Shown one piece after another: positions 1-64,000 of a DNA stretch of 64,000 nt. How positions within the stretch are numbered: the stretch's first letter is position 1; the number at the start of each line of letters is the position of its first letter. This stretch comes from Escherichia phage vB_EcoM_TH18, in the sequence record ON075799; one strand, written 5' to 3'. The position numbers and the translations under genes were made by a program. Below the pieces are notes generated by a model. The model saw only the letters and a list, made by a program, of their open reading frames with translations, was not told the origin of the DNA and searched no databases.

Positions 1-17
1 ACCAATCTGCAATAATT

Positions 18-94
18 TGGTGTGACGGACAGGATTCGAACCTGTGACCACCTAGTCTTCAGCAAGGCACTCTACCAACTGAGTTACCGTCACA
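18..94 (-). tRNA. tRNA-Phe (anticodon GAA)
   Basis: Hand-folded cloverleaf on minus strand: 7-bp acceptor, D-stem actc/gagt, anticodon loop CTGAAGA, T-loop GGTTCGAATCC, CCA encoded. Confidence 0.75.
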
Positions 95-98
95 TAAT

Positions 99-175
99 TG
101 GTGGGCGATGAGGGACTCGAACCCCCAAAATTCAGGTTCTAAGCCTGACATGTATACCAATTCCATCAATCGCCC
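99..175 (-). tRNA. tRNA, anticodon UAG (Leu-like decoding) but short variable loop; atypical
   Basis: Minus strand: acceptor gggcgat/atcgccc, anticodon stem tcagg/cctga with loop CTTAGAA, T-arm with TTCGAGT loop, CCA encoded; type-I length (77 nt) despite Leu-type anticodon. Confidence 0.55.
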
Positions 176-189
176 ATCTATATTAACAG

Positions 190-381
190 TTATGGTTTTC
201 CACGATACACAGAAATAGTTTTCCCATTAGCATTGATAACATAAGCGGTCTGATCCTCAGACAAAAACACTTTTTGATCAATGCCGGAAATAGCTATAGA
301 CTTTTGATGAGCACAATACCCAACAATTTTCCCACAAAAAATTTGTTCATCATTTGGAGAGACGACTTTAACTGTTAACAT
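190..381 (-). CDS. hypothetical small protein (63 aa; ORF 190-462 trimmed to internal ATG)
   Basis: Internal ATG at 381 preceded by AGAGGA; the longer ORF would overlap tRNA-Pro. Confidence 0.4.
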   Translation of the reverse strand: MLTVKVVSPNDEQIFCGKIVGYCAHQKSIAISGIDQKVFLSEDQTAYVINANGKTISVYRGKP

Positions 382-423
382 GGTATCCTCTGTACATTTC
401 TGCTTTGATATGTTTATGTTTGT

Positions 424-501
424 TGGTCTGTCCGGTTGGATTTGAACCAACGACCTGGTCATCCCAAGTGACCCGCGCTACCCAAGCTGCGCTACGGACA
501 G
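424..501 (-). tRNA. tRNA-Pro (anticodon UGG)
   Basis: Minus strand: acceptor ctgtccg/cggacag, D-stem gcgc/gcgc, anticodon stem ggtca/tgacc loop CTTGGGA, T-loop TTCAAAT, CCA encoded. Confidence 0.75.
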
Positions 502-585
502 AGAAATGTAGATTTTAATTGTCCCAGAATCTACTAACTGGTATCGCTGGCTAGGTGATATCTGTGACTTGATTAAGTCAAGAAT

Positions 586-677
586 TGGCGGTTCCTGAAG
601 GATTCGAACCTTCGGTGGGGAGATTCATTCCCAACGGCTTAACAGGCCGTCACCATCGACCACTCGGTCAAAGAACC
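586..677 (-). tRNA. tRNA, type II-like (long variable arm), anticodon loop CTGTTAA (GUU?); identity uncertain
   Basis: Minus strand: acceptor ggttctt/aggaacc, anticodon stem acggc/gccgt, extra stem-loop ggga-atgaatc-tccc, T-arm gaagg-TTCGAAT-ccttc, CCA encoded; 92 nt. Confidence 0.5.
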
Positions 678-686
678 TGAATATTT

Positions 687-763
687 TGGTGGATCTGGTT
701 GGGGTCGAACCAACAATCTCTCGATTAAAAGTCGAGTGACTTAAACCATTTGGCTACAAATCC
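687..763 (-). tRNA. tRNA-Lys (anticodon UUU)
   Basis: Minus strand: acceptor ggatttg/cagatcc, anticodon stem ctcga/tcgag loop CTTTTAA, T-arm gttgg-TTCGACC-ccaac, CCA encoded. Confidence 0.7.
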
Positions 764-780
764 GTTAAATTATCTTTAAA

Positions 781-810
781 ATAGCTAATTACTCGCACAT
801 AATTAGCTAT
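781..810. repeat. perfect 10-bp-stem hairpin (atagctaatt / aattagctat) in inter-tRNA spacer
   Basis: Exact inverted repeat with 10-nt loop read directly from sequence. Confidence 0.6.
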
Positions 811-996
811 ACGCAACAACTCTCCAAGGAGAGCACACTAATGATCGATTACGATTATATGACTAAATTTAGACCATCATAAGTGTTTGGCTTACGCCAG
901 TAAAGAGCGGACTGCTCTGGGGTATCGGTAAGATGGTTGCAGCCATCTACCGAAAAATCACACCAAGCAACTAAACAAGCTACATTAAAGATAACT

Positions 997-1085
997 TGGA
1001 GGAGGCTGACAGAATCGAACTGTCACCATATCTCTACAGCGGGACTGGGTTCAAACCAGCTTGTGCACCATGCACCCCAGCCTCC
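997..1085 (-). tRNA. tRNA-Ser (anticodon UGA)
   Basis: Minus strand: acceptor ggaggct/agcctcc, anticodon loop TTTGAAC, long variable arm, T-arm gacag-TTCGATT-ctgtc, CCA encoded; 89 nt. Confidence 0.7.
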
Positions 1086-1156
1086 AAAGATAGCCTCTGC
1101 CGAGGATATACACCCAACAAAGGAGGCGCTCAGGTCAGAAGAAATCTGAGCCTTAA

Positions 1157-1250
1157 TGGAGGAAGATGCCAGACTTGAACTGGCACACCCATTTCTGGGT
1201 TACTATCTCCTTAGCAGGGAGATCCCTTACCAAATTAGGGTTAATCTTCC
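1157..1250 (-). tRNA. tRNA-Ser (anticodon GCU)
   Basis: Minus strand: acceptor ggaagat/atcttcc, anticodon stem tctcc/ggaga loop CTGCTAA, long variable arm, T-arm gccag-TTCAAGT-ctggc, CCA encoded. Confidence 0.7.
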
Positions 1251-1271
1251 AATACCTTAGTAATTAAAAAC

Positions 1272-1361
1272 TGGTGGAGAAGGAGAGAATCGAACTCTCA
1301 AGCCGTTTTACCAGTCAGCACATTTCCAATGTGCTTTCGTCGCCAATCGATTTGCTTCTCC
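1272..1361 (-). tRNA. tRNA-Ser (anticodon GGA)
   Basis: Minus strand: acceptor ggagaag/cttctcc, anticodon stem gcaca/tgtgc loop TTGGAAA, long variable arm, T-arm gagag-TTCGATT-ctctc, CCA encoded. Confidence 0.65.
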
Positions 1362-1370
1362 GTTTTAACT

Positions 1371-1446
1371 TGGCAGGGGATGGTTGATTCGAACAACCGA
1401 TCACGGGGTCAAAGCCCGTTGCATTAGGCCACTATGCTAATCCCCT
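1371..1446 (-). tRNA. tRNA-Gln (anticodon UUG)
   Basis: Minus strand: acceptor aggggat/atcccct, D-stem gcat/atgc, anticodon stem acggg/cccgt loop CTTTGAC, T-loop TTCGAAT, CCA encoded. Confidence 0.7.
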
Positions 1447-1452
1447 TTTGCA

Positions 1453-1527
1453 CGAGAGTGAGGAATAGAACCTCTTAGTCACTGGTTTTGGAGGCCAGCC
1501 TTCACCCAGTGAAGTTACGCTACTCTC
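1453..1527 (-). tRNA. tRNA-Trp (anticodon CCA)
   Basis: Minus strand: anticodon loop CTCCAAA, T-arm with TTCTATT loop, acceptor gagagt/actctc; CCA not encoded. Confidence 0.6.
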
Positions 1528-1535
1528 ATTAAAAA

Positions 1536-2093
1536 CTATTTTCGAAAAGGACTTATGAAAAATGCCAACATCACTCTCTCTCTTGAAAAAGCTCTGTCTT
1601 CAGGAACCACACTCTTCAGTTTCCAACCGACATAAATTCGCCAGTAAAATTGTTTTCCAAACAATCTAAAAGACGGGACAAACGCGAATACACCCCACGC
1701 ATTGTCATTCCACATCAACAAATAGCCTTGTTGGTTATCCTCCACATCAGAGCTTACATGGAGGTTTCCTTTCCACTTTGTCACAGATGTGATTTCACGT
1801 CCAAGTACGTGATAGGAGAAATTGTAGGCTTTATTTCTCCACAACCAAGCAACTCGTTGTAGGTAAACACCAAAACTTCCTATTTTACGGACTTCTTCCC
1901 ATCTCTCTATGTGTCCTCTATCACCGTCTATAGGATTATCATATGTCTCCATCCACCTGAAAATATAAGGCAGATGCCCTGTCTTCTCATTATAGAACGG
2001 AACAACAAAAGGAGCCAGAATAACACAGAGAACCGACATAACTGGGTCAAGAGGTGCTAACAGGATCCACGATAAATATTTTAAGTATCTCAT
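1536..2093 (-). CDS. hypothetical protein (185 aa, aromatic-rich, hydrophobic N-terminus)
   Basis: Long ORF between tRNA sub-clusters; no recognisable motif. Confidence 0.5.
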   Translation of the reverse strand: MRYLKYLSWILLAPLDPVMSVLCVILAPFVVPFYNEKTGHLPYIFRWMETYDNPIDGDRGHIERWEEVRKIGSFGVYLQRVAWLWRNKAYNFSYHVLGREITSVTKWKGNLHVSSDVEDNQQGYLLMWNDNAWGVFAFVPSFRLFGKQFYWRIYVGWKLKSVVPEDRAFSRERVMLAFFISPFRK

Positions 2094-2320
2094 GCAGGAT
2101 CAAGCCTAGATATAATGTACTGGTTTAAATCTGAATATGGGAAGATACTTTCAAAGATAACCTGTTTAAATCTGAAGCCGCACAAACCGAAAAGTACCTT
2201 CTGACACTCACCAAAAGAGCAATCTTTACCAACTTTTATCACAACCGTATCGGCAATCTGCACACTTTCTATCTCTTTAGATTCATGATGCCGTACTATG
2301 ATTACTTTAGAAACCATCAT
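2090..2320 (-). CDS. hypothetical protein (76 aa)
   Basis: ORF whose stop overlaps the start of the downstream gene by 4 bp (translational coupling pattern). Confidence 0.4.
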   Translation of the reverse strand: MMVSKVIIVRHHESKEIESVQIADTVVIKVGKDCSFGECQKVLFGLCGFRFKQVIFESIFPYSDLNQYIISRLDPA

Positions 2321-2445
2321 ACTCGTCCATATTAAAGCCTTCTACTAAAGATAGTAGATGTCTAGGGTTGGACCGCAAACGCAACCCCATGGAATTTGTT
2401 ACGGTCTTCAGTTGACCCAAGCGGATTTCATTGACATCTTTTAAC

Positions 2446-2520
2446 TGGAGCATCCAGAGGGTATCGAACCCTCGACTTCAGCTTGGAAGGCTGTAGTTTT
2501 CCCAATTAAACTATGGATGC
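2446..2520 (-). tRNA. tRNA-Gly (anticodon UCC)
   Basis: Minus strand: acceptor gcatcca/tggatgc, D-stem gttt/aaac, anticodon loop CTTCCAA, T-arm gaggg-TTCGATA-ccctc, CCA encoded. Confidence 0.7.
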
Positions 2521-2525
2521 ATATT

Positions 2526-2601
2526 TGGTGGGAGTGGTAGGCTCTGCCCCTACGTCCTCTCGATTATCGGTCGAGCGATCTACTAACTGATCTACACTCC
2601 C
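2526..2601 (-). tRNA. tRNA-Ile-like (anticodon GAU), atypical T-loop
   Basis: Minus strand: acceptor gggagtg/cactccc, D-stem gatc/gatc, anticodon stem ctcga/tcgag loop CCGATAA, T-stem gtagg/cctac but loop GGCAGAG lacks TTC; CCA encoded. Confidence 0.5.
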
Positions 2602-2665
2602 AAACTGTACTGGCCCAACAACCACGATTGGAGGGTATCGTCACACATCAAAGCCAGTACAGTTT
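2602..2665. repeat. 13-bp-stem hairpin (aaactgtactggc / gccagtacagttt, 38-nt loop) filling the spacer between two tRNAs
   Basis: Exact inverted repeat read from sequence; no T-loop, so not a tRNA. Confidence 0.55.
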
Positions 2666-2669
2666 TAGT

Positions 2670-2759
2670 TGGTGTGCCGTGATAGAGTCGAACTACCCGA
2701 GTCCCTTTCGAGACAGGAGATTTACAGTCTCCCCCGCTACCCCTACGGTCTAACGACAC
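2670..2759 (-). tRNA. tRNA-Tyr (anticodon GUA), type II
   Basis: Minus strand: acceptor gtgtcgt/acggcac (one G-U), anticodon stem ggaga/tctcc loop CTGTAAA, long variable region, T-arm ggtag-TTCGACT-ctatc, CCA encoded; D-arm irregular. Confidence 0.6.
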
Positions 2760-2760
2760 A

Positions 2761-3108
2761 TTAACCTTGTTTGAATTGAACAATATCCGTCGAGAACGGT
2801 TTAGCTGCCTTAATAGGTGCTTTTTCTGAGTTATCTTTTTCGAGTAACTCTTCGTTTTCCTCATCAAAGTAATCAGAAAGCATCTGCTCACCTTTCTCAA
2901 TAACATAACGAGCTATATTTTCTCTGATATTGTCTTTTGTATTCACATTCTTCATCAAATCCCTAAGAACCTGATGAGCTTCAGGAATCATTGCAATCAG
3001 ATTCGTTTTTAAATCTAGGATATTTTTCTCTAACTGAATTGCATTAGATTCCTCTTTCAGAGGACGACCTTTTCCTCTTCTACGTTTTGTAAGCTGCTTA
3101 GTAGCCAT
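2761..3108 (-). CDS. hypothetical protein (115 aa from internal ATG; acidic C-terminal half)
   Basis: ORF 2761-3333 trimmed to the Met at 3108 because the upstream part overlaps tRNA-Cys. Confidence 0.45.
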   Translation of the reverse strand: MATKQLTKRRRGKGRPLKEESNAIQLEKNILDLKTNLIAMIPEAHQVLRDLMKNVNTKDNIRENIARYVIEKGEQMLSDYFDEENEELLEKDNSEKAPIKAAKPFSTDIVQFKQG

Positions 3109-3193
3109 TTTAAAACCCCACTTAATGATATTATCAAATAAAAACATATCTGTCAAGTGGTATTTTAACATATTTACCAAGAAATTGAAAGTT

Positions 3194-3270
3194 TGGAGCA
3201 CGGTGTCGGACTTGAACCGACATATATCTGTTTTGCAGACAGATCCGTAACCAAATTCCAGCAACCGTGC
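3194..3270 (-). tRNA. tRNA-Cys (anticodon GCA)
   Basis: Minus strand: acceptor gcacggt/accgtgc, anticodon stem tctgt/acaga loop CTGCAAA, T-arm with TTCAAGT loop, CCA encoded. Confidence 0.7.
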
Positions 3271-3356
3271 AATAAGTACCCCAGGTAGAGAACCTATAGA
3301 GTGGGTCTTACGAGCCGCGCTGACGATTCTCAAGTTGGGGTTAATCTGGTCGAGGA

Positions 3357-3433
3357 GACAGGATTCGAACCTGTGACCTACGGCTTAGAAGGCCGCTGCT
3401 CTATCCAACTGAGCTACACCCCGAAAATAAGAA
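3357..3433 (-). tRNA. tRNA-Arg (anticodon UCU)
   Basis: Minus strand: canonical D-arm tagctcagttggatagagc, anticodon stem gcggc/gccgt loop CTTCTAA, T-arm acagg-TTCGAAT-cctgt, CCA encoded. Confidence 0.7.
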
Positions 3434-3623
3434 TGCTTTATAGTGTATGGTTACTCAACCTCACTCCAACTTCCACAGTTGGTGCTCTACGAGCATGACT
3501 ACGTTTGAAATCAACGTTGCGCACCGATAGCTTTCTCACGCATTGTATGCCTCATTCCCAACAAATGCTGATCAGACATTTATATCGAATAATATAAGCT
3601 AATACACTATAAAACAAACTTGT

Positions 3624-3720
3624 GGCTGGGTGATGGAATCGAACCACCTATGTATTCAACGGCTTCCCCGTCTATTTTCAGGATTATAAATCCTCGCCCT
3701 TGCCAAAGGGCTTACCCAGC
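3624..3720 (-). tRNA. tRNA-like gene, unusually long (about 97 nt); anticodon loop TTTATAA (UAU?) with about 30-nt insertion before the T-arm
   Basis: Minus strand: acceptor gctgggt/acccagc, D-stem gccc/gggc, 4-bp anticodon stem agga/tcct, extra hairpin acgg-ggaag-ccgt, T-arm ggtgg-TTCGATT-ccatc; CCA not encoded. Confidence 0.4.
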
Positions 3721-3722
3721 AT

Positions 3723-3797
3723 TGGTGCTCGCAGCAGGTTTCGAACCTGCAACCCCCTGCTTACAAGGCAGGTGCTCTACCGTTGAGCTATACGAGC
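3723..3797 (-). tRNA. tRNA-Thr (anticodon UGU)
   Basis: Minus strand: acceptor gctcgta/tgcgagc, D-stem gctc/gagc, anticodon stem cctgc/gcagg loop CTTGTAA, T-arm gcagg-TTCGAAA-cctgc, CCA encoded. Confidence 0.75.
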
Positions 3798-4162
3798 AAT
3801 AAGACATTGCTTCCGATTAACAGCCTTGAGGCTTTACAGACCATATCTTGTGAGCCATAACCTGTGCCAAGGATTTCAGATGATAAACGAAATTTTATCT
3901 TTCAAGAGTCAACTTTCAAGTTTCATCTTTTACATTTAACCATTGACCTTTATTGTATGAACTTTTACTTAGTGGAAACAACAAGGCATCTTCGTGTGCC
4001 TCGCTGCATCTATGTCCTGTATTATCCTCATACATATACGATACATGGTGGGGGATATTTAACCTCCAACCCCCAGGAGGCAAGATGATGTAAACTTCGT
4101 TAATCAAAAGCAATGTTTTAAATTTCAAAACAAAGGAACGATAATGATATTATCAGAGCCTT

Positions 4163-4810
4163 TTAGAGAGAGTGCTCAATCTCAATTTCTGTCTTAGCGT
4201 TTGACTCAGACAACGCAAAATCAACGTTAGACAAGAAATCTTCAATCTCTTCTTCAAGAGAACGAATCTTAGAAGCCAGTTCAAGAGGATCCACAACCGA
4301 TGGTGTGTTCATCATTCGAATAGGAGCTTCCACAGTCTTAATCTGCTCTGCATCTGGCGCTTTATCACGTTGGATATATGGCGCTCTTGCATTTTCAAGT
4401 TTATCTTCCAGAGATTTTTCTTCTTTTGCCAGAAGAAGCTGTGCAGAAGCACGCTGTGCACAAAGTTTGTTTAACAACTCTTGTTTAAAGCAAATCGTCC
4501 GTTTGCGTTCGATTGCCTCAGCAACTGTCATAGACACATTACCAATTTTGACAATTGTCTCAGCATTAGACTTAACAATTTTTGCTTTCAGTTCATCACG
4601 CACTGCCAAGAGGTCTTGCAGACTTTGATAGTCGTTGATCGCAGATTTCTTAAAATCATCAACAGAGCCGATATAACCCGGAATCTTACAATTATTCTCA
4701 GTTCCTTTTGCAATCTTAATACAATCAAGATTGTAGATACGCTTATTGATCTTATCTTCAATTTTAGAGATAGAAGCAAGTGCACGAGTTACGGAAATCT
4801 TAGTAGACAT
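4163..4810 (-). CDS. hypothetical protein (215 aa, predicted coiled-coil, K/E-rich)
   Basis: Long ORF; composition only. Confidence 0.55.
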   Translation of the reverse strand: MSTKISVTRALASISKIEDKINKRIYNLDCIKIAKGTENNCKIPGYIGSVDDFKKSAINDYQSLQDLLAVRDELKAKIVKSNAETIVKIGNVSMTVAEAIERKRTICFKQELLNKLCAQRASAQLLLAKEEKSLEDKLENARAPYIQRDKAPDAEQIKTVEAPIRMMNTPSVVDPLELASKIRSLEEEIEDFLSNVDFALSESNAKTEIEIEHSL

Positions 4811-4883
4811 GCGATCTCTCCTATGTAAATCAGCTTTGATAAAGTAACTATCCAGAAAAACAAAAACTATGTCAAGAAAAATT

Positions 4884-5075
4884 TTAATCTTTTACAGCAT
4901 CTTTTATAGAATCACAAAGATCTTGAACAACATCAGATGTCGGTGACAAAATCATCTCGTCGGCTGCTGCTATAGCATCTGATGCTAAATCAACAAACGG
5001 AGTTGTTACCGCAGAAGTCACTTCAACAGCCGTTATTGTTACTTCGCTTGCAATCTTAAGCAAAGATCCTATCAT
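4884..5075 (-). CDS. hypothetical protein (63 aa)
   Basis: Small ORF downstream of the tRNA-Met gene. Confidence 0.3.
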   Translation of the reverse strand: MIGSLLKIASEVTITAVEVTSAVTTPFVDLASDAIAAADEMILSPTSDVVQDLCDSIKDAVKD

Positions 5076-5151
5076 AATCTCAACCCTCCTGAATATCCGT
5101 GATTCCCTTTATTTAACGACGCTGGCTCACGGTGGCACTCTCGTCAATAAA

Positions 5152-5475
5152 CTATTTTTTAGTTTTCTTACCGTTTTCTACAGAAATGCTTGTTTTCTGT
5201 TTCGCTTCTCGTTCGCGCTTTGTTTTCCCAGTGCGAATACGATATGAAGCAGAAATAACTTCACCACCAATGACACGAGACACAGATTCGTAATACATTT
5301 CAGTATTACCGTCTTCATCTTTGCGTTTTTTCAGAACTGCTACAGTTTGCGTTTTACCACCAAGGCGCACATCGTGCGGTGCAGAATGTGTCTGCGTGGA
5401 TTTTGATCCAAACTGAAAAGGTTGCTTTATCGCCTCGATAGCTGACACCTTTTTAGCAGACTGTTTCTTAGCCAT
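5152..5475 (-). CDS. hypothetical basic protein (107 aa from internal ATG, Lys-rich)
   Basis: Internal ATG at 5475 preceded by GGAGG; Lys-rich termini. Confidence 0.45.
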   Translation of the reverse strand: MAKKQSAKKVSAIEAIKQPFQFGSKSTQTHSAPHDVRLGGKTQTVAVLKKRKDEDGNTEMYYESVSRVIGGEVISASYRIRTGKTKREREAKQKTSISVENGKKTKK

Positions 5476-5527
5476 TAAGTTTTCTCCTCCGAAAACAATA
5501 AACATAGTTTATTTCGTGTGCCACATT

Positions 5528-5604
5528 TGGTGGCCCCTGCTGGACTTGAACCAGCGACCAAGCGATTATGAGTCACCTGCTCTATCCAACTGAGCTAAGG
5601 GGCC
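5528..5604 (-). tRNA. tRNA-Met (anticodon CAU; elongator-type or Ile2-type)
   Basis: Minus strand: acceptor ggcccct/aggggcc (G1-C72 paired), canonical D-arm, anticodon loop CTCATAA, T-arm gctgg-TTCAAGT-ccagc, CCA encoded. Confidence 0.7.
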
Positions 5605-5936
5605 GAATCTCTTAATATGAGATGATATTATCCTGTATGATCTACATTGTCAAGAGATATTTTAAAATTTTATACATCCCAGTTTTCTTCTTGATAACAA
5701 CCTTCCCCGAATCCAACTTCTTTTTCAAAATCAATACCTTTTTTCATACATTCCTCACATTAACAGATATTGTTTTCAAACTCAAAACGTAAAATACGAA
5801 CTCTGTCAATACACTGCTGTAATCTACAAAGCAACAACTCAACTTGTTTATGCGTCTCTTCAGTATACGTTTTGGTCATCTTGCTTTTCTCCGTGATCTT
5901 TTCATTGCAGCTTCTGCACGTCTTTGTTTACGATTT

Positions 5937-6185
5937 TTAGATGGTTGTTCTAAGGATCCTGATAACGTACTTTGTTGTGCTAATCCCTTCGATGGGGTAG
6001 AAATAATATAATCCCCCTTCTTCACCGAACGATGCAATATATTTCCAGGATTCAATTCCAAAACCAGTTGTAGAAAAAGCGACATCATCCGCTTCTTCAA
6101 GCGCATCATCATGTGTTTTATGGAAAGACTCATGTTCTACGTACTCCCCGTTATCAGACTTAAGAACCATTTTTAATTTAAACAT
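5937..6185 (-). CDS. hypothetical acidic protein (82 aa); overlaps an alternative-frame ORF 5876-6133
   Basis: Two overlapping minus-strand ORFs in different frames; the true product is unclear. Confidence 0.3.
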   Translation of the reverse strand: MFKLKMVLKSDNGEYVEHESFHKTHDDALEEADDVAFSTTGFGIESWKYIASFGEEGGLYYFYPIEGISTTKYVIRILRTTI

Positions 6186-6253
6186 AACAAATCACCACTA
6201 ATTTTATTTTTATCTTGTTATTAGATCTTATCAGTGGTGTTTATTTTTGTCAA

Positions 6254-6460
6254 TTAAACTATTCCAAAAGCCTTGACACCACGCTCGTATTCTGCTACTG
6301 CAAGCTCATGAGGAGAAAGGTCACATGAGGCATCCTTGCAAAGACCGACTTCGATGTAATGTTCTTCTAGTCCATCAAGGATATCTGGCTCCCACGCTTT
6401 TTTCATGTCTGGATGGACTGATGCACGATTTCTATCGTACTTCGCTACGAGATTTCTCAA
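6254..6460 (-). CDS. hypothetical protein (68 aa)
   Basis: Small ORF just downstream of the NAMPT gene on the same strand. Confidence 0.35.
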   Translation of the reverse strand: MRNLVAKYDRNRASVHPDMKKAWEPDILDGLEEHYIEVGLCKDASCDLSPHELAVAEYERGVKAFGIV

Positions 6461-6513
6461 AACATTCTCCTCAAAATAAAAACCCCTCCATGTGGAGGGG
6501 AATGATTATGGTG

Positions 6514-8229
6514 TTAAAGCTGTGATAAGGCTCTTTGGCGAATTTCTTCAAGATCCTCATCCACAAGCAGCTTACCATTAACAAAAACTGTTCTAAGCTC
6601 GTTATCATGGTCAGATACTTGGTTAATACCAAGATTATCTACCAGCTTCAACTCGCCATCATCACCACGAATAACTTTAACAAAACCTTTCGCAGATTTC
6701 TTCCCAAGATCAGTCTTAGGCTCTTTTACGACCATTACTTGTCTGCCATCAATCACAGCACCAGTAGCTTTTACAGCCATCCCAAGAGAATCACGGGTTG
6801 TATATTGCGTTGTATAAGACCCTACACCAAACACAATGTTACTGGAAGCAAACCCTCGTTCTTCAAGGCGCTCAAAGATCTCTTTAGCACGGGAGATTGT
6901 GATAGAGTCTCCGTAGATTAAACCAACATGGCTATCAAGAACTTTGTAACCCAAAGAGTTTACACTACCACCAAAGATTTCCCACAAGCATTGTACAGCA
7001 CCCTTAACTTCCTCTTTTGTCAGATAATTTGTAAATTCATCACCTGTCAAAGATTTCCAATCTACGAGGTTGCCTTCCGAATCTCGCATCCATGAAGTGT
7101 CTCTGGACATCTCGTATAAAGTGACATATTTGCCATTTTTAAACAGCACAGCATCCATGTCACAGCACTGCCCCGTTGCCCATTCTTCCTGAGAGCACAC
7201 GCGATAACCAGCAATGATGTGCTCTGGGATCCCACTGTCAGGTCGGAAGACCAGCTTGCCATCACGAGACATAATCTCATCTTTCAGGATTTTTGCTGCC
7301 TGTGTAATGATTGCCCAAAAATCATAGCTGTCAGCGACGTATGAAGCATAACCTGATGGGAAAATCTCTGTCACATAACGCTTTAAGAACTCAACTTCAG
7401 CACGAAAACGTGCTTCATCAAGCGGCATATCAGGATTTTCCTGCTGGATACGCTCAACAATAAAACCAATGTTCGTTGTCGCTACGCTATGCTCAGATGC
7501 GGGAATAGACCCAGCAACAAAGCGACCTTTCATGTTGTAATAGCGATTTGCGTAAACAATCGCTGGAATTGTATCTGTGCCCATTGAGCTAATCAGTTGC
7601 CCAAATTCGCTCTGTGCTGCGTCATGTGTTCCAGCTTCACCACGGTATGCAAAACAATGGTTCTGGAAAGGAACATGATCGTTGTTATCACATGTTTTCT
7701 TTGCCCACAGTTCTGATAGTTTACGGTATTGCCAGAAAGTCGTTGCCGTGGTAATTGTCTTCCAAGTCTCCGATGAGATCACGCTCTCAAGGAAGTTCGG
7801 CAGCCAGTAAAAATCAGGATGCGTGTTCTGAATCGTGAACATGGGAACCTGAACAGGAACAAGAGTTCCTTCAGGCAAAGCCCTAATTTCAATTGGGAGA
7901 TAACCAAGGTCATGCAATTTCTCAAAACCCCAAGTTTCAACAGCATCCTTCCCAATGCTCAAATCACAAATCTCTTTGTAATCCTGAATCGCCTTTTCTT
8001 TCGGTAAAGCGAAGAAATTATTATTAAACATGTCGATCAGGAACCACTTGATAAATCCCTGAAGACCTGCAAACATCACACGATGGTCATCATCTGCAAA
8101 GTGTACAAAGTGTTTCACATTGCGTGGGGTCATGTTGTCTTGAACAAACTGTGAACGTCTATCGTACATCGAGATGTGACTTGGTTTATAAAAATCTGCG
8201 AACAGCAATGGACTTTCTTTGTGAAGCAT
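6514..8229 (-). CDS. nadV: nicotinamide phosphoribosyltransferase (NAMPT/NadV-like)
   Basis: 571-aa ORF; remembered NAMPT-family signatures including the RPDSG motif and GSYT segment. Confidence 0.8.
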   Translation of the reverse strand: MLHKESPLLFADFYKPSHISMYDRRSQFVQDNMTPRNVKHFVHFADDDHRVMFAGLQGFIKWFLIDMFNNNFFALPKEKAIQDYKEICDLSIGKDAVETWGFEKLHDLGYLPIEIRALPEGTLVPVQVPMFTIQNTHPDFYWLPNFLESVISSETWKTITTATTFWQYRKLSELWAKKTCDNNDHVPFQNHCFAYRGEAGTHDAAQSEFGQLISSMGTDTIPAIVYANRYYNMKGRFVAGSIPASEHSVATTNIGFIVERIQQENPDMPLDEARFRAEVEFLKRYVTEIFPSGYASYVADSYDFWAIITQAAKILKDEIMSRDGKLVFRPDSGIPEHIIAGYRVCSQEEWATGQCCDMDAVLFKNGKYVTLYEMSRDTSWMRDSEGNLVDWKSLTGDEFTNYLTKEEVKGAVQCLWEIFGGSVNSLGYKVLDSHVGLIYGDSITISRAKEIFERLEERGFASSNIVFGVGSYTTQYTTRDSLGMAVKATGAVIDGRQVMVVKEPKTDLGKKSAKGFVKVIRGDDGELKLVDNLGINQVSDHDNELRTVFVNGKLLVDEDLEEIRQRALSQL

Positions 8230-8292
8230 GATCTCAACCCTCCAACCTAAAAGCGTATTTTTTCACTAAAACGTATCTTTGTCAAGATGTAA

Positions 8293-9102
8293 TTAAAAAT
8301 TTTCTGTCCAGTCGTAGTACGCATAGATTTCGTCAACGCCACCGTTGAGAATAAATTCTTTCCCACGAGAGAAAATCCCATGCGTGACATACAAGATAAC
8401 ACGTTTAGCACCAGCAGCTTTCAAGGCTTGAGCTAAGTTTGTAAACGTAAACCCACCATCGCAGATATCATCAACAATCAGGCACATCTTCCCATCGACA
8501 TCACCAAACACTGTTGTGCCTGTGATTGCCCCTGTTCCCACATCACGGATTTTACCAGCTTCAACCACAGATAGTTCCAAGGCATCAGCTACCTTCTGGG
8601 TCTTCTTGCGTGCACCTGCATCTGGAGCAACCAACACAAGCGATTCGTCCGTAAGCAGATCAAAATCAAACTTCATGTTCAAGAACAATTCAGTCTGAGA
8701 ACGAATTTTCACGTTATCAAGCAGTGCTGCGGATACGTCACTGTGTGGGTCATCGACGATGACTTTGTGGAAACCCAGCGAGTTAATCATTGTGGCAAAG
8801 ACTTTCACCGACAGAGCTTCACCAGGGTTCATAACTCGGTCTTGTCGAGCATACGGGATGTACGGCAGGTGTAAAACCTTTTCCACACCAACATCCAAAT
8901 TGCCAAGACGATTGACTGCATCAACAAGCAACGCAAGACACATCACATCTTGGGAGTGCTTAATGCGAGCGAAGATATCCACAAAACCAATCGAACCCTT
9001 AGGGATATAGTGCATATCGATCTTCACCTGCTCCTCACCACCACTGAAGGTAAAATGGTCAACTGGAACATGCAACTTGTTCAAACTCAAACGAATATTC
9101 AT
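8293..9102 (-). CDS. prs: ribose-phosphate pyrophosphokinase-like (PRPP synthetase)
   Basis: 269 aa; PRPP-binding loop VDDICDGGFTF (type I phosphoribosyltransferase fold); next to NAMPT. Confidence 0.75.
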   Translation of the reverse strand: MNIRLSLNKLHVPVDHFTFSGGEEQVKIDMHYIPKGSIGFVDIFARIKHSQDVMCLALLVDAVNRLGNLDVGVEKVLHLPYIPYARQDRVMNPGEALSVKVFATMINSLGFHKVIVDDPHSDVSAALLDNVKIRSQTELFLNMKFDFDLLTDESLVLVAPDAGARKKTQKVADALELSVVEAGKIRDVGTGAITGTTVFGDVDGKMCLIVDDICDGGFTFTNLAQALKAAGAKRVILYVTHGIFSRGKEFILNGGVDEIYAYYDWTENF

Positions 9103-9500
9103 GATTTATCTCCTCTAGCACGATTGACGATAATATAATTTCTTGGTTTCACGTTACCATCAGAATCCTGAAATCCTGATCTGACACGCCTGACATAACC
9201 AAAGCTCTCCATCCGAGACAGAAATTCAGACACTTTGGTTCGTGAGTTTTCGTTCCACCCCAACAGACCACACAAGGATTGCTGTGACGGAAAGAATACC
9301 AGTTCCCCACCCAAGGGGTTCCGACTCTTGAAATACTCGTATCTCCACAACAAGCGTATCAGTCTTTGCAGATCGCTTGGTGATAACCGTTCATCAAAAA
9401 CCCACTCTGTCGGCACAGCGATGTACGACCCAGCTTTCGGATTTACATGGAAACCCCCAACATTCGATTTCAAGGCAAACTCCGGTGTGTAATTCAACAC
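9099..9500 (-). CDS. hypothetical protein (133 aa), first gene of the leftward operon
   Basis: ORF whose stop overlaps the prs start by 4 bp; sits immediately left of the AT-rich control region. Confidence 0.5.
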   Translation of the reverse strand: MLNYTPEFALKSNVGGFHVNPKAGSYIAVPTEWVFDERLSPSDLQRLIRLLWRYEYFKSRNPLGGELVFFPSQQSLCGLLGWNENSRTKVSEFLSRMESFGYVRRVRSGFQDSDGNVKPRNYIIVNRARGDKS

Positions 9501-9540
9501 CGAGAATGCTACTCATAACACCACACAATGTCAACCCCTC

Positions 9541-9859
9541 CCATATGTCCCCATTTCAGGGACATTATGATCTAATATAATATATATTATATAATATAAT
9601 TTAATATAATACTACGTATTATATATATTATAATATATATATATAATTTATATAAAATACACTAAGTCTTGAAGAATGTCAAGACTTGATTTTAAATATT
9701 TTTGTTGATATGATTCGATTGAGTCGAATCGTATGGTTCGATGATTTCGAATCATAGAGTTCATGTTGTTTTGCCTGAAATCGTGAGTCGATGAGACTCT
9801 TCAGGCAATACGTGAGTGTGTAAGATGCTCACTGCGCTGATAGCTTGTGATCATCTAAC
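9541..9859. promoter_or_regulatory. divergent intergenic control region: about 80-bp near-pure A/T tract (9585-9660) plus short palindromes and TCGA-containing repeats
   Basis: Composition and repeats read directly; lies between the leftward (tRNA/NAD) and rightward (small-gene) transcription units. Confidence 0.5.
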
Positions 9860-9978
9860 CCTCATGAGCCATTCTGAGATAAACCCACATCAACAAACCC
9901 CACAGGTTTGTCTCTGTGTGTTAATCTCAATCATGGATTCGGGTTGTCACAAGTCACTATGTGACTCTGTGTGGGGAT
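9860..9978. repeat. 119-bp inverted repeat, copy A (identical to the reverse complement of 63882-64000)
   Basis: Base-by-base comparison of the reverse complement of the window end with 9860-9978: 119/119 identical. Confidence 0.9.
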
Positions 9979-10094
9979 TTCGAATGTGTACCGGAGCATG
10001 GCGCACAGGACTGGTTCATCTGTCCGTCTCAACTGGGGCGCGGCGGGGGTTAAGGTTTAGTTTTACGTTTTGTGTGGGTGTGGAGGAGAGTTTT

Positions 10095-10373
10095 ATGGCC
10101 TACGATGAAAATTCTATCCGGGTGCTGTCACCTGATGATATCAAACAACGATTTGACTGGGTACGCATCGGGGATTTGGTTCACGAATATAACTTACCTG
10201 TGGATTGGGTCAGACGTGGCTTTGAAGCGTGCTGGAGGTTAAACATCGAGCCTGATTATTTTATCAACAAGTACATCCTCAAGCAGGATGTTGAACCTGT
10301 ACCTGATTTCGAGGTTGTTTTTAAAGAGATTGTTATGGAGTCTCGATTCAAGGATCAGGTATGCTCCAGGTAG
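10095..10373 (+). CDS. hypothetical protein (92 aa)
   Basis: ATG at 10095 preceded by GGAGGAGAG; the upstream part of ORF 9816-10373 is the repeated non-coding sequence. Confidence 0.45.
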   Translation: MAYDENSIRVLSPDDIKQRFDWVRIGDLVHEYNLPVDWVRRGFEACWRLNIEPDYFINKYILKQDVEPVPDFEVVFKEIVMESRFKDQVCSR

Positions 10374-10491
10374 TCTCAAAAACGCACCTGTGAATCAGAT
10401 TTGCAAATGTAGTCCACAGATAGGTAAAAACATCAACGCAAATCGATTCTCCGCTGGATCTACAGAGTAAATTTTCAATTTTCGGAGAAAA

Positions 10492-10866
10492 ATGATGAAA
10501 CGTACCATGACAGACAAAGAGCGCGAAATTGCCCTCCAGTTAGCAAGAGAAAAAAGAGAGCAACAAAAGCGAGAATGGGCTGCGCTGGCAGAAGCGGGAA
10601 AAATACGCCAACATTTCGCTGACGCTAATCACTGGGCAAGGCTCCGTAGTCAATACGGGATTACATCTCCGTACAAATTAGCTCCGGCAGAAAGTGATCA
10701 TGGCATGAAAATTCTTAGACGAACGATCAGACTGACCGGAGGATTCGAGTGGTTCAATGAGTCTTTCGGTATGGACATCAAGCAGTTTGTCAGAATGAAC
10801 CCTACGTGGTCTGCATACGCTATTCAGGGGGTAATCCTTGAAGAGTGGGATGATTATCAGAATTGA
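10492..10866 (+). CDS. hypothetical protein (124 aa)
   Basis: ORF with GGAGA ribosome-binding site; followed by hairpin and T-run. Confidence 0.5.
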   Translation: MMKRTMTDKEREIALQLAREKREQQKREWAALAEAGKIRQHFADANHWARLRSQYGITSPYKLAPAESDHGMKILRRTIRLTGGFEWFNESFGMDIKQFVRMNPTWSAYAIQGVILEEWDDYQN

Positions 10867-10908
10867 TTTTTGTTGTGTTTCTGGTAATCAACTGGTATGT
10901 TTATTACA

Positions 10909-10944
10909 GGGAGTGATAACCACTCCCGTGTTACTTGTTTTATA
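10909..10944 (+). terminator. hairpin gggagtg-ataac-cactccc followed by T-rich tract
   Basis: Stem-loop and downstream T-rich sequence read from the sequence. Confidence 0.45.
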
Positions 10945-10959
10945 CAGGAGTATTAATAT

Positions 10960-11583
10960 ATGTCTTGGCCTTTTTTGATTTATCTTATTGATGTTCTTAG
11001 CACAGACGGGAAGTATGAAGGTTGGGGATTCTTGTTGTTTCTGTGTGTTATTGTATACATGCTGATGCGTATTCTTCCAAAGATCCTCGAAGAACCTAAG
11101 CTGGATATCTATCCAGGACAAAACCTTGTTTTAGCACAAGACTGGTCACGATTTAAAGCCGGAGATGTTCTTGTTGTGAAGGATACTGCGGGTGGTGATG
11201 TTCTTCTTCGCCACGGGGAGGAATCACTTGGTTCTTGGGTGAGTAAGAGCATTTTACGAAAAGTGTGTAAACTTGATGAAAAACAAGGATATATCCCACA
11301 GCAAGATGCGATGGAAACACCGCGAAAGTTAACTGTGATTGCTATGGTTGTCTGTGTGATGGGTATTCTATACGCCAACTTCATGCCGCAGAAAGAGACT
11401 TCTTACAAGATGCTTGCTGCGTATGTTGGTCAAAACATTGTAGAATCTCCAAGGACTCAACAACTTGCGGATAGCACAATCAAGTATCTGGATGCCCAAA
11501 TCAAGAAGTACACTCAAGAATTAGGTGATACTTCAGGAGTGGCGAGTAAGGATTCTAAGCCTGGTGAGAAGGTGAAAGAGTGA
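10960..11583 (+). CDS. membrane protein (207 aa, two hydrophobic segments)
   Basis: AGGAG ribosome-binding site; hydrophobic stretches at the N-terminus and mid-protein. Confidence 0.55.
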   Translation: MSWPFLIYLIDVLSTDGKYEGWGFLLFLCVIVYMLMRILPKILEEPKLDIYPGQNLVLAQDWSRFKAGDVLVVKDTAGGDVLLRHGEESLGSWVSKSILRKVCKLDEKQGYIPQQDAMETPRKLTVIAMVVCVMGILYANFMPQKETSYKMLAAYVGQNIVESPRTQQLADSTIKYLDAQIKKYTQELGDTSGVASKDSKPGEKVKE

Positions 11584-11945
11584 TGGGAAAGTCATTTGAA
11601 ACAAAACGAATAGCGTTGGACTTTGATGATACTTTCACGCTAGAGCCTGAGAGATGGTCACAATTTGTTGCTCTATTTGCAGCAAAGGATTCAGGTTGGT
11701 GTGTTAAATTTGTTACTTATCGCTTCGATTCAGATGATAACTCTGATATCCAGTTTTGGGCTGAAAAACTAGGTATCGGAATAATTTATTGCAATGGTGT
11801 CCAGAAAGCACAAGTTTGTGCGGAACTTGGCTGGATCCCAGATGTGTGGATAGACGATTTTCCTGTTCTCATCCCTGTGAAACAACAACTACAGGGTATG
11901 CTTTTAGGGATAGAAAATAACGAAGAAAAACATAATGTTAAGTAG
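11580..11945 (+). CDS. HAD-superfamily hydrolase-like small protein (121 aa)
   Basis: DxDxT motif (ALDFDDTFT) and late WIDD motif; 4-bp overlap with the upstream gene. Confidence 0.45.
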   Translation: MMGKSFETKRIALDFDDTFTLEPERWSQFVALFAAKDSGWCVKFVTYRFDSDDNSDIQFWAEKLGIGIIYCNGVQKAQVCAELGWIPDVWIDDFPVLIPVKQQLQGMLLGIENNEEKHNVK

Positions 11946-12130
11946 TTTAAGGGGGAGTGTTGAGAAGCATTGCGTATTACAAATTCAAATGTTGGGAGAA
12001 ACTCTATGATTTGAGCTACCTTATTTTTGGGAATCTCCCTGTCACTGAAGACATTAAACACAAAATGTATCTTTCATACATGAAATACCGTCTCCACGAA
12101 AGAAAGAGTGGTTGATGAGAATGTTATAAT

Positions 12131-12160
12131 GCCCTGTAGAGAGTGTCTACAGGGCTTTAA
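12131..12160 (+). terminator. hairpin gccctgtag-agagtgt-ctacagggc
   Basis: 9-bp perfect stem; only a weak T-run follows. Confidence 0.35.
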
Positions 12161-12182
12161 TGCTTAATCACAGGACTTACCA

Positions 12183-13013
12183 ATGACAAGTATTTTACAC
12201 ACGACAGGTATTTTACCACACTATCAGAAGGAATATTCTTTCCCTGATTTATCTGGGGATATGTTGCAAATATACGACAAAGTGCAAGGCGAAGTGTCGG
12301 AGCTACAATTTAGTTCAGACCCTGATGATGAGCAAGAGTTTGATAAACAGATTTGTCGTGTAGAAAACGAGCTTATAGAGCTACAATCATTAGCCAAATC
12401 AACAGATATCGAAGACTTAAGGCGACACGTTGAGAATCTTGAAAATTTAGTGTTCGGGCTTTCGCAAGCTATTATAAACATTGGTGAAATTGCTAAAATT
12501 GCCTCTGACAAGTTGCCAGACAACACAGAAGATATTGAAGAAGCGTTGCAGAATATCTGCTATGAAGGAAGTTCTGCTCTCGGTTGTGAATGTAATCTAG
12601 GAAATGCTCTTGAAGAGCGTGGGTGGAACCTGTTCCAAAAAACTTTTGTTTATCGTGTTATTGGTGGTGAGTTTCCTCGGCTCATACAACTTAATGCCCT
12701 TTTTGGAAACAGCCAGGGTGATAATATTGCATTAGGTATTGATGGCTGGTTCTGTTTAAGAGGTAAAGAATTAGCATTTTGTTGTGGCGATGATGTGTTA
12801 ATTCTCAATGCTTATAAACCAGGTGTTGAAATAACAACAAAATTAAATGGTAAGTCCACTAAATTTCACACCAGAGAGTTGGAAGATATTTTCATGGACA
12901 TATTTGATCCTACAGAAGACGAAATTCTTATGTATGAAATGACCAGTGGAAAAAGATATGATATTTTGTCGTGGAGAAATATTTTTGGCAAGAAGAGAAA
13001 GCCTGTAGCGTGA
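12183..13013 (+). CDS. hypothetical protein (276 aa)
   Basis: Long ORF, no recognisable motif. Confidence 0.55.
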   Translation: MTSILHTTGILPHYQKEYSFPDLSGDMLQIYDKVQGEVSELQFSSDPDDEQEFDKQICRVENELIELQSLAKSTDIEDLRRHVENLENLVFGLSQAIINIGEIAKIASDKLPDNTEDIEEALQNICYEGSSALGCECNLGNALEERGWNLFQKTFVYRVIGGEFPRLIQLNALFGNSQGDNIALGIDGWFCLRGKELAFCCGDDVLILNAYKPGVEITTKLNGKSTKFHTRELEDIFMDIFDPTEDEILMYEMTSGKRYDILSWRNIFGKKRKPVA

Positions 13014-13036
13014 TATTTTATCACTGATATTTGTTT

Positions 13037-13064
13037 TCCCTGTGATATTTTTGTCACAGGGAAA
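13037..13064. repeat. 10-bp-stem hairpin ttccctgtga / tcacagggaa
   Basis: Perfect inverted repeat immediately after the 12183-13013 gene. Confidence 0.5.
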
Positions 13065-13273
13065 GTTTCAATAGTGGATATTTTCTTGATACTTTAAATT
13101 CCTACCAGAAATTTAAATTCTGTAAATTTAGAAAACTATTACTTATAGGCGTTTCGACACAATTTTGTTATGAAAGCCTTGTTTTTATATAAAAACCTGT
13201 TTTAGCATGGGTGGTAGGATCACACTCCATACTACCTTTATTCCTACAGATGAGCATCTCCATGTTCGAAAAC

Positions 13274-13458
13274 TCGGTTCTCGATCGAAAATTCATTTTC
13301 CAGATCGTATTTGCTCCTTACGGAGAAAATTTTTTAGGGCTACAAGTTTCAGTTCTCGATCGGTTTTTCGATTTCAAAATCGTATTTGTTTTTTCTTGCG
13401 AAATTTTTCGCACGCTCAGTTCTCGATCGAGTTTTCAAAATCGAAATCGTATTTGCTC
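13274..13458. repeat. iteron-like direct repeats (three units of about 42 bp containing GTTCTCGATCG ... ATCGTATTTG)
   Basis: Three imperfect direct repeats at about 13274, 13350 and 13417, plus a tgcgaaa/tttcgca palindrome between the second and third. Confidence 0.6.
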
Positions 13459-13860
13459 TATAGTGCGAAAAAATTTTTATGGGTATCATAATTCTATCAC
13501 ACACTTAAACGCAAAGCAACATAAAAATTTTTGTTGAATGATAATCATTCTCATTTGCAGAATGACAGGTAGGATCAGTGTCTTATCCTCCCCCGTTGAC
13601 CATCGTCGCCGTAGTTTGAAGTTTATAGCCGTTCTCGGCTTATCTCTTTGTTAGAGATAGATTACCATAATTGATAAAGAAAGCAAGCGTTAATTGTAAT
13701 CTTTACGTTTCTTTACAAATTTATTTTAGACAAACTACCGGCGATCGACCTTCCAACCAGCGCCCTGGTATGTTAGCCCCGCCTTTACGCCGTGGGGATG
13801 GCGTTGCCTCTTCTGTATGTTAGGCATTATAAGCCCAATCCCTGGGCTTGTCAAACATTT

Positions 13861-14124
13861 TTATTTATTTTCTTGCCAGGTTAGGACACCTAACCAGAAA
13901 TGGCAATCACCTTTCGCCCATTGTGGTATATTGCTTTCTTTCCCACCTTCCCGCGCCCAGGAATAACCGCCCGTGTAACTTTGTAATTGATAACTATCCT
14001 CGACCTTATAATCTGACAGGTTGAGAACTGTTTCTACCTTTAAGCCTGTTGCGCTCGCTACCTGGTGGATAGTTCCCCCTTGCCAGCCTAACGCGTGCAT
14101 AAGGTGCATTGTGGTAGTGGTCAT
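13861..14124 (-). CDS. hypothetical protein (87 aa), possible helix-turn-helix regulator, divergently transcribed
   Basis: AGAGGA ribosome-binding site; own sigma70-like promoter; segment GTIHQVASATGLKVETV weakly resembles a helix-turn-helix. Confidence 0.35.
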   Translation of the reverse strand: MTTTTMHLMHALGWQGGTIHQVASATGLKVETVLNLSDYKVEDSYQLQSYTGGYSWAREGGKESNIPQWAKGDCHFWLGVLTWQENK

Positions 14125-14156
14125 TTTTTCTATTCCTCTGTTAGTTGGTTGTCAGA

Positions 14157-14185
14157 ATTGTATCTATAACCAACCAGGTTAGCAA
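14157..14185 (-). promoter_or_regulatory. sigma70-like promoter (TTGCTA-17-TACAAT) for gene 13861-14124
   Basis: -35 and -10 hexamers with 17-bp spacer on the minus strand. Confidence 0.5.
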
Positions 14186-14220
14186 GATAAATAAAAGAGA
14201 AAAATTTTTTAAAAATACTA

Positions 14221-14249
14221 TTGACAGCTAGATAGTATAGGTCTACTAT
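14221..14249 (+). promoter_or_regulatory. sigma70 promoter (TTGACA-17-TACTAT) with AT-rich upstream element
   Basis: Consensus -35, 17-bp spacer; the upstream A/T tract is nearly identical to the one at 19246-19263. Confidence 0.6.
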
Positions 14250-14303
14250 GTGCACATCAAGGCGATACACCGCCACCAACCAACCTAAAAGGGGTAAATC
14301 AAT

Positions 14304-14927
14304 ATGAAAACCATTGTTAACGCTGAGAATGTATCTTTCGATAAGTTGAACGACGCACAAAAAGAAAAAGCCATTGATCTTATTCGTGAGCGTGAAAGAG
14401 AAAGCGCCGATAATTTCTTTGCGGATAGTGTCATTGAAGACTATAAGAATGACATTTTACCAGAGTACGGGATCGATGACGCGGTTATCTATTGGTCAGG
14501 ATTCTGGTCGCAAGGCGACGGCGCATCTATCAGCACTGATCGCGTGGATATTGAAAAATTTTTAAGAAAAGTTAAATCTTTAACAAAATTTAGAGGTATC
14601 CGCAAACTATTTGATCTTGGTGAATATAGTCAGTTATACGCAAGCATTGAGCGGGATAATTACAGCCGCTACCATCATGAAAATACTGTTTCCGGTTACG
14701 TTGAAACTATGTATTGTGGTGATTTAACGGCAAAACAGGAAGATCTAGCCAATCAGCTTGAAAACTTGTTAACTGAAACGATCCGCGATCTGTCTTGTAA
14801 ACTTTACAGAGATTTAGAATCAGCCTATGATGACCAGTTTACAGATGAAGCCATCACCGAATCAATTGAAGCCAATGATTATCGTTTTGATATTGATGAA
14901 GATGGAGAAGTTTACGCTATCGCTTAA
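14304..14927 (+). CDS. hypothetical acidic protein (207 aa)
   Basis: Ribosome-binding site AAAGGGGTAAAT; strongly D/E-rich. Confidence 0.6.
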   Translation: MKTIVNAENVSFDKLNDAQKEKAIDLIRERERESADNFFADSVIEDYKNDILPEYGIDDAVIYWSGFWSQGDGASISTDRVDIEKFLRKVKSLTKFRGIRKLFDLGEYSQLYASIERDNYSRYHHENTVSGYVETMYCGDLTAKQEDLANQLENLLTETIRDLSCKLYRDLESAYDDQFTDEAITESIEANDYRFDIDEDGEVYAIA

Positions 14928-15014
14928 AAGTACTTGCATTCAGTTTTAAAATAGTATTATACTACTAAAACAGGACGGGGAACTGCTCCCCGTCACATTC
15001 AGGAGATCATCAAA

Positions 15015-15227
15015 ATGGCTAATATTCGCACCTTGTTAAAAAATGCAAAGCAAGTTTTATTTTCCGATCACGATTATTTCAATAAAGACATTACAGGCGT
15101 AAAGAATATCAAAGACGTAAAAAATGTCATGGGTATCTATTGCAATATGAAGCGAGTAGGCACATTTGGCAATAAAGTATTATATCAGGCAGGTGACTAT
15201 AATTTTACTTTGACAATTATTTCATAA
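15015..15227 (+). CDS. hypothetical protein (70 aa)
   Basis: AGGAG ribosome-binding site; preceded by hairpin gacgggga-actgc-tccccgtc. Confidence 0.5.
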   Translation: MANIRTLLKNAKQVLFSDHDYFNKDITGVKNIKDVKNVMGIYCNMKRVGTFGNKVLYQAGDYNFTLTIIS

Positions 15228-15292
15228 AACCACTTGCAAAGTTATATAGCTCTGTTATACTACCAACATTGACAAACGAGAGGTAAATAAAA

Positions 15293-15649
15293 ATGGCAAT
15301 CCAGGCAATCATGTTAGAACTTACAGATTTCCGTAATACTGTAAAAAATTTATCTAAGAAACAGGTTGACAATATCATCAACGGATACCGTAGCAAGATT
15401 AAAGATCTTCCGCTTAAACGCGATCAACATGCGGCTAATATGATGTTTAATGCTATGATTAAAAAGATGATCCAATGTGATCTTTCTCTGGCTTATGAAT
15501 ACGCTGGCGATCTCTTTGCAACGTATAACAAGCCCGTGCTAGGTATGAGCACCACGGAAGAATTACACGCCTTAAATCTGCGGCAAGATGCTTGGGATAA
15601 TATGCACCGCGTTATGGTGTGGGTAGAAAGCGGTAAAATTTATCAATAA
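15293..15649 (+). CDS. hypothetical protein (118 aa)
   Basis: Promoter TTGCAA-16-TATACT at 15235-15262 and ribosome-binding site GAGAGGTAAAT. Confidence 0.55.
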   Translation: MAIQAIMLELTDFRNTVKNLSKKQVDNIINGYRSKIKDLPLKRDQHAANMMFNAMIKKMIQCDLSLAYEYAGDLFATYNKPVLGMSTTEELHALNLRQDAWDNMHRVMVWVESGKIYQ

Positions 15650-15703
15650 AAGTAGTTGACTTTTAGTTATGCCGTGATAGAATACACGGCATAGATAAGA
15701 GAA
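15650..15703 (+). promoter_or_regulatory. 54-bp repeated promoter/operator element, copy 1 (TTGACT ... TAGAAT with the -10 inside an 8-bp-stem palindrome)
   Basis: Direct repeat of 19883-19936 with one mismatch. Confidence 0.6.
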
Positions 15704-15725
15704 ACTACTTATCAGAGTTTAAAAG

Positions 15726-15944
15726 ATGAAAAATATTACGGGTAAAACCGAACTATTAAAGGCGCTTTCTGTTGGTGAGTCAGCTTTATGGGTATGTGAA
15801 AAAGATCGCCTACCATCGCGAGAGATGGCCTTATTTAAGGCTTTATCTCTGAAGCTGAAAATTAAATTATCCCAAAAATTAGCGGTTGTTGCCGCACCGA
15901 GGGAAACCGCTTTCAGTGTTGTAATGGTTAAACGGTTGGAGTAG
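15726..15944 (+). CDS. hypothetical protein (72 aa)
   Basis: Small ORF immediately downstream of repeated promoter copy 1. Confidence 0.5.
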   Translation: MKNITGKTELLKALSVGESALWVCEKDRLPSREMALFKALSLKLKIKLSQKLAVVAAPRETAFSVVMVKRLE

Positions 15945-16030
15945 AAAAAAATTAAAAATTATCTTGACAAGCAAAACAGCAAAAATTAAACTTACACACA
16001 GTTAAACAAACAATATTGACGAGGTAAATC

Positions 16031-16402
16031 ATGAAACAGTTAACCGCTTCCCAAAAAACAATGATCCGTGAGTATGTTTTAAATTCTCTTTCTTTTGATC
16101 TTGAATCTGATCTCAAACAAGATCAGATTCAAGAATTAAAAAACCGCTTTGAATCTGAATACTGGTACGATAGCAACAAGAAACGCTATCAAAATGATAA
16201 AGTACAAGGCCTTAAAAACTGGCTACAAGGCTTGCCAAGCGGTGTTGATATTGATTTCACTTATTACGATATTGAGCAACGCCTTAAGGATTTTGGAATC
16301 ATCACCGACACGACCAGAGAAAGCACCATTGAAAAATATGTTTCTGAGTGGTGGGATCTAGTAGCGCCGTTTTATGTGGGTCTGATCGTAAACTTAAAAT
16401 AA
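16031..16402 (+). CDS. hypothetical protein (123 aa)
   Basis: Promoter TTGACA-17-TAAACT at 15964-15992; ribosome-binding site GAGGTAAAT. Confidence 0.55.
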   Translation: MKQLTASQKTMIREYVLNSLSFDLESDLKQDQIQELKNRFESEYWYDSNKKRYQNDKVQGLKNWLQGLPSGVDIDFTYYDIEQRLKDFGIITDTTRESTIEKYVSEWWDLVAPFYVGLIVNLK

Positions 16403-16479
16403 TTCTTGAAAACTGTTTTAAATTGGCTTAAATTAAAGGGGTGAATTTAATCACCCCCAACATGAAAGAGGTTAATCAA

Positions 16480-16791
16480 ATGAATACTTATTTTTCTACT
16501 CGTTCACTTGCACGCATTGCAGCGAAAGAAACAGGCGGTAAAGTTTTAGACAATGGCAAAGATTCACCGATCGGTAAACGTTGGCAGGTTATCCCCGGTT
16601 ATGTTGTCGAAGCCTCCCAGGATACAGCAAAACAACGCGCGGAGATGGAAAATAAACCAGTAGTTACCTTATCCATCGGCAAGCGTAGCAATGTAGCGAA
16701 TAAAGCCCGTAAGGCGCTTTATTACGCCATCAATTACGCAAGAAATAATAAAACTGTACCAGTTTATCATAAGCGTTCATTTAAGAAATAA
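16480..16791 (+). CDS. hypothetical basic protein (103 aa)
   Basis: Ribosome-binding site AAAGAGGTTAAT before the ATG at 16480. Confidence 0.55.
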   Translation: MNTYFSTRSLARIAAKETGGKVLDNGKDSPIGKRWQVIPGYVVEASQDTAKQRAEMENKPVVTLSIGKRSNVANKARKALYYAINYARNNKTVPVYHKRSFKK

Positions 16792-16861
16792 TTTTTAATT
16801 AGATAAAAAAGCGCCCTAGGAAATGGGCGCTAAACAAAAACACTTAAAGAGGTAAATTATT

Positions 16862-17212
16862 ATGACTAATATTGCAGAAGCTTTTCAAAAAGCTATCGAA
16901 AATAAAAACGCTGAGTTGTCTTTAACTTCTCTGGATTTTACGGATGTGTACGGTAACACTTATTTTGTTTATGAGCTTGCTTTTACTTGTCCTGAGTTAA
17001 AAACATGGGAAACGTTGCATAAATCTCGCGAGCTGCAATATGGTTATGGCGATCATGTTCTTCATGTTGCAATGAAAGACCTTTCAACTATCGCCGAGGT
17101 AAAATCTGAGGCCGCATATATTACCCGTTGGGCGCATGACAACGGCTTAAAAATTAGTGTCAACAAGCGCACCAATTGCCGGAAAAAAGATTTAAAACAG
17201 TTTATCGCTTGA
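16862..17212 (+). CDS. hypothetical protein (116 aa)
   Basis: Ribosome-binding site AAGAGGTAAAT. Confidence 0.55.
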
Positions 17213-17237
17213 TCCTGTTAATCATCTTGGTGGTTGT

Positions 17238-17588
17238 ATGATTCAGTTTTATATAATCATCGCGGCGCTTGCAATTTACTTAGGATTGCACAAAAAAGTA
17301 TTCAGGTTAATTCTCTGGTTTTATTACGAGTACAGGATCAGAATGGTTTTCCATTATATTGAATACTCTTTCCACGGTGAGAGATACCACACAAGGAGAT
17401 CCGGCCCATTAAATGATCTTGAGGGAAACGGTTTAATCTGTGAGGTTAAAAAGCGTGGCGGGAAAATTCTTTACCACAAAGAGGGCACTTTTGATTATAT
17501 TGATGAGGTGATTAATTTTAGGCAACAAGCCGTAAAAGATCACGCAAGCAAAATAATCAACGGCAGCTATAAACGCAAAGCGGGGTAA
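17238..17588 (+). CDS. hypothetical protein with N-terminal transmembrane segment (116 aa)
   Basis: Hydrophobic N-terminus IIIAALAIYLGL. Confidence 0.5.
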   Translation: MIQFYIIIAALAIYLGLHKKVFRLILWFYYEYRIRMVFHYIEYSFHGERYHTRRSGPLNDLEGNGLICEVKKRGGKILYHKEGTFDYIDEVINFRQQAVKDHASKIINGSYKRKAG

Positions 17589-17589
17589 T

Positions 17590-17772
17590 ATGCGGAATTT
17601 TGAAAAAATTGTTAAAGCTAATCGCCTGGAATACGGGGAAACAGACGAAAAACGGGAACGGGTAGGCAAACGCCACAAGCCTAAAAAGGTTCCTAAATTG
17701 TGGTGCCCTGATAAATACGACCACAAATTAAAACAACGCATCGCTGAAAAACAGCGATTAAATGCAAGATAA
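17590..17772 (+). CDS. hypothetical basic protein (60 aa)
   Basis: Lys/Arg-rich ORF followed directly by a terminator. Confidence 0.45.
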   Translation: MRNFEKIVKANRLEYGETDEKRERVGKRHKPKKVPKLWCPDKYDHKLKQRIAEKQRLNAR

Positions 17773-17779
17773 CAGACAA

Positions 17780-17803
17780 GGCCGGAACTATCCGGCCTTT
17801 TTA
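17780..17803 (+). terminator. rho-independent terminator (ggccggaactatccggcc + TTTTT)
   Basis: GC-rich hairpin immediately followed by a T-run. Confidence 0.7.
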
Positions 17804-17991
17804 GCACCTAGTAGCGCCTGTAACGATTAAAAAGGCCAACGGTGGCATGATGCACCACAAAATAAAATAGCTCGTTAGAGAGTGTTTTAGAGGCCTTAAA
17901 ATCGATCCGAAAAATATCTATAAAAATGCTTGCAATGCTTTCCCGCTATCGTTATAGTGTTCCCAACAAGCAAGCAAACGAGGTAACGGCA

Positions 17992-18129
17992 ATGATTGAG
18001 ATTCTTAAAAATCCTATTTTGTGTGGTATGGTTGTTTCTGTGTCACTTCCGATCGTGCTGTTAGTCGTTAGCGAAATAGATGATTTTATTTTCAATAAAA
18101 GACTTGCCAACAAGTCAAAAACAAATTAA
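17992..18129 (+). CDS. small membrane protein (45 aa)
   Basis: Promoter TTGCAA-17-TATAGT upstream; ribosome-binding site CGAGGTAA; hydrophobic core. Confidence 0.35.
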   Translation: MIEILKNPILCGMVVSVSLPIVLLVVSEIDDFIFNKRLANKSKTN

Positions 18130-18166
18130 TATAGTACCAACATACTAACTAGCGAGGTGATTTAAT

Positions 18167-18385
18167 ATGTTTGGTTTTATTGTTCTATCTTGTTCTCTTT
18201 CTGTTACTGCTGCAAAGGTAGAATGTAACTACACTGTAAAAGAGACTTTTAATGATGAAAAGTCTTGCAATGTATACGAAAATAATTATAAACTAGGAGA
18301 CGGGGAGCAGTTCGGGATCTGTGATGAATTAAAGGACGGTATCAAGAAAGGCGATAAGCGCCCGATCTTGGTCCTGAAAAAATAA
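18167..18385 (+). CDS. small secreted or periplasmic protein (72 aa, signal-peptide-like N-terminus, 4 Cys)
   Basis: N-terminal hydrophobic segment ending in AAK; ribosome-binding site GCGAGGTGAT. Confidence 0.5.
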   Translation: MFGFIVLSCSLSVTAAKVECNYTVKETFNDEKSCNVYENNYKLGDGEQFGICDELKDGIKKGDKRPILVLKK

Positions 18386-18426
18386 TTTTTCTAATCATGT
18401 TGATCAATTTTTAAGAGGTGAATAAA

Positions 18427-18714
18427 ATGTTTGAAGTTTTCGCGGGTATGTGTTTTTATACAGCTTTGGCAATTCGTCAGTGTGATGATTATATCGTTGA
18501 ATCATACGATGATCAGCTGACTTGCGAAATAGTCGCTAATGACTACGGCAAAAAAGATCGCTGGATTAATCCGGCTTGCATACCATCCCCAGAGGTAGAA
18601 GCCATGCCGGAAGGGGAAGAGGTATCAGATCCAGTTGTGGCGGTATCCTCCTTTTTCGTTGACAACCTGGACGCCCAAGAATTGATCGACATGTATGTAA
18701 AAAATCAAAAATAA
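18427..18714 (+). CDS. hypothetical protein (95 aa)
   Basis: Ribosome-binding site AAGAGGTGAAT before the ATG at 18427. Confidence 0.5.
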   Translation: MFEVFAGMCFYTALAIRQCDDYIVESYDDQLTCEIVANDYGKKDRWINPACIPSPEVEAMPEGEEVSDPVVAVSSFFVDNLDAQELIDMYVKNQK

Positions 18715-18716
18715 CG

Positions 18717-18754
18717 CTTGACGTTGATTTGTGCCGCTTTATAATAGGCGGCAT
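18717..18754 (+). promoter_or_regulatory. sigma70 promoter TTGACG-17-(T)ATAAT with the -10 inside the palindrome tgccgc...gcggca
   Basis: Hexamers plus a 6-bp inverted repeat flanking the -10. Confidence 0.5.
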
Positions 18755-18804
18755 AGGCAAGCGAAAGCGGATATAAATCTTAAACAAGTTAAGAGAGGTA
18801 AATC

Positions 18805-19125
18805 ATGGAACAAGCGAATAAATTTTTCTTTCTGGCTGGGATCGTGGATAATGTGAAATGTGATTTCAAGCGTGAAAATGATAAGACGTTACTCACTTTC
18901 TGCGATATGCTTGATCATGAGAATGCCGACACGTTACGAATCGAGATCCGCACGATAACCAATATCGACAATTTAAGCCGTTTAATTTATAAATCTCATT
19001 CTATAGCCTACAACCTGGAAACATCAACAAGCTGCCTCCAACAAGGAGAGAGCTTGCCCATTCTAAATAGTGCCGATGTATTTGGCGCGGTTGTTGCAAT
19101 TGTAAATGATGTTTTTTCTCGTTGA
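18805..19125 (+). CDS. hypothetical protein (106 aa)
   Basis: Ribosome-binding site AGAGAGGTAAAT. Confidence 0.5.
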   Translation: MEQANKFFFLAGIVDNVKCDFKRENDKTLLTFCDMLDHENADTLRIEIRTITNIDNLSRLIYKSHSIAYNLETSTSCLQQGESLPILNSADVFGAVVAIVNDVFSR

Positions 19126-19263
19126 TTGGTGTTAATATTATGTTAGAGAATATTGTGTTCTTGTGTGGTGTCGTTCTTGCTGTTGTGGTTGGCCTCCTGG
19201 CGACGATGGCGAATATTGTGATCTCAAACAACCTGGCAGGGTAAAAATTTTTAAAAATAGTAT

Positions 19264-19291
19264 TGACATACTTGCGGCATATGGTATTATT
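19264..19291 (+). promoter_or_regulatory. sigma70 promoter (TTGACA-16/17-TATTAT) with repeated AT-rich upstream element
   Basis: The upstream A/T tract plus -35 nearly duplicates 14199-14226. Confidence 0.6.
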
Positions 19292-19341
19292 TACCACATG
19301 AAGGGGCAAGATTGACTTGCCTCACTAACGAAAGGTAAATA

Positions 19342-19611
19342 ATGATGAACATTTCTAAAACTACTTTTAACTTTGCTAAAAAGCGCGGTATTGAGCTTGA
19401 GCTGATCGAAGCGGATGATCGCTTGGTCCTGGCTTTTTATGAGGCTAAAAATGAATGTGAATGGATGTTCTCTTATAATGTTAATCATGATTGCCTAACA
19501 TGGCGCGGCAATATCTATCTTTCAAACGAAGTAAAAGAGGAGTTACCCGCCACGATCACGACTGAGAAAAAACTACGTGAGGTTATTGATTTCATCTCTA
19601 AAAATATCTAA
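19342..19611 (+). CDS. hypothetical protein (89 aa)
   Basis: Ribosome-binding site GAAAGGTAAAT. Confidence 0.5.
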   Translation: MMNISKTTFNFAKKRGIELELIEADDRLVLAFYEAKNECEWMFSYNVNHDCLTWRGNIYLSNEVKEELPATITTEKKLREVIDFISKNI

Positions 19612-19658
19612 GATTACATGAAAAGGGGCGAAAGCCCCTACCGAAGAAGGTAATAAAA

Positions 19659-19883
19659 ATGGATAAAGTAACAAAGATTGAGCATGAGGTAATTGACTTG
19701 GCACGGGCCAACAAGCCATTTGATAAGATTTATTCTAAGGAGAATAAAGAGATCTTGAAAGACCTAACGCAAGGTCAAAAAGATGGCTTGCGCCGCTTAT
19801 ATCGTGAGGCGTATGACTATTTTCGTTGGTGGGAAATAGAAGAGGCTAACGCGAAAATAGAAGGCCTAGAAAATTTAGTATAA
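19659..19883 (+). CDS. hypothetical protein (74 aa)
   Basis: Ribosome-binding site GAAGGTAAT; preceded by hairpin gggcgaaagcccc. Confidence 0.5.
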   Translation: MDKVTKIEHEVIDLARANKPFDKIYSKENKEILKDLTQGQKDGLRRLYREAYDYFRWWEIEEANAKIEGLENLV

Positions 19884-19936
19884 AAGTAGTTGACTTTTAG
19901 TTATGCCGTGATAGAATGCACGGCATAGATAAGAGA
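19883..19936 (+). promoter_or_regulatory. 54-bp repeated promoter/operator element, copy 2
   Basis: Direct repeat of 15650-15703 with one mismatch. Confidence 0.6.
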
Positions 19937-19978
19937 GACGGCACAAGCCATTGATTAAACTTAAAGAGGTAAATTATT

Positions 19979-20380
19979 ATGAATACTTACAAAACTGTTT
20001 TTAATTTCGACAATTTCAAAGCTATCTGCGACGACCAGATCGGCAAGTGCCGTAAAGAAAAAGGATTCTATAAATCTTATAAGTTGATTGCGGTTGTTGA
20101 TGAAGAGATCACCGAAGTGGCAACGCTCAACCTGTACCACACTAACGCTACTAATTACGCTTGCTTATGGATGCACTGGGCCAATATTAAAGGTTGGGAT
20201 CATGGCTATGTTGGCGGGAAAGCAAGCGGATACGGTTACAACAGGGAGGAGGCCGCGATCCATGTCGCAGCTAATAAACTCGGTATCACTGGCAACTGGT
20301 TTAACGGTGAACAATTGTTAGATGCAATGGCACGTAATTTTGATATGAAAGGCGCGAAGGTTATCTGCTGCAACGCGTGA
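19979..20380 (+). CDS. hypothetical protein (133 aa)
   Basis: Ribosome-binding site AAAGAGGTAAAT. Confidence 0.55.
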   Translation: MNTYKTVFNFDNFKAICDDQIGKCRKEKGFYKSYKLIAVVDEEITEVATLNLYHTNATNYACLWMHWANIKGWDHGYVGGKASGYGYNREEAAIHVAANKLGITGNWFNGEQLLDAMARNFDMKGAKVICCNA

Positions 20381-20427
20381 TCACTCAATAGCGGGGAATA
20401 TTCCCCGCTTATAGATAGGGCATAATC

Positions 20428-20886
20428 ATGATTTACGATCTTAAATATTACGACGAATTGAGTATTGCAGCACAATTAACCGCCCGTGTCAATATTATAG
20501 CAGACCTGGAAAATCACCATAGAAAGCGCATAGTCCAGACTATAGCCAGTTTTAAAAATGATCCTCATAAAGTGATTAATGACACGAAGCACATTCAACG
20601 CCTCATAAACGGCGCAAAGACGCTTTATAGTGTACGTCATTACGGGGATGATTACCTTATAAAGTTTATTCGTGATAATCGTTTGATCTTTACCCCTGGT
20701 GGTAGCTATATAACCTATAGCGACGGCTTTATGATGATTATTGGAGGTAAGGAATACACCCCCACGGCCTCACAACAAAAAGCATTGAGAGAGCTTTATA
20801 TAGCCATTAATGAGCGTGGTCAATCATATCATGATTGGTTATATAGAATGCACCACAAAATAAAAATTTTTATGATTCCCGCTTGA
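20428..20886 (+). CDS. hypothetical protein (152 aa)
   Basis: ORF preceded by hairpin ggggaatattcccc. Confidence 0.55.
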   Translation: MIYDLKYYDELSIAAQLTARVNIIADLENHHRKRIVQTIASFKNDPHKVINDTKHIQRLINGAKTLYSVRHYGDDYLIKFIRDNRLIFTPGGSYITYSDGFMMIIGGKEYTPTASQQKALRELYIAINERGQSYHDWLYRMHHKIKIFMIPA

Positions 20887-20964
20887 CACCTACATAAAAA
20901 CGCCTTATTATCTATCTCATAAGGCGGGGAGCGGTTCCCCGCCACACTTAAGAGGTAAATAATC

Positions 20965-21354
20965 ATGCGTAACCTGGTTCATGTTTCCAACGTTGAAAAA
21001 TTCCAATCTTTACAGGCTATCGTAAACGATACAGCGCCTTTTATCGTTAAAGGCTTGATTGCCAGAATGCAACAGAAAAAACCTGAAATCTGGGCTAATT
21101 ATTGCCTTGATAATGATGATCAGGCTGCCGCTTTCATGGTTGGCGAACTGCTGGGAAGTGTAGGGAACATGCTACCGGAAAACATCGCAGAAGAGATCAC
21201 CTACCGTTATAATATGGCGATAACTTATCAGGAAGTCGCACAATTTAACCTGATGGATGACGACGAACAACAGGATCAGGAAATTTTCTGGGAGTATGCC
21301 GACCGCCAAGCCGTTTTTGATGAGCGGTTAGAGATGTACTATAACGAATGGTAA
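20965..21354 (+). CDS. hypothetical acidic protein (129 aa)
   Basis: Promoter TTGACA-17-TATTAT at 20883-20911; ribosome-binding site TAAGAGGTAAAT. Confidence 0.55.
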   Translation: MRNLVHVSNVEKFQSLQAIVNDTAPFIVKGLIARMQQKKPEIWANYCLDNDDQAAAFMVGELLGSVGNMLPENIAEEITYRYNMAITYQEVAQFNLMDDDEQQDQEIFWEYADRQAVFDERLEMYYNEW

Positions 21355-21359
21355 TAAAC

Positions 21360-21389
21360 AGGCCGCTAATATGCGGCCTTTAATTTTTC
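21360..21389 (+). terminator. rho-independent terminator (aggccgc-taatat-gcggcct + T-run)
   Basis: Hairpin followed by TTTAATTTTT. Confidence 0.65.
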
Positions 21390-21450
21390 TATTGACAATA
21401 TCGCACTAACCTTTAAAATGTTCTTTGTTAAGTATCTTTAAAGGTGTAAC

Positions 21451-21630
21451 ATGTTCCAATCAATCATTGATATTCTATCAGTCGCTAATAACGTGATGAA
21501 CGTAATTACAATGATTAAACTTGTTGCGTGGTTTGTTTCCGGGGATTATCGCTATATTAAATGGCGCAAGCCAACCATAAAAGACGTAGTGAAGATCTCA
21601 TTTGAAGCAATGACAGAATATTATCTATAA
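21451..21630 (+). CDS. hypothetical small protein (59 aa; below the ORF-track cutoff)
   Basis: Promoter TTGACA-16-TAAAAT at 21393-21420, ribosome-binding site AAAGGTG, and an open frame translated by hand. Confidence 0.35.
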   Translation: MFQSIIDILSVANNVMNVITMIKLVAWFVSGDYRYIKWRKPTIKDVVKISFEAMTEYYL

Positions 21631-21986
21631 CGATTATTTTTTGTTGACATCCAAAAGATTTTTCAATACCATTGATCACATAAGGGCGGCAATGATGCTG
21701 CCCACAACTGAAAGAGAAATCACCATGGCGCTTAAAAAACTAACAAGTAATACACGTTGGGATGAAATCGGCGGGGAAGTATACATTTTTACCCGTAAAC
21801 CAGGTGACCAAAAATGATCAAAGGCTTTTACTTGCCACCCTGCAACCATAGACCTGATAAAAAGGGAAGGTTTACGCGAAGCAGTAGCAAGAAGTTTACT
21901 GATCCCTTATAAAAAATAGTTTGAAATTAATTTCACTATTGATAAAATATTATATAAAACTTTAACCTAAAAAGGGGTAAATTAAT

Positions 21987-22187
21987 ATGAAACGTTTTAC
22001 TTATGGTGTGGTTGATGGTTATGTATCTAACCGTTTTTACAATACCGAGCGTGGTGCTAAAAATGCGGCTACCCGTGAACATGGCAATAGTGTAAATTTA
22101 CAAGTTGGCTATATTAGCAAAATTAGCGGTATGTTTATTCCGGTTGCTCAACGCGGCATGTATTGCATAAACTGGATGCCAATGTAA
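21987..22187 (+). CDS. hypothetical protein (66 aa)
   Basis: Ribosome-binding site AAAAGGGGTAAAT. Confidence 0.5.
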   Translation: MKRFTYGVVDGYVSNRFYNTERGAKNAATREHGNSVNLQVGYISKISGMFIPVAQRGMYCINWMPM

Positions 22188-22202
22188 AAAGGAGTAATAA
22201 AA

Positions 22203-22394
22203 ATGGATGTATCACAAGTTAGAAAGGTATTAGCAGCGTTACGCTATCACAATCATAGCAAGGTGAAGAATGATCCTGATTATGTTGATTCAAGTCTGGA
22301 GGAAGACACCTTGCAAGCTATAAGCCATATGCAGGAATTGCTTAAGCGTATGACAGAGAAGAACAGATCTGACTATATAGGTGACGAGATCTAA
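22203..22394 (+). CDS. hypothetical protein (63 aa)
   Basis: Ribosome-binding site AAAGGAGTAAT. Confidence 0.5.
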   Translation: MDVSQVRKVLAALRYHNHSKVKNDPDYVDSSLEEDTLQAISHMQELLKRMTEKNRSDYIGDEI

Positions 22395-22490
22395 TCTTTA
22401 CAATCTCGCCTATTGACACCGGATCACGCTTACATTATTATCTATCTTGTAGGGCAAGCAATACCGCAAGCCCACAAAGAGGACAATAAA

Positions 22491-22859
22491 ATGAGCAAAT
22501 CAGCAATTAAAGCACTTGAAAAAGCGCAAAAAGTGATCGCTACTTCCACCACTGGCGCAAGTATTAATCTGATCGCTTACTTGGAAGATGAAACTATCCG
22601 TAAAAATTGGCGTAATACTGATTTGCTGGCTTGCTTATTGATTAATAGTGTTGCTAATGCTTTCCAGTGTGAAACAGCCGAGAGCCTGGAAGAAAACTTG
22701 TTTGACAATATGGATCAAGCCATTGAAACCTATATCCAATCAAATCTGGATAGCTGGAACAGTAAAACATGGCCCGACAGCTTACGCGATACAACTGACC
22801 AACTGATCCGCCTTGCGGTGATGGTTGAACGCGATAACGTTTACAGCCGCACAAAGTAA
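22491..22859 (+). CDS. hypothetical protein (122 aa from internal ATG)
   Basis: Promoter TTGACA-17-TATTAT at 22415-22443; ribosome-binding site AAGAGGA before the ATG at 22491. Confidence 0.55.
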   Translation: MSKSAIKALEKAQKVIATSTTGASINLIAYLEDETIRKNWRNTDLLACLLINSVANAFQCETAESLEENLFDNMDQAIETYIQSNLDSWNSKTWPDSLRDTTDQLIRLAVMVERDNVYSRTK

Positions 22860-22867
22860 GATAGTAC

Positions 22868-22897
22868 AAAGGGCGCTTAATGCGCCCTTTCTTTTTG
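22868..22897 (+). terminator. rho-independent terminator (aagggcgc-ttaa-tgcgccctt + T-run); end of the plus-strand module
   Basis: Hairpin followed by TCTTTTTG. Confidence 0.7.
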
Positions 22898-22929
22898 CCC
22901 TAACAAACATGATAAGTTTTATCTATCAA

Positions 22930-23230
22930 AACACCACACAGAAAGAAAGTGAATAAAACGCGGTATCGAGCTAAACGAGGGTGGGCAATACAACGGCAAG
23001 GCTAAACAATTAAGGCTGTTATAACGCGATTTAGGCCGCTTAAAATCGATCCCCACCACAAACAACACCCACAAAATGACCAAAACGACACAACATGACT
23101 TAAATGATAACCATTCCCAACAACATAAGCATTTTTATGCAATTTGAGTGAATATCTATTTAAATGATAATGACTCTCAACAACAAACTAACACGACCGA
23201 AGCGATTCAATCGCCTACCACAAAATTAAT
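22930..23230. repeat. C/A-rich, G-poor tract with repeated CACCACA(C)A motifs and a 28-bp imperfect direct repeat (about 23098 and 23158)
   Basis: Motifs read from sequence; reverse-complement orientation of the TGTGTGG motifs at 24044-25283. Confidence 0.5.
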
Positions 23231-23284
23231 CACTTGTAAAGAGTAATTTGAAAAAAGCTGCGTAGGTGGCGCGACCGTAGGGAG

Positions 23285-23361
23285 CGACACAATAACGCAG
23301 TAGTAGCCCCTCACCCCTCCTTCCAGTCGCCCCCGGTATCGGGGCAGCGTTATTGTGTCGC
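23285..23361. repeat. 15-bp perfect inverted repeat (gcgacacaataacgc / gcgttattgtgtcgc) around a 47-nt C-rich loop
   Basis: Exact reverse-complement match read from the sequence. Confidence 0.8.
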
Positions 23362-23373
23362 TAAGCGACAACG

Positions 23374-23437
23374 CGTTAACAATTTTGCAAGATTTTATTA
23401 ATACTTTAACTGTTATAATTTTATTGCAAAATTGTTA
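23374..23437. repeat. 16-bp perfect inverted repeat (gttaacaattttgcaa / ttgcaaaattgttaac), 32-bp spacer
   Basis: Exact reverse-complement match read from the sequence. Confidence 0.8.
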
Positions 23438-23444
23438 ACCTACT

Positions 23445-23555
23445 GCGTTATTGTGTCACGTAGTGATTAGTTACATATGTAACTAACAGCTATCACTGCA
23501 AAATTGTGTCACGTAGTGATTAGCTGAGAATCAGCTAACCCGTAAAACGGGCTAA
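23445..23555. repeat. direct repeat ATTGTGTCACGTAGTGATTAG (two copies), each followed by a palindrome (ttagttacatatgtaactaa; agctgagaatcagct), then cccgtaaaacggg
   Basis: Exact repeats and palindromes read from the sequence. Confidence 0.75.
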
Positions 23556-23799
23556 ATTGTGTCCGGTACGGATGAGATAATCTCTCATTAATCCCCGATT
23601 ATTACGCAGTAAATCACCATGAATCACCTGTTTTTAACCCTGTTATTGTGTTCTTGCCCAGGGATAACCGCTTACTATGCGGTTAAATGCTGTATAGTCG
23701 CTACGCGATTAAGCGCGATGCGCTTAACCTGCAAAGCAGGCTTCTAAGTGCCTGAAATGCCAGATCAATTTGGTCACTGCGTGATCATGATTGCGACAA

Positions 23800-23995
23800 T
23801 AATTTGCTTATGATTTGCTATTTATTTGTTTGTAGTTGGTTATAGTTGTTATGGTTTGTTTGTTAATAGTTGCTATAATTTTGCTTTATTTGATTTTATT
23901 TGTTAAACACCCTTTTATCATTCCTCTTACATTTTCGCAATATTTATTTTTGTTATCGTTTTCCCTCATTTCATTTCGTTATTGAAAACAAGAAT
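23800..23995. repeat. AT-rich tract of short phased T/G-rich repeats (GTTAT, TTTGTT)
   Basis: Composition; possible DNA-unwinding or bending element. Confidence 0.4.
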
Positions 23996-24043
23996 TATTA
24001 TCAATGCGCCTTAACAGGCTGACAGGTCTGTTAGTGGGCTAGC

Positions 24044-25283
24044 TCTCTGTGTGGTTATGTGTCGGCTGTTATTGTTAGCTTGCTTATTGTTGTGTGGTGT
24101 ATGTACCAGTTAACTAGTACATTGTGTGGTGCGCATAACGTGTATTATGTTAAATCGCTAAGCCCACAAATCAGGTGACTTGTCAATAACAATAAGTGCT
24201 GTGTGCGGTAGGTCTGACCTATCAGTGTGCCCCTTTGTTGTGTGGTGCTTCCAATGGCTGGTCTGCCTGCTGTCTGTGCTGCGTCAGGAATCGAGGGGAC
24301 TCGATCGCAATAGCTGTAAGATATTTTGTAAAGATTCGTAGTTTTTCTTGACACCCACAATCGTCTGCCTAACCCTTCAGAGATAAATACTTCAGAGATT
24401 TATCTGGGCTTTTTACCCTTCAGGTATAGAGACGTGTGTTTTATCCCTCACTTCTGAGATAAAGCCGTAGATATTTTCACTCTTCACATCATGTGCAAGT
24501 TAATACATGTATGTCTTTACAGACGGGGTGGGGTAACAATCAGGAAGTGGTCTGGCAGTGATAACGCACTGGATAAAAGCTCTGTGTGGATTGTCGATGA
24601 TATTTGTGTGTGTGGGAAATGCTGATAGGCAAGAGATAAGACACTTGTCTCCGGCAGGGGTGGGGTGTGGAAAAGAAATGGGCCTGTCCGACCCATTGTG
24701 TTACAGAGATGAAACGCCTATCTCACCATTGACCAGGTAAGCCAATATCAAGGCCAAATTCGTGACATTCATCCCAGTCAAGACTTTGATTCCAGTTTGT
24801 AACTGTTTGCTCTGTGTGGTGGGTGTGTGATGCTCTCTGTGACTGCTTGGGCATCTTTTTTGTCTGGGATTTCCCGAAGAGAGGTGTGTTGTCATTAAGT
24901 CTTCCGGCAGCCTTTTCACCCTTTTTGACTTGTCTCCCACGGGCATTCCACTGCTCCAGTGTCCTGTAACACATAAAATGATTCTCCTGTAATATCTGGT
25001 GTGGGAATGATAGTGGAGAATGTCAGTCGTGTCAAGTAGGTTGCTCAGAGGCGCTATTATAAAAATTTTTTGGTGGCTTTCTGGGGCTTGTTGTGGGACT
25101 GTAAACAAGCTGTGGAGCCAGATGTGACGGGGCTTTCAGCCATGTTGTGTGTTGATAGCAAATAAGGATAAAATAATCAATATAAATGCGGATAAATGTT
25201 GTTTTATTGCGGTTGTGTGACTAGTGTGTCAATTCTTGATAGGCTATGTCTTGTACATATTTTGTACAATTGTGTGGTGTGTG
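24044..25283. repeat. dispersed same-orientation TGTGTGG(T)(G) motif, at least 7 copies
   Basis: Copies at about 24044, 24087, 24121, 24235, 24580, 24810 and 25268; no convincing ORFs in the region. Confidence 0.6.
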
Positions 25284-25365
25284 GAGTTTGGGTGGCAATT
25301 CCCCAGACGGGGTAGGGTAGGTTATGGTGGGGAGCAGGGGCATGGTTAGCCCCATATGATCAGGG

Positions 25366-25683
25366 TTATGCGTCTGTTTGTTTGAACTGGTCTTTTGAAC
25401 GTATTATATAGCTGCATCCGTATTTTCTTAGCCAGACAAGTTCCCATGGACTATCACTCAGGTTCTTCCTGTTTATCTCTTTTAGCTGGGCAACCGCATC
25501 GTCCCATGATGTGACTTCGAGATAACCGATAAGACAGTCCTCTCCAAAATCTCCGTAATCAAATGTGCATCTGACCTTGGCGATAAACTCTGTTTGTGGG
25601 CTTGTTGGTTTTACAAAAGCCCGGTGAAAGATTTGTTCTGTGCAGTGCTCATTAACCCATCTGATTTGTGTGGTCATAATCAC
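25366..25683 (-). CDS. hypothetical protein (105 aa); last gene of the leftward block
   Basis: ORF; hairpin ggggctaaccatgcccc downstream. Confidence 0.5.
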   Translation of the reverse strand: MIMTTQIRWVNEHCTEQIFHRAFVKPTSPQTEFIAKVRCTFDYGDFGEDCLIGYLEVTSWDDAVAQLKEINRKNLSDSPWELVWLRKYGCSYIIRSKDQFKQTDA

Positions 25684-25686
25684 CCC

Positions 25687-26310
25687 TCATCGTATAATTT
25701 CGCCTCGGAAAACTGTCTCTTGCTCCTGAAGATGCCTTGTCATGTAGTCTTTGATCCGATCATCAACCCATTTAATACGTTCTGGGTTGGTGTGGCAATT
25801 AGCGTTGGTACTTTCCAACCAGTAAGCCGCCTGGTCCGTGGCGAATGGAAAATTCAATGGACGACCCGCAGCTACGAATTGTGCTTGCATCTCCCGAAGT
25901 AAGTTATCCCTTTCTCGCCATGACCAGCGCCATTCTGCATAAGCCTTCAGATTGTTTTTCAGGCCTGTCTGTGTTGAAAACTTATACCCTAAATATTTGT
26001 CAGGGTCATTAAGCCATTTCTGGTAAGCCGTGTAAAACTCATACAGTTTTTCACTTGAAACTTTTATCTTTGTTGCCTGTGTGGGTGGCAGAGGCAGATA
26101 TCTCCAGTGTGTTGGTTCACACACAATACGCGTGTCATCGTGGTAAGCATACTGAAACACACCTTGCCCAATATGAGCACCAACAAACATTTCTTTAGTG
26201 TCTGAACAGAACACCAGAACATCTACAAAATCTTGTGGTAACTTATCGGAACACATTGCCCATGTATCTTGATGATAGGTTTTTAATTCCGCAAAAAATT
26301 TATTTTCCAT
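25687..26310 (-). CDS. hypothetical protein (207 aa from internal ATG)
   Basis: Internal ATG at 26310 with GAGGG ribosome-binding site; avoids overlap with the upstream gene. Confidence 0.5.
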   Translation of the reverse strand: MENKFFAELKTYHQDTWAMCSDKLPQDFVDVLVFCSDTKEMFVGAHIGQGVFQYAYHDDTRIVCEPTHWRYLPLPPTQATKIKVSSEKLYEFYTAYQKWLNDPDKYLGYKFSTQTGLKNNLKAYAEWRWSWRERDNLLREMQAQFVAAGRPLNFPFATDQAAYWLESTNANCHTNPERIKWVDDRIKDYMTRHLQEQETVFRGEIIR

Positions 26311-26312
26311 AC

Positions 26313-26558
26313 CTACACCCTCAAAAATAAGGAAAACAGACAGGCAATCCCACCGAATACACTGACGCAACTTAGAAGAATACCCCTGAGCCTTTTCCAA
26401 CCTTTAACAGAGGCACTTTCCCAGAGTCCACTGACTGCCAATACGAAATTGGCAATCCCAAGAAAGGCTAGTAGTAAATTTAATAGTATATCCATTATCG
26501 GCATCACCCAAACCACATTACTATCCCCAGTACCACGAAAAGAAACCCAAGTAAACAA
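26313..26558 (-). CDS. small membrane protein (81 aa or shorter)
   Basis: Two hydrophobic segments. Confidence 0.4.
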   Translation of the reverse strand: MFTWVSFRGTGDSNVVWVMPIMDILLNLLLAFLGIANFVLAVSGLWESASVKGWKRLRGILLSCVSVFGGIACLFSLFLRV

Positions 26559-26860
26559 AAGGAGGTCATTCTCTCTTTCTTTTTAAACTCTTTTGTTGGG
26601 TTGTAATTTTCCTGTTTTAATACAAGGTTCTCATCATACCAAGTAATCCGTTGCCCGTTCAGGTTATAATACCGCTTATGAAGCTGCACAGCTTTTTTGG
26701 CAATATCTCCTGTTGGGTATGGGTTTGAGTACATGGCATCGCCATCATCTGAAACTACTGTTTGATTTATCGCATTACCATCGTAGTACACTTCCCAGCA
26801 GGATTTAGTTATAACCCCATCAACCATGTCTTCTATGTGGTATATATTGTACTTGCTCAT
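26504..26860 (-). CDS. hypothetical protein with C-terminal transmembrane anchor (118 aa)
   Basis: Hydrophobic C-terminus. Confidence 0.45.
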   Translation of the reverse strand: MSKYNIYHIEDMVDGVITKSCWEVYYDGNAINQTVVSDDGDAMYSNPYPTGDIAKKAVQLHKRYYNLNGQRITWYDENLVLKQENYNPTKEFKKKERMTSFCLLGFLFVVLGIVMWFG

Positions 26861-27210
26861 ACGTACTCTTTTATCTCCTGGATTGCATCTTTCGATAGCC
26901 AGTTATCAACAGGAATACTACTGAAATCCTTGTGCCCCTCCCTATGGTCAAGGGGACATATATCCTCTGGCACTTTAAAATGAATGCCTTCGATATCGTA
27001 ATAGTTTCCGTCTATAAGGGTATAGACGTGTCCTTGTATCCTGCTATAGCATATTTGTGCTTGTGGAAAAATGTGTTTAAGTACTAATGCCACCTGGTAG
27101 CACTTTCCATTCTGACCAACCCACACACTATCTACTTGTGGTGGGAAAATATCTCTGATTTTTCTTATCAAAGATGTTATATGGTTCTCTACACAACCTG
27201 CCATACTCAT
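26857..27210 (-). CDS. hypothetical protein (117 aa)
   Basis: ORF with 4-bp overlap coupling to the downstream gene. Confidence 0.5.
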   Translation of the reverse strand: MSMAGCVENHITSLIRKIRDIFPPQVDSVWVGQNGKCYQVALVLKHIFPQAQICYSRIQGHVYTLIDGNYYDIEGIHFKVPEDICPLDHREGHKDFSSIPVDNWLSKDAIQEIKEYV

Positions 27211-27503
27211 CGCCTTGTTTTTAGCAGTGCCTTGAAAAATTTTCTCGCTGCTTTTTCTGCTTGCCCCTTACGAGAAAACTCATTCTCTCTGAATCTCCAT
27301 TTCCCAGTGTCCTCGTCCTTCCAGACTTCTGTGTCAAGGAAATCAAGGATAGTCATCTTGTCTATGTACATAGTGCTTGGAATCATTCCAATATCCTCAT
27401 CTGTAAACCAGTATTTTATAACTCCGTTATAGACTTCTCGGAGGTACTCTCTACGATCATTACCAGAAATCATATTTTTCCCTGATAGCTGCTCCCAGTC
27501 CAA
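27207..27503 (-). CDS. hypothetical protein (98 aa)
   Basis: ORF only. Confidence 0.45.
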   Translation of the reverse strand: MDWEQLSGKNMISGNDRREYLREVYNGVIKYWFTDEDIGMIPSTMYIDKMTILDFLDTEVWKDEDTGKWRFRENEFSRKGQAEKAARKFFKALLKTRR

Positions 27504-27645
27504 TACCGATAGCTAATAATACTGCCACAGTGATCAACCAAAAGAGATAAGCATTGCCAAAAATGGTTGTTGGAAACACAACAATGAACAAAACAAGCAG
27601 TACGACAGGAACCCCGATACACAAATTCTTCAGCACTTCCTTCAT
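27460..27645 (-). CDS. small membrane protein (61 aa)
   Basis: Two hydrophobic segments. Confidence 0.4.
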   Translation of the reverse strand: MKEVLKNLCIGVPVVLLVLFIVVFPTTIFGNAYLFWLITVAVLLAIGIGLGAAIREKYDFW

Positions 27646-27647
27646 AA

Positions 27648-27968
27648 TTACAAACTATCCTCTTTCTTTGGTAAAGGTTTAAAGCATGGCGGTAATTCAC
27701 CACCTAACGACCAACGTAGAAGATAATTATATCCTGGAAGTCTCTTGATACCGCCTTCTCCTTTATACACCCACGGAACAAGCGTAGATTCAAATTTTCT
27801 CTTGCCTGTCTTTGACTCATACAATAGCCACATACCTTTGGTATTGGTTCCTGTATCCGTCCAGTTTATCTGCCACTCTGATGTTCCCACTAATTCGAAA
27901 TTGTCTGTTTCTTTCTTTTTCTTAAACCATCCAAACATTACTCTATCCTTACTGATACATATCGCCAT
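27648..27968 (-). CDS. hypothetical protein (106 aa)
   Basis: ORF only. Confidence 0.45.
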   Translation of the reverse strand: MAICISKDRVMFGWFKKKKETDNFELVGTSEWQINWTDTGTNTKGMWLLYESKTGKRKFESTLVPWVYKGEGGIKRLPGYNYLLRWSLGGELPPCFKPLPKKEDSL

Positions 27969-28095
27969 GTTCTTTTGTAATATTCTACAGTTTCCTTCAG
28001 TTTGTCAAGAGGTACTTTGGTTTTCAACACCCACCAGTTTCCCAAGTATTCGGCAGAACATGCACTCATCCTGCCACATATGGTATACGTTGCCA

Positions 28096-28296
28096 CTACA
28101 TCCTCCACGTTAGTTTCTGAGCGATCTCTAACAAGGCATCTATCTTGTGCATATACTCTTTCCTTTTCTCACTACCAGGAGGGAATTGGTCTCTCGTTTG
28201 CATCAAGGTTTTTATCTCTTCAGACAGATGATTAAGGATTTCAACGCGCTCACGTTTTCGACCTAGTTGCTCAATTTCTTTATCACGACAATTCAT
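28096..28296 (-). CDS. hypothetical protein (66 aa)
   Basis: ORF, divergent from the plus-strand gene at 28376. Confidence 0.4.
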   Translation of the reverse strand: MNCRDKEIEQLGRKRERVEILNHLSEEIKTLMQTRDQFPPGSEKRKEYMHKIDALLEIAQKLTWRM

Positions 28297-28375
28297 AATA
28301 CACCCTACAGTGTTGTCAAACTATGAGAGTATGATAATATATGGTGCAACAACTTACAATAGCAGGAGACGATTT

Positions 28376-28657
28376 ATGACTGTAAAAATCCCTAAAGGTG
28401 GCAGACCAGATAGAAATGCATGTGACATGCGTGTAAGGGTAGGGAGAATGTGTCTAATTTATGGAATAACTTATCCACCAATGGTGCGACTTAATGGTAA
28501 AATATGTAAGGTCATCGACATACCAAAAGATAACACAACACGCTTCTTGTGCAAGGTCAAAGATGAAGAGAAGGTTTTTAACATCCCACACAAAAACCTA
28601 ACAGTTTTGGATCTTAATGACAACATTGTTATCTCTAAATACCGTTGTATAAGCTAA
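28376..28657 (+). CDS. hypothetical protein (93 aa); lone plus-strand gene inside the minus-strand block
   Basis: Own promoter TTGTCA-16-TAATAT (about 28312-28345), AGGAG ribosome-binding site, and a bidirectional terminator downstream. Confidence 0.45.
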   Translation: MTVKIPKGGRPDRNACDMRVRVGRMCLIYGITYPPMVRLNGKICKVIDIPKDNTTRFLCKVKDEEKVFNIPHKNLTVLDLNDNIVISKYRCIS

Positions 28658-28660
28658 CAT

Positions 28661-28684
28661 AAAAGCCCCGCATGGGGCTTTTAT
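28661..28684. terminator. bidirectional rho-independent terminator (AAAA-gcccc-gcat-ggggc-TTTT)
   Basis: Hairpin flanked by an A-run and a T-run, between convergent genes. Confidence 0.7.
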
Positions 28685-28686
28685 GT

Positions 28687-29490
28687 TTATTCAAAATCAT
28701 CAACACCACTATCGGTAAGGTTTTCTCTGCTTGAAGGTTTTGTCGAAAGAACTTGCTCAAGCAGAGAGGAAAATTTCTGCAAATTACTTACAGAAGAAGT
28801 ACCTGCTGCCATGGCAAGCATATCCACTTCTTTTTCGGTAGGTTGAGCCCAGTCTAGAAACATCTCTTTCATGTACAACGTTGATGACCCTATTGGTGTG
28901 GCGAGGTCAACCCTATCAGCATAGATCCAGAAAAGAACCTCTTTCTCTATACATACACACAAAGCAGCACCCAACGAGTATCCTGTAACGATGGATGGAT
29001 ATCTTGCAACGAGGATCTCGACATTCAGGTCATCCCAGTGAAATACAACACCCAAATACTTCATACCCACAATGTCTTCCACTGCGGGTTTTAGCTCCTC
29101 ATGGGAAGAAAGGGAGTCATAGTTAATATTCTTTATGAATTTAAGAACGTCTTGGCGGTTGTAGGCACAATCGTTATCACCTTGCTTCCAATAACCCCAA
29201 AATGAAGTCGATAAATTCAACCAAAAACTTGCAGTTGTCCCTAATGTCTCAGCCAGTTTTTCAGCCACATCTTCTGATACTTCTTCCATGTTATAAAGGA
29301 TGGTTCTCAACTTATTTACCGGTATACCAGATTTGTCGGCAAGATCATCCACACACCAACCTAATGGATCTAGATATTCGTGGATAATAACCTCACCTGG
29401 TGATACTGGTGCTCTTTCTTTTAACATTCTTGCTCCTCTATCTATATCAGAAAACCCTGCAAAGCAGCAGGGTTCTGTCACTCTTAACAC
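28687..29490 (-). CDS. HigA/XRE-type helix-turn-helix domain protein with about 170-aa C-terminal domain of unknown function
   Basis: N-terminal segment SPGEVIIHEYLDPLGW...IPVNKLRTILYN...AEKLAETLGTTASFWLNLST matches the remembered HigA-antitoxin helix-turn-helix pattern. Confidence 0.55.
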   Translation of the reverse strand: MLRVTEPCCFAGFSDIDRGARMLKERAPVSPGEVIIHEYLDPLGWCVDDLADKSGIPVNKLRTILYNMEEVSEDVAEKLAETLGTTASFWLNLSTSFWGYWKQGDNDCAYNRQDVLKFIKNINYDSLSSHEELKPAVEDIVGMKYLGVVFHWDDLNVEILVARYPSIVTGYSLGAALCVCIEKEVLFWIYADRVDLATPIGSSTLYMKEMFLDWAQPTEKEVDMLAMAAGTSSVSNLQKFSSLLEQVLSTKPSSRENLTDSGVDDFE

Positions 29491-29687
29491 TTAGGTGAGC
29501 ATTTATCGCACGAACATGAAATTCCGTGGAAACACAATCCTGTCCCGTCTTTCTTGACCCCTGTTCCACCACACTGGGGACAACTATCGTGTAAACATTT
29601 TGTTTTTGTTGTCTCCTCTTTATCTTTATTAAAGAGGTTTTTCATAATCATTTTCTGTTGTTCAATCGTAAACATTTGCGTCCCCAA
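29484..29687 (-). CDS. Cys-rich small protein (67 aa, zinc-finger-like)
   Basis: C-x2-C and repeated Cys pairs (CPQCGG ... CFHGISCSCDKCSPKC). Confidence 0.45.
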   Translation of the reverse strand: MGTQMFTIEQQKMIMKNLFNKDKEETTKTKCLHDSCPQCGGTGVKKDGTGLCFHGISCSCDKCSPKC

Positions 29688-29968
29688 AATCTTTCAAGTG
29701 CTTCTGCCTCTTCCATGTTCGGGAAGATACCGTAGAAACAGAACTTACCTTTAGAGAAGTACGGAATAAATACCCGCCCATCACTGGTTTCAAACATCTT
29801 ATCAAAATTTGGTAGCTTCAGGTGTGATTTTATAGCCTCTTTAATACTTTTATCCCATTGATGCTGCCATTTACAGGCTTTTAGGTATTCACTAATATTG
29901 TAAGAACCTACTCTCCTCAAAATACTGGTGAGAAACTTTTTGTTTTTACGAATAATCTTCTTTTTCAC
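29648..29968 (-). CDS. hypothetical protein (106 aa); paralog of 29946-30251
   Basis: Shares N-terminal MKKK(I/L)xRxNKxFL(T/S) with the adjacent gene. Confidence 0.5.
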   Translation of the reverse strand: MKKKIIRKNKKFLTSILRRVGSYNISEYLKACKWQHQWDKSIKEAIKSHLKLPNFDKMFETSDGRVFIPYFSKGKFCFYGIFPNMEEAEALERFWGRKCLRLNNRK

Positions 29969-30251
29969 TCAAAAGCCTCATTTCTTCAAACTGCTCTGGT
30001 GTCAATAAACTTGTTCCTACACGACTGCCATTACCACACATAAGAGGTACGGCAATCATATGGCTATCCTTTTCTGCATTACCTAAATCAAGGTACTCCC
30101 CATAACGTTTGATAAGTCGAATGCTCATTTTTGAATTAGCTAAAGCCCTTGTGTTATAGAGATAATCCTCAAGGTACAAATGTAGATCGTTTGCCACCTT
30201 TAAAGATTTTGATAAGAATAATTTATTACGCCGTGCCAGTTTTTTCTTCAT
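29946..30251 (-). CDS. hypothetical protein (101 aa); paralog of 29648-29968
   Basis: Tandem duplicate by N-terminal similarity. Confidence 0.5.
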   Translation of the reverse strand: MKKKLARRNKLFLSKSLKVANDLHLYLEDYLYNTRALANSKMSIRLIKRYGEYLDLGNAEKDSHMIAVPLMCGNGSRVGTSLLTPEQFEEMRLLSEKEDYS

Positions 30252-30444
30252 ACACCCCTCGCTTGTGCCTGTACATTGCCAGAGGCCATACAGAACTCAC
30301 TATAAAGCATTTCCATGCCCAACCCCATGCAGTTTTTGGTGCATAGACCTGTTCAAGTGTTTTACTATTCTCCATCTCTGCGGTATGCACAAACCATACC
30401 GCAATATACAATGTAACTGTAATGTAGATAAAGCTATTAATCAT
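30226..30444 (-). CDS. small membrane protein (72 aa)
   Basis: Hydrophobic segments. Confidence 0.4.
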   Translation of the reverse strand: MINSFIYITVTLYIAVWFVHTAEMENSKTLEQVYAPKTAWGWAWKCFIVSSVWPLAMYRHKRGVYEEKTGTA

Positions 30445-31498
30445 TCATCTTATCCCAACACATTTGTTGCGCTGTCATCAAGACGTCAGCAGCAAAATCA
30501 AGGTCTGTTGACTTCGGTAAATGCGTGCTCTTGTACAGAGTGTTACGAATATAATCATCCTTCTCTTCTGCCCAAGCCAAGAGCTTCTCCAAAGACCATG
30601 CACCATTCCTGATTGCAAGAAGCTCCTGAGCATCAGGTCTTTTTACTAAGACTTTACCTTCTGCTAGGATCTCCTCAGCCATACGCATCAATCTTACCAA
30701 ATGGAGAGCATGTTTGCAATCGTACCCGTACTTTTCTTCTAAGTCATGCCGAACCAGATTTCTGTTTTTAACCCATGCCCAGTAGTTCTTATGTTTTTCC
30801 TTTGCTTGTTTATGCTCCTCTGCCAGATATTTAACAATTAAAATTGGCTTACGTCTCTTATCCTCGTCAGAGAACTGCTCGTAAGGAACTTTACGAATAG
30901 AACCATCAGAGTTAAACAAGCCAGCATTGTCGTGTGTTCCGATCACGCCATAGATATTATCACCCATGGGTAAAAAGACACACAACTTGTTAAGATCATC
31001 CAACATTTTCTGGAAGTCTTTGTGTTTTGTAAGATTATCATCCATCCACGAGTGTGTCAAGCGCATGAACTCTTTTTGTGTTGGTTGCTCTTTAGGTTGC
31101 GGGTTATTAATCCATTTATTATGGCCTTTGATACGCTTAAGTTGCGCCATCGCATACCCAGAAAAAGTAAAAGCAACTTTGCTGGATAGGAGTTTTGGCG
31201 CTTGCTCGCGTAGGTACTCGTAAACATCTGAAGTTTGCAGAATGTCACCTCTATCAACAAACATAAGCTCGATGATGTTTGGGTTCATATCAACGAACAA
31301 CTTCATGTAGTTTGTTAGCTCATACAGCTTACCATCCTCTTCATCAATAAGGGTCATTTCTCTGTCAACGAAAAATGGGGTAAGAATGCTTTTAGGCTCT
31401 GCACAATAAATTCCGCGAATATCCACATCGGATGTTGGTAAGTTAGTTCCATATGCAATGCTGCCGGAGTAACAGCGCATTAGTTCTAGTTTCTTCAT
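30437..31498 (-). CDS. nucleotidyltransferase-fold protein (Pol-beta superfamily, GS...DxD motif), 353 aa
   Basis: N-terminal YSGSIAYGTNLPTSDVDIRGIY matches the minimal nucleotidyltransferase signature; substrate unknown. Confidence 0.5.
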   Translation of the reverse strand: MKKLELMRCYSGSIAYGTNLPTSDVDIRGIYCAEPKSILTPFFVDREMTLIDEEDGKLYELTNYMKLFVDMNPNIIELMFVDRGDILQTSDVYEYLREQAPKLLSSKVAFTFSGYAMAQLKRIKGHNKWINNPQPKEQPTQKEFMRLTHSWMDDNLTKHKDFQKMLDDLNKLCVFLPMGDNIYGVIGTHDNAGLFNSDGSIRKVPYEQFSDEDKRRKPILIVKYLAEEHKQAKEKHKNYWAWVKNRNLVRHDLEEKYGYDCKHALHLVRLMRMAEEILAEGKVLVKRPDAQELLAIRNGAWSLEKLLAWAEEKDDYIRNTLYKSTHLPKSTDLDFAADVLMTAQQMCWDKMND

Positions 31499-31857
31499 TC
31501 TCGTACCTTTGTGCTTTTTCTTACATTATCCCAAAAATCAAGGATATTTTGGTATCGGATCTTGTCTTCCATATATTCAGCCTCATCACGAAGATCGCAT
31601 ACATGGTCTATTAAGGCACACACTTCATTATAGTGTTCTGTATCACTTGTGATGTGCTTAATCATACAAGATCCTGCTTTCCACTTTGAAAGTGAGTATC
31701 TCAGATTATCATCTTTCTCTGTGGGGGACGCGTCAACTAATATTTTTGCCTTATTGCCTTTTATCTTTTGTACCACCCCTCTGCGCAATTCATTATTACC
31801 CCAATAGATAAATACTGTATCGCCAACAAACAGTTTTGTTCCGCTTGCGTCTCTCAT
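31495..31857 (-). CDS. hypothetical protein (120 aa)
   Basis: ORF coupled to the downstream gene. Confidence 0.5.
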   Translation of the reverse strand: MRDASGTKLFVGDTVFIYWGNNELRRGVVQKIKGNKAKILVDASPTEKDDNLRYSLSKWKAGSCMIKHITSDTEHYNEVCALIDHVCDLRDEAEYMEDKIRYQNILDFWDNVRKSTKVRE

Positions 31858-31858
31858 T

Positions 31859-32203
31859 TTAAGACCCTAGTAAGAAGAAATAATAAATGGTTATTGCTGC
31901 AAAGTAAGTAATCCCGCTCAATAACCCAAACCAACATTGCTTGGCAGTATAAACTTTCTCTGACAAAAGATTATTCCCTGCTACAATATGCCTACACAAC
32001 CAAACTCCCATCAAGAATCCACCTATTAAGCCACCCGTCGGAGGTGTTAACATGGTGATCATTGCAAGACCTTCAAGCAAAGAGAATATTAAAAAACATG
32101 GGAATGCTTTTCTTTTACATTTAAAACCTTTTCCATCGACACAAACTTTGGCTAGGCTTGCTATGCAAAAGACCGTCCAAAGCACATACAATGTATAAAC
32201 CAT
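31859..32203 (-). CDS. membrane protein (114 aa)
   Basis: Multiple hydrophobic segments. Confidence 0.5.
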   Translation of the reverse strand: MVYTLYVLWTVFCIASLAKVCVDGKGFKCKRKAFPCFLIFSLLEGLAMITMLTPPTGGLIGGFLMGVWLCRHIVAGNNLLSEKVYTAKQCWFGLLSGITYFAAITIYYFFLLGS

Positions 32204-32267
32204 AATCCACTTAACCTTCGAATGTTAACCTCTCCTATTCTATCAGAGAGGTTTCAAAAATGATCTA

Positions 32268-32765
32268 CTACTCACCTTTTAGCTTAAAACTTTTCAACGT
32301 TTTGATAAAGTCTTTCTCTGCTGGTGTGTAAGTGTGAACTAAACCTGTTTCTTCACAGGTGTAGGTATCATTAACCTCCATTGCATGTTGAGGGATAAAT
32401 GTACCTTCAGGAACAGGCTTATATTCTGGGTTGTAGATAAACTCCGGCAGCACAACAGCCACAGCAGTCATTGCTCCATTCAAGGCTTCCTCTTCTTCAC
32501 GCCACCAAGCATATGGATAAGTTTTGAGAGGCATAAGTTGAGCAAGAAAATCTTGGAGTACTGACTGATAACCACCATTTAAAATAATGATGGTCTTATC
32601 TTTTTCTCTCCAACATTTCAACCAGTGGTGTGCGGTTAACTCCTCTGGCGCTCCTGCTGGTTGGTCATACCATGTCATGAGTTCCGCAATAGCATGTGCC
32701 GATTGGATACCTGCATGGATACCGGAGATATACTGATTAACAACACAATACATTCTTGTTTTCAT
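32268..32765 (-). CDS. hypothetical protein, possible PTH2-like peptidyl-tRNA hydrolase fold (165 aa)
   Basis: Weak motif resemblance (GIHAGIQSAHAIAE versus remembered PTH2 GKxAAQCSHAA); needs a profile search. Confidence 0.35.
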   Translation of the reverse strand: MKTRMYCVVNQYISGIHAGIQSAHAIAELMTWYDQPAGAPEELTAHHWLKCWREKDKTIIILNGGYQSVLQDFLAQLMPLKTYPYAWWREEEEALNGAMTAVAVVLPEFIYNPEYKPVPEGTFIPQHAMEVNDTYTCEETGLVHTYTPAEKDFIKTLKSFKLKGE

Positions 32766-33043
32766 TTTTCTTTCTTCCTAAAGATTATTCTATCTTCACT
32801 AAAAATTTCCTGTAACCCAGCAGCTATCAGTGCAAATATTGCTACCCACCATACAACTAACAGGAGTACCCCAACAAGCAAATCTCTACCTGTGATCTGT
32901 TGCTCAACCCTGTAGGTAATAATAAAGAAAGCTACGGATACTAAAGCACCAACAAAGAAGTAGATAAACACTTCAGTCATTATCTCTTTTCTCCAAGTAC
33001 CTTTTTTACCATAAGGGCCACAACGTAAATTCCCACAAGACAA
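32762..33043 (-). CDS. membrane protein (93 aa)
   Basis: Hydrophobic segments. Confidence 0.45.
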   Translation of the reverse strand: MSCGNLRCGPYGKKGTWRKEIMTEVFIYFFVGALVSVAFFIITYRVEQQITGRDLLVGVLLLVVWWVAIFALIAAGLQEIFSEDRIIFRKKEK

Positions 33044-33291
33044 ATCCAGAATGTGAAAATAATAGGTAAAAGCATTACCGCAAGCGTTATAAACAGTGGT
33101 CCTGCAACAGTGACGAATGCTGTTCCAAGCAACAACAAAAATACTACATATCTAACCGTTTCATCCACCTTCTTAAGATACACACCTAAACACACAGAAG
33201 ACAATAGGAATGATAGAATGGACAGCAACAGATACCAATTATCAATGAAAATGACAATTGGACTAGCAACATTTTCTAACCACCACATCAT
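32980..33291 (-). CDS. membrane protein (103 aa)
   Basis: Hydrophobic segments. Confidence 0.45.
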   Translation of the reverse strand: MMWWLENVASPIVIFIDNWYLLLSILSFLLSSVCLGVYLKKVDETVRYVVFLLLLGTAFVTVAGPLFITLAVMLLPIIFTFWICLVGIYVVALMVKKVLGEKR

Positions 33292-33305
33292 ATATTCATA
33301 CCTCT

Positions 33306-34562
33306 TTAGAATAACATATCCCTGCTAATTGCTTTACGAATAGCATCAATACGGGCTACTCGCACAGCTTCACCAATCTCTTTACCCTTCTTACCTTTTT
33401 CCAGAAGAGGGTTTGTGATAGCTTTAGAATCAACTTTTGTCATAGCGTCATAGGCTTCCAACAAAATATGACCTTGAAGGTAAGGTTTATGCCTAAAATC
33501 ACCACCTCTTCCTTTAGCATCACAATAACATGCATCTGCAAGTGTGTAAACCTTCATTTTCTGATCAGCTTGTCCAGCAGCTTCAAATATTTTCATGATG
33601 CTTTTTGGTTTCAAACCGTTGTTACCATCTGTGGGAGAGATGGCGTGCACTTTTGTGTGATTTTCTGCAACATATTTTGCCGTGTCACGATAGATATTAT
33701 AAATCTTTAACCTTTCGCACAAAGATTGGATAACATCCGCACCAGCTTTTTCATGACCATGCAAATTACCATTGTTCTTGTAAGTTACAGCTTTGCCAAA
33801 ATCATGGCAAAGCACAGCAAACTTGGTCAGTGGATCAGCTTCTAATTCATCGGCAACCCGTAACGCTAGAATTGTATGAGTGTAAGCATCCCCTTCTGGG
33901 TGGTGTTCTTTAGGTTGTTGTACACGACGCAGGGCTTCCAGTTCAGGAAGCTCGCCAATACGTCCCATATTGACAGCAAAAGATCTGAAATAATCACTCT
34001 TTAAGGCTTTCAACATTTCATTCCATTTACGCTCGGCGCTTATTTCTGCCAAAGAGTGTCGGTTGTCATAAGCCAGTTTAAAAGTCTCTGGGTGGATATG
34101 CCATTCTTCCCCAAGCTGGGCTTTAAATCTAAACAGGCGTAGAATACGTAACGGGTCTTCAATAAATGCCTGTGATGTATGACGTAATGTTTTAAGTCCT
34201 AAATCAACCTGGCCACCAAAAGGATCAATAATCTCACCACTGTCAACATCCATCGCCATGGAGTTGATGGTTAGATCTCTACGTGCCAAATCCTCTTCCA
34301 GAGTTACATCTGGGCTAAAGCATACCTCAAATCCTTTATGGCCTTCGCCTGTTTTTCTTTCTGTGCGTGCAAGAGCGTACTCTTCTTTTGTTTCTGGGTG
34401 AAGATAAACTGGAAAAGATGCGCCAACTTGTGTGAACCCTCTTTTCAACATCTCTTCATGCGTAGCTCCAACAACAACATAATCACGGTCTGATAATTCA
34501 CGACCCAATAATTTATCTCTAACCGCCCCACCTACCAAATATACCTTCATTTCTTCACCCAC
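33306..34562 (-). CDS. cca: tRNA nucleotidyltransferase (CCA-adding enzyme) with HD domain
   Basis: YLVGGAVRD and RRDLTINS motifs of class II nucleotidyltransferases; C-terminal HD-like histidines; 418 aa. Confidence 0.85.
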   Translation of the reverse strand: MGEEMKVYLVGGAVRDKLLGRELSDRDYVVVGATHEEMLKRGFTQVGASFPVYLHPETKEEYALARTERKTGEGHKGFEVCFSPDVTLEEDLARRDLTINSMAMDVDSGEIIDPFGGQVDLGLKTLRHTSQAFIEDPLRILRLFRFKAQLGEEWHIHPETFKLAYDNRHSLAEISAERKWNEMLKALKSDYFRSFAVNMGRIGELPELEALRRVQQPKEHHPEGDAYTHTILALRVADELEADPLTKFAVLCHDFGKAVTYKNNGNLHGHEKAGADVIQSLCERLKIYNIYRDTAKYVAENHTKVHAISPTDGNNGLKPKSIMKIFEAAGQADQKMKVYTLADACYCDAKGRGGDFRHKPYLQGHILLEAYDAMTKVDSKAITNPLLEKGKKGKEIGEAVRVARIDAIRKAISRDMLF

Positions 34563-34873
34563 ATGTTCATATAATTAACAATATCTTTTATGGTTCTCTT
34601 GCCGTCCAGTGGATAAACCATGTCATCGCTCATCCCACCGTGTTTTAGCATTGCTACCAGCCTAGTATATACCCCTTTTGGTCTTTTGCAAGTTCTTTTC
34701 TTCCATTTATGACCGTCTGGGGAGTACTCCTTATCTTCAAGAGAGATATGAAGTATATCTCCTATAAACTCTTTTGCCTGTGTGCTGTAAAGTGGACGGT
34801 AGAATATGTAGAATTTCATCGCTTGCTCCTTTGTTGTAATAACAATACCAGTGCAAGCCACCTGTGTCAACAC
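34547..34873 (-). CDS. hypothetical protein (108 aa or shorter)
   Basis: ORF only. Confidence 0.45.
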   Translation of the reverse strand: MLTQVACTGIVITTKEQAMKFYIFYRPLYSTQAKEFIGDILHISLEDKEYSPDGHKWKKRTCKRPKGVYTRLVAMLKHGGMSDDMVYPLDGKRTIKDIVNYMNMWVKK

Positions 34874-34908
34874 ATAAAGAAAAACCCGCTAAAAAGCGGG
34901 TTAATCTC

Positions 34909-35190
34909 TTACCATGTTACAAATATGTTTATAGATGTGCCTTGTTTTGTTGGTTGATAGCTAATAATATCCACCATGAAACCACCACCACGAAGATCGC
35001 CAACAATATGAGGCAGGTAATCACCCATTTCCTCCGGGAACTGTAGTGACATACCCATTCCAAATAGACCTTTCTTTGCACATTGGCTTATCCCGTTTAC
35101 TATCTGGTCGTACAGTTCCACCAGAGATTTTGGGGTATCCTTCTTTGACTTGTTCGCTATCTCTCTCATTTTGCTGGCGACATTTGCCAT
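34909..35190 (-). CDS. hypothetical protein (93 aa)
   Basis: AAGAGG ribosome-binding site; overlaps the 3' end of the methyltransferase ORF in another frame. Confidence 0.45.
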   Translation of the reverse strand: MANVASKMREIANKSKKDTPKSLVELYDQIVNGISQCAKKGLFGMGMSLQFPEEMGDYLPHIVGDLRGGGFMVDIISYQPTKQGTSINIFVTW

Positions 35191-35701
35191 CTTTACCTCT
35201 TAAAAAATAGAAAGGCTTCAAATTAAGGGTGTTCTTTTTGTCCCACACATACCATGCATACCCGCTTCCATCTGTCTTACCATCCTCTGTAAAAGATGGT
35301 CTTTGAGAAAGTACAAGCAGAGATGTTGGGGGATTATCTTGCCACCACTCCCACCTTTTCATACTTTCAAGAAAACCAAGACGTAGAAGCATGATAACGA
35401 CATCAGCATCACGTAGAGCTTTCTCAACAAACTCTTGAGCCAGTGAGTATGGAGGGTTAGAGATTATGATGTCTGTGTGATTATACTCTGTTGTCAGATA
35501 ATCAACACCTTGGCGTATTTCTCCCCAAGCACTTCCGATTGGTAGAAAATTATAAATCCTACCGGAAGCTCTGCACGGCTCCATATATTTCTTTTTCATA
35601 TCTATGGGGATGACTTCCAACAGGGCTTCAACAGCCCATACTGGGGTTTCATACGTGTCGTACTCTCTCCGATCACCCTTCCTTTTCAGAGGTGCTACCA
35701 T
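35021..35701 (-). CDS. DNA amino-methyltransferase (N6-adenine or N4-cytosine), NPPY motif
   Basis: IISNPPY catalytic motif and upstream SAM-binding-like segment; C-terminal 50 aa low-complexity, possible frameshift. Confidence 0.6.
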   Translation of the reverse strand: MVAPLKRKGDRREYDTYETPVWAVEALLEVIPIDMKKKYMEPCRASGRIYNFLPIGSAWGEIRQGVDYLTTEYNHTDIIISNPPYSLAQEFVEKALRDADVVIMLLRLGFLESMKRWEWWQDNPPTSLLVLSQRPSFTEDGKTDGSGYAWYVWDKKNTLNLKPFYFLRGKDGKCRQQNERDSEQVKEGYPKISGGTVRPDSKRDKPMCKERSIWNGYVTTVPGGNG

Positions 35702-36648
35702 CAGTTACCAACCTTTTCGATAGTTTCTTTCAAAATATCTTCGGAAACACTAAGAATTTGATTCAGTAGAATGTCTCTTTTGTGTGGTATTACTCTGGTC
35801 TCATTCTCACCATATTGCAGGTTGTTTAATTGCGCAAGAATTTCTTTTAGCTCGTCAACGTTAAAACCATCAAAATCACGGTCGTTCAAAGTTGACATAT
35901 TGAAACTAAAATTCTCGCCACCAACGGTAATGTTCATAAGCATTTCTTGTACCTCACCCTTAGGAACGGCATCTATGTTTTTGGGTGTGACATTCTTAAC
36001 CACTGTTGTTTTTGTGGTTTTTAGGCCAGTTACATACCGCAAACCTTGCTGTTCTCTTCGGATATTCTCTTTATCCAGTAAAGCGGCTTCAGTGCGTACC
36101 AAAATATCTTCTTCTGTCAGCCAAACTTCCCCACCACCTTTAATGGTTTCCATTTCTTCAGGTGTTAGCACATCCTTATAGAAATGATCGAAGACACGAT
36201 CAAAGTAGTCTTTTTGGAACACAGCTTGGCGGTAAATGTTGGATCCGTCCCCGCCTATCCAACCCTGATAGTTATGGAACATAAAAATTGTCAATGGTGA
36301 GACAGTTCTGCGCTCACATGCCAACCATAATACTGTTCCTGCTGAACACACTTGGCCTTCTGCATGAACAATAACCATGGCCTGACTTTCTCGGATGGCG
36401 CTAACGTATGCCATAGCAATAGCAACATCCCCACCCAATGTATTTATAATAATGCGTACTGTATCCTCTGGATTGGCTGCACGAATTGTTTGTAATCGCT
36501 CTTGGTGGTCTTCCAACCAATGCATCTCATTAACGTATATGACATGATTATTAGCATGAGCACGATATGTAAAAACGTTAGCAGTCTCTACACGGTTAAC
36601 ATTAAAACCATTATTCAGTTTTTGCATTACAACCTTCTCCGTTTTCAA
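35701..36648 (-). CDS. ClpP/S14-like serine protease family protein (315 aa)
   Basis: INTLGGDV and GQVCSAGT segments resemble ClpP active-site regions. Confidence 0.5.
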   Translation of the reverse strand: MKTEKVVMQKLNNGFNVNRVETANVFTYRAHANNHVIYVNEMHWLEDHQERLQTIRAANPEDTVRIIINTLGGDVAIAMAYVSAIRESQAMVIVHAEGQVCSAGTVLWLACERRTVSPLTIFMFHNYQGWIGGDGSNIYRQAVFQKDYFDRVFDHFYKDVLTPEEMETIKGGGEVWLTEEDILVRTEAALLDKENIRREQQGLRYVTGLKTTKTTVVKNVTPKNIDAVPKGEVQEMLMNITVGGENFSFNMSTLNDRDFDGFNVDELKEILAQLNNLQYGENETRVIPHKRDILLNQILSVSEDILKETIEKVGN

Positions 36649-37108
36649 TGAGGATGCCCCTCAAAATATGACTATTACTCAAAAGCCAATCTATGTTTAT
36701 GCCACACTCCTCATCAACAATAACTTTGTCGCTGTACATGGAGCACCGGATAACTCTACGGGCATATTCAGCCGCTATAGCTGCTTGGTGTATAATTGTA
36801 AACCTATCGAGATCTTTTTTAGCAAGATAAATGAACTTAGATTTGCCATTCATACAGATAAGGTGCTCTAGCAACTCAATTCTGTTAGAGAACATCAATT
36901 CGGCATCCCTCTTAGCAGCACTTTCAGAATAAAACATACTAGCCAAGAAGCCTTTATTAACAATTCTCAAAGAATTAGCTACTGTGATCATATATCTATT
37001 ATAAAGCTCAGTAGCCATCTCTTCAAACACGTCAGGCTCTACAACCCCACAATTCTGTAACTTTACCAAGGTATCGTTTGTTAAGACACTGTAGACAGTA
37101 CTTTTCAT
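36611..37108 (-). CDS. hypothetical protein (165 aa)
   Basis: ORF only. Confidence 0.5.
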   Translation of the reverse strand: MKSTVYSVLTNDTLVKLQNCGVVEPDVFEEMATELYNRYMITVANSLRIVNKGFLASMFYSESAAKRDAELMFSNRIELLEHLICMNGKSKFIYLAKKDLDRFTIIHQAAIAAEYARRVIRCSMYSDKVIVDEECGINIDWLLSNSHILRGILIENGEGCNAKTE

Positions 37109-37114
37109 TGTCCC

Positions 37115-37444
37115 CTACCTAGCAATTAAATATCGTATCTTTCCGTCATCTTCCTGATACCCGACATCTACAACATAGTATTCTCCAACATCAGGAATCA
37201 ACAACTTATCCCCAACTTCATACTCTTTTTGGGTATGATACACCATTGACTCTGTAAAATATTTGTACTTATTTGTATCGTTAATGTTGCATGAAACTTC
37301 CATTTCTCCGCTCTTGTTGAGGATAAGAATATCCTCACCATTCTTTTTTCCAACCACATAACCGCCAGCCAATGTCTTGACCAAGCACAGTGTTTTATTG
37401 AGTTTGTCTTGGAACTTTGGCAAAAGAGTCCTCCATCTTGTCAA
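37115..37444 (-). CDS. hypothetical protein (109 aa)
   Basis: ORF only. Confidence 0.5.
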   Translation of the reverse strand: MTRWRTLLPKFQDKLNKTLCLVKTLAGGYVVGKKNGEDILILNKSGEMEVSCNINDTNKYKYFTESMVYHTQKEYEVGDKLLIPDVGEYYVVDVGYQEDDGKIRYLIAR

Positions 37445-38039
37445 GGAAAGTTTTTAGGAGTTTTATTCTTTCTGGTGTGTTAAGATTAAGAGTTTTAATC
37501 CCTTTCATTTTGGCAAGGTTGACAGCAGTGGCTGTACCTCCTTTCGGGTTTCCGTTCTTATCTTCTTTTGCAAAGTAAAGCACAAAGGAAGATGGCTTTG
37601 GGTTGTTAATATTCACTCCCAATACTTGATGCACATTCCTGGAATGTAGAGCAAATGCTGCTCTGTTTCTCAGCAATGCTTGTGGGTTTGGATGCACCTT
37701 TTGTACTAACTCATTTCGGTATTCCATTTGCTCGATATACAGATGGTTAATATATTGTAAGTCATAATCCCAGTTATCGTACAAATCAGCTTCTTTATCA
37801 CCAAAACCTTTCCATGGTATGTAAATTTCTGCGAGTCTGTTACCATACAACATCTTTGTTTTATCGTCAAGGCTATTGAAATATCGCTGCATCCCTCTCT
37901 GGAACGCTGCATCGGCTCCTTCTGCCTTACCGCTCCGCAATGTAAACCCTAACCCAGCCAGTCTAAAAGCAGCGTCTTCCATGACGCTGATAACTTCTGG
38001 GGGTGTTTCACGAGAACCTACCCCAGTATAATAACGCAT
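37395..38039 (-). CDS. DprA/Smf-like Rossmann (SLOG) domain protein (214 aa)
   Basis: GVGSRETP ... SGKAEGADAAFQRG resembles the remembered DprA GSR...SGxAxGxDxAAH pattern. Confidence 0.45.
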   Translation of the reverse strand: MRYYTGVGSRETPPEVISVMEDAAFRLAGLGFTLRSGKAEGADAAFQRGMQRYFNSLDDKTKMLYGNRLAEIYIPWKGFGDKEADLYDNWDYDLQYINHLYIEQMEYRNELVQKVHPNPQALLRNRAAFALHSRNVHQVLGVNINNPKPSSFVLYFAKEDKNGNPKGGTATAVNLAKMKGIKTLNLNTPERIKLLKTFLDKMEDSFAKVPRQTQ

Positions 38040-38047
38040 AAACCCCC

Positions 38048-38833
38048 TTATGATGCCATTGGTGTGTAAATACCTTTATCTCTGTCTTTCAACAATCCCT
38101 TGGCGATCTCCTTGACAACACCACCACGGACTACATCCTGTAGTTGATTAAATTGAACAATACCCACACCAGAAATATTATGTCTGTGGAGAAAATCTTC
38201 AACCCATTCCAAACCAGAGACACCACGTATATCTTTTTGACTTTCATCCCCCATGATGACAAGAGTGCAATTATCTGAAATGCGAGTTACAATACTCAGC
38301 ATTTCTTCTGGAGTGCTTTGTTGTGCCTCGTCAATCAGCAGGAAGCTGTTTTCATCAAACGATCTTCCTCTAATACTTTCCAACTCTTGCACCTCGATAC
38401 GTCCATGCAATCCATCTTTCAATGAATTGTAATACGCCCCATCACCCATTCTTTTACGAATTGTGTCGAGCATATTTCTTACGTAAGGATATAGTTTCTC
38501 CAGAGTAGAACCAGGTTTGAAGCCTGAGGTCTTTCCCGTTTGCACATATGGTCTTGCCACAATGATTTTATCTATCTCATTTTTCCTGAGAAGATCAGCA
38601 GCATATGCAGAGGCGAGATATGTCTTTCCTGTTCCAAAGATCCCTTTTGCTATAATGATGTTACAGGTCTTAAGTTTTTGGAGGTAATCTTGTTGCTTTC
38701 TATTCATGGCAACAAGTGCTGGGGCGCTGTTTCTATCTTCATCAAACTTAGGATTGTATTTCATCTTTCTTTCAGCGCGTGCTTTCTTCCTTGCGGCAAG
38801 TTTCAAAGCACGCGTCTCTTTACTTCTTCCCAT
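38048..38833 (-). CDS. phoH: PhoH-like ATPase
   Basis: Walker A GTGKTYLA and overall PhoH-like layout; 261 aa. Confidence 0.8.
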   Translation of the reverse strand: MGRSKETRALKLAARKKARAERKMKYNPKFDEDRNSAPALVAMNRKQQDYLQKLKTCNIIIAKGIFGTGKTYLASAYAADLLRKNEIDKIIVARPYVQTGKTSGFKPGSTLEKLYPYVRNMLDTIRKRMGDGAYYNSLKDGLHGRIEVQELESIRGRSFDENSFLLIDEAQQSTPEEMLSIVTRISDNCTLVIMGDESQKDIRGVSGLEWVEDFLHRHNISGVGIVQFNQLQDVVRGGVVKEIAKGLLKDRDKGIYTPMAS

Positions 38834-38845
38834 CAGAGGGTCTCC

Positions 38846-39550
38846 TTAAGAGTTCAGAACAGATTTAGCTTTATTATAGTATGCAGTTCTTTCAGACAGA
38901 TGGTTTGTCCCACCATTCACAAGTTTTGTTATTTTTACAATATCATCAGCATCACAAGCTGCATTAATATTCCTAGATTGCCAGTACCAACCAGCACTTA
39001 ATACAGCATATTCCGGCTGCTCAAGAAGCTCTGGGTGATTAATCAAATCTATGCCTAGAGCTTTGCCACAATCTCTGTAATTGGCATAACCTGTAATCTG
39101 GATAAGGCCTCTTCCTTTATACTTTGCCCCATCACCATCTTTTTCCGGTGTATTGCCGAGTTTTTTTGCTAGGCTACCTGTGTCATACTTGTCAAAATAG
39201 GAATCATTCCCAAGTTCCCTAACATATTTAAATTCAGCAGATTCAACCCCTATCTGGGATAGGAAACCAGCTATCCTGTTTGTGGTGTTTATATTTGTCT
39301 TTGAGAATAGCTCATTCAGAGGCTCAAGAAATTTAGAATTTCTGTTGGCTTTCGCACCTGTAGGAAAGATCTTATCTAGTTGCGATTGTGTTAGTAGTGT
39401 ATTCCCCCCGTTTGTTGAGTTAGCTTTCTGTATGCATTTTTCCAATGCGGATTTAGTGGCGGGGCCATATATTCCATCAGCCCCTGATTTTCCTACACTA
39501 AAACCACCATTTATCAGCATACGTTGAATTTCGGCTATCGCAGAGTTCAT
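38846..39550 (-). CDS. endolysin: peptidoglycan-binding domain plus GH19 (chitinase-like) catalytic domain
   Basis: N-terminal peptidoglycan-binding repeat (GADGIYGPATKSAL); GRGLIQITGYANY GH19-like motif. Confidence 0.7.
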   Translation of the reverse strand: MNSAIAEIQRMLINGGFSVGKSGADGIYGPATKSALEKCIQKANSTNGGNTLLTQSQLDKIFPTGAKANRNSKFLEPLNELFSKTNINTTNRIAGFLSQIGVESAEFKYVRELGNDSYFDKYDTGSLAKKLGNTPEKDGDGAKYKGRGLIQITGYANYRDCGKALGIDLINHPELLEQPEYAVLSAGWYWQSRNINAACDADDIVKITKLVNGGTNHLSERTAYYNKAKSVLNS

Positions 39551-39565
39551 TTTCCCTCTTCTGTG

Positions 39566-40024
39566 TTAGCCCTCTCCAATTGCCTCACTAAAAGCTGTTT
39601 GAAAACTGGAAGCAACTCCAGCAAGTTTAATCGTAATTCTTTCTTGATAAATTGCATACGCTAGCTCATCTGGCGAGAGAGCTTCTTTCAAATGACCAGC
39701 CATTACACCCATTACTTTCTCAAGTGTATCTTCAGATAACATCTTCTTGAGCCGTTTCTGGGCTGTGTTTAACTCTTTCTCAAGAGTTGGATTAGAGTCT
39801 TTCTTAGCTTGCGCTTTCATCATCTTCATGGAATCAATCATTAACTGAGTGTCCTCAGTCACCTGATTAATCAATCTTGGGAAGATCAATTCTGCGAAAA
39901 TATAGGCCAACTCTTGATGAGTTTTAAGGAGTAAACTATCAATCGCTAGTTTTGGTGCGTACAAGTTTTCTTCATTAATGATATCTGCCATGATATTATC
40001 CTCTACGGGTTGCTCGTGCTGCAT
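39566..40024 (-). CDS. hypothetical protein (152 aa)
   Basis: ORF only. Confidence 0.5.
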   Translation of the reverse strand: MQHEQPVEDNIMADIINEENLYAPKLAIDSLLLKTHQELAYIFAELIFPRLINQVTEDTQLMIDSMKMMKAQAKKDSNPTLEKELNTAQKRLKKMLSEDTLEKVMGVMAGHLKEALSPDELAYAIYQERITIKLAGVASSFQTAFSEAIGEG

Positions 40025-40142
40025 TATCAGCCATTACCTGAAACAATTCCTCTTCGGTAATTTTTCTTTTCTTGCGTTTTCCACTGCGCAGCGCCAGCGC
40101 AAGCTCTTTTTCATATGCTTTTCGTAGAGTTTTCTTACTCAT

Positions 40143-40616
40143 TTAAATCTCCTCTTTCCACAAACCATCTTTTTTAACCCACATTTTTTGGTTATCAGAA
40201 CCCCTGAACCTTTTGGTTGTAGGCTTAGACATATCATACTTACCATCTATAACAATGTCAACAAGATTTTTAATACTTTCAGGTATTTCTTCAAATAAAT
40301 ATCCTGTCCACAGCCAAATGTCTTTATCATCTCCGTAAACTGACCGTACCTTTAAAATAATCTTTATAACACCATCAATATTTTGTGGATCAAGTGGTTC
40401 CCCACCTAAAATTGAGAGTCCTTTTATTTGCTTACGTGCCAAATCCTTTATAATTCTATCTAAGTGTTCGTCTGTAAACATTTCACCATAGCTATATGAC
40501 CAAGCTCTTTGGTTAAAGCATCCGCGACAACAATGACCACATCCGCTAACCCAGAGGGAGCATCGCACTCCCTCCCCGTTGATCATATCTGTTGGTTCAT
40601 AACCGCAGAAATTCAT
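40143..40616 (-). CDS. nrdG: anaerobic ribonucleotide reductase activating protein (radical SAM)
   Basis: CxxxCxxC-type cluster (CGHCCRGC) near the N-terminus; 157 aa; adjacent to nrdD. Confidence 0.8.
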   Translation of the reverse strand: MNFCGYEPTDMINGEGVRCSLWVSGCGHCCRGCFNQRAWSYSYGEMFTDEHLDRIIKDLARKQIKGLSILGGEPLDPQNIDGVIKIILKVRSVYGDDKDIWLWTGYLFEEIPESIKNLVDIVIDGKYDMSKPTTKRFRGSDNQKMWVKKDGLWKEEI

Positions 40617-40993
40617 GTATGTTTCACTCTCTCTACAACTTCTTGCATCTTACCCTTGTTATAAGGACGGCTGTTTGGAGCAGACAAATATCCAGACACA
40701 CGTCTAATCACACTTATTGTTTCTTCATCATGATTGCCACAAGAAGGGCACTCGAATCCCTTAGCTGTGGCCTTGAACTCACCAGAGAAACCACACTCGT
40801 AACATCTATCTACAGGCTGATTTATACCAAAATAAGGGATGTGTTCATATCCATAATCCACTAAGGCTTCCAACGCTTGCATGTTGTTTCTTAGATTAGG
40901 AACTTCCACATAACCTATGTTACCACCATTGCTTATCTCAGCAAACCCACATTCATAATCCCATTTGGAGAATGGATCAGACGTTTTCCACAC
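40613..40993 (-). CDS. nrdD: anaerobic ribonucleoside-triphosphate reductase NrdD, C-terminal segment (exon 3; frame open upstream to about 41116)
   Basis: Zn ribbon CYECGF...CPSCG and glycyl-radical motif RRVSGYL; upstream in-frame YLTNSFH. Confidence 0.75.
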   Translation of the reverse strand: MWKTSDPFSKWDYECGFAEISNGGNIGYVEVPNLRNNMQALEALVDYGYEHIPYFGINQPVDRCYECGFSGEFKATAKGFECPSCGNHDEETISVIRRVSGYLSAPNSRPYNKGKMQEVVERVKHT

Positions 40994-41092
40994 TGGTTGA
41001 TGAAACGAGTTTGTCAGATAATCTCTTTCGATTAATCCTGGGTATGCTTCTTTAAGTTTTGTGGCAAATTTATAACACAGAGATTCTGCCGA

Positions 41093-41379
41093 TGTACCGC
41101 TGCTTTCGCAGTATTTTCACGGACTAGACTATATCACGATCTTGTGACCACTCACAAGACCCTCCACATTTCGCCATTCAAGGCTACTCTACTCGCTTCT
41201 TCACATCAGGTGAAGCTGATGCTATGCTTTCGATAGTCGTTAGAGACAATCTCTTGCCTACGGGGTTAGCTCTGCCCCAACAGGGTTTAGCCTTTCTTAC
41301 CAGCTTATTGTTTATTCAGCTATGCCCGTTTAGTGGAGTTATTCGACAACCATCACTGGTTGAAGGCCCAATTGTGTTT
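41093..41379 (-). other. intervening sequence B in nrdD (about 290 nt, no ORF); candidate group I intron
   Basis: Conserved NrdD motifs FSLYGTP and SAESLC...YLTNSFH are separated by non-coding sequence with stops in frame; boundaries approximate. Confidence 0.45.
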
Positions 41380-41871
41380 AGGCGTGCCATATAGGCTAAA
41401 TGCTAAACCACTTCGCTCTTTAAAATCAGCACAAATATCCTTCATATATTTCAAGATATTCATTGCCATCTCTTTACGAACTGGTTCGCCATACAAAATT
41501 TCAACTGCTTCATAAAGACCCACATAGCCAATACTGATTGATGCGTAGCCATTAAAGAAGAGTTTACTAATCTTTTCATCAGGTCCGAGCCGTGCAATAG
41601 CCCCCTCCATAAACATTGTGGGATTCTGGGATGCTTTTACATCCATCAATCTACCGACTCTAACCATGTGCGCTTTATACGCCATTTCCATGTGCTTTTC
41701 AAGCAATTCGGTAAACAGAGTTTTCTTAGATTTTGCTTCTGCTGCAATCATAGGTAAGTTTAGAGAGACAACACCAAGATTGAATCTACCATCATATTTC
41801 TCACCATGTTCTGTTGCATAATAAGATAAGAAACTTCTACACATTATGTTCGAAGTGGTTCGCAAGGCCAC
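41353..41871 (-). CDS. nrdD: NrdD, middle segment (exon 2)
   Basis: Contains MCRSFL and NLGVVSLNLP motifs as remembered from class III RNR. Confidence 0.7.
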   Translation of the reverse strand: MALRTTSNIMCRSFLSYYATEHGEKYDGRFNLGVVSLNLPMIAAEAKSKKTLFTELLEKHMEMAYKAHMVRVGRLMDVKASQNPTMFMEGAIARLGPDEKISKLFFNGYASISIGYVGLYEAVEILYGEPVRKEMAMNILKYMKDICADFKERSGLAFSLYGTPKHNWAFNQ

Positions 41872-42120
41872 TCCCGCACCACTACGTGCTGCTGCATGTC
41901 ACCATGCAGACCAGACCATATCTTCATGCTTAAAGCATGTCTGCCGTTTGGGGTGTCATCAGCTTACACTCTACATCCCTACATTCATCAGGATTGGTCG
42001 TTAGGCATTTACGGTTGATACCGATTTAGCACGGGATTCCCTCCATAGAGGATTCCCCCGTTTAGGCAGATTTTACATGAGCAGTTATAGTTTACCCATG
42101 CTTGTAACACGCCCGTCTGA
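41845..42120 (-). other. intervening sequence A in nrdD (about 275 nt, no ORF); candidate group I intron
   Basis: Lies between the motifs GDPNYD...KKVTGS (exon 1) and MCRSFL (exon 2); stops in all frames; boundaries approximate. Confidence 0.45.
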
Positions 42121-43260
42121 AGAACCTGTTACCTTTTTATTCAACGGTACAGATATGAAATCTGGATAAATCCTTTCAACACAACACTCCATGGCTAATT
42201 GCTTTAAGTCGTAGTTGGGATCGCCAGGTTTCATGTTTACACCATCTTCCAAGAAGAAGATAACTTTTGGAAAAACAGGTGTGACTTTGTCTTTGCCAAG
42301 TCCGTTTTTGTGAACAAGAAGATAATTCTTTGTAATCATTCTCCCAAAATAGGAAGTATCAAGCCCAAGACTCAAGGTGATAAATGGGCATTGACCGTTA
42401 GCACTCATCAAGGTATTTACCTGATAAAGCAATGTCTGCATAGCATCGTAAACATCTTTTTCCGTCATCTGCATAGCTACACCTTCTGGGTCTGGCAGCC
42501 ATTGCTCCTGACAAAATTTTAGATTTTTATCGTAACTTGCCTTGGCATATTGTTTTAATCCTTCATCAATATGGGTGTATGACTGACCACCATATTGAAC
42601 CGAAGAAACTGATTGGGATATCTGGCTAAGAATGGTACAGGCAACACCTATCGATTTCGGCTTTTCTATTTTTGCATTGCCAATTTTAAAACCGTTCTCC
42701 AACATATCCCTATAATTTACAAGACTGCAATTAGTTAATGGGCTTATCAAATAATCTAAGTCATGTATATGACCATAACCATTTGTATGCCATTCAGCCA
42801 ATTCTTTTGGTAGAATTTGAGTTAGTGAGACGTGCTTGCTAAGGATACCCGCGAGAAGATCACGATGGCTACTAACCACCCCACTTGGTTTATTAGCGTT
42901 TTCTTTAGTAAATTCATCGGCAGTTTGTTCTAAGAATCCCGTAATATCTGCAAACAGTTTTCCTTTACCTTCCCTAACGTTATCACGCGTTTTACGATAT
43001 TCAATATACGCCCGTGCAGCGTTCTTGAGGTCAAGATCCATTAGTGAATCTTCCACAATGCGGTGAATATCACAAACAGCCACTTTCTCTTGCGGTGGTT
43101 CTGATTTTTCCAGAGTTTCATAGGCTTGCTCGCCAACTGCACACGCCAGAGGATATGATTTCTCACCATAACCAGCAGCAATTAAAGCGGCTTCTGCCGC
43201 TTTAATAACTTTCACACCATCATAATCTTCTTCACGCCCATCACGTTTAACAACTTTCAT
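42085..43260 (-). CDS. nrdD: NrdD, N-terminal segment (exon 1, ATP-cone plus catalytic core start)
   Basis: N-terminal MKVVKRDGREEDYD ATP-cone-like start; GDPNYD motif near the end. Confidence 0.75.
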   Translation of the reverse strand: MKVVKRDGREEDYDGVKVIKAAEAALIAAGYGEKSYPLACAVGEQAYETLEKSEPPQEKVAVCDIHRIVEDSLMDLDLKNAARAYIEYRKTRDNVREGKGKLFADITGFLEQTADEFTKENANKPSGVVSSHRDLLAGILSKHVSLTQILPKELAEWHTNGYGHIHDLDYLISPLTNCSLVNYRDMLENGFKIGNAKIEKPKSIGVACTILSQISQSVSSVQYGGQSYTHIDEGLKQYAKASYDKNLKFCQEQWLPDPEGVAMQMTEKDVYDAMQTLLYQVNTLMSANGQCPFITLSLGLDTSYFGRMITKNYLLVHKNGLGKDKVTPVFPKVIFFLEDGVNMKPGDPNYDLKQLAMECCVERIYPDFISVPLNKKVTGSSDGRVTSMGKL

Positions 43261-43263
43261 TGT

Positions 43264-43566
43264 TTATTCCCCCAGTTCAGTATTAATAAACGCAATAAAT
43301 TCATCTGCCGTGCCAACATATACAGTATCGACACCGCACTCATAAAAAATCCGTGGGACTGTTTTTGGGATAACAGGAGAGCATTTTAAGACCAATTCCT
43401 CTTTGGTGAAATCTTCTCCTAATTTCTTATAGATAAAGTTAAGTCCTTTTTGTTTTGCAAACTCTTTTGCTCTTACACAATGAGGGCAATTATCTTTCCC
43501 ATAAATTACAAACGTGCATTCTTTAAAGTTCATCTTAAAAATCCCAGATTTCTTCTTCTGCATCAT
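43264..43566 (-). CDS. glutaredoxin/NrdH-like redoxin (CPHC active site)
   Basis: CPHC dithiol motif near the N-terminus; 100 aa; between nrdB and nrdD. Confidence 0.7.
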   Translation of the reverse strand: MMQKKKSGIFKMNFKECTFVIYGKDNCPHCVRAKEFAKQKGLNFIYKKLGEDFTKEELVLKCSPVIPKTVPRIFYECGVDTVYVGTADEFIAFINTELGE

Positions 43567-44623
43567 TCACCGTTGTGTTAACACGATAGTCTGTGTTGGA
43601 CATTTCTTGGTTAGCCGTCTGCTGCAATGCAGGATTCATCCATACTTGCATTAACGGTAAAGGGTCTTTGGAAGGAGGGTTGAAGTCCCTATCAAATCCA
43701 AAATGGTCATAGATAGGAGCACAATTATAATCAACCCACTCTTTCAGCAATGATTCGTTAAGGCCAATGATTGCCCTACCATCACTGAAGATATAGTGAC
43801 TCCAACTATACTCTTTAAATCTAACTTCGTCAAGAATTTCTTTCAATTCATGTTTGATGGCATTAAAGCTGTTCAACCATACAGGATCTTCTAACAGAAT
43901 TTCAATAATTGCAAAGTCGTTTTTTGTATGGAGAATCTCATCAAGCATTATTTTTTGCACAAGCTGTGCAACTTGAACAAAAATCCCCTGTTCCGCTAGA
44001 GCAAATGTGCACGCAAAACTGGATATGAACTCTATGGCCTCTAGGCCAAGCAGAGCAAACATAGCTCTCAGAATACCTCTACGGATATCTTCTTTATCTA
44101 TAGAAGCAGGATCCAGTCTGTATTTAGCACCAAGAACTTCTAGTTCACGCATATATTTGACAATGACACCAGATCTGTTTAAAACTTCTTGGTTGTTTTG
44201 TACTTCTTCAATAATTTCTCGTGCATTTGGCAAACACTGTCTGACAATTTCTGAGTATGTCAAAGCATGAAGCACTTCGATTTCTGCCTGTTTCATCATC
44301 AAAGCGTATAATTCACTGTTTGTGATGAATGGGGCAAATAAACAGATAATTGATTGCGCTGCAACACTATCAGCTTCCCATTGCCACATCAAAGTTTGCA
44401 CCATAACATCATAGGTTGATTTACTGCATGTAGCAAAATCTGAAATTGATTGTACTAAATCAACTTCGTCTTCTGACCAGTCTTGCTCTTTTTGTTTTTT
44501 ATACAAATCGAAAAGTTTTGGGTATTTTTTATTAATGGAGTCATACATCCCCATCTGCTGACCAAGAAACAGAGGGTAATCCCCAGTTTTATGTGCTGTG
44601 TTTTCTGTATTGAATAATGCCAT
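43535..44623 (-). CDS. nrdB: ribonucleotide reductase small subunit (class Ia beta)
   Basis: 362 aa, immediately downstream of nrdA, with Glu/His-containing helices typical of a di-iron site. Confidence 0.8.
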   Translation of the reverse strand: MALFNTENTAHKTGDYPLFLGQQMGMYDSINKKYPKLFDLYKKQKEQDWSEDEVDLVQSISDFATCSKSTYDVMVQTLMWQWEADSVAAQSIICLFAPFITNSELYALMMKQAEIEVLHALTYSEIVRQCLPNAREIIEEVQNNQEVLNRSGVIVKYMRELEVLGAKYRLDPASIDKEDIRRGILRAMFALLGLEAIEFISSFACTFALAEQGIFVQVAQLVQKIMLDEILHTKNDFAIIEILLEDPVWLNSFNAIKHELKEILDEVRFKEYSWSHYIFSDGRAIIGLNESLLKEWVDYNCAPIYDHFGFDRDFNPPSKDPLPLMQVWMNPALQQTANQEMSNTDYRVNTTVNDAEEEIWDF

Positions 44624-44663
44624 TTAAACCTCGATGAAAAAGGGGCTTTCGCCCCTTAATAAA

Positions 44664-46979
44664 TTACAATGCACAACTCTCGCAGTACGGATCTTCAACT
44701 GAACTGTCTGCAATCAAAGGATAGTTCTTTTTAGTTTCTTCCTCAGCTTGTCTCTTCGCGTGAAGTTCCGCTGTCAAGGAATCACCAGCACCAACCTTAG
44801 AATTTAGATAGTACCACGTTTTCATACCCACTTTTGTTGCTTTGATAAGATACCCTAGCTGCTCTTTCATAGAAATCTTACCATCTTTTTGTTTGGTGTA
44901 ATCAAGGTAGAGATCTGCACTGATCGTCTGCCCAGTAAATTTCTGGAATAGAGCATAGATATCTATCATGTCATTTGTTGGTGTATCCCAAGCAGATGTG
45001 TAGTAATCTTTTAATTCTTCATAATCAGGGACAATAAAAAGAACCTGACCTTGAGGTGATTTTTTAAAGATCACATGATCACGAACAGGGTATATACCAT
45101 TTGTTGTGTTTGTTGCCAAAGACGAACTTTCGTTCGGCATGTAGGCTTCCAGCACACTGTTCCTTATTCCACCAAAATCAATAATCTCCTTGCGTAATGA
45201 CTCCCAATCCTGTTTGAGTGTGGGATCCTCCACCACACTATCAATCGCCTTATTATAGGTATCGATCGGTAGCCAGCCAGACGGGTATTTTGTTTTACCA
45301 ATCCACTCACAAACACCACGTTCTTTAGCTAACCGCAGACTTGCCTTATGAAGGCTGTAGCTGTGCAATTCAGCTAAATCATGTACCAACTGTTTGCTCT
45401 CAGGAGAACCATAAGGAACTCTATGTGTCGCAATATAATGTGCCACGTTTGTGATGCCAACACCAATAGACCTGCGTTTTTTAACTGTACTCTCCATATT
45501 TTCATACGGATAGGTCATGATATCCATCACGTTGTCAATCATGAGTACGGTATAGTATGCCACATCTTCATATTCTTCTGGTTTAACTCTGCCAGCAACC
45601 AACGAGGCCAAGAAGCACAAAGCAACTTCACCATCTTCAGCATCATACTTGAAGAGGTTACGCATATCTGAATAACCTTTTGTTGGGAGTGATATCTCAC
45701 AACACAGATTGCTTGAATAAATAATTTCCTTAAATGGGGTGTGTCTATTCATCTCGTCAGTCCAGTAAACATAAAGTCTACCAGTTTCTGTACGCTGGGT
45801 AATTATCTCTATTGCCAAATCTCTTGCCTTAATCCAAGTTTTTGGAATAGAAGCATCTTTGGCAATCTTATCAACTTCAGAGTCAAACTCCTCCATTGTC
45901 ATAGTGAACATCCCATCATGGAGTTGTGGGGCATCTTTATAAGATACCAGCATCCAATCCAAGTTTTTCGCAACACGATTGACAAAAGATTTGTTAATAC
46001 CAACGGAATAATCCATTGTGTTAATTCGCTTAGATGTCACAGTCATAGGGTTACGTAAGCGAATTAATTCATCAATTTGTGGATCAAGAGCTAAGAAAGA
46101 AACTGTTGCTGAACCACCTCTGGACTGTTGCCTATTCTCTTTTACCCCAGCATCAATACCACGATAGTAAGGTAGTTTGCCCATATGCTTGATTGTGTTC
46201 CCTCTAACACCATCACCAATAGAGCGAGATGCTAGATAATAACCAATACCAGCTTGATTAACAGTCATCGTATATGCAACTTCTCGTGCAACACCGATGG
46301 ATTTAGCTGTATCGTCTGCCTTGATTACACAACATGAAGCATATCCTGTTTTTCCGGTACGAAGCCCGTTAAGGTATGGTGTCGGGGCGTTAATCTTAAG
46401 ATCAGACAAATATGTGTACAATTTTGTCACATCTTTAATACGACGAGCCTTGGGCATATTCTTCATAACTGCCATTGCCATCCCCATAAACATCATCTGC
46501 GGGGATTCAAAAAGGATGTCATTAACAGCGTCCTTAATACCGTACTTATCACGGAACTGTTTCAATACAGCATACCCATAAGACAGGTCTTTACTATGGT
46601 CGATAACAGCTTCTAATGCTGTTAGTTCCAAACCTGTGTATTTCATATCTTCCCAATAGCCTGAATCAACCATACGGTGATAGAAATTTGGCAAACTAGG
46701 AATTTTTGTGAACCCACCAAAGGCTTCTTTATAAATCTGCCCGACTAAAACTCTACCAGCCATCCGTGCATGTGCTTCATCTTTACGGCTAATACACGCA
46801 TCTATAATAGCTTGGTTAACTTCTTTTGTTGTGCAACCATCATATAATCTTCTATATGCGTCAAGAGCAATGTGTGACCAGTTGCCGTTGCCATCATCAC
46901 CAAAAATGGCAGCTTTGTTAAGACGCTCAGGATCGAACACTACCTCTGACCCATCGCTTTTAATAACTTTAGTAATCAA
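44664..46979 (-). CDS. nrdA: ribonucleotide reductase large subunit (class Ia alpha)
   Basis: 771 aa; N-terminal ATP-cone-like start (VIKSDGSEVVFDPERL), NxCxE-like active-site segment (SNLCCEIS). Confidence 0.85.
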   Translation of the reverse strand: MITKVIKSDGSEVVFDPERLNKAAIFGDDGNGNWSHIALDAYRRLYDGCTTKEVNQAIIDACISRKDEAHARMAGRVLVGQIYKEAFGGFTKIPSLPNFYHRMVDSGYWEDMKYTGLELTALEAVIDHSKDLSYGYAVLKQFRDKYGIKDAVNDILFESPQMMFMGMAMAVMKNMPKARRIKDVTKLYTYLSDLKINAPTPYLNGLRTGKTGYASCCVIKADDTAKSIGVAREVAYTMTVNQAGIGYYLASRSIGDGVRGNTIKHMGKLPYYRGIDAGVKENRQQSRGGSATVSFLALDPQIDELIRLRNPMTVTSKRINTMDYSVGINKSFVNRVAKNLDWMLVSYKDAPQLHDGMFTMTMEEFDSEVDKIAKDASIPKTWIKARDLAIEIITQRTETGRLYVYWTDEMNRHTPFKEIIYSSNLCCEISLPTKGYSDMRNLFKYDAEDGEVALCFLASLVAGRVKPEEYEDVAYYTVLMIDNVMDIMTYPYENMESTVKKRRSIGVGITNVAHYIATHRVPYGSPESKQLVHDLAELHSYSLHKASLRLAKERGVCEWIGKTKYPSGWLPIDTYNKAIDSVVEDPTLKQDWESLRKEIIDFGGIRNSVLEAYMPNESSSLATNTTNGIYPVRDHVIFKKSPQGQVLFIVPDYEELKDYYTSAWDTPTNDMIDIYALFQKFTGQTISADLYLDYTKQKDGKISMKEQLGYLIKATKVGMKTWYYLNSKVGAGDSLTAELHAKRQAEEETKKNYPLIADSSVEDPYCESCAL

Positions 46980-47254
46980 ACATTCTCCTTCTCTTCTACA
47001 TCATATCTAGCCAAAAATAAAGCAGCTTCATCATTAAGATCTTCTTTTAAAGAGTCTCTATCATCTGCAAGGATATTAATTACTTTTCCTGTGTATGCGT
47101 CATAATAAACATCATCATACATCTTGCTATCATCTGTAAGATCATTAAAATATAACCACCCAGCATAATGATATTTATCATCAAAACCGCGATCTTTCCA
47201 TTTGGTCTTTTCTCGTGCCATTAATCCCCCAGACCAAACATATCGCCAAGCCAT
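46976..47254 (-). CDS. hypothetical protein (92 aa)
   Basis: ORF coupled to nrdA. Confidence 0.45.
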   Translation of the reverse strand: MAWRYVWSGGLMAREKTKWKDRGFDDKYHYAGWLYFNDLTDDSKMYDDVYYDAYTGKVINILADDRDSLKEDLNDEAALFLARYDVEEKENV

Positions 47255-47697
47255 GATTCATCTTTAGAATCAAAGTTAATATCTAAACTCTGCTTTCTTT
47301 CTCCACGCTTTGTGTATTTTCTGACATTGACTTTTTCTGTCACAGGAAGATCATACGGAAGATCAATAACAAATTCCATATCCTTTTCTGAATACATTTC
47401 TACATCAAGAATATCTATGCCATTATAAATTCCTGCGTATGGATAATCATTCCTCATATCACCTACAAAAATTGTTGTTTTTCTATAGGTTGATGGGTAG
47501 TTGGCACAACGAACATTCTTGTTGTGTAGCATTGTAATATGTTTAGGAAGTCCATCAGCATCACTGACTTGGAATCCAATAGCATACAACGCAGCACGAA
47601 GTTGATTTTCTTCTTTAATATTAAAACCGGGGATTGTGCGAAGAAAGTCCAGCGTCACAGAAATATGCTGTGTAGGTTTACGTTTTGTTTTTTTCAT
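47221..47697 (-). CDS. hypothetical protein (158 aa)
   Basis: ORF; promoter-like TTGACA-17-TATTAT upstream at about 47750-47785 on the minus strand. Confidence 0.5.
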   Translation of the reverse strand: MKKTKRKPTQHISVTLDFLRTIPGFNIKEENQLRAALYAIGFQVSDADGLPKHITMLHNKNVRCANYPSTYRKTTIFVGDMRNDYPYAGIYNGIDILDVEMYSEKDMEFVIDLPYDLPVTEKVNVRKYTKRGERKQSLDINFDSKDESWLGDMFGLGD

Positions 47698-47781
47698 ATA
47701 TTCTCCACCACATTTGCAAACTAGGGGACAAATAGCCCCCTATACATCATGCAAACATAATATGTATTTTTATTAAATTTG

Positions 47782-49671
47782 TCAACCTGCCACAACATTG
47801 TTGGGAACTAGTTGGCGGTATTGTACCCACCCACGTAGATTTCCTGACCACATGTTTCCCTTTCTATCCATATGCGTCACGCCGTCACTTGCCTGTCCAT
47901 CCCACCACAATGAAGCCTCATTCTCCAACATAGGTGTTGCAACATGCTCAAAAGGAGAGGCGTGTACCTTATCACCACTTGTTAACTTTTTATAGATATC
48001 AAGGGCTTTATCCTTAGTGTTGTTAAGCACGCGATAAGAGACTTGTGCACAACAAGACACAGAAATAGCAATTGCCTCATCAACACGTAGCATCACAGGT
48101 TCGTTGTTTTCGTCTAAAACACAATACCCCTGAAATTCTCCAACACCCTCACCAACCTCAACTGTGTAGAGGTGCGCTACATATGGGGTGTGCCACTGCC
48201 CAGGTTCTAATGGTTCAGGTACAGACTCATCCACAGCTTGTTTCATGAGAGATGCTAGTTTATGGATCGTCGGGTCCGCATCTCCATCTTCGCGCAGATG
48301 GAAAAAATTATTCCAATCCGTAGCAGTAACAACAGTTTTCATCCTCTGGAACGGTTCCAGTAAGCGATTTGCCACCTGCTTGTGGTATCCAGCTTGTGAG
48401 TATGCTTCGGCAAAACGTGATGCACTTAAAGCCGCCAATTGCCACCAATCCTCTGGGGAATATCCAGCATCTATTTCAGCATTGTGATTACCATCATCTT
48501 GCATACCAGGTTTATTCTTACCAAATTGAACAGGCATGGCAGGATTTTTTCGTACTTGCTCAATCATCTTAGAGATTGGAATTGCTCTGCTACTCATGGC
48601 ATTCCTGCTAAACAGTCTATGCGTCATAAGTTCACAGTTCCCACTGATAAATACGACACCTTCCCTTCGAACAACCACGTAGGAGGTGTCTACACTTACA
48701 CAATACACCTTCCCTACATAGTCCTCATACTCGAAGATATCTTTATCCTGCCTTAGACTAATGTAGTTCGTAACTTTAAATGAGCATTTATACAGAGAGC
48801 CATACTTACGAATATTCACAGAGTCACCATTCAGGTGAGCTAACACCTGAATTTGGTTAATCAGTGTTTTGGATGTGGTGTTATACTCCATGTTGTCAAT
48901 ATTGCCGTCTGAGAGTAGCAATGCTCTCTTAAATAAGCGGTACTGCTCCTTATTTAACCCTCTGATATATTTTGGTAATTTTTTCTCCCCTTCTCCAGTG
49001 TAACATGCTTCTGTTAATGGGTTTTTATTAAAACTGATAACTATATCGTCCCCATATATAGAGGTGCTATATTCGTATCCACACTCTTCAAGGATACGTG
49101 TAACTTCCTGTACCTTCCGAGACTTTTTAAAGTGGAAGTTTGCCTTATTCCCCTTTTCTGGGGTATGCCCATCAGCAGCAAACCAAACACAAAATTCAAT
49201 CTCCGCATCAGAAAGGTCACACTTTGCATCCATTACCCCAGACTGCTCGATACGTAATGTTCCATAGTCTCCTACAAGTTCCTCAGCAAGAATCGTCTTA
49301 CTTACAAATTTACCCCCAGTGGTCCTTTTTTTTTTCGTAAGGACTCGATGCTTGTCTGTAACAAGCATGGGGAACTTCTTCTTGTTCAGAGATACCATCC
49401 GATGACGACCTTCGTTCTCTATGTGTGCGGATGGGGTTACAAAGCTAATAGCTCCTGTTGTATCATCATACTGTGCTACCTTAGCATTGAGTGCAAATAC
49501 TTCCCTGAAAGATCTGAACTCTGGCAATTCCGAGTTAATCTGACTGAGTATCTCTGTCTTCTCGTCAAAGCAGTGAATAATGCGAGGGTATTCCAACTCA
49601 AAAGTGGTAATTCTGATACCTTGTGGGGAAATACTGTCAGCTACGATATGTACAGAAATCTGATTATTCAT
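47782..49671 (-). CDS. thyX: flavin-dependent thymidylate synthase (ThyX)-like protein interrupted by an intein
   Basis: C-extein begins CELMTHRLFSRNAMSSR, matching the ThyX HRxxSxNxxSxR signature; 629-aa precursor. Confidence 0.55.
   Translation of the reverse strand: MNNQISVHIVADSISPQGIRITTFELEYPRIIHCFDEKTEILSQINSELPEFRSFREVFALNAKVAQYDDTTGAISFVTPSAHIENEGRHRMVSLNKKKFPMLVTDKHRVLTKKKRTTGGKFVSKTILAEELVGDYGTLRIEQSGVMDAKCDLSDAEIEFCVWFAADGHTPEKGNKANFHFKKSRKVQEVTRILEECGYEYSTSIYGDDIVISFNKNPLTEACYTGEGEKKLPKYIRGLNKEQYRLFKRALLLSDGNIDNMEYNTTSKTLINQIQVLAHLNGDSVNIRKYGSLYKCSFKVTNYISLRQDKDIFEYEDYVGKVYCVSVDTSYVVVRREGVVFISGNCELMTHRLFSRNAMSSRAIPISKMIEQVRKNPAMPVQFGKNKPGMQDDGNHNAEIDAGYSPEDWWQLAALSASRFAEAYSQAGYHKQVANRLLEPFQRMKTVVTATDWNNFFHLREDGDADPTIHKLASLMKQAVDESVPEPLEPGQWHTPYVAHLYTVEVGEGVGEFQGYCVLDENNEPVMLRVDEAIAISVSCCAQVSYRVLNNTKDKALDIYKKLTSGDKVHASPFEHVATPMLENEASLWWDGQASDGVTHMDRKGNMWSGNLRGWVQYRQLVPNNVVAG
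48637..49572 (-). mobile_element. intein with LAGLIDADG homing-endonuclease domain (about 312 aa) inside the thyX-like gene
   Basis: N-terminal Cys (CFDEKTEIL), TxxH block (LVTDKHRVLT), two LAGLIDADG-like motifs (FCVWFAADGHT; RALLLSDGNID), C-terminal ...FISGN then Cys. Confidence 0.6.
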
Positions 49672-49991
49672 TATAAAGCCCCTTCCAGTTTCTTTAGAAA
49701 GTCATCTTTAAAACTATCTACCAGTTTCATATATTCTTCTGCAATCATATCCTCAATAATCCCACGGCGTTCAGAATATTTTTTATCGAAGGAGATCATT
49801 TCTTCGATTTCTTCTGCGGTGAAGATTTTTAAGTGCATATCGTTAATAATTTTAGTAACAAATTCCTCTGTGATACCCAGATCTTCAATTGTGATCCCTG
49901 TTCCTTCAAGGCCAAGGATAGGGATGATTTTACCTGCACGAGCAATCATTTCAGTCTTAAGGTATTCAAAAGATTCTTTTTTCAACATCAT
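49671..49991 (-). CDS. hypothetical protein (106 aa)
   Basis: ORF only. Confidence 0.45.
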   Translation of the reverse strand: MMLKKESFEYLKTEMIARAGKIIPILGLEGTGITIEDLGITEEFVTKIINDMHLKIFTAEEIEEMISFDKKYSERRGIIEDMIAEEYMKLVDSFKDDFLKKLEGAL

Positions 49992-50185
49992 CTTCCTCTC
50001 TTTTTTATCTTGAACTTTGTTTGTGGATCCATGCCAGCTTTAAAAACAAGATATCTTGTAAGAATATCGTTACACATATCGCTGGTAGCTTTAAAAGATA
50101 TTAAGAAGTCTCCACTCTCTGTGAAAACTTCTACCCAATCTCCATATTTTACTACAAAATCACCTTTTGTGCATCGTCTAATCAT
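49988..50185 (-). CDS. hypothetical protein (65 aa)
   Basis: ORF only. Confidence 0.4.
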   Translation of the reverse strand: MIRRCTKGDFVVKYGDWVEVFTESGDFLISFKATSDMCNDILTRYLVFKAGMDPQTKFKIKKRGR

Positions 50186-50787
50186 GCTATATCTAAAACA
50201 AAATCACGTATTGTATACCAATCATCTGTTTCAAGGTCTAGGGATGTCTTTAATTCTTCAGACTGATCGTAAGGTGTTTTAAATTTAATTTTAATAACCT
50301 CTGGACCAAACTGATTAAGGAACTCATTCCTATCATCAATAATAACATCAACATCTACCCCAGCTTTATGCTTTGTTGCATAGAAAGCATGACCGGAACC
50401 AGGCTCTAGGCTGAAAAACTCTTCTGTTTCTCTTTTTAGAAAGCGCACTTTAGATGAAAAATGACCTTTCATGCAATAAGAGACAAAATGATTAAAATGA
50501 CCAGCTTTAGCCCATGCAGCCACGGCTTCCACTGCACCGGGGAGAGGTTTCAACTTATCGTAAAGATAAGGATCCTCCCAAAATTCATAAGGACTAAGCT
50601 GATGCACCTTCGCAGGTGGGAAATACTTAGAAACATTGTAATACAGCATACCTTGTGGATTAGGTGGTGGTAATGATAAATCCATTTTAACACCATAAAC
50701 CTTTTCCAACCACTCAATCCAAGGTGTTCCAGAGTCAACAAATGTCAAATCCACATCAATTCCGATCTTAAGCCTGTTCATCCTCAC
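50182..50787 (-). CDS. HAD-family 5'(3')-deoxyribonucleotidase-like hydrolase
   Basis: N-terminal DxDxT motif (IGIDVDLTF); 201 aa. Confidence 0.55.
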   Translation of the reverse strand: MRMNRLKIGIDVDLTFVDSGTPWIEWLEKVYGVKMDLSLPPPNPQGMLYYNVSKYFPPAKVHQLSPYEFWEDPYLYDKLKPLPGAVEAVAAWAKAGHFNHFVSYCMKGHFSSKVRFLKRETEEFFSLEPGSGHAFYATKHKAGVDVDVIIDDRNEFLNQFGPEVIKIKFKTPYDQSEELKTSLDLETDDWYTIRDFVLDIA

Positions 50788-51392
50788 TTCACCTCACCAA
50801 GACCAGTTACTGAAAAAACGAACCACTTATGGATTGATTTGGCACACTCTTCCATCTTACCATCAATATTCTCGAAATCTCTTTCGTACCCTCGGATCCC
50901 GTCTAAACAGAGCCAATTACGACTATCATTGCCCCAGTCGCAACCTTCTCTGTGAATACGTGCCAAGAAGAATTTACCGCCAGTTTCATAGGCATAGTTG
51001 GAAAGCTCAAGAATCTCTTCTTTAAAACCACCATCTGAAAAAACAACCAACCACGCTTCTTGATAATTTTTCTTTAAGTTCTCTACAGCAGCTTTGCCAA
51101 ATGCATTCTCACCGAAAATTGGTTTAATCACATTCTCTGAACAATGGATCATCCATTCTCGTGGTGAAACATGCTTTCCATCAATTTGCAGGTAAGGGCA
51201 CGGTTTTTCTTTGTATCTACGGTCATAAAGACTGTTCCATAAATCTTTTGAAACTCCAGAAGACCTAACAGCAACTTCAAAAAGCAATTTCTTCACTTCT
51301 TCGTGAAAAACACCAGAAATATTCTCACACAAATAAGAGCAAATAGCGTCTTTTCCAGCACCAGGTGGTGCATTTAAAACAAGAATATGCAT
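50784..51392 (-). CDS. P-loop nucleotide kinase (dNMP kinase-like)
   Basis: Walker A NAPPGAGKD at the N-terminus; 202 aa; nucleotide-metabolism context. Confidence 0.55.
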   Translation of the reverse strand: MHILVLNAPPGAGKDAICSYLCENISGVFHEEVKKLLFEVAVRSSGVSKDLWNSLYDRRYKEKPCPYLQIDGKHVSPREWMIHCSENVIKPIFGENAFGKAAVENLKKNYQEAWLVVFSDGGFKEEILELSNYAYETGGKFFLARIHREGCDWGNDSRNWLCLDGIRGYERDFENIDGKMEECAKSIHKWFVFSVTGLGEVK

Positions 51393-51406
51393 TCAATCTC
51401 CAACAA

Positions 51407-52381
51407 TCAGATGATATTGACAAGAGTATTAGCCATCTCTTCTTTGGTGCGGATATTACGTCTATCACGCATAACAGATCCGCAACATTCGCAACGGTAA
51501 GCCTGGAATTTTGATAAATATGTTGTCCCTACCTTACCATCCATAACTGACAAATTATCAGAATTGCATCTTACGCAACGAAGCCCCACATTATCATCCG
51601 GCTCATTAAAAAGCGTAACGTTAGGATGTTTTTTCATAAAAGGTCTTACTTTAAGGTAAATACCTTCCAGTGTTGGAATATCACCAATATTATAGTACTC
51701 CATTTCCTCAAACGCCTTAACATCTCCGTGGCAGCATCGTTTCCACAAAGAGATCCCTTCGTGGTGTCTTTTACGAGCTTCCAGTTGAAAGTAGTTACAC
51801 GCAGCTTCTAAGGAGTTAGAAGGTAATGAAAAAGCATTCTTTAACTCAGCAAGAGTATCAATAACAATATATGGCGAGGGGGGGTTCATACCATGAAAAG
51901 CAAATCTTTGGTTTGCCCAACCCTTATCAAATTTAGCATTATGTGCAATAAAAATATCACACTCATCCAGAATATGCCACAAATCTTCCACAAGCTCTCT
52001 GTCATTATGGATATCTGTTTTAAATGTTTCGTAGTCAGGTAATTTACGACTTAATATTGCGGGGTTGTCTAACCACTTTCCTGCCCATGTTAACATATAT
52101 GGTTCGCTCTCTACGTGGGACGGAGAGATGTTTTCTTTAACTCTTCTAAAAACCCAAGCCAATGTTGGTGCTACTTCCACATCACCAAGAAAAATCTTTG
52201 CCCCTGGTTTTTTAGTTAGGACTTCGACAATCTGTTTTGATGCCCCAGCATTCTGAGCGTGAGCTTTAAGAACTAACCTGATATGGGACTCTTTGCTTTC
52301 TTTTCCCAGATACCGACGAGCTATTTCTCTGTTGCTCAAGCCTTTAGATTTTAACTCTAGAATTTCTTCTGCACTAAGCAT
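51407..52381 (-). CDS. DEDD-family 3'-5' exonuclease (DnaQ-like) with N-terminal helix-turn-helix and C-terminal zinc ribbon
   Basis: FLGDVEV (Exo I-like), IAHNAKFDKGW (Exo II-like), C-terminal CxxC...CxxC; N-terminal GLSNREIARRYLG. Confidence 0.55.
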   Translation of the reverse strand: MLSAEEILELKSKGLSNREIARRYLGKESKESHIRLVLKAHAQNAGASKQIVEVLTKKPGAKIFLGDVEVAPTLAWVFRRVKENISPSHVESEPYMLTWAGKWLDNPAILSRKLPDYETFKTDIHNDRELVEDLWHILDECDIFIAHNAKFDKGWANQRFAFHGMNPPSPYIVIDTLAELKNAFSLPSNSLEAACNYFQLEARKRHHEGISLWKRCCHGDVKAFEEMEYYNIGDIPTLEGIYLKVRPFMKKHPNVTLFNEPDDNVGLRCVRCNSDNLSVMDGKVGTTYLSKFQAYRCECCGSVMRDRRNIRTKEEMANTLVNII

Positions 52382-52593
52382 TACACCTCTCTAACAAACT
52401 CGATGATATCGTTAACAGCAAAATCACGGACATCACCCTTGTCGATATCGTATGCCCTCATTAACCATTGGGGTTTTTTGTGATAAGGGGTCGTTCCAAA
52501 CCACAATTTTGGGTCTAAAACATTCCTGTACCCACACTTACCTTTCCAGTTTTTATAATAAAAACGTAGAGGGTTATTCAAATCTTCAGCCAA
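52381..52593 (-). CDS. hypothetical protein (70 aa)
   Basis: ORF only. Confidence 0.4.
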   Translation of the reverse strand: MAEDLNNPLRFYYKNWKGKCGYRNVLDPKLWFGTTPYHKKPQWLMRAYDIDKGDVRDFAVNDIIEFVREV

Positions 52594-52873
52594 ACTTCTC
52601 CTCCGTCTGCCTCACAAATTCCTTCAAATACAAGATGATACTATCCTGCTTCTTAGCAGTTGAAGGAATGTCTAATCCAAGGTCTTGTTTTGCTCTTTCG
52701 ATAATCTTTTCATTAGAGCATCTTCTTAAGAATTTTAGCATGTCATCCTTATATGAGGGATGTAATGGGTAACTGCTAAAATCCCTCTCAAGATAATCTG
52801 CAAGGTTTCTTAATGCTGTAGACAAAGATGTTTCTGTGTGAAGTGACACATACTTCATCCAAGCCTTCAACAC
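52586..52873 (-). CDS. hypothetical protein (95 aa)
   Basis: ORF only. Confidence 0.4.
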   Translation of the reverse strand: MLKAWMKYVSLHTETSLSTALRNLADYLERDFSSYPLHPSYKDDMLKFLRRCSNEKIIERAKQDLGLDIPSTAKKQDSIILYLKEFVRQTEEKFG

Positions 52874-53097
52874 GTAACCTTCGAAAGTGTTAACACACTG
52901 ACTAAGGACTCCACGGCATTTTCCTTCAAAATGGTCATGATCAAGACAAGGGTTGCGAAGTGGCTCACCTAAAACAGGATCAAGACCATTCTGGTCTAAG
53001 ATCAGATATTCTCTAAACTCAGCTATTTGCTTAGGATTTTTTAACCAGAGACTATCGTTGAGAGGGACGCTTACTGCTTTCTTCCTTGGCTTACGTT

Positions 53098-53727
53098 TTA
53101 CTTTCTGTTGTTTTTGTCTTTTTCTTGGGATAATTCCTCCAAGAATTTTTTACCTATTAGGTAAGCATCAGCATAATCGGATTTACCAGCAGCCAATGTA
53201 ATACCATCTAACCAACCAGGACAAACACAATCAACAGCTCGTATCATGTGTGATTTTTCCATCTTTACTTTACGAGATGAGTATACCTTTTTCCCAGTCT
53301 TTTTGTCAAGTCTTTCTTTAACTATTTCTCTATCTTTTTCTGGGAGTAAGTTTCTGGCAAAAGACTTTAGAGAAGTTGGTGGTATTTTATGTATATTATC
53401 AAGCCACTCAGGTGATTTATCACATAAGGCATAGACAATGCAATGGAACAAACCTGCCAAATCACGCGTCGCATTCCCTACAGATCCGAAACTCAAATCC
53501 TCCATCACATACTTATCTATCTTGTACTTATCAACTAATTCCAAGATCTTTTGAACTATGTGTCTGATTTGTTCGTAGACTGTATCGTAATAAACGACAT
53601 CTTTATTTTTCTTAGACCTGCTGGAGTTAGATCCTGTTCTAATCATCTCTCTATATATGGGAACACCATGCTCCCATATAACAACAGCGCAGTGGGAGAT
53701 TGACTGGTCAACCGACATCAGTCGCAT
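53098..53727 (-). CDS. hypothetical protein, possible RuvC-like (RNase H fold) nuclease
   Basis: Weak resemblance only (acidic residues spaced as in RuvC-like resolvases); needs a profile search. Confidence 0.3.
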   Translation of the reverse strand: MRLMSVDQSISHCAVVIWEHGVPIYREMIRTGSNSSRSKKNKDVVYYDTVYEQIRHIVQKILELVDKYKIDKYVMEDLSFGSVGNATRDLAGLFHCIVYALCDKSPEWLDNIHKIPPTSLKSFARNLLPEKDREIVKERLDKKTGKKVYSSRKVKMEKSHMIRAVDCVCPGWLDGITLAAGKSDYADAYLIGKKFLEELSQEKDKNNRK

Positions 53728-54037
53728 CTAAACCCCCGCCAAAATCTTCAACAGCCTGATCTTTAAATAAAACTAAACCACATTCTAAATCACCATGCAA
53801 CACACTTGTCAGAAGAACTAGTCTTTCTCCTTCTACCAACTCACAATCTTCTAAAATCTGTGCAGCAAACATTTTATCCTTGTTTATAAAATCATCCTTA
53901 AAAAGGATATGATCACCATTCTCATCTTCTACTAATTTCCACTGCCCTGTACCAACCAAGAACTTCGGTTTCAAAGACGATACAGAAAGTGCTTGGGAGT
54001 CCCTCATCACAGCTTCTATAATCATCACATCTATCAT
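53708..54037 (-). CDS. hypothetical protein (109 aa)
   Basis: ORF only. Confidence 0.4.
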   Translation of the reverse strand: MIDVMIIEAVMRDSQALSVSSLKPKFLVGTGQWKLVEDENGDHILFKDDFINKDKMFAAQILEDCELVEGERLVLLTSVLHGDLECGLVLFKDQAVEDFGGGLDATDVG

Positions 54038-55167
54038 AGTACCCCTACCCTTTTCAATTCTGTTGCTAGTGTTGTTTTATCATTGGGGTGTCTTTTCATG
54101 TAAACCATCTGGAAAATTACAGATGCCCATTGACCAGCACTCATCTTTTTAAGGCTTCCATCCCAAGATGTAAATTCAACCCCGTTTGGAAACCATGCCT
54201 TATACTGGTCAACAATTGCTTCCCACATCTCTTTTTCTGTTCCAAGATGCCCGATCAAATTGAAAGCCGCAGTATCCCCAAATCTTCCGTTTATATCAAA
54301 GCACTGGTATGGCTTAATATTGTCAGAAATATCACCACAAAGCATCTGATAACCGAAGAACTTTTTGCCCCAGCCTTTAATCTTACTACCTTCCATCCAT
54401 ATTTCACCCATTGAGTCATCAATCAGCATTGGGGTTGGATGTTTCCACTGCTTCTCCCCGTTATCGCGCATCGTATCAAATAGCAGACCTGGTGTTCCTT
54501 TCTGATCCTTATCGAAGGATGCTATCAAGAAATTAAACTTACCTGTCTTCTTATAATTTTCCCACCCTGTGTACATTAGTACGGATAAGTAATCATCTGC
54601 TTCAACACCATTGATGACTTTTGCATTGTACTTCTTCTTAACGTAATCTCGCGTTTCCTGTAAAAGCAACGGCCTGAGTAGATCTTCCCTATTACCTTTA
54701 TATCTTTCTGGGGCAGGAAGCATAAGACGGAAATTATTCTCGCCACCAAGAACACCAACACCTTGCTTGCTGCTAATTTCAAGATGATCAAAAATAGCAT
54801 TAATCTTCATTTTTAGGAGATGCAAGCAATTCTCAACAGGCTCTGGTGTTTGGATATCCTCAACAAGGAAGTCTTCCCTCGTCCATGGTGTAAATGATTT
54901 TCCTGCGGCCTTCGCTTTCATTTCCATATTAGCATTTTGGTCTTTTAGCCAACCGCCTACAACTTTTTTTGTTGATCCCCAAAACTCTGTGCGATTACGA
55001 AACTCTTTAGATTTCCCAGATTTAATATGCGTCGCTCGGATGGTTCTTTTTTCAGAGCCAGCAGCCGATACGTAACATGTTTGATCTAAATCCAAGACAA
55101 TTACACAATCATTTGTGATTTTATCTTTCCAGTTTTTATCGTATGGATACCCCACAACACCTCTCAA
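54034..55167 (-). CDS. 5'-3' exonuclease / flap endonuclease (FEN-like)
   Basis: GVEADDYLS and LCGDISDNIKPY motifs as remembered from 5' nuclease domains; 377 aa. Confidence 0.65.
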   Translation of the reverse strand: MRGVVGYPYDKNWKDKITNDCVIVLDLDQTCYVSAAGSEKRTIRATHIKSGKSKEFRNRTEFWGSTKKVVGGWLKDQNANMEMKAKAAGKSFTPWTREDFLVEDIQTPEPVENCLHLLKMKINAIFDHLEISSKQGVGVLGGENNFRLMLPAPERYKGNREDLLRPLLLQETRDYVKKKYNAKVINGVEADDYLSVLMYTGWENYKKTGKFNFLIASFDKDQKGTPGLLFDTMRDNGEKQWKHPTPMLIDDSMGEIWMEGSKIKGWGKKFFGYQMLCGDISDNIKPYQCFDINGRFGDTAAFNLIGHLGTEKEMWEAIVDQYKAWFPNGVEFTSWDGSLKKMSAGQWASVIFQMVYMKRHPNDKTTLATELKRVGVL

Positions 55168-55601
55168 GTATTACCTAAATAATCTTTCAAATAGCTAACG
55201 TCAAGTTCCCATTCCTGACGCTTACTTCTCTCACGATACAAAGCAAATGCATCTTCAACATATTTTTCGGCTACATGTTGGGGGATGTTGTTGACTTTCA
55301 TGAAATGCTTCAAAGCTATATGCCCTCTACCTCGTAAACTAGCCAAACCGATATGTTTAACTTCGTGACACGATGGACATAGTGCAATAAGACCTTTCAG
55401 GGTGATCTTACCATCTTCAAAATCCCACACCTCGTGGCATTCAACAGGGTGTTTATGCCCTTTCCCTCCGCAGATTTCACATTTGTAACCTGCCTCTACA
55501 TAACATTTCTTTCTTACCTTGTCCCATTCTGATTTTGATAAGTAAGAACGTAGATTGTTGAACCATGCCGTTTTAGGTACTAGCTCAATAGTTAATTTCA
55601 T
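55164..55601 (-). CDS. HNH endonuclease
   Basis: CEICGG...H...CPSCHEVKH: paired CxxC zinc ligands with His-Me finger pattern. Confidence 0.55.
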   Translation of the reverse strand: MKLTIELVPKTAWFNNLRSYLSKSEWDKVRKKCYVEAGYKCEICGGKGHKHPVECHEVWDFEDGKITLKGLIALCPSCHEVKHIGLASLRGRGHIALKHFMKVNNIPQHVAEKYVEDAFALYRERSKRQEWELDVSYLKDYLGNT

Positions 55602-55779
55602 TCTTATTTCTCCCGAAGTACATATGCAAAATTCTCATCCAACTAGGCATTGGTAAAAGAGCCAGTAGAGAACATATCATTAATGCCTTCAAATCATAAT
55701 CTTGGCAAACAAGCCATCCAATGCTTACCAAACATAAAGACAGGATAAAACTTAACAACATTATTAACATATTTTTCAT
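55585..55779 (-). CDS. small membrane protein (64 aa)
   Basis: Hydrophobic segments. Confidence 0.35.
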   Translation of the reverse strand: MKNMLIMLLSFILSLCLVSIGWLVCQDYDLKALMICSLLALLPMPSWMRILHMYFGRNKNEINY

Positions 55780-55799
55780 AACAATCTATGTTCTATGTT

Positions 55800-56033
55800 T
55801 TAATGAAAGGTTCTTTTTGATGGGCAGCTTCCAGCACCTTCTTTAACCACTGCTTCTGTTCTATGCCCGTCGCTATAGATACAGACTTTGGAATCACCAT
55901 CACGATATTCTGCCTCAAGGCTCAAGGTGTTTGTGGTAGAAATTGCTAGAGGACTAAACAGAAGTGATGAGAAGAGGATAATGTTTTTAGCTTTCATTTT
56001 TACCACCTTTGAAAAAGCCCGATGAAAGCTCAT
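55800..56033 (-). CDS. small secreted protein (77 aa, signal peptide)
   Basis: N-terminal signal-like segment KNIILFSSLLFSPLAIS. Confidence 0.4.
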   Translation of the reverse strand: MSFHRAFSKVVKMKAKNIILFSSLLFSPLAISTTNTLSLEAEYRDGDSKVCIYSDGHRTEAVVKEGAGSCPSKRTFH

Positions 56034-56051
56034 CGGGCATACGGTATATTA

Positions 56052-56942
56052 TTACTTACCTGTAGGTAATGTTACAAACGGGGCTTGTGCTCCACTAGTC
56101 ATATACACAGGTGTTACACCATTCCATTTATTAATTGCTTCAAGCTGCATAATCTCTGGATTTTTACGCAGGGCAGCACCACGTAATTCAATAGACTCTG
56201 CATCACCTTTGGCAATCAGAATTTTGGCATCTGCCTCGCCTTGTGCCTGTAGACGTTTAGACTCAGCCTCACCACGAGCAGCCTCGATACGTTTCTGAGC
56301 TTCAGCTTTCACTTGCTGAATTTCGTTTTCACGAAGCAGTGCTTTTTGGGTTGCTTCGATCTTAGCATTGATGGAAGCCGTCACCTGTGGTGGATACACC
56401 AGATCGTCTGTATAAGACAGCTTCACAAGCACAATACCAACAGGATCAAGTTTTTGTTTCAGATGCTTGGTTACACGCTCAAGCAGTTGTGTTTTTCCAT
56501 CTCCAGCTAGTGTACCGATATCCATTGAACCAGCTTCCTTGATCAAGGCATCAGAGATATTCTGGCGAATATTTACCTCTGTAATTTCTTGCACACCTTT
56601 ACGGTACGTCTGGAAAATAGTTGTTACTTTAGAACGATCAACATAATATTCAACACCAATTTTCGCAGAAACTGTCATAGAGTCTTTTGTCTGGAAATTG
56701 AATGGTTGATCATAGTTATGCAACTGGTTAAAAGTCGGGAACTGATAAATCTCTTCGTTCCAAGTCAGCCAGTATTTACCTACCCCAACTTCTTGTTGTT
56801 GGACACCTTTTTCATCGCCGTACAGGTCAACTTTAACGCCAACGTAACCTGCTGGAACGGTTGCACGCTCACAACCTGTCAGACCAATTGCAGAGACTGC
56901 AAGAATACCTGCAAAAATAACTCGTTTAATAGATTTAAACAT
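56052..56942 (-). CDS. SPFH/band-7 domain lipoprotein (HflC/HflK-like)
   Basis: Lipobox LTGC after a signal peptide; Ala/Glu-rich coiled-coil tail typical of SPFH proteins. Confidence 0.7.
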   Translation of the reverse strand: MFKSIKRVIFAGILAVSAIGLTGCERATVPAGYVGVKVDLYGDEKGVQQQEVGVGKYWLTWNEEIYQFPTFNQLHNYDQPFNFQTKDSMTVSAKIGVEYYVDRSKVTTIFQTYRKGVQEITEVNIRQNISDALIKEAGSMDIGTLAGDGKTQLLERVTKHLKQKLDPVGIVLVKLSYTDDLVYPPQVTASINAKIEATQKALLRENEIQQVKAEAQKRIEAARGEAESKRLQAQGEADAKILIAKGDAESIELRGAALRKNPEIMQLEAINKWNGVTPVYMTSGAQAPFVTLPTGK

Positions 56943-56955
56943 TAAAACAATCTCC

Positions 56956-57168
56956 TTACTTTTTACGTTTCCCAGTCTTCTTCTTAGAAGACTTGCCTAA
57001 GAATACCTTACGCCCCCAGACAAAAATAATCATCGGAGACACAAGCAACATTGCAAATCCACACACTACCATCAGTGTGTCTTTTGCAGACAGCATTGTT
57101 GGCACTACAAATCCAATAATGACACAGATAAAAACAAGAATACCAACGCAATTTAAATACGTCTTCAC
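56956..57168 (-). CDS. small membrane protein, possible NfeD-like partner of the SPFH protein
   Basis: 70 aa, two transmembrane segments, Lys-rich tail; immediately upstream of the SPFH gene. Confidence 0.4.
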   Translation of the reverse strand: MKTYLNCVGILVFICVIIGFVVPTMLSAKDTLMVVCGFAMLLVSPMIIFVWGRKVFLGKSSKKKTGKRKK

Positions 57169-57170
57169 AA

Positions 57171-57488
57171 TTATCCCTCACTACCAAACAAAATATCCAC
57201 CTCAGCCATTTGTTCGATCTTCTCTTCAAGATCTTTACGTTTCTTTCCTGCTTGGTATTGTCGATCAAACAGAGCATTGATCATGGCATTAATAAATTTA
57301 GGATCGTAGCCGTGACTTTCTTTTTCTACTGAAACGATATCTTTAAGCATGTCACCTGCGTCTTTTTGCATGATGCGAGCTTCAACACCTTCCAAGATAA
57401 CTTTTTTCAGTCGATCGCACTCGACAGGATCAGAAGGTAAAGTATTTTTCAGTTCAATTTTTGTTTTAGGCATACGTGGCATTTTCAT
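57171..57488 (-). CDS. hypothetical protein (105 aa)
   Basis: ORF with strong upstream promoter. Confidence 0.5.
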   Translation of the reverse strand: MKMPRMPKTKIELKNTLPSDPVECDRLKKVILEGVEARIMQKDAGDMLKDIVSVEKESHGYDPKFINAMINALFDRQYQAGKKRKDLEEKIEQMAEVDILFGSEG

Positions 57489-57512
57489 CTCCTCTGTCTA
57501 CGTATAAATTTA

Positions 57513-57540
57513 ATTATAAAATTTTTATATGGTTTGTCAA
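57513..57540 (-). promoter_or_regulatory. sigma70 promoter (TTGACA-16-TATAAT) on the minus strand
   Basis: Consensus hexamers read on the reverse complement. Confidence 0.6.
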
Positions 57541-57546
57541 GGGGTG

Positions 57547-57753
57547 TTAAAGAAAATCTACACCAACCAAATCACCATCACAACGAGCAATATTATCTGC
57601 CACACTGCTAAGTTCATAGACATAGCAAGTATGAGCATATTTCTTAGCTCCACCCCAACGACGCTTCACAACAAAGCGTACAACACACTTCTGAAACAGT
57701 GTTTCTGTACCACCGCGTTGTTCTATCTTCTTGATAATATCTTCGATATTCAC
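57547..57753 (-). CDS. hypothetical protein (68 aa)
   Basis: ORF only. Confidence 0.4.
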   Translation of the reverse strand: MNIEDIIKKIEQRGGTETLFQKCVVRFVVKRRWGGAKKYAHTCYVYELSSVADNIARCDGDLVGVDFL

Positions 57754-57808
57754 TTTTCACCACACTTCCAAAACAAGCCCCTCATAAGGGGCTATTGTTA
57801 TAGATTGA

Positions 57809-58498
57809 TTATACTTTAATAATTGGTTCAACAAAGGTAATTGGTTTCATAATTTTACCATTGCCATCCATAAAAGCAACACGTTCACCGACCTGAGCAT
57901 GGATTACAGAATTATAACGCCCTTTTGAACGGCGTTCAATCTCTTTACATTCAAACTCCAACATCTCAAGTTCTTTATCCTTGTAGTCAGGATATTTAAC
58001 AAGTAGTTGTGTGATTGTTGGGAATTTAGAGTCGTTGGAATTAAGAACCTCTTCCATATTGTATCCAAGATTGATATCCAAATTATAGCATAAAGCCACA
58101 ACTTGTTTCAAAATCTCTGCATAATCAGAGATCGTCAACTTATCTTTGTGCACCAGGTCAAGTAAGCTGCCAATTTTCAACTCAACCATGTCTGATGGGA
58201 CCATACATGACTCCCATTTTTCAGTGTCCCATTGCACCAAACGCAAAGCGTAAGAGCTTACGACAAAAAGATCACATGCTGCATCAATAACCCCTGCCTT
58301 GTCGGATGAGGATAAGGCCTCAATAAGCTCAGAAAGCTCCTCTTTAATAAGATTTGTTTGTAGTTTAATATCTGTTGACATTCCTCCACGCCCAATCCTT
58401 GCCACCTCATTCCATTGGGCAACACGATGACCATATGCAATCATGTTATCAGGCTTGCTCATGGCTTCAAGTGTGGAATACATATTTTTTAAATTCAT
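57809..58498 (-). CDS. MazG-like nucleotide pyrophosphohydrolase (putative)
   Basis: EELSELIEA ... DAACDL spacing resembles the MazG EExxE/D motif pair. Confidence 0.4.
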   Translation of the reverse strand: MNLKNMYSTLEAMSKPDNMIAYGHRVAQWNEVARIGRGGMSTDIKLQTNLIKEELSELIEALSSSDKAGVIDAACDLFVVSSYALRLVQWDTEKWESCMVPSDMVELKIGSLLDLVHKDKLTISDYAEILKQVVALCYNLDINLGYNMEEVLNSNDSKFPTITQLLVKYPDYKDKELEMLEFECKEIERRSKGRYNSVIHAQVGERVAFMDGNGKIMKPITFVEPIIKV

Positions 58499-58507
58499 CT
58501 CTTCTCC

Positions 58508-58879
58508 TTAATTTACTACATCTGATGTATGATCGCCATCTGGTTGATCACGAATTATTCTTAGAGGTAACAAAGAACCATTTTTGCCTGTGAACAGACA
58601 TTTATCTGCATAACTACCATTCTTGTACCAAGAGTATGATGTATTAACTTTATAAGTCATCCCATCAAACTGGCAAGCAACAGTGTTAATTATTGGCCTA
58701 ATAAGACAAAATGTTAAGATACCAATAACAACAAACCATGCGATAATGATCTTACGAATATTTGGTTTTACCCAATCAATAAAATCATCTAATTTATCCC
58801 GTCTGAACCTATAAGCCAGATACACACATACAGCGAACAGTACAGTAGTCAGTAGAACGAACACCCAATACCAAATCAT
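58508..58879 (-). CDS. membrane protein (123 aa)
   Basis: Two or three hydrophobic segments. Confidence 0.45.
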   Translation of the reverse strand: MIWYWVFVLLTTVLFAVCVYLAYRFRRDKLDDFIDWVKPNIRKIIIAWFVVIGILTFCLIRPIINTVACQFDGMTYKVNTSYSWYKNGSYADKCLFTGKNGSLLPLRIIRDQPDGDHTSDVVN

Positions 58880-58891
58880 AATTATTAACCT

Positions 58892-60181
58892 TTAATATAT
58901 AGGGTCCCACGTCAAAGAATCTACCTCACGAACACATTTACCAACAGGGAATTGCGGAACACCGTCATCAGTCCTTGCTTGGTAGGTAAAAGTTATATAT
59001 TTGCCGATAAGTTTTTTCATATTCTCTTGTGAGCGTTCTTCGTGTGTGCCTCTCATCTTACAGTTAAATTGTGTACCATCCTTCTCAGCACACAACAGGA
59101 CACCTTCTCCATTCTTATCCTCAAAAGAATCAATAACTCTGGCCTCACCATCCTGAAACAGTTTCCACTTTTGGAGATCAGAGGATCTTTGCCCGAACTC
59201 ATACTTTCCGTGAAAGTTTCGTATTACAACACCCTCATAACCTGATTCCATAAACTCCTTGATGAGCATTTTAACACGATCCTCACCAGACACTATTGCT
59301 CCGTGCACTACTTTAATTAGGTTATAAGGCCATGTATATTCAGAGACTTTCTGTAAATTATTAAACCTACACCCGTTTGTGTCAGAAGACATCCATGGTG
59401 TGTCATCTTCCGAAGGGATATCGAAAATATGATATTCTAAGTCTAAACTTGAATAACCACAATACTTATTAATATTTTTCTCTGGTTTCTTTGTGATAGG
59501 ATGTTCTAACCCTTCGGAGTCTTTCCAAAATTCATCACCATTGTTAATTGCTTTTTCAAATCGCTTTATGTCTGATTGATAGTCTTTTTCTATCTCAGCT
59601 TCTATCTCTTCTGGGGATCTCCATTTTTTAGCTAAGGAGACTATTTTCTGTAAACTTAATCCATGAATATACAATTCCCCATCAAACATTTTCAATCCTG
59701 TCTTTTTGGCTAGTTTAGACATCTGATCAAGCAATTGGCCTTGTACAGGATATGTTTTATTGCCACGACTATTGAATACAGGCACGCCATCATCACAAAC
59801 CAGAACAAGTGCTCTGACACCATCAAGTTTTGGTTGAACATGCAAAGGATACACTAAAGAACTTTTCCTTTTTATGGCATCATGTGCAAGCATTGGTGAG
59901 AAATCTTGTGTTTTTGTCAGGTCATTCTTGGATACACGATAGCCAAGCCTGACTTGTTTTTCCCACTTAGCTTTTGCTTCTAAAGCAGCTTGTTCTTCAT
60001 CCGTTGTTTCGTTCTTCTTTCCAATATTTTTAGCAAAGCATTTGGTACGTTTATACTGCATTTTACCGTTTTCTTTGCCAAATTCAACTACGATCTCTGA
60101 CCCTTCTGTCCACACATTCCACACTTGGTGTGATCCATCCCTGTTCAGGGCATACAATGTTGGAAGATTATTCTCAGGCAT
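58892..60181 (-). CDS. ATP-dependent DNA ligase
   Basis: Nucleotidyltransferase motifs I (KLDGVR), III (FDGELY), IV (EGVVIR) and V (KWKL). Confidence 0.7.
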   Translation of the reverse strand: MPENNLPTLYALNRDGSHQVWNVWTEGSEIVVEFGKENGKMQYKRTKCFAKNIGKKNETTDEEQAALEAKAKWEKQVRLGYRVSKNDLTKTQDFSPMLAHDAIKRKSSLVYPLHVQPKLDGVRALVLVCDDGVPVFNSRGNKTYPVQGQLLDQMSKLAKKTGLKMFDGELYIHGLSLQKIVSLAKKWRSPEEIEAEIEKDYQSDIKRFEKAINNGDEFWKDSEGLEHPITKKPEKNINKYCGYSSLDLEYHIFDIPSEDDTPWMSSDTNGCRFNNLQKVSEYTWPYNLIKVVHGAIVSGEDRVKMLIKEFMESGYEGVVIRNFHGKYEFGQRSSDLQKWKLFQDGEARVIDSFEDKNGEGVLLCAEKDGTQFNCKMRGTHEERSQENMKKLIGKYITFTYQARTDDGVPQFPVGKCVREVDSLTWDPIY

Positions 60182-60959
60182 TAAAGTCCTCGCTTGTTAC
60201 GACATGTTTTCCTTCAAGGTGATTCTCTACCAACTCAATAAGTTTTGGGTTACTAAATGCTTCAACCGCCCCACAACGCATTTGGTACACACCAAATTTA
60301 TCATACTGCTCTTGCTCAAAGTAATTGATCGCTGGGTTTATCACAACAAGTTTAATACCTCGTTTTGCGATTGCATGTAACAATTCCCAGTTAAAATCAA
60401 TAACTTGGTTAGAGCAGCCAACAAGAAGCACAAGGTCTTGGGTATTAAGGTCATCAAGCATAGTAAACATGTCCTGATAAAGTAGTGCATTCTCACCGAA
60501 GAACACCACATTCGGCTTGCACCACCAGTAATCATCAGGATCAACACTCGTATATCCAACATCCATAACGCGCTTAGGAAATTCTTCACCATTCTGTACG
60601 ACAATCTCTTTTAGGAAACCATGCACATGGAGAATATCTTTCTTTGGGATTCCAGCGCGTTCAAGTAAATCGTCAACGTTAGTTGTAAGATTACGTACTT
60701 GTCCTGGATAACGGTTATACCATTCTGCTACACGCAGATGCGCCATGTTGGGATGTACAGTCTTCAATTCTTCACGACGTTTGTTATAAAACTCGTGTGT
60801 TTTGTGGTAAAAATTACCACGAAATGCATGAATATTACATACTTCTTCAAGATCATATTCTTCCCAGAGGGCTTTACCTGACGAAGTATCTGTACGGAAT
60901 GTGCGGATACCGCTTTCTGTTGACATACCTGCACCACTGATCACAAGTAATCGACGCAT
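60174..60959 (-). CDS. Sir2-family NAD-dependent protein deacylase / ADP-ribosyltransferase (sirtuin-like)
   Basis: GAGMSTESGIRTFR, TTNVDDLLERAG, HG and KPNVVFFGE sirtuin motifs. Confidence 0.75.
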   Translation of the reverse strand: MRRLLVISGAGMSTESGIRTFRTDTSSGKALWEEYDLEEVCNIHAFRGNFYHKTHEFYNKRREELKTVHPNMAHLRVAEWYNRYPGQVRNLTTNVDDLLERAGIPKKDILHVHGFLKEIVVQNGEEFPKRVMDVGYTSVDPDDYWWCKPNVVFFGENALLYQDMFTMLDDLNTQDLVLLVGCSNQVIDFNWELLHAIAKRGIKLVVINPAINYFEQEQYDKFGVYQMRCGAVEAFSNPKLIELVENHLEGKHVVTSEDFNA

Positions 60960-60967
60960 ACAACCAC

Positions 60968-61375
60968 CTATTGTAATTTTAAAGAGTTACGTAAACGTGC
61001 TTCTTGACGGTCACGAATAAACTGCGGAACAGCATGAATGCTTTCGTTGCCATGATAATTTTCCACAACAACAGATGTTACATCATAGCAGTACTTTTCT
61101 GCTAAGTCAAGATAAGGTTTCAACTCTTTCACAGAAGTTGTTGTGTTTGAAACAATAATCTTTTCAACTCCATTTTGCATATGGAGTTCTACCTTGTCAC
61201 GACACCATTGATGAGCTTTGTGGACATTTTCTTCCTTCCACTCATACACACCTTCTTCGGTGTAATGAAATTGGTCAGCTTCACATACAGGCCAACGACC
61301 ATCATCAGACAACTCTTTAGCAAGAGTTGACTTTCCTGACCCAGAGACACCACGTAAAATAAATAACTTTTTCAT
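60968..61375 (-). CDS. P-loop polynucleotide 5'-kinase-like protein (Pnk kinase-domain-like)
   Basis: Walker A GVSGSGKST at the N-terminus; 135 aa; resembles the kinase domain of T4 Pnkp from memory. Confidence 0.5.
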   Translation of the reverse strand: MKKLFILRGVSGSGKSTLAKELSDDGRWPVCEADQFHYTEEGVYEWKEENVHKAHQWCRDKVELHMQNGVEKIIVSNTTTSVKELKPYLDLAEKYCYDVTSVVVENYHGNESIHAVPQFIRDRQEARLRNSLKLQ

Positions 61376-61385
61376 TAGTTTCCCT

Positions 61386-61718
61386 TTAGTATTGGTGACG
61401 ATAAAACTTTATACCTAGAGTGTTTCCAAAATATTCTCTCGCCAACATAAACTTGTTCACGGCAGATGGGTTAGAGCTATGTACGTGAATTTCTTTAAGA
61501 TTCATGAACTTGCCATCGTGCAATTCACGTTCAACATAGAGGAAAGCATCATAACCTTCCTCATCACCACCCAAATCATTATCAAAATGAATGGAATCAA
61601 TGTCACTATCACTCATAAATTTTAGTAATGAGTAGAAGCTGGAGAGATTCTTACACCATATGGCATTAGGGTATCCATAATCTACTGGATTTCGCAGATC
61701 ATCCAACCACAGTCTCAA
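61386..61718 (-). CDS. hypothetical protein (110 aa)
   Basis: ORF between the kinase and ligase genes. Confidence 0.45.
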   Translation of the reverse strand: MRLWLDDLRNPVDYGYPNAIWCKNLSSFYSLLKFMSDSDIDSIHFDNDLGGDEEGYDAFLYVERELHDGKFMNLKEIHVHSSNPSAVNKFMLAREYFGNTLGIKFYRHQY

Positions 61719-62647
61719 ATTGCACCTCCGAAAAAATCCTCAATAATTTCACGACGGAATTGTTCATGCAAACATTCCCAATGTTCTTTAGAATAGTTAT
61801 CACGTAAATAATTTAAAAGGTTATAATACTCTTCATCAACTTTCTTCTTAGCTTCTTCTGGGTTTCCCCAAATCATATCCCACTTGTTCTTACCGCCACG
61901 CATCAAAAATTTCTTCGCCAAATAGTGTGGCGATTTGATCTTCAAGAGAAGATCTTGCTGTCCTGTAGCAGCACGCACAACAAATCCTTCATGTTTGCAT
62001 TCTTTAGACATTTTCAGGATGTCTGAAAAGTGCATATTTATGTAAATCTCTGGTCGTTTAAAACCGAACTCTTTTGCGATAAGATCAAGAGCTTTTTCAC
62101 TAAGCATAGAAGTTAATTTGTCTTTGTGAAATCGAACACCAATCAAATACACACCAGCCTTTTCTGGTACAATGTGTGGATCTGAAGGAGAGCAAATCTC
62201 AAAGATAAATGTTGTCTTTGGTTCTTCCACACATGATAACAACATTGGCAAATTAGTACATTCTGCCATGATCATACCTTTTGCAAGTTTTGCAAAATCG
62301 GAATCTAAAGTTCCTGTTGTTGAAACAATCAGCTCACCATTGTATGAGCTTACTGCTGCCATAAAGCCATTAACTTTACGTGCTGCATTCACAACCATAT
62401 CTTTTGGAAGATCAGTACCGTTCTCTAAATGGTTGAAAATTTTAGTAAAAGGCCACACAATGATGTTGTCATCACTGTCAACAACCATACCACGGCAATC
62501 AAGCAACCGACTATCTTGACACCACAGATTTTCCCAGAAAACTTTATTGCTGTATTTCAAAACAGACAAACCTTTAAACTCACCACTGGTATAAGTCTTC
62601 TTTTTAACAAGACCTTTTGATACTAAATCTTCAACATTGAATTTCAT
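61715..62647 (-). CDS. RNA ligase-like nucleotidyltransferase (putative)
   Basis: Motif I KVNG, motif IV EGFVVR, motif V LLKIKS; 310 aa; distinct from the DNA ligase at 58892. Confidence 0.5.
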   Translation of the reverse strand: MKFNVEDLVSKGLVKKKTYTSGEFKGLSVLKYSNKVFWENLWCQDSRLLDCRGMVVDSDDNIIVWPFTKIFNHLENGTDLPKDMVVNAARKVNGFMAAVSSYNGELIVSTTGTLDSDFAKLAKGMIMAECTNLPMLLSCVEEPKTTFIFEICSPSDPHIVPEKAGVYLIGVRFHKDKLTSMLSEKALDLIAKEFGFKRPEIYINMHFSDILKMSKECKHEGFVVRAATGQQDLLLKIKSPHYLAKKFLMRGGKNKWDMIWGNPEEAKKKVDEEYYNLLNYLRDNYSKEHWECLHEQFRREIIEDFFGGAI

Positions 62648-62844
62648 TTGTTTTCACCGTCACAATTGCAGAATTGTTTATTCAATGACTCTATTATACA
62701 TGTTGATCTTCTTGCGTCAACAGACTGGCTTGTTAAATCTTTAGCAACTAACAGCTTTTCCACATCATCTTTTCTGATGGATCCATAAGCACCAGAATCC
62801 ATCGTGAAAAAGATTTTATCCTCTGTTATCTTGTGTATTTTCAT
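62644..62844 (-). CDS. hypothetical protein (66 aa)
   Basis: ORF only. Confidence 0.4.
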   Translation of the reverse strand: MKIHKITEDKIFFTMDSGAYGSIRKDDVEKLLVAKDLTSQSVDARRSTCIIESLNKQFCNCDGENK

Positions 62845-62865
62845 TCATAAAATCTCAATAATTAT

Positions 62866-63444
62866 TCAATGACCATCAGCAGTGAAAATGTCTTTTTCCA
62901 TGCACATTTGGTATGCTTCTGGTAGATCCAAAATTCTCCCATGTACATCCCAACCCACATCAAGGATCCGCCCTTTCGCACTGTAAGATCCGTGGCAATG
63001 ACCGTGCAAGAATACAGACCCATAGTGAGATTTATTCCACGCGGCAAACGGGTAATGACTCATACAAATTTTTTGTTCATAATCGTTAAATTCGTAATAA
63101 TCGCACACATCATGACCACGTTTTTTGAATGTTTTAATCGCATCAAAATTGTCATGATTGCCTTTGACAAGGACGATATGCCCCACAAGTTCATCAAGAA
63201 TTTCTTCAAGTCTTTTAATAACTTGCTTGCCATGACCGAAACAGAAATCACCAAGCACAAAAGTCACAGTGTCAGCATTTGCGCCGTGGTTAAATTTCAC
63301 TGTGAGGTCTTGGTTCATTTGTTCAACGGTTTTGTACAAATCACCACGAAAACGTTTTGAACTCTCAAAGTTCAGGATGTTTTTATGCCAGTAATGTAAA
63401 TCAGATGTTACACGGTATTTAGTTCCCATTTCTCTCTCCCACAC
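62866..63444 (-). CDS. calcineurin-like metallophosphoesterase (phosphatase)
   Basis: Motifs SDLH, GDFCFGHG, GNHD, HGHCHG. Confidence 0.8.
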   Translation of the reverse strand: MWEREMGTKYRVTSDLHYWHKNILNFESSKRFRGDLYKTVEQMNQDLTVKFNHGANADTVTFVLGDFCFGHGKQVIKRLEEILDELVGHIVLVKGNHDNFDAIKTFKKRGHDVCDYYEFNDYEQKICMSHYPFAAWNKSHYGSVFLHGHCHGSYSAKGRILDVGWDVHGRILDLPEAYQMCMEKDIFTADGH

Positions 63445-63451
63445 ACCAAAA

Positions 63452-63889
63452 TCACTGTCGCTCTAACAAATCTTCTGCTGGATAAGCATACAGCATGTAT
63501 TCCCAACCACGATGATAGTGTCTGTGTTGCCAGTTGATTAATTTTAGACACACAATGTTCACCACGTTCCTGTCCCCATGAATAAAAACACAAGTCTCAA
63601 GGATTGACTTTCCAAACTCAACATGGCTGTCAAGATACAGTTTTGTGTTGTATCTTTTTTCAGCATCCAGCATGATCTGTTTCAGTGCCTGAAATGCCTC
63701 ACAACACACAGATTTTTCATCAGAAATCATTTTGATATTCAAGCATTCACCCCCACCCAGGCAACCACGTAAATCGTGTCTGATCACCACAACATAATCG
63801 GTTTGAAACAAACCTGTTTGACACACAAAACACATCGTCGTAGTGTCATGCCCAAACACAGACAGACATGATACGACGAAGATCCCCAC
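63452..63889 (-). CDS. hypothetical protein (145 aa or shorter); first gene after the right-hand inverted repeat
   Basis: ORF begins at a GTG inside the repeat; the true start is probably an internal ATG. Confidence 0.35.
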   Translation of the reverse strand: MGIFVVSCLSVFGHDTTTMCFVCQTGLFQTDYVVVIRHDLRGCLGGGECLNIKMISDEKSVCCEAFQALKQIMLDAEKRYNTKLYLDSHVEFGKSILETCVFIHGDRNVVNIVCLKLINWQHRHYHRGWEYMLYAYPAEDLLERQ

Positions 63890-64000
63890 ACAGAGTCACA
63901 TAGTGACTTGTGACAACCCGAATCCATGATTGAGATTAACACACAGAGACAAACCTGTGGGGTTTGTTGATGTGGGTTTATCTCAGAATGGCTCATGAGG
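63882..64000. repeat. 119-bp inverted repeat, copy B (reverse complement of 9860-9978); truncated by the window edge
   Basis: 119/119 identity after reverse complementing. Confidence 0.9.

Follow-up and report, generated by a model that had tools for sequence, protein, structure and literature searches.

A CobB-like sirtuin lacking zinc ligands, encoded within an RNA/DNA end-repair operon of Escherichia phage vB_EcoM_TH18

Sirtuins free of zinc ligands are already known in phages, from GenBank annotation, from a PHROG family and from two comparative papers. The T5 "Sir2-like protein", ORF84 of rV5 and the Sir2/CobB proteins of KVP40 and phiSt2 all are kin of the TH18 protein described here, within family phrog_2162. 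Loss of the zinc site was reported in 2016 for the Sir2/CobB proteins of Vibrio phages, where modelling of a homologue indicated that the acetyl-lysine tunnel is conserved although zinc is lost (PMC5107563); the zinc module is reportedly required by canonical deacetylases (PMC12700824). In 2022 Iyer et al. classified the gene neighbourhoods of these sirtuins, describing as type 2 the association with an Rnl1 RNA ligase, a cREC protein, a kinase, MazG and a metallophosphoesterase, and predicted for the sirtuin a KptA/Tpt1-like action on RNA 2'-phosphates (PMC9503650). A search of a literature library found no experimental work on phage sirtuins, including assays of any member of the clade.

The initial annotation regarded a phage-borne copy as unusual. 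This does not agree with its distribution: homologues are found in 998 out of 50,697 phage records (2%), they form a named PHROG, and in three GenBank records (OK136181, OK181860, OK181862) a 100%-identical gene is labelled "NAD-dependent protein deacetylase of SIR2 family". The hosts of these homologues are T5-like, rV5-like, phAPEC8-like, Klebsiella, KVP40-like Vibrio and jumbo phages; identity to the TH18 protein is 67–69% for Klebsiella/Mydovirus phages, about 58% for T5-like phages, 52% for rV5 and 41–43% for Vibrio phages. Ten long homologues, checked for fusion partners as functional clues, have either a second Sir2 in tandem or a WG repeat, or else no partner at all. Local gene order is the sole difference between TH18 and the other phage Sir2/CobB-like loci: in TH18 the kinase gene lies between cREC and sirtuin, and translation of the DNA ligase is coupled to that of the sirtuin, whereas rV5 has a divergent kinase gene and its ligase gene is found 2 kb away.

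The features of the TH18 locus are reported in Table 1; positions refer to the window, i.e. the whole stretch of 64,000 nucleotides from record ON075799 that was analyzed. The sirtuin gene has a Shine-Dalgarno-like sequence, AGGTGG, immediately 5' of its start codon. Its initial identification as a sirtuin was borne out by the open reading frame and by the following searches: Pfam SIR2 (PF02146) is matched with E=1.6e-25 and 90.5 bits (gathering score 24), over profile positions 1–178 of 180, a score far above chance, which places the protein in the superfamily; phrog_2162, assigned by PHROGs to nucleotide metabolism, is matched over its full length (E=6.7e-101), and E. coli CobB (1S5P) with E=2e-19 and 28% identity. 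The AF2 model (pLDDT 90.8, pTM 0.89) is predicted to adopt the sirtuin fold, with a large Rossmann subdomain and a small helical/beta subdomain. When it was compared to the PDB by Foldseek, CobB 1S5P ranked first (E=1e-18, TM 0.75/0.86), followed by Sir2-Af1 and SIRT5; 283 structures matched at E<=0.001, and the best 50 of these 283 are all sirtuins. The gene is a real sirtuin and, as judged from its residues, apparently an active one.

Table 1. Features of the TH18 sirtuin and of its operon (positions in the window; aa, sirtuin residues)
Feature	aa	Position	Strand	Basis or comment
Calcineurin-like metallophosphoesterase, first operon gene		62866..63444	-	Pfam Metallophos E=4e-8; phrog_547
Rnl1-type RNA ligase		61715..62647	-	Pfam RNA_lig_T4_1 E=1.2e-17; phrog_562 E=2e-65
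cREC (cyclic-phosphate processing receiver-like) protein		61386..61718	-	Pfam cREC_REC E=1.7e-15
P-loop (AAA_33) polynucleotide-kinase-like protein		60968..61375	-	Pfam AAA_33 E=4e-10; phrog_2071, phrog_505
Sirtuin		60174..60959	-	261 aa, pI 5.5, ATG start, TGA stop; ORF and profile matches
NAD-binding motif GAGMSTESGIRTFR	9-22	60894..60935	-	G9, G11, F21, R22 nearly invariant among relatives
FYNKRR	57-62	60774..60791	-	Tyr58/Arg61, putative class III anion-binding pair, aligned to CobB FYNARR
TTNVDDL	92-98	60666..60686	-	Nicotinamide/ribose pocket Asn94 and Asp96
Catalytic His113-Gly114 (HG)	113-114	60618..60623	-	Alignment of relatives
Zinc-free beta module	115-147	60519..60617	-	Conserved D-V-G-Y motif in place of CxxC...CxxC zinc ribbon
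KPNVVFFGE	148-156	60492..60518	-	Substrate-channel/FGE loop; alignments of relatives
ATP-dependent DNA ligase		58892..60181	-	Pfam DNA_ligase_A_M and OB_2
MazG-like nucleotide pyrophosphohydrolase, last operon gene		57809..58498	-	Pfam PRA-PH E=5e-6; phrog_671
GC-rich hairpin and T-run, likely operon terminator		57776..57793	-	Sequence scan

The four motifs quoted by the initial annotation (GAGMSTESGIRTFR, TTNVDDL, HG and KPNVVFFGE) were all found, at the residues given in Table 1, and the catalytic His and NAD-binding residues proved intact on alignment: H113, N94 and G114 are each present in 150 of the 151 aligned relatives, D96 in 146, and the Rossmann NAD-binding residues G9, A10 and G11 are nearly invariant. 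The GAG motif, the catalytic His and the Asn/Asp of (T)QN(I/V)D are those expected of a member of the sirtuin superfamily. At residue 93, which is Thr in TH18, 92 of the 151 relatives have Q and 46 have T. GIRTFR is common to the phage protein and E. coli CobB; FGE and INP are likewise conserved motifs, relatives show no change at K148 or P149 and conserve F153 and F154, and V151 occupies the position of CobB V187. Y58 is found in 144 and R61 in 115 of the 151 relatives, and both are invariant among 45 close homologues. At the acyl-pocket positions of CobB, known from engineered variants, like residues are present (A76->C41, Y92->Y58, R95->R61, I131->V95, V187->V151), and C41 is invariant. The Tyr-x-x-Arg pair (Y58/R61), together with a small residue (C41) at the position of CobB A76 or SIRT5 A86, points to class III.

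The zinc site is different. The protein contains Cys only at 41, 147, 182 and 229, with no CxxC pair, and a single Cys within the 33 residues running from HG to KPN. The zinc module had been described as reduced, with only isolated Cys residues: the latter is correct, while the ligands are not reduced in number but wholly absent. The four Cys of a canonical zinc sirtuin (CxxC...CxxC, in the small domain) are not found in the sequence. The beta module itself is retained, its strands 114–122, 130–133 and 146–151 being modelled with pLDDT 95–97. Close homologues have 0–2 Cys in the module, never as CxxC; in distant relatives the same IGY motif is surrounded by CxxC...CxxC. In an NJ tree, the TH18 sirtuin falls inside a clade of 35 representatives, all without zinc ligands.

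The gene had been placed between the DNA ligase and RNA-repair-like genes, and indeed the ligase lies on one side, and the kinase, cREC, Rnl1-type ligase and metallophosphoesterase on the other. They belong to a nine-gene minus-strand operon (57809–63444), whose intergenic gaps range from -8 to +21 nt; the end of the sirtuin gene, with its stop codon, and the start of the DNA ligase gene share 8 nt. A promoter scan found 25 candidates, no better than the 23.1 expected in shuffled sequence, so the operon was delimited by the spacing of its genes and by the terminator hairpin. All five type 2 partners of Iyer et al. (T4-like RNA ligase, cREC, kinase, MazG and the optional calcineurin-like phosphoesterase) are present. 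A search of PDB sequences, meant to show whether the Rnl1-type ligase is closer to T4 Rnl1 or fungal Trl1, gave no match at E<=0.01. The same phage also carries a NARP1-like gene pair (window 6514–9102).

All three neighbourhood types of Iyer et al. were found again. Type 2 (Rnl1-cREC-kinase-sirtuin-ligase-MazG) occurs in TH18 and in 16 of the 81 sirtuin-centred loci; type 3, with HAD_SAK_2 (Pfam E=1e-20) about 1 kb downstream of the sirtuin, in 31 T5-like loci; type 1 in the jumbo phage Kaldavass of Erwinia, where an Acb1-like 2H gene and the sirtuin are followed by a Nudt16-like Nudix-cREC fusion. RNA-end-processing genes adjoin the sirtuin in these three independent arrangements, but in only about 57% of the sampled loci; in 36 of the 81 sirtuin-centred loci there is no RNA-repair gene within 3 kb. 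From the opposite side, the core Rnl1-kinase-phosphoesterase cassette lacks a sirtuin in 68 out of 79 loci, and RNA repair therefore does not need it. A tight cREC-sirtuin coupling was considered and rejected, a sirtuin being nearby in only 8 of the 76 cREC-centred loci; yet cREC again adjoins the sirtuin in the unrelated jumbo phage. In phAPEC8-like genomes about 31 kb separate sirtuin and cassette; there and in other loci the sirtuin neighbours gave no clue, being for the most part unknown PHROGs, along with a DNA methyltransferase and DUF7275. NARP1-type genes cluster with Rnl1 cassettes in 38 of 79 loci. Genes of nucleotide or NAD metabolism are found near the sirtuin in T5-like phages (NrdD, PhoH), Vibrio phage nt-1 (td, MazG) and Kaldavass (Nampt, Nudix, PhoH), and an AAA_28 kinase is close to it in 6 loci.

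Compared with characterized enzymes, the TH18 protein shares with CobB and other class III sirtuins (SIRT5, Sir2-Af1) GIRTFR, the catalytic His, Asn/Asp, Tyr-x-x-Arg, FGE and the (V/I)xP motif; it differs from them in the absence of the four zinc Cys, in Gln->Thr in TQNID, in its identity of only 28% and in its location within an RNA/DNA-end repair operon. With all seven NCBIfam CobB equivalogs the score is far below cut-off (best 115.6 bits versus 243), so the protein is not a CobB orthologue; at such scores and identity, acquisition of a host CobB orthologue was rejected.

Sirtuin identity, conservation of catalytic and pocket residues, loss of the zinc ligands, class III affinity and operon membership are direct observations. 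Our best guess is that the protein is a catalytically competent, CobB-like NAD+-dependent lysine deacylase, from a zinc-free phage clade (phrog_2162) derived from class III. A probability of roughly 45% is given to this reading as a whole, in which enzymatic activity, acyl-lysine acceptor and targets are inferred. It is preferred because sequence and fold are nearest to characterized lysine deacylases (CobB, Sir2-Af1, SIRT5), because the CobB acyl-pocket positions are kept along with H113, N94, D96, FGE and INP, and because the modelling of the Vibrio-phage homologue agrees. The sirtuin would be co-transcribed with genes for nucleic-acid end repair (phosphoesterase, Rnl1, cREC, kinase, DNA ligase, MazG). 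An acyl-lysine would enter the conserved hydrophobic channel and attack C1' of the nicotinamide ribose, with release of nicotinamide; His113 would then promote formation of O-acyl-ADP-ribose, freeing the lysine. The enzyme would act on proteins of host or phage at an early stage of infection, and the Tyr58/Arg61 pair of SIRT5/CobB type suggests that acidic acyl groups (succinyl, malonyl) may be accepted besides acetyl. Against a deacylase stand the scores far below the CobB equivalog cut-offs, the loss of all four ligands from the module that canonical deacetylases reportedly require, and the lack of any linked gene for an acyltransferase or for an obvious protein target. Nor does deacylation explain why phosphate-processing genes (cREC and metallophosphoesterase; HAD_SAK_2; 2H and Nudix-cREC) flank the sirtuin in three unrelated arrangements.

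The main rival is the published prediction, which casts the sirtuin as an analogue of KptA/Tpt1 without homology to it: an RNA 2'-phosphate, or another terminal phosphate, would attack C1'' of NAD+. The acceptor would be cleaved or religated RNA, and ADP-ribose from the by-product might be passed on to the NARP1-like genes that rebuild NAD+. We regard this as possible, though somewhat unlikely. It draws on the recurrence of all three neighbourhood types; the operon resembles fungal Trl1 (ligase, kinase, cyclic phosphodiesterase) plus Tpt1, and among its enzymes the sirtuin alone comes from an NAD+-consuming family. The chemistry is formally parallel, Tpt1 and sirtuins both using NAD+, releasing nicotinamide and passing through 1'',2''-cyclic ADP-ribose species (PMC6097658; PMC9503650), whereas the folds differ, ART-like in one case and Rossmann in the other. 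An invariant Tyr58/Arg61-Arg62 site could bind an anion, and the zinc module, which binds peptides, is remodelled. The prediction derives, however, from context and chemical analogy, and the residues of the narrow, CobB-type acyl-lysine channel are kept. The phage sirtuin is acidic, as is its clade (median pI 5.2), a property not expected in a general RNA binder. Rnl1, kinase and phosphoesterase already are a full heal-and-seal set, mostly found without sirtuin, and both the distance from the cassette in phAPEC8-like genomes and the few cREC loci having a sirtuin beside them weigh against a Tpt1-like role; since NARP1-type genes cluster with the cassettes too, adjacency may only mirror accessory-gene islands. 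For the 68 Rnl1 cassettes that lack a sirtuin, the scan covered the ten most frequent clusters of neighbours, in which PRPS-like and Nampt-like genes dominate and no KptA/PTS_2-RNA is present; these clusters thus give no signal of displacement. A broader scheme, which we hold to be rather unlikely, sees the zinc-free sirtuin as a novel nucleic-acid enzyme in an NAD+-neutral loop of RNA repair: as a Tpt1 analogue built on a sirtuin scaffold, it would use NAD+ either to take terminal or 2'-phosphates off broken tRNA or RNA or to ADP-ribosylate them; cREC, phosphoesterase and MazG would turn ADP-ribose cyclic phosphate into ADP-ribose, and the NARP1-like pair would convert it to NAD+. The RNA half of this loop is the prediction of Iyer et al., while the recycling link is derived here from the co-localization of NARP1-type genes with the cassettes.

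Other acceptors are improbable. The sirtuin might be a mono-ADP-ribosyltransferase acting on protein or nucleic acid, or a phosphoribosyl- or ADP-ribosyl-transferase acting on a small molecule of nucleotide or NAD metabolism, like the original CobB activity substituting for CobT (precedent cited in PMC9503650); the phosphorylated product would be handled by the adjoining phosphatases, Nudix or MazG. The nucleotide and NAD genes around the sirtuin, the AAA_28 kinases and the PHROGs category fit this view; against it, there is no particular acceptor to propose, the pocket resembles that of a lysine deacylase and, unlike SirTM systems, no macro-domain partner was found in any neighbour scanned. 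With SirTM the TH18 gene shares a conflict setting; a macro domain is absent from the nine neighbouring proteins, and the class III signature is present. A NADase, or an inactive decoy or inhibitor of host Sir2-type defence, is highly improbable. Phages do target NAD+-based immunity, and TH18 has its NARP1-like pair (bioRxiv 10.1101/2024.02.11.579819); burning of NAD+ would, however, oppose the phage's own NAD+ rebuilding genes. Nor is the suggested decoy role likely, given that the catalytic residues do not vary within the clade. The kinship with anti-phage Sir2 NADases, invoked earlier, also fails: none of the PADLOC defence models matches at E<=1, and the nearest sequences and folds are CobB, Sir2-Af1 and SIRT5, not ThsA or DSR. 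On these grounds a defence-type Sir2/NADase was rejected. Proteins such as ThsA, DSR1/2, SIR2-HerA and SIR2_2/SIRim belong to the same superfamily and likewise lack zinc ligands; the phage sirtuin differs in keeping the beta module and in having no fused or adjacent sensor domain, and Pfam and PHROG profile scans of its neighbours revealed no defence partner (SLOG, HerA, pAgo).

Among the phages sequenced, about 2% carry a CobB-like sirtuin devoid of the zinc site. As a deacylase, this sirtuin would offer the phage a direct route to rewriting the acylation of host proteins. Should RNA phosphates be its substrate, the sirtuin fold would gain a catalytic activity new to it, and phage counter-defence against tRNA-cleaving nucleases would gain a new step. 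The recurrent clusters of RNA repair, sirtuin and NAD+-rebuilding genes suggest that phages may jointly control NAD+ use and RNA repair.

The sirtuin gene of the window encodes a 261-aa protein, with an AGGTGG ribosome-binding site a few bases 5' of its ATG. Assignment of the product to the sirtuin family is secure, given E values of 1.6e-25 with Pfam SIR2, 2e-19 with E. coli CobB 1S5P and, over the full length, 6.7e-101 with phrog_2162 'Sir2 (NAD-dependent deacetylase)'. Both the reading frame with its motifs and the sirtuin identity proposed in the initial annotation are thus confirmed.

Features of the window, of the sirtuin product and of sirtuin loci in other phages
Feature	Position	Strand	Remarks
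tRNA cluster	18-5604	-	15 genes: Phe, Leu, Pro, Asn, Lys-UUU, three Ser, Gln, Gly, Tyr, Cys, Arg-UCU, Thr, Met
Candidate NARP1-like pair	6514-8229; 8293-9102	-	
Record junction	9565/9566		1-9565, end of OK136180; from 9566, start of OK136181
SPFH/Band 7 (stomatin/prohibitin-like) membrane protein	56052-56942	-	296 aa; Pfam E = 2.4e-20
Perfect sigma-70 consensus	57513-57540	-	TTGACA, 16 nt, TATAAT
GC-rich hairpin and T-run	57793-57776		bidirectional hairpin; 3' of the nine-gene run
Operon gene 1		-	metallophosphoesterase
Operon gene 2		-	66-aa ORF
Operon gene 3		-	Rnl1-type RNA ligase
Operon gene 4		-	cREC
Operon gene 5		-	P-loop kinase
Operon gene 6	60174-60959	-	sirtuin
Operon gene 7		-	ATP-dependent DNA ligase; start overlaps sirtuin stop by 8 nt
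Operon gene 8		-	123-aa membrane protein
Operon gene 9		-	MazG-like pyrophosphohydrolase
Sirtuin motif GAGMSTESGIRTFR	aa 9-22		
Sirtuin motif TTNVDDL	aa 92-98		
Sirtuin motif HG	aa 113-114		
Sirtuin motif KPNVVFFGE	aa 148-156		
Yersinia phage phiR2-01, stretch with g097	L080 6096-7504		g097: HAD_SAK_2 phosphatase, labelled as a second 'Sir2 (NAD-dependent deacetylase)'
DUF7275/DUF7277, Vibrio phage nt-1	L081 1843-2604		
DUF7275/DUF7277, ~150-kb enterobacterial phage	L050 4712-5716		
Erwinia phage Kaldavass, stretch with 148-aa 'RNA ligase' gene	L237 3275-5661		'RNA ligase': Pfam match at E = 2e-15 to Acb1, an anti-CBASS 2H phosphodiesterase

The stretch from HG to KPN is the site of the CxxC...CxxC zinc ribbon in sirtuins. 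In the phage protein, whose only Cys residues are 41, 147, 182 and 229, these 33 residues include one Cys and no CxxC, so that the ligands of the zinc module, described at first as reduced, are missing. The HG-to-FGE segment of 105 close homologues contains 0-2 Cys, and CxxC in none. An exhaustive search yielded 3,615 matches at E <= 1e-3, just 35 of them at E <= 1e-30; when the query was aligned with the 150 best cluster representatives, the four Cys were missing in 69 of the 151 sequences, including all of the approximately 35 closest representatives. Distant relatives feature CxxC...CxxC surrounding the same conserved (D/N)-(I/V)-G-Y motif. In a rough neighbour-joining tree, the query falls within a clade of 35 zinc-free representatives, and the zinc-ligand state changes at least 7 times across the whole tree. 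The three-stranded beta module is still predicted with high confidence in the AlphaFold model, according to which the fold would be retained and the ligands alone lost. Zinc loss was reported in 2016 for Vibrio-phage and KVP40 proteins, for which the authors proposed stabilisation by salt bridges and a tunnel for acetyl-lysine that is conserved (PMC5107563); as the module is said to be necessary for deacetylation by canonical sirtuins (PMC12700824), the loss of its ligands is functionally interesting, though not new.

The operon consists of nine genes (63444 to 57809), separated by gaps of -8 to +21 nt, and corresponds exactly to type 2 among the neighbourhoods described by Iyer, Burroughs, Anantharaman and Aravind (Viruses 2022, PMC9503650), for which phages V5 and Mydo serve as prototypes. 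The sigma-70 consensus lies just downstream of the hairpin closing the operon, and the two together suggest a transcription-unit boundary. An SPFH/Band 7 gene is also found on the minus strand. The window region shows 100% identity with Escherichia phages 18-1-2, 19-1-2 and 24-2-1 (OK136181, OK181860, OK181862), in whose records the gene already bears the label 'NAD-dependent protein deacetylase of SIR2 family'. Relatives of the phage include Av-05 and the rV5-like myoviruses. OK136180 and OK136181 match either side of the record junction, indicating that the deposited genome is split where the window is continuous.

A phage-borne sirtuin, initially considered unusual, is not so: by tblastn, 998 of 50,697 phage records contain a homologue (875 with at least 80% protein coverage), and these records range over T5-like, rV5-like, phAPEC8-like, Klebsiella, KVP40-like Vibrio and jumbo phages. 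Neighbourhoods were compared in 81 sirtuin-centred loci (78 from IMG/VR and the GenBank records of rV5, phiR2-01 and nt-1). The type-2 cassette is present in 16, all from rV5-like or ~145-kb Klebsiella/Mydovirus-like phages. In 31 T5-like loci the sirtuin is followed, at a distance of about 1 kb, by a phosphatase of the HAD_SAK_2 'Swiss-army-knife RNA repair' type (Pfam E = 1e-20). The sirtuin of Erwinia jumbo phage Kaldavass has an Acb1-like 2H phosphoesterase on one side and, on the other, a Nudt16-like Nudix fused to cREC, labelled 'nudix hydrolase', with Nampt nearby: this is Iyer's type 1. Enzymes processing cyclic or terminal phosphates thus adjoin the sirtuin in three independent arrangements. 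Neither type-2 cassette nor HAD_SAK_2 is found in 36 loci, where the sirtuin is accompanied by unknown PHROGs, a DNA methyltransferase, DUF7275 and an AAA_28 kinase. The RNA-repair association is lineage-restricted, covering about 57% of sampled loci. HAD_SAK_2 followed by two DUF7415 proteins forms a trio kept downstream of the sirtuin in phiR2-01 and the 31 T5-like loci, and unrelated phages repeatedly encode DUF7275/DUF7277 proteins upstream of the sirtuin, at a distance of a few kb.

Viewed from the other side, 79 loci centred on Rnl1 homologues (L082-L160, IMG/VR) contain the kinase in 68 cases and the metallophosphoesterase in 57, but the sirtuin only in 11, cREC in 10 and MazG in 13. 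The core heal-and-seal module is therefore formed by Rnl1, kinase and phosphoesterase, usually without sirtuin (68 out of 79); one enterobacterial phage group supplements it with sirtuin, cREC and MazG. In phAPEC8-like genomes cassette and sirtuin are both present, ~31 kb apart, and of 76 loci centred on cREC only 8 feature a sirtuin in the vicinity. In 38 of the 79 Rnl1 loci (30/68 without sirtuin, 8/11 with it), PRPS-like and/or Nampt-like genes are found no more than 7 kb from the cassette; no description of this co-localisation of RNA repair and NAD+ reconstitution was found in the literature examined. The window itself holds a candidate NARP1-like pair. Several of its tRNAs share amino-acid and anticodon identity with known anticodon-nuclease targets, which fits a phage also bearing an RNA-repair operon.

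As to activity, a CobB-like lysine deacylase is favoured by the enzyme-level evidence, with a probability of about 0.45. The AlphaFold model (pLDDT 90.8, pTM 0.89) finds its best PDB matches among class III deacylases, namely CobB, Sir2-Af1 and SIRT5, and all characterised class III sirtuins named among PDB matches or in the cited review are deacylases (PMC8556138). H113, N94 and G114 are conserved in 150 of the 151 aligned sequences, D96 in 146, Y58 in 144 and R61 in 115. Residue names of engineered CobB acyl-pocket variants among the PDB matches allowed the pocket to be mapped (A76 to C41, Y92 to Y58, R95 to R61, I131 to V95, V187 to V151); C41, Y58 and R61 are invariant across 45 close homologues. 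The pocket thus looks like that of CobB/SIRT5-type enzymes, which recognise acetyl- and acidic acyl-lysines (PMC8556138). Class III affinity, retained lysine-channel and anion-pocket residues, acidity (pI 5.5; clade median 5.2) and precedent all speak for deacylation. All NCBIfam CobB-type models score far under cut-off, and a CobB orthologue was rejected.

Genomic context points instead to an RNA-end or phosphate-linked role. KptA/Tpt1-like removal of RNA 2'-phosphates has been predicted for these sirtuins (PMC9503650) and is chemically plausible, since the reactions of Tpt1 and of sirtuins are formally parallel (PMC6097658); yet RNA-repair, NAD+-rebuilding and sirtuin genes tend to share islands, as the co-localisation counts indicate, so that adjacency may mirror this habit and by itself is no proof of action on RNA. 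Cassettes lacking a sirtuin show no KptA/Tpt1 in their ten most frequent neighbour clusters, in which PRPS-like and Nampt-like genes dominate; KptA displacement is accordingly not seen there. A Tpt1-like activity is rated as rather unlikely, and another acceptor as more doubtful still. The comparison with defence Sir2 NADases is not supported: the best structural matches are of class III, and the PADLOC defence models give no match, even at E <= 1. NADase activity and the decoy role once suggested are both very improbable. Experimental work on any member of the phage sirtuin clade was not found in the literature searched.

Gene, zinc loss and RNA-repair neighbourhood were all previously in literature or databases, and interest is modest for this reason. 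The addition made here is quantification: of lineage restriction, of core cassettes mostly without a sirtuin, of KptA displacement, of which no sign is seen, and of NARP1-type genes co-localising with the cassettes. The phage sirtuin is a widespread enzyme, and the question of its substrate is directly testable.

What the first reader, a model, noticed from the sequence alone, without database searches (positions are those of the whole stretch)
60968..63444. RNA-repair-like gene set: metallophosphoesterase, RNA ligase-like protein and polynucleotide kinase as separate genes
One operon encodes a calcineurin-like phosphoesterase (62866-63444), a nucleotidyltransferase with ligase motifs I/IV/V (61715-62647, KVNG...EGFVVR...LLKIKS) and a P-loop kinase resembling the Pnk kinase domain (60968-61375). 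Together these are the three activities of bacterial Pnkp-type and T4 Pnkp/Rnl1 RNA-healing and sealing systems, here split across genes. With a CCA-adding enzyme (33306-34562), a possible PTH2-like protein and about 18 tRNA genes elsewhere in the window, this looks like a tRNA maintenance toolkit against host anticodon nucleases or tRNA-depleting defences. The split architecture and the intervening 110-aa and 66-aa genes are uncharacterised.
Basis: partly seen in the sequence, partly recalled or inferred. Interest (0 to 1): 0.65.

Follow-up and report, generated by a model that had tools for sequence, protein, structure and literature searches.

The report
Phage RNA break-repair gene cassette
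This phage carries a tightly packed set of genes for trimming, phosphorylating and re-joining broken RNA, most likely to mend tRNAs cut by bacterial defences. The arrangement is real and widespread, but it was already predicted in the literature and has never been tested biochemically.

Summary
On the minus strand lie a binuclear metallophosphoesterase (62866-63444), a 66-aa ORF, an Rnl1/Trl1-type RNA ligase (61715-62647), a 110-aa protein and a small P-loop kinase (60968-61375) whose closest sequence and fold relatives are RNA-repair polynucleotide kinases.

The 110-aa gene is a cREC ('cyclic-phosphate processing Rec') domain. A Zn-less sirtuin and a MazG lie in the same unit. An RlaP nucleotidyltransferase lies elsewhere in the window.

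Across 49 distinct ligase lineages from 90 phage loci, the kinase lies within 10 kb in 45, the phosphoesterase in 46 and both in 42, in at least five gene orders. Two lineages fuse kinase and ligase into one protein. cREC and sirtuin occur only in V5-like and Phapecoctavirus-like phages.

This neighbourhood (phage V5/Mydo type) was described computationally by Iyer et al. 2022 as a predicted NAD+-using RNA repair system, so it is a new member of a known, untested kind. Transposon data on Vequintavirus Bas54 rate ligase, kinase, phosphoesterase and sirtuin non-essential in the laboratory and the cREC-like gene intermediate.

One new lead: the ligase family invariantly keeps a His and an Arg at positions matching fungal Trl1's 2'-phosphate-recognition residues, which T4 Rnl1 lacks.

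The parts
62866..63444 (-). Binuclear metallophosphoesterase (MPE), about 187-192 aa. It is the proposed 3'-end healing enzyme, acting as a 2',3'-cyclic phosphodiesterase and possibly also a phosphomonoesterase.
   Evidence: Pfam Metallophos 4e-8 and PHROG 547 1e-44. A family profile hits only Aquifex aq_1665 (1xm7, function unknown) at 4e-18, and no lambda-phosphatase/CthPnkp-type chain. All five metal-binding motifs are invariant: D10xH12, G60D61, G90N91H92, H125, G143H144xH146. It lies within 10 kb of the ligase in 46 of 49 lineages.
62644..62844 (-). 66-aa ORF of unknown function. It overlaps the ligase start codon by 4 nt.
   Evidence: PHROG 20147 (unknown function) 5.5e-17; no Pfam hit. 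Homologues at this position were found only in Mydovirus-type loci, 4 of 90.
61715..62647 (-). ATP-dependent RNA ligase of the Rnl1/Trl1 clade. It has a nucleotidyltransferase domain and a short all-helical C-terminal domain (residues about 240-310).
61386..61718 (-). cREC domain protein ('cyclic-phosphate processing Receiver'). It is a predicted metal-independent opener of cyclic phosphates on RNA ends or ADP-ribose derivatives.
   Evidence: PF20274 1.7e-15 and PHROG 1479 7.5e-27. Invariant D6 D7 R9, D46-N-D48-L-G, N83-P, K89. No solved relative by sequence. Present in only 13 of 90 loci. The function is a published prediction only (PMC7824862, PMC9503650).
60968..61375 (-). Stand-alone polynucleotide 5'-kinase-like P-loop protein, 135 aa.
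   Evidence: AAA_33 4e-10 and PHROG 505 'polynucleotide kinase' 8e-11. Top profile hits in the PDB are Pnkp1 (4xrp) 2.7e-7, T4 Pnk 4e-6 and, lower in the list, CthPnk 1.8e-4. AF2 model pLDDT 90. The Foldseek top 20 are all T4 Pnk or CthPnk, TM 0.72-0.80. Invariant P-loop and D34 (= T4 D35). Fused to the ligase in 2 lineages, e.g. L053:9536-10834.
60174..60959 (-). Sirtuin (Sir2 family) lacking the four-cysteine zinc module. Iyer et al. 2022 predict an NAD+-dependent ADP-ribosyl-transfer role in removing RNA 2'-phosphate.
   Evidence: PF02146 1.6e-25 and PHROG 2162 7e-101. GAGxSxESG, TTNVDDL, H113-G, KPNVxFFxE and GCS are invariant, and there is no CxxC...CxxC. Found next to the cassette in 11 of 90 loci.
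58892..60181 (-). ATP-dependent DNA ligase in the same gene string. It is probably a neighbour rather than part of the RNA pathway.
   Evidence: DNA_ligase_A_M 6e-14 plus the OB domain. It lies within 2 kb of the RNA ligase in only 9 of 49 lineages, against 41 for the kinase and 40 for the MPE.
57809..58498 (-). MazG-type nucleotide pyrophosphohydrolase, the last gene before the terminator. It is listed as a component of this neighbourhood in PMC9503650.
   Evidence: PRA-PH 5e-6 and PHROG 671 1.6e-23. Co-occurs in 13 of 90 loci.
57776..57793 (-). Terminator-like GC-rich hairpin followed by a T-run. It is the probable end of the transcription unit.
   Evidence: 7-bp stem with 5 GC pairs and a T-rich tail on the minus strand.
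63452..63889 (-). Upstream ORF of unknown function. It travels with the sirtuin-containing version of the cassette.
   Evidence: PHROG 7684 8.5e-35; no Pfam hit. Found in the same 11 loci that carry the sirtuin.
30437..31498 (-). RlaP (RNA-ligase-associated Pol-beta nucleotidyltransferase), a distant part of the same toolkit.
   Evidence: PF10127 2.6e-13. The role is a prediction (PMC7824862 section 3.4.9).
33306..34562 (-). CCA-adding-type tRNA nucleotidyltransferase with an HD domain.
   Evidence: PolyA_pol 1.3e-21, PolyA_pol_RNAbd 1.2e-6, HD 7e-8.
18..5604 (-). Cluster of 16 tRNA genes.
   Evidence: ARAGORN finds 15. Rfam adds one at 2529-2601.

Best explanation
This is a phage-encoded heal-and-seal RNA repair cassette, most probably for tRNAs cut in the anticodon loop by host defence nucleases. 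Such nucleases leave a 2',3'-cyclic phosphate and a 5'-OH.

The core is a three-gene module found in many unrelated lytic phages.
1. The small binuclear metallophosphoesterase opens, and possibly removes, the cyclic phosphate at the 3' end.
2. The 135-aa P-loop kinase phosphorylates the 5'-OH.
3. The Rnl1/Trl1-type ligase adenylates itself on K91, transfers AMP to the 5'-phosphate and seals the break.

In V5-like phages, including this one, the module is extended by a cREC protein, a zinc-less sirtuin and a MazG. These most likely handle cyclic or 2'-phosphate chemistry and NAD+/ADP-ribose by-products.

Shown here: domain identities, intact catalytic residues, fold neighbours, conserved linkage and a kinase-ligase fusion.
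Inferred: every enzymatic activity, the substrate (tRNA), the order of steps and the counter-defence purpose.
For: Ligase:
- PF09511 1.2e-17; the family profile hits T4 Rnl1 at 1.3e-13.
- Motif I, III, IV and V residues, plus the counterparts of T4 R54, K75 and F77, are invariant or conservatively substituted in 82 sequences.

Kinase:
- Its best PDB profile hits are Pnkp1 and T4 Pnk; CthPnk also matches, at 1.8e-4.
- The Foldseek top 20 are only T4 Pnk and CthPnk, TM 0.72-0.80, against 0.53-0.63 for gluconate and adenylate kinases.
- The general-base Asp (D34 = T4 D35) is invariant.

MPE:
- All five metal-binding motifs are invariant.
- There is precedent: metallophosphoesterases of RNA-repair systems have 2',3'-cyclic phosphodiesterase activity (CthPnkp and lambda phosphatase, PMC2190708).

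Linkage, in 49 ligase lineages below 80% identity from 90 loci:
- Kinase within 2 kb in 41, MPE in 40, both in 34. Within 10 kb: 45, 46 and 42.
- At least five gene orders, including a divergent arrangement in rV5.
- The adjacent DNA ligase is within 2 kb in only 9.
- Two lineages (13 loci) encode kinase and ligase as one polypeptide of about 420 aa.

Other:
- The family is essentially phage-only: 3 hits, all MAG contigs, in 185,579 species genomes.
- The same window holds 16 tRNAs, a CCA-adding-type enzyme and RlaP.
- In Vequintavirus Bas54 the orthologous ligase, kinase, phosphoesterase and sirtuin are non-essential on E. coli K-12, as expected for a conditional accessory system (HIDEN-SEQ, 10.1101/2025.11.20.689424, Extended Data Table 8).
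- The same neighbourhood was independently interpreted as RNA repair (PMC9503650 section 3.7.3).
Against: - No biochemical or genetic test exists for any member of these three families.
- The MPE's only solved relative (Aquifex aq_1665) has no known function, and the MPE is not detectably of the lambda-phosphatase/CthPnkp type. Its assignment to the pathway rests on neighbourhood alone; it is never fused to a partner.
- In the kinase, T4 Pnk's essential Arg38 and Arg126 (essentiality recalled from memory) have no obvious counterparts. The mostly conserved Arg107 (31 of 36 sequences) is Tyr in this phage.
- T4 Rnl1's Lys119 position is an invariant Thr.
- The C-terminal domain is only about 70 aa and unlike T4's tRNA-specificity domain, so tRNA as the substrate is an inference.
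- Bas54 mutants showed no fitness change on two clinical E. coli strains, so no host in which the genes matter is known.
Confidence: 0.7

Rival explanations
1. This is a yeast-like, 2'-phosphate-dependent variant of the same repair logic. The cyclic phosphate is opened only as far as a 2'-phosphate/3'-OH end, by the cREC protein or the MPE. The ligase then requires that 2'-phosphate, as fungal Trl1 does. The 2'-phosphate left at the junction is afterwards removed by NAD+-dependent transfer. The phage sirtuin would do this in place of Tpt1/KptA, or host KptA would where no sirtuin is encoded. MazG, MPE or cREC would clear the ADP-ribose cyclic-phosphate by-product. This is essentially the proposal of Iyer et al. 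2022, sharpened here by residue evidence in the ligase.
For: - The sirtuin, cREC, ligase, kinase, MazG and MPE form one tight gene string here and in V5/Mydo-type phages (PMC9503650).
- The ligase family has an invariant His158, 8 residues after the motif III Glu. MAFFT aligns it with Trl1 His227 (C. thermophilum LIG), where T4 Rnl1 has Ile (A7).
- It also has an invariant Arg250, exactly 12 residues after the second motif V Lys. That matches Trl1 Arg337 (K325+12), where T4 Rnl1 has Ser254. Lys246 is invariant too.
- His227, Arg334 and Arg337 enforce the 2'-phosphate requirement of Trl1, and T4 Rnl1 does not join 2'-phosphate ends (PMC11404444 and PMC12440814).
- Motifs I (KxNG), III (E-I/L-C) and IV (EGFV-I/V-R) read more like Trl1 than T4.
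- The top Foldseek hits are Trl1-LIG.
- One point mutation makes a repair MPE a pure 2',3'>p to 2'-NMP diesterase (PMC2190708).
- NAD+-salvage-like genes and Macro domains sit beside the triad in Otagovirus, Thalassavirus and Pakpunavirus loci.
Against: - The His and Arg are invariant in all 82 ligases, yet sirtuin and cREC accompany only 11-13 of 90 loci. The phage-encoded 2'-phosphate removal step would therefore be missing in most lineages.
- The alignment after motif V is ambiguous. MAFFT misregisters it, and anchoring on the conserved Tyr shifts it by one residue. The Arg334 position has no clear counterpart.
- No sirtuin is known to act on RNA 2'-phosphate.
- Plant Trl1 needs a 2'-phosphate without these arginines (PMC12440814), so the triad is neither necessary nor proven sufficient.
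Confidence: 0.25
2. The kinase and phosphoesterase heal DNA ends rather than RNA ends. They would prepare 5'-OH/3'-phosphate DNA breaks for the ATP-dependent DNA ligase encoded two genes downstream, for example after host nuclease attack or during replication and recombination.
For: - An ATP-dependent DNA ligase (58892-60181) lies in the same gene string. A DNA ligase homologue lies within 10 kb of the cassette in 15 of 49 lineages.
- T4 Pnkp acts on DNA as well as RNA ends in vitro (established knowledge).
- Some metallophosphoesterases are DNA repair nucleases, e.g. P. putida MPE (PMC7826289, listed).
Against: - Linkage to the RNA ligase is far tighter: kinase within 2 kb in 41 of 49 lineages and MPE in 40, against 9 for the DNA ligase.
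- The natural fusion joins the kinase to the RNA ligase, not to a DNA ligase.
Confidence: 0.04
3. The ligase-like protein serves mainly as a virion assembly factor, like the tail-fibre attachment activity of T4 gp63 (= Rnl1). The neighbouring genes would then be unrelated early genes.
For: PHROG 562 and many GenBank records carry the label 'RNA ligase and tail fiber protein attachment catalyst', inherited from T4. In T4, transposon insertions are not tolerated in the N-terminal domain of rnlA (HIDEN-SEQ text).
Against: - In Vequintavirus Bas54 the orthologous ligase tolerates insertions at 56 of 60 TA sites and is classed non-essential, so it has no essential assembly role.
- The gene sits among nucleic-acid enzymes, not tail genes.
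- The nucleotidyl-transfer residues are invariant in 82 sequences. That would not be expected for a purely structural chaperone.
- Conserved linkage and fusion to a kinase have no explanation under this reading.
Confidence: 0.03
4. The phosphoesterase, the cREC protein and the sirtuin are counter-signalling enzymes. They would degrade cyclic-nucleotide or ADP-ribose-derived immune messengers, or manipulate NAD+, and would merely be co-located with an RNA ligase.
For: - cREC and sirtuin domains are tied to NAD+/ADPr conflict systems in comparative genomics (PMC7824862 section 3.4.8).
- The window also carries a NAPRTase-family gene and a PRPP-synthetase-like gene suggesting NAD+ reconstitution.
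- Calcineurin-like phosphodiesterases are proposed anti-signal enzymes in phages.
Against: - The MPE tracks the ligase and kinase in 46 of 49 lineages, whether or not any sirtuin, cREC or NAD+ genes are present.
- That pattern points to a shared RNA-end pathway for the MPE.
- This rival remains open for the sirtuin and cREC add-ons only.
Confidence: 0.08

Closest known systems
Sirtuin-centred 'NAD+-utilising RNA-repair' gene neighbourhood of phage V5 / Proteus phage Mydo type (Iyer, Burroughs, Anantharaman & Aravind 2022, Viruses 14:1977, section 3.7.3; cREC defined in Iyer et al. 2021, Viruses 13:63)
   Same: It has the same components in the same kind of phage (Vequintavirinae): sirtuin, T4-like tRNA ligase, cREC, nucleotide kinase, MazG and a calcineurin-like phosphoesterase. 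All are present here as one gene string.
   Different: - That description is centred on the sirtuin and calls the phosphoesterase 'occasional'.
- In my sample the ligase-kinase-phosphoesterase triad is the near-universal core (42 of 49 lineages). Sirtuin and cREC are lineage-restricted add-ons, in 11-13 of 90 loci.
- The kinase-ligase fusion and the Trl1-like His/Arg in the ligase do not appear in the passages of that paper that I read.
- Nothing has been tested experimentally in either case.
Bacteriophage T4 Pnkp + Rnl1 tRNA repair pathway (counter to the PrrC anticodon nuclease)
   Different: - T4 fuses the kinase to a DxDxT (HAD) phosphatase. Here the kinase is a bare 135-aa domain, and the 3' healing candidate is an unrelated binuclear metallophosphoesterase on its own gene.
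- The ligase C-terminal domain is about 70 aa, against about 120 aa in T4, with no detectable sequence match.
- The T4 K119 position is Thr.
- T4 lacks the invariant His158 and Arg250.
- The T4 genes are not adjacent to a sirtuin or a cREC gene.
Bacterial Pnkp/Hen1 RNA repair system (Clostridium thermocellum Pnkp; Capnocytophaga Pnkp1-Rnl-Hen1)
   Same: It uses the same three chemistries with the same two healing folds, a P-loop 5'-kinase and a binuclear metallophosphoesterase. The best sequence-profile hit of the kinase is Pnkp1 (4xrp, 2.7e-7).
   Different: - Pnkp is one polypeptide (kinase-phosphatase-ligase) working with the Hen1 2'-O-methyltransferase. Here the genes are separate, and no Hen1 was seen among the ORFs scanned.
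- The MPE is not of the lambda-phosphatase type.
Fungal/plant tRNA ligase Trl1 (LIG-KIN-CPD) with Tpt1 2'-phosphotransferase
   Same: - Motifs I, III and IV read alike.
- His158 aligns with the Trl1 2'-phosphate-binding His, and Arg250 matches Arg337 by spacing.
- Kinase and ligase are fused in some phage relatives.
- If the sirtuin acts like Tpt1, the pathway would be analogous end to end.
   Different: - The domain order in the phage fusion is kinase-ligase, not ligase-kinase.
- The cyclic-phosphate opener would be an MPE or cREC, not a 2H CPD domain.
- No Tpt1/KptA ART-fold gene was seen among the window ORFs scanned.
- The C-terminal domain is shorter.
- A requirement for a 2'-phosphate is untested.

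Membership tests
Rnl1-type ATP-dependent RNA ligase (Pfam PF09511; T4 Rnl1) | Covalent nucleotidyltransferase motifs I (KxxG with the Lys nucleophile), III, IV and V | tested here: met
   K91-V-N-G94, F-E150-I-C, E220-G221-F-V and K236-I-K238 are all invariant in 82 sequences. They align to T4 K99, E159, E227/G228 and K240/K242.
Rnl1-type ATP-dependent RNA ligase (Pfam PF09511; T4 Rnl1) | Rnl1-specific N-terminal elements upstream of motif I (T4 Arg54, Lys75, Phe77; their essentiality is recalled from memory of Wang, Ho & Shuman 2003) | tested here: met
   R52 and K69 are invariant; position 71 is F (66) or Y (16). They align with T4 'leCRG' and 'PmeKfFN'.
Rnl1-type ATP-dependent RNA ligase (Pfam PF09511; T4 Rnl1) | Lys at the T4 Lys119 position (essentiality recalled from memory) | tested here: not met
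   T4 'KSKGS' aligns with an invariant 'STTGT/S'. The Lys119 position is T111 in all 82 sequences.
Rnl1-type ATP-dependent RNA ligase (Pfam PF09511; T4 Rnl1) | The T4-type C-terminal domain (aa 255-374) that confers tRNA specificity | tested here: inconclusive
   [not shown]
Rnl1-type ATP-dependent RNA ligase (Pfam PF09511; T4 Rnl1) | Joins 3'-OH/5'-phosphate RNA ends, with a preference for broken tRNA anticodon loops | not testable with these tools
   This needs purified protein and defined RNA substrates.
Trl1 / Rnl6-type tRNA ligase (2'-phosphate-dependent) | His-Arg-Arg triad: His about 9 aa after the motif III Glu, and Arg at +9 and +12 after the second motif V Lys (PMC11404444) | tested here: inconclusive
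   His158 (+8) aligns with Trl1 His227. Arg250 (+12) matches Arg337 by spacing. The +9 position is Phe, with an invariant Lys246 at +8. The MAFFT register after motif V is unreliable, and no structural superposition was possible.
Trl1 / Rnl6-type tRNA ligase (2'-phosphate-dependent) | Ligase fused to kinase and 2H cyclic phosphodiesterase domains in one polypeptide | tested here: not met
   The genes are separate in the window. Relatives fuse kinase-ligase in the opposite order, without a CPD domain.
Polynucleotide 5'-kinase clade (T4 Pnk kinase domain, CthPnk, Pnkp1) | P-loop GxxGxGK(S/T) plus the general-base Asp about 20 residues downstream (T4 Asp35, Cth Asp38) | tested here: met
   G9xxG12xG14K15S/T and D34 are invariant in 36 sequences and align to T4 D35.
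Polynucleotide 5'-kinase clade (T4 Pnk kinase domain, CthPnk, Pnkp1) | Arginines that bind the acceptor 3'-phosphate and the ATP beta-phosphate (T4 Arg38, Arg126; recalled from memory) | tested here: inconclusive
   The T4 R38 column holds H, F or Y. The lid region reads 'ENRHGNxxxHxVP', with R107 in 31 of 36 sequences but Tyr in this phage. R127 is R or K in 35 of 36. The correspondence is uncertain.
Polynucleotide 5'-kinase clade (T4 Pnk kinase domain, CthPnk, Pnkp1) | Fold closest to polynucleotide kinases rather than to NMP or sugar kinases | tested here: met
   The Foldseek top 20 are all T4 Pnk or CthPnk (TM 0.72-0.80, E 5e-7 to 2e-5). Gluconate and adenylate kinases score TM 0.53-0.63.
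T4-type bifunctional Pnkp | Kinase fused to a DxDxT (HAD) 3'-phosphatase domain | tested here: not met
   The protein is 135 aa, kinase domain only. All 120 listed homologues are 127-160 aa.
Bacterial Pnkp/Hen1 system | Kinase, lambda-phosphatase-type MPE and ligase in one polypeptide, partnered with the Hen1 methyltransferase | tested here: not met
   [not shown]
Binuclear metallophosphoesterase superfamily (PF00149) | Five metal-binding motifs: DxH, GD, GNH(D/E), H, GHxH | tested here: met
   D10xH12, G60D61, G90N91H92, H125 and G143H144xH146 are invariant in 10 diverse sequences. The Pfam score of 34.3 exceeds the cut-off of 21.5.
cREC (PF20274, cyclic-phosphate processing Receiver) | Pfam match above the gathering score, with the Rec-like acidic residues retained | tested here: met
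   57.9 bits against a cut-off of 27. D6, D7, D46, D48 and K89 are invariant in 12 sequences. The enzymatic activity of the family is itself only predicted.
V5/Mydo-type sirtuin RNA-repair neighbourhood (PMC9503650) | Co-located sirtuin, T4-like ligase, cREC, nucleotide kinase and MazG, with or without a calcineurin-like phosphoesterase | tested here: met
   All six lie between 57809 and 63444 on one strand. The same set is found in rV5, KNP2 and other Vequintavirinae loci.

The most novel reading that the evidence does not exclude
The ligase family would be a phage counterpart of eukaryotic Trl1, recognising a 2'-phosphate/3'-OH end through the invariant His158, Lys246 and Arg250. Repair would then leave a 2'-phosphate at the junction. 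In V5-like phages the zinc-less sirtuin would remove it, as a non-ART, NAD+-dependent RNA 2'-phosphotransferase. Elsewhere host KptA would do so. That would give bacterial KptA, a Tpt1 homologue with no known bacterial substrate (from memory), a physiological role, and would give cREC its first demonstrated activity as a cyclic phosphodiesterase.
Probability: 0.15. Interest if true: 0.75.

Novelty: new member of a known kind. Interest (0 to 1): 0.35.

Why it matters
Many recently characterised bacterial defences cleave or deplete tRNA (PrrC, RloC, PARIS, some retrons, Cas13a collateral cleavage). T4 Pnkp/Rnl1 is the classic characterised phage repair answer.

This cassette is a second, architecturally different solution. 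It is spread over Vequintavirinae, Phapecoctavirus, Pakpunavirus, Otagovirus, Thalassavirus, Saclayvirus and many uncultured phages; the ligase alone matches 732 GenBank phage records. Several of these groups are used in phage therapy, so whether they can shrug off tRNA-targeting immunity has practical weight.

The enzymes are small, separate and apparently self-sufficient, which makes them easy to purify. They may also be useful as tools.

If the sirtuin, cREC and 2'-phosphate idea is right, it would add new chemistry to two well-known folds. As it stands, the finding is a solid and already predicted annotation, not a surprise.

Tried and rejected
- Single-sequence phmmer of the ligase against the PDB found nothing relevant. 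Only a family profile reached T4 Rnl1.
- The cREC protein has no solved relative by sequence.
- NCBIfam gave no useful names for any of the cassette proteins.
- I looked for a PTH2-like protein in 30 further window ORFs and found none. The scan was not exhaustive.
- I looked for substitute healing enzymes in the loci that lack the kinase or the MPE. This gave only a second, different metallophosphoesterase in L075 and an Rnl2-type ligase near the fusion in L043, so nothing decisive.
- Iterated profiles did not extend cREC or sirtuin beyond 13 and 11 loci. Their restricted distribution is therefore not a sensitivity artefact at this level.
- A scan of 185,579 species genomes gave only 3 MAG contigs, so a cellular origin or prophage reservoir was not supported.
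- I could not obtain Burroughs & Aravind 2016 (NAR, RNA repair systems) from the library.
- Model coordinates are not exposed to scripts. I therefore could not superpose His158, Lys246 and Arg250 on the Trl1 sulfate site. As a substitute I pulled real Trl1-LIG sequences out of the PDB with a remembered yeast sequence as a probe and aligned them. The region after motif V aligned unreliably.
- The DNA-repair and tail-fibre readings were considered and rejected on linkage statistics and on the Bas54 transposon data.

Full report
**What is there**

The window is a Vequintavirinae (Avunavirus) phage. Positions 60100-63950 are 100% identical to Escherichia phage 18-1-2. In that record the six ORFs from the kinase gene up to the ORF upstream of the phosphoesterase are annotated 'hypothetical protein', while the sirtuin and DNA ligase genes are named.

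All genes in the region run on the minus strand and are packed tightly. They overlap by 4-8 nt or are separated by 8-21 nt, and the first convincing terminator-like hairpin is at 57776-57793. In transcription order:

| Coordinates | Product | Main evidence |
|---|---|---|
| 63452-63889 | unknown ORF | PHROG 7684 |
| 62866-63444 | binuclear metallophosphoesterase (MPE) | Pfam Metallophos 4e-8; PHROG 547 1e-44; likely start 63429 |
| 62644-62844 | unknown 66-aa ORF | PHROG 20147 |
| 61715-62647 | RNA ligase | PF09511 1.2e-17 |
| 61386-61718 | cREC domain protein, 110 aa | PF20274 1.7e-15 |
| 60968-61375 | P-loop kinase, 135 aa | AAA_33 4e-10; PHROG 505 'polynucleotide kinase' 8e-11 |
| 60174-60959 | sirtuin | PF02146 1.6e-25 |
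| 58892-60181 | ATP-dependent DNA ligase | DNA_ligase_A_M 6e-14 |
| 58508-58879 | unknown 123-aa ORF | PHROG 8041 1.2e-37 |
| 57809-58498 | MazG-type pyrophosphohydrolase | PRA-PH 5e-6 |

**The ligase**

- A single-sequence search of the PDB found nothing. A nine-member family profile matched T4 Rnl1 at E=1.3e-13 over its nucleotidyltransferase domain.
- An AlphaFold2 model built on 36 homologues is confident (pLDDT 91). It shows a short all-helical C-terminal domain, residues about 240-310.
- In 82 distinct family sequences, the motif I, III, IV and V residues are invariant, as are the counterparts of T4 Arg54 and Lys75.
- The protein is thus an RNA ligase of the Rnl1/Trl1 clade, not a DNA ligase or capping enzyme.
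- It differs from T4 Rnl1 in two ways. The Lys119 position is an invariant Thr. The C-terminal domain is about 70 aa, against about 120 aa in T4, with no detectable sequence match.

**The kinase**

- A ten-member profile hits Capnocytophaga Pnkp1 (2.7e-7) and T4 Pnk (4e-6) as its two best PDB matches, and the C. thermocellum Pnkp kinase lower down (1.8e-4). All three are 5'-kinases of RNA repair systems and are matched over most or all of the kinase domain. Other kinases match only the P-loop.
- The AF2 model (pLDDT 90) has T4 Pnk and CthPnk as its top 20 Foldseek neighbours, TM 0.72-0.80. Gluconate and adenylate kinases score 0.53-0.63.
- The P-loop and Asp34 (= T4 Asp35) are invariant.
- T4's Arg38 and Arg126 have no obvious equivalents. 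The mostly conserved Arg107 is Tyr in this phage's clade.

**The phosphoesterase**

- All five metal-binding motifs are invariant.
- Its only solved relative is Aquifex aq_1665 (1xm7, 4e-18), a structural-genomics protein of unknown function. No lambda-phosphatase/CthPnkp-type chain is detected.
- Its role therefore rests on context, plus the precedent that repair metallophosphoesterases are 2',3'-cyclic phosphodiesterases (PMC2190708).

**Linkage**

I collected 10 diverse GenBank phage loci and 80 IMG/VR loci carrying a ligase homologue. I searched their six-frame ORFs with family profiles. At 80% ligase identity these collapse to 49 lineages:

| Neighbour of the RNA ligase | within 1 kb | within 2 kb | within 10 kb |
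|---|---|---|---|
| Kinase | 37 | 41 | 45 |
| MPE | 34 | 40 | 46 |
| Both | not computed | 34 | 42 |
| DNA ligase | 1 | 9 | 15 |

- The orders MPE-Rnl-Kin (17 lineages), Kin-Rnl-MPE (17), Rnl-Kin-MPE (4) and Rnl-MPE-Kin (3) all occur, as does a divergent arrangement in rV5.
- Two lineages (13 loci) encode kinase and ligase as a single protein of about 420 aa, for example L053:9536-10834. This is a classic fusion signal of shared function.
- The MPE is never fused.
- Iterated profiles find cREC in 13 of 90 loci, the sirtuin in 11 and MazG in 13. All are V5-like or Phapecoctavirus-like phages.
- The ligase family is essentially confined to phages. A scan of 185,579 species genomes returned three MAG contigs.

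**Literature**

- The 110-aa domain was named cREC by Iyer et al. 2021 (PMC7824862). They predicted that it opens cyclic phosphates, and noted operonic links to RNA ligases.
- Iyer et al. [quoted passage not shown] They propose that the sirtuin removes RNA 2'-phosphates as KptA/Tpt1 does.
- I found no experimental follow-up.
- The BASEL annotation of Vequintavirus Bas54 already names the genes RNA ligase, polynucleotide kinase, putative phosphoesterase and sirtuin.
- HIDEN-SEQ transposon data class them as follows: ligase 56 of 60 TA sites hit, kinase 33 of 36, phosphoesterase 26 of 27 and sirtuin 48 of 51, all non-essential. The cREC-like gene is intermediate at 16 of 21. There was no significant fitness change on two clinical E. 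coli strains.
- This fits a conditional accessory function. It argues against an essential tail-fibre-attachment role of the kind that T4 gp63 has.

**Mechanism**

The best-supported reading is a heal-and-seal RNA repair cassette with a three-enzyme core (confidence about 0.7). The 16 tRNA genes, the CCA-adding-type enzyme and the RlaP gene in the same window make tRNA the most likely substrate.

What remains open is the 3'-end chemistry.

- **Trl1-like version.** This is supported by a lead I did not find in the passages of the prior papers that I read.
  - Fungal Trl1 enforces its 2'-phosphate requirement with His227, Arg334 and Arg337. The His lies 9 aa after the motif III Glu, and the two Arg lie +9 and +12 after the second motif V Lys. 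T4 Rnl1 does not join 2'-phosphate ends (PMC11404444 and PMC12440814).
  - The phage family has an invariant His158, +8 from Glu150. MAFFT aligns it with the Trl1 His, where T4 has Ile.
  - It also has an invariant Arg250, exactly +12 from Lys238, where T4 has Ser254. Lys246 is invariant as well.
  - Motifs I, III and IV also read more like Trl1 than T4.
  - The alignment after motif V is ambiguous, and I could not superpose structures. This is a lead, not a test.

I give the 2'-phosphate variant about 0.25.

**Verdict**

The finding is a new member of a kind already described in the literature, still without experimental validation. Interest is moderate to low for novelty, but the system is widespread and cheap to test. 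The ligase end-specificity question and the sirtuin and cREC activities are the parts that could yield something new.

Noticed in passing
window 41892-42132 (-), with ORFs 41353-41871 and 40613-40993: A group I intron (Rfam RF00028, 79.8 bits) interrupts the anaerobic ribonucleotide reductase gene nrdD. The gene is split into separate ORFs that match NRDD profile positions 263-415 and 449-562. A second gap, 40994-41352, has no Rfam match. The upstream ORF 42085-43260 was not scanned.
   Followed up: partly
window 30437-31498 (-): There is an RlaP-family (PF10127, 2.6e-13) RNA-ligase-associated Pol-beta nucleotidyltransferase, predicted in the literature to restore nucleotides lost at cleaved tRNA ends.
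   Followed up: partly
window 6514-8229 (-) and 8293-9102 (-): A NAPRTase-family protein (571 aa) sits next to a PRPP-synthetase-like protein (269 aa). The pair resembles the phage NAD+ reconstitution pathway 1 (name recalled from memory). In Otagovirus REC (L005), Vibrio phage Cody (L007), Pakpunavirus phiMK (L004) and KNP2 (L010), PRPP-synthetase-like genes lie within a few kb of the RNA repair triad. All but phiMK also show a NAPRTase-family gene alongside, and REC and Cody add a Macro domain gene.
   Followed up: partly
window 2529-2601 (-): Rfam detects a tRNA (53.4 bits) that ARAGORN did not report. This brings the tRNA count to 16.
   Followed up: no
window 60968-61375 (-), residue 107 of the kinase: The 'ENRHGN' Arg is conserved in 31 of 36 family members but is Tyr in this phage and its closest relatives. 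If this Arg is the lid arginine, the kinase here uses a different residue or is weakened.
   Followed up: partly
L053:9536-10834 (also L043, L045-L047, L049-L051, L057, L059-L061): Uncultured-phage contigs encode the kinase and the RNA ligase as one polypeptide of about 420 aa. No family-type metallophosphoesterase lies within the available flanks (up to 10 kb). L043 has an Rnl2-family ligase (PF09414, 3e-34) 1.7 kb downstream.
   Followed up: partly
window 60174-60959 (-): The sirtuin keeps the NAD+-binding and catalytic motifs, including His113. It has lost the four-cysteine zinc-ribbon module typical of Sir2/CobB enzymes.
   Followed up: partly
window 63452-63889 (-): An ORF of unknown function (PHROG 7684) occurs in exactly the 11 loci that also carry the sirtuin. 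It may belong to the lineage-specific extension of the cassette.
   Followed up: no
window 1536-2093 (-): A DUF7338 protein (E=7e-65) is embedded in the tRNA gene cluster.
   Followed up: no
window 38048-38833 (-) and 35701-36648 (-): A PhoH-like ATPase and a ClpP-like protease lie in the same early-gene region. The same pair also neighbours the repair cassette region in Otagovirus REC (L005).
   Followed up: no
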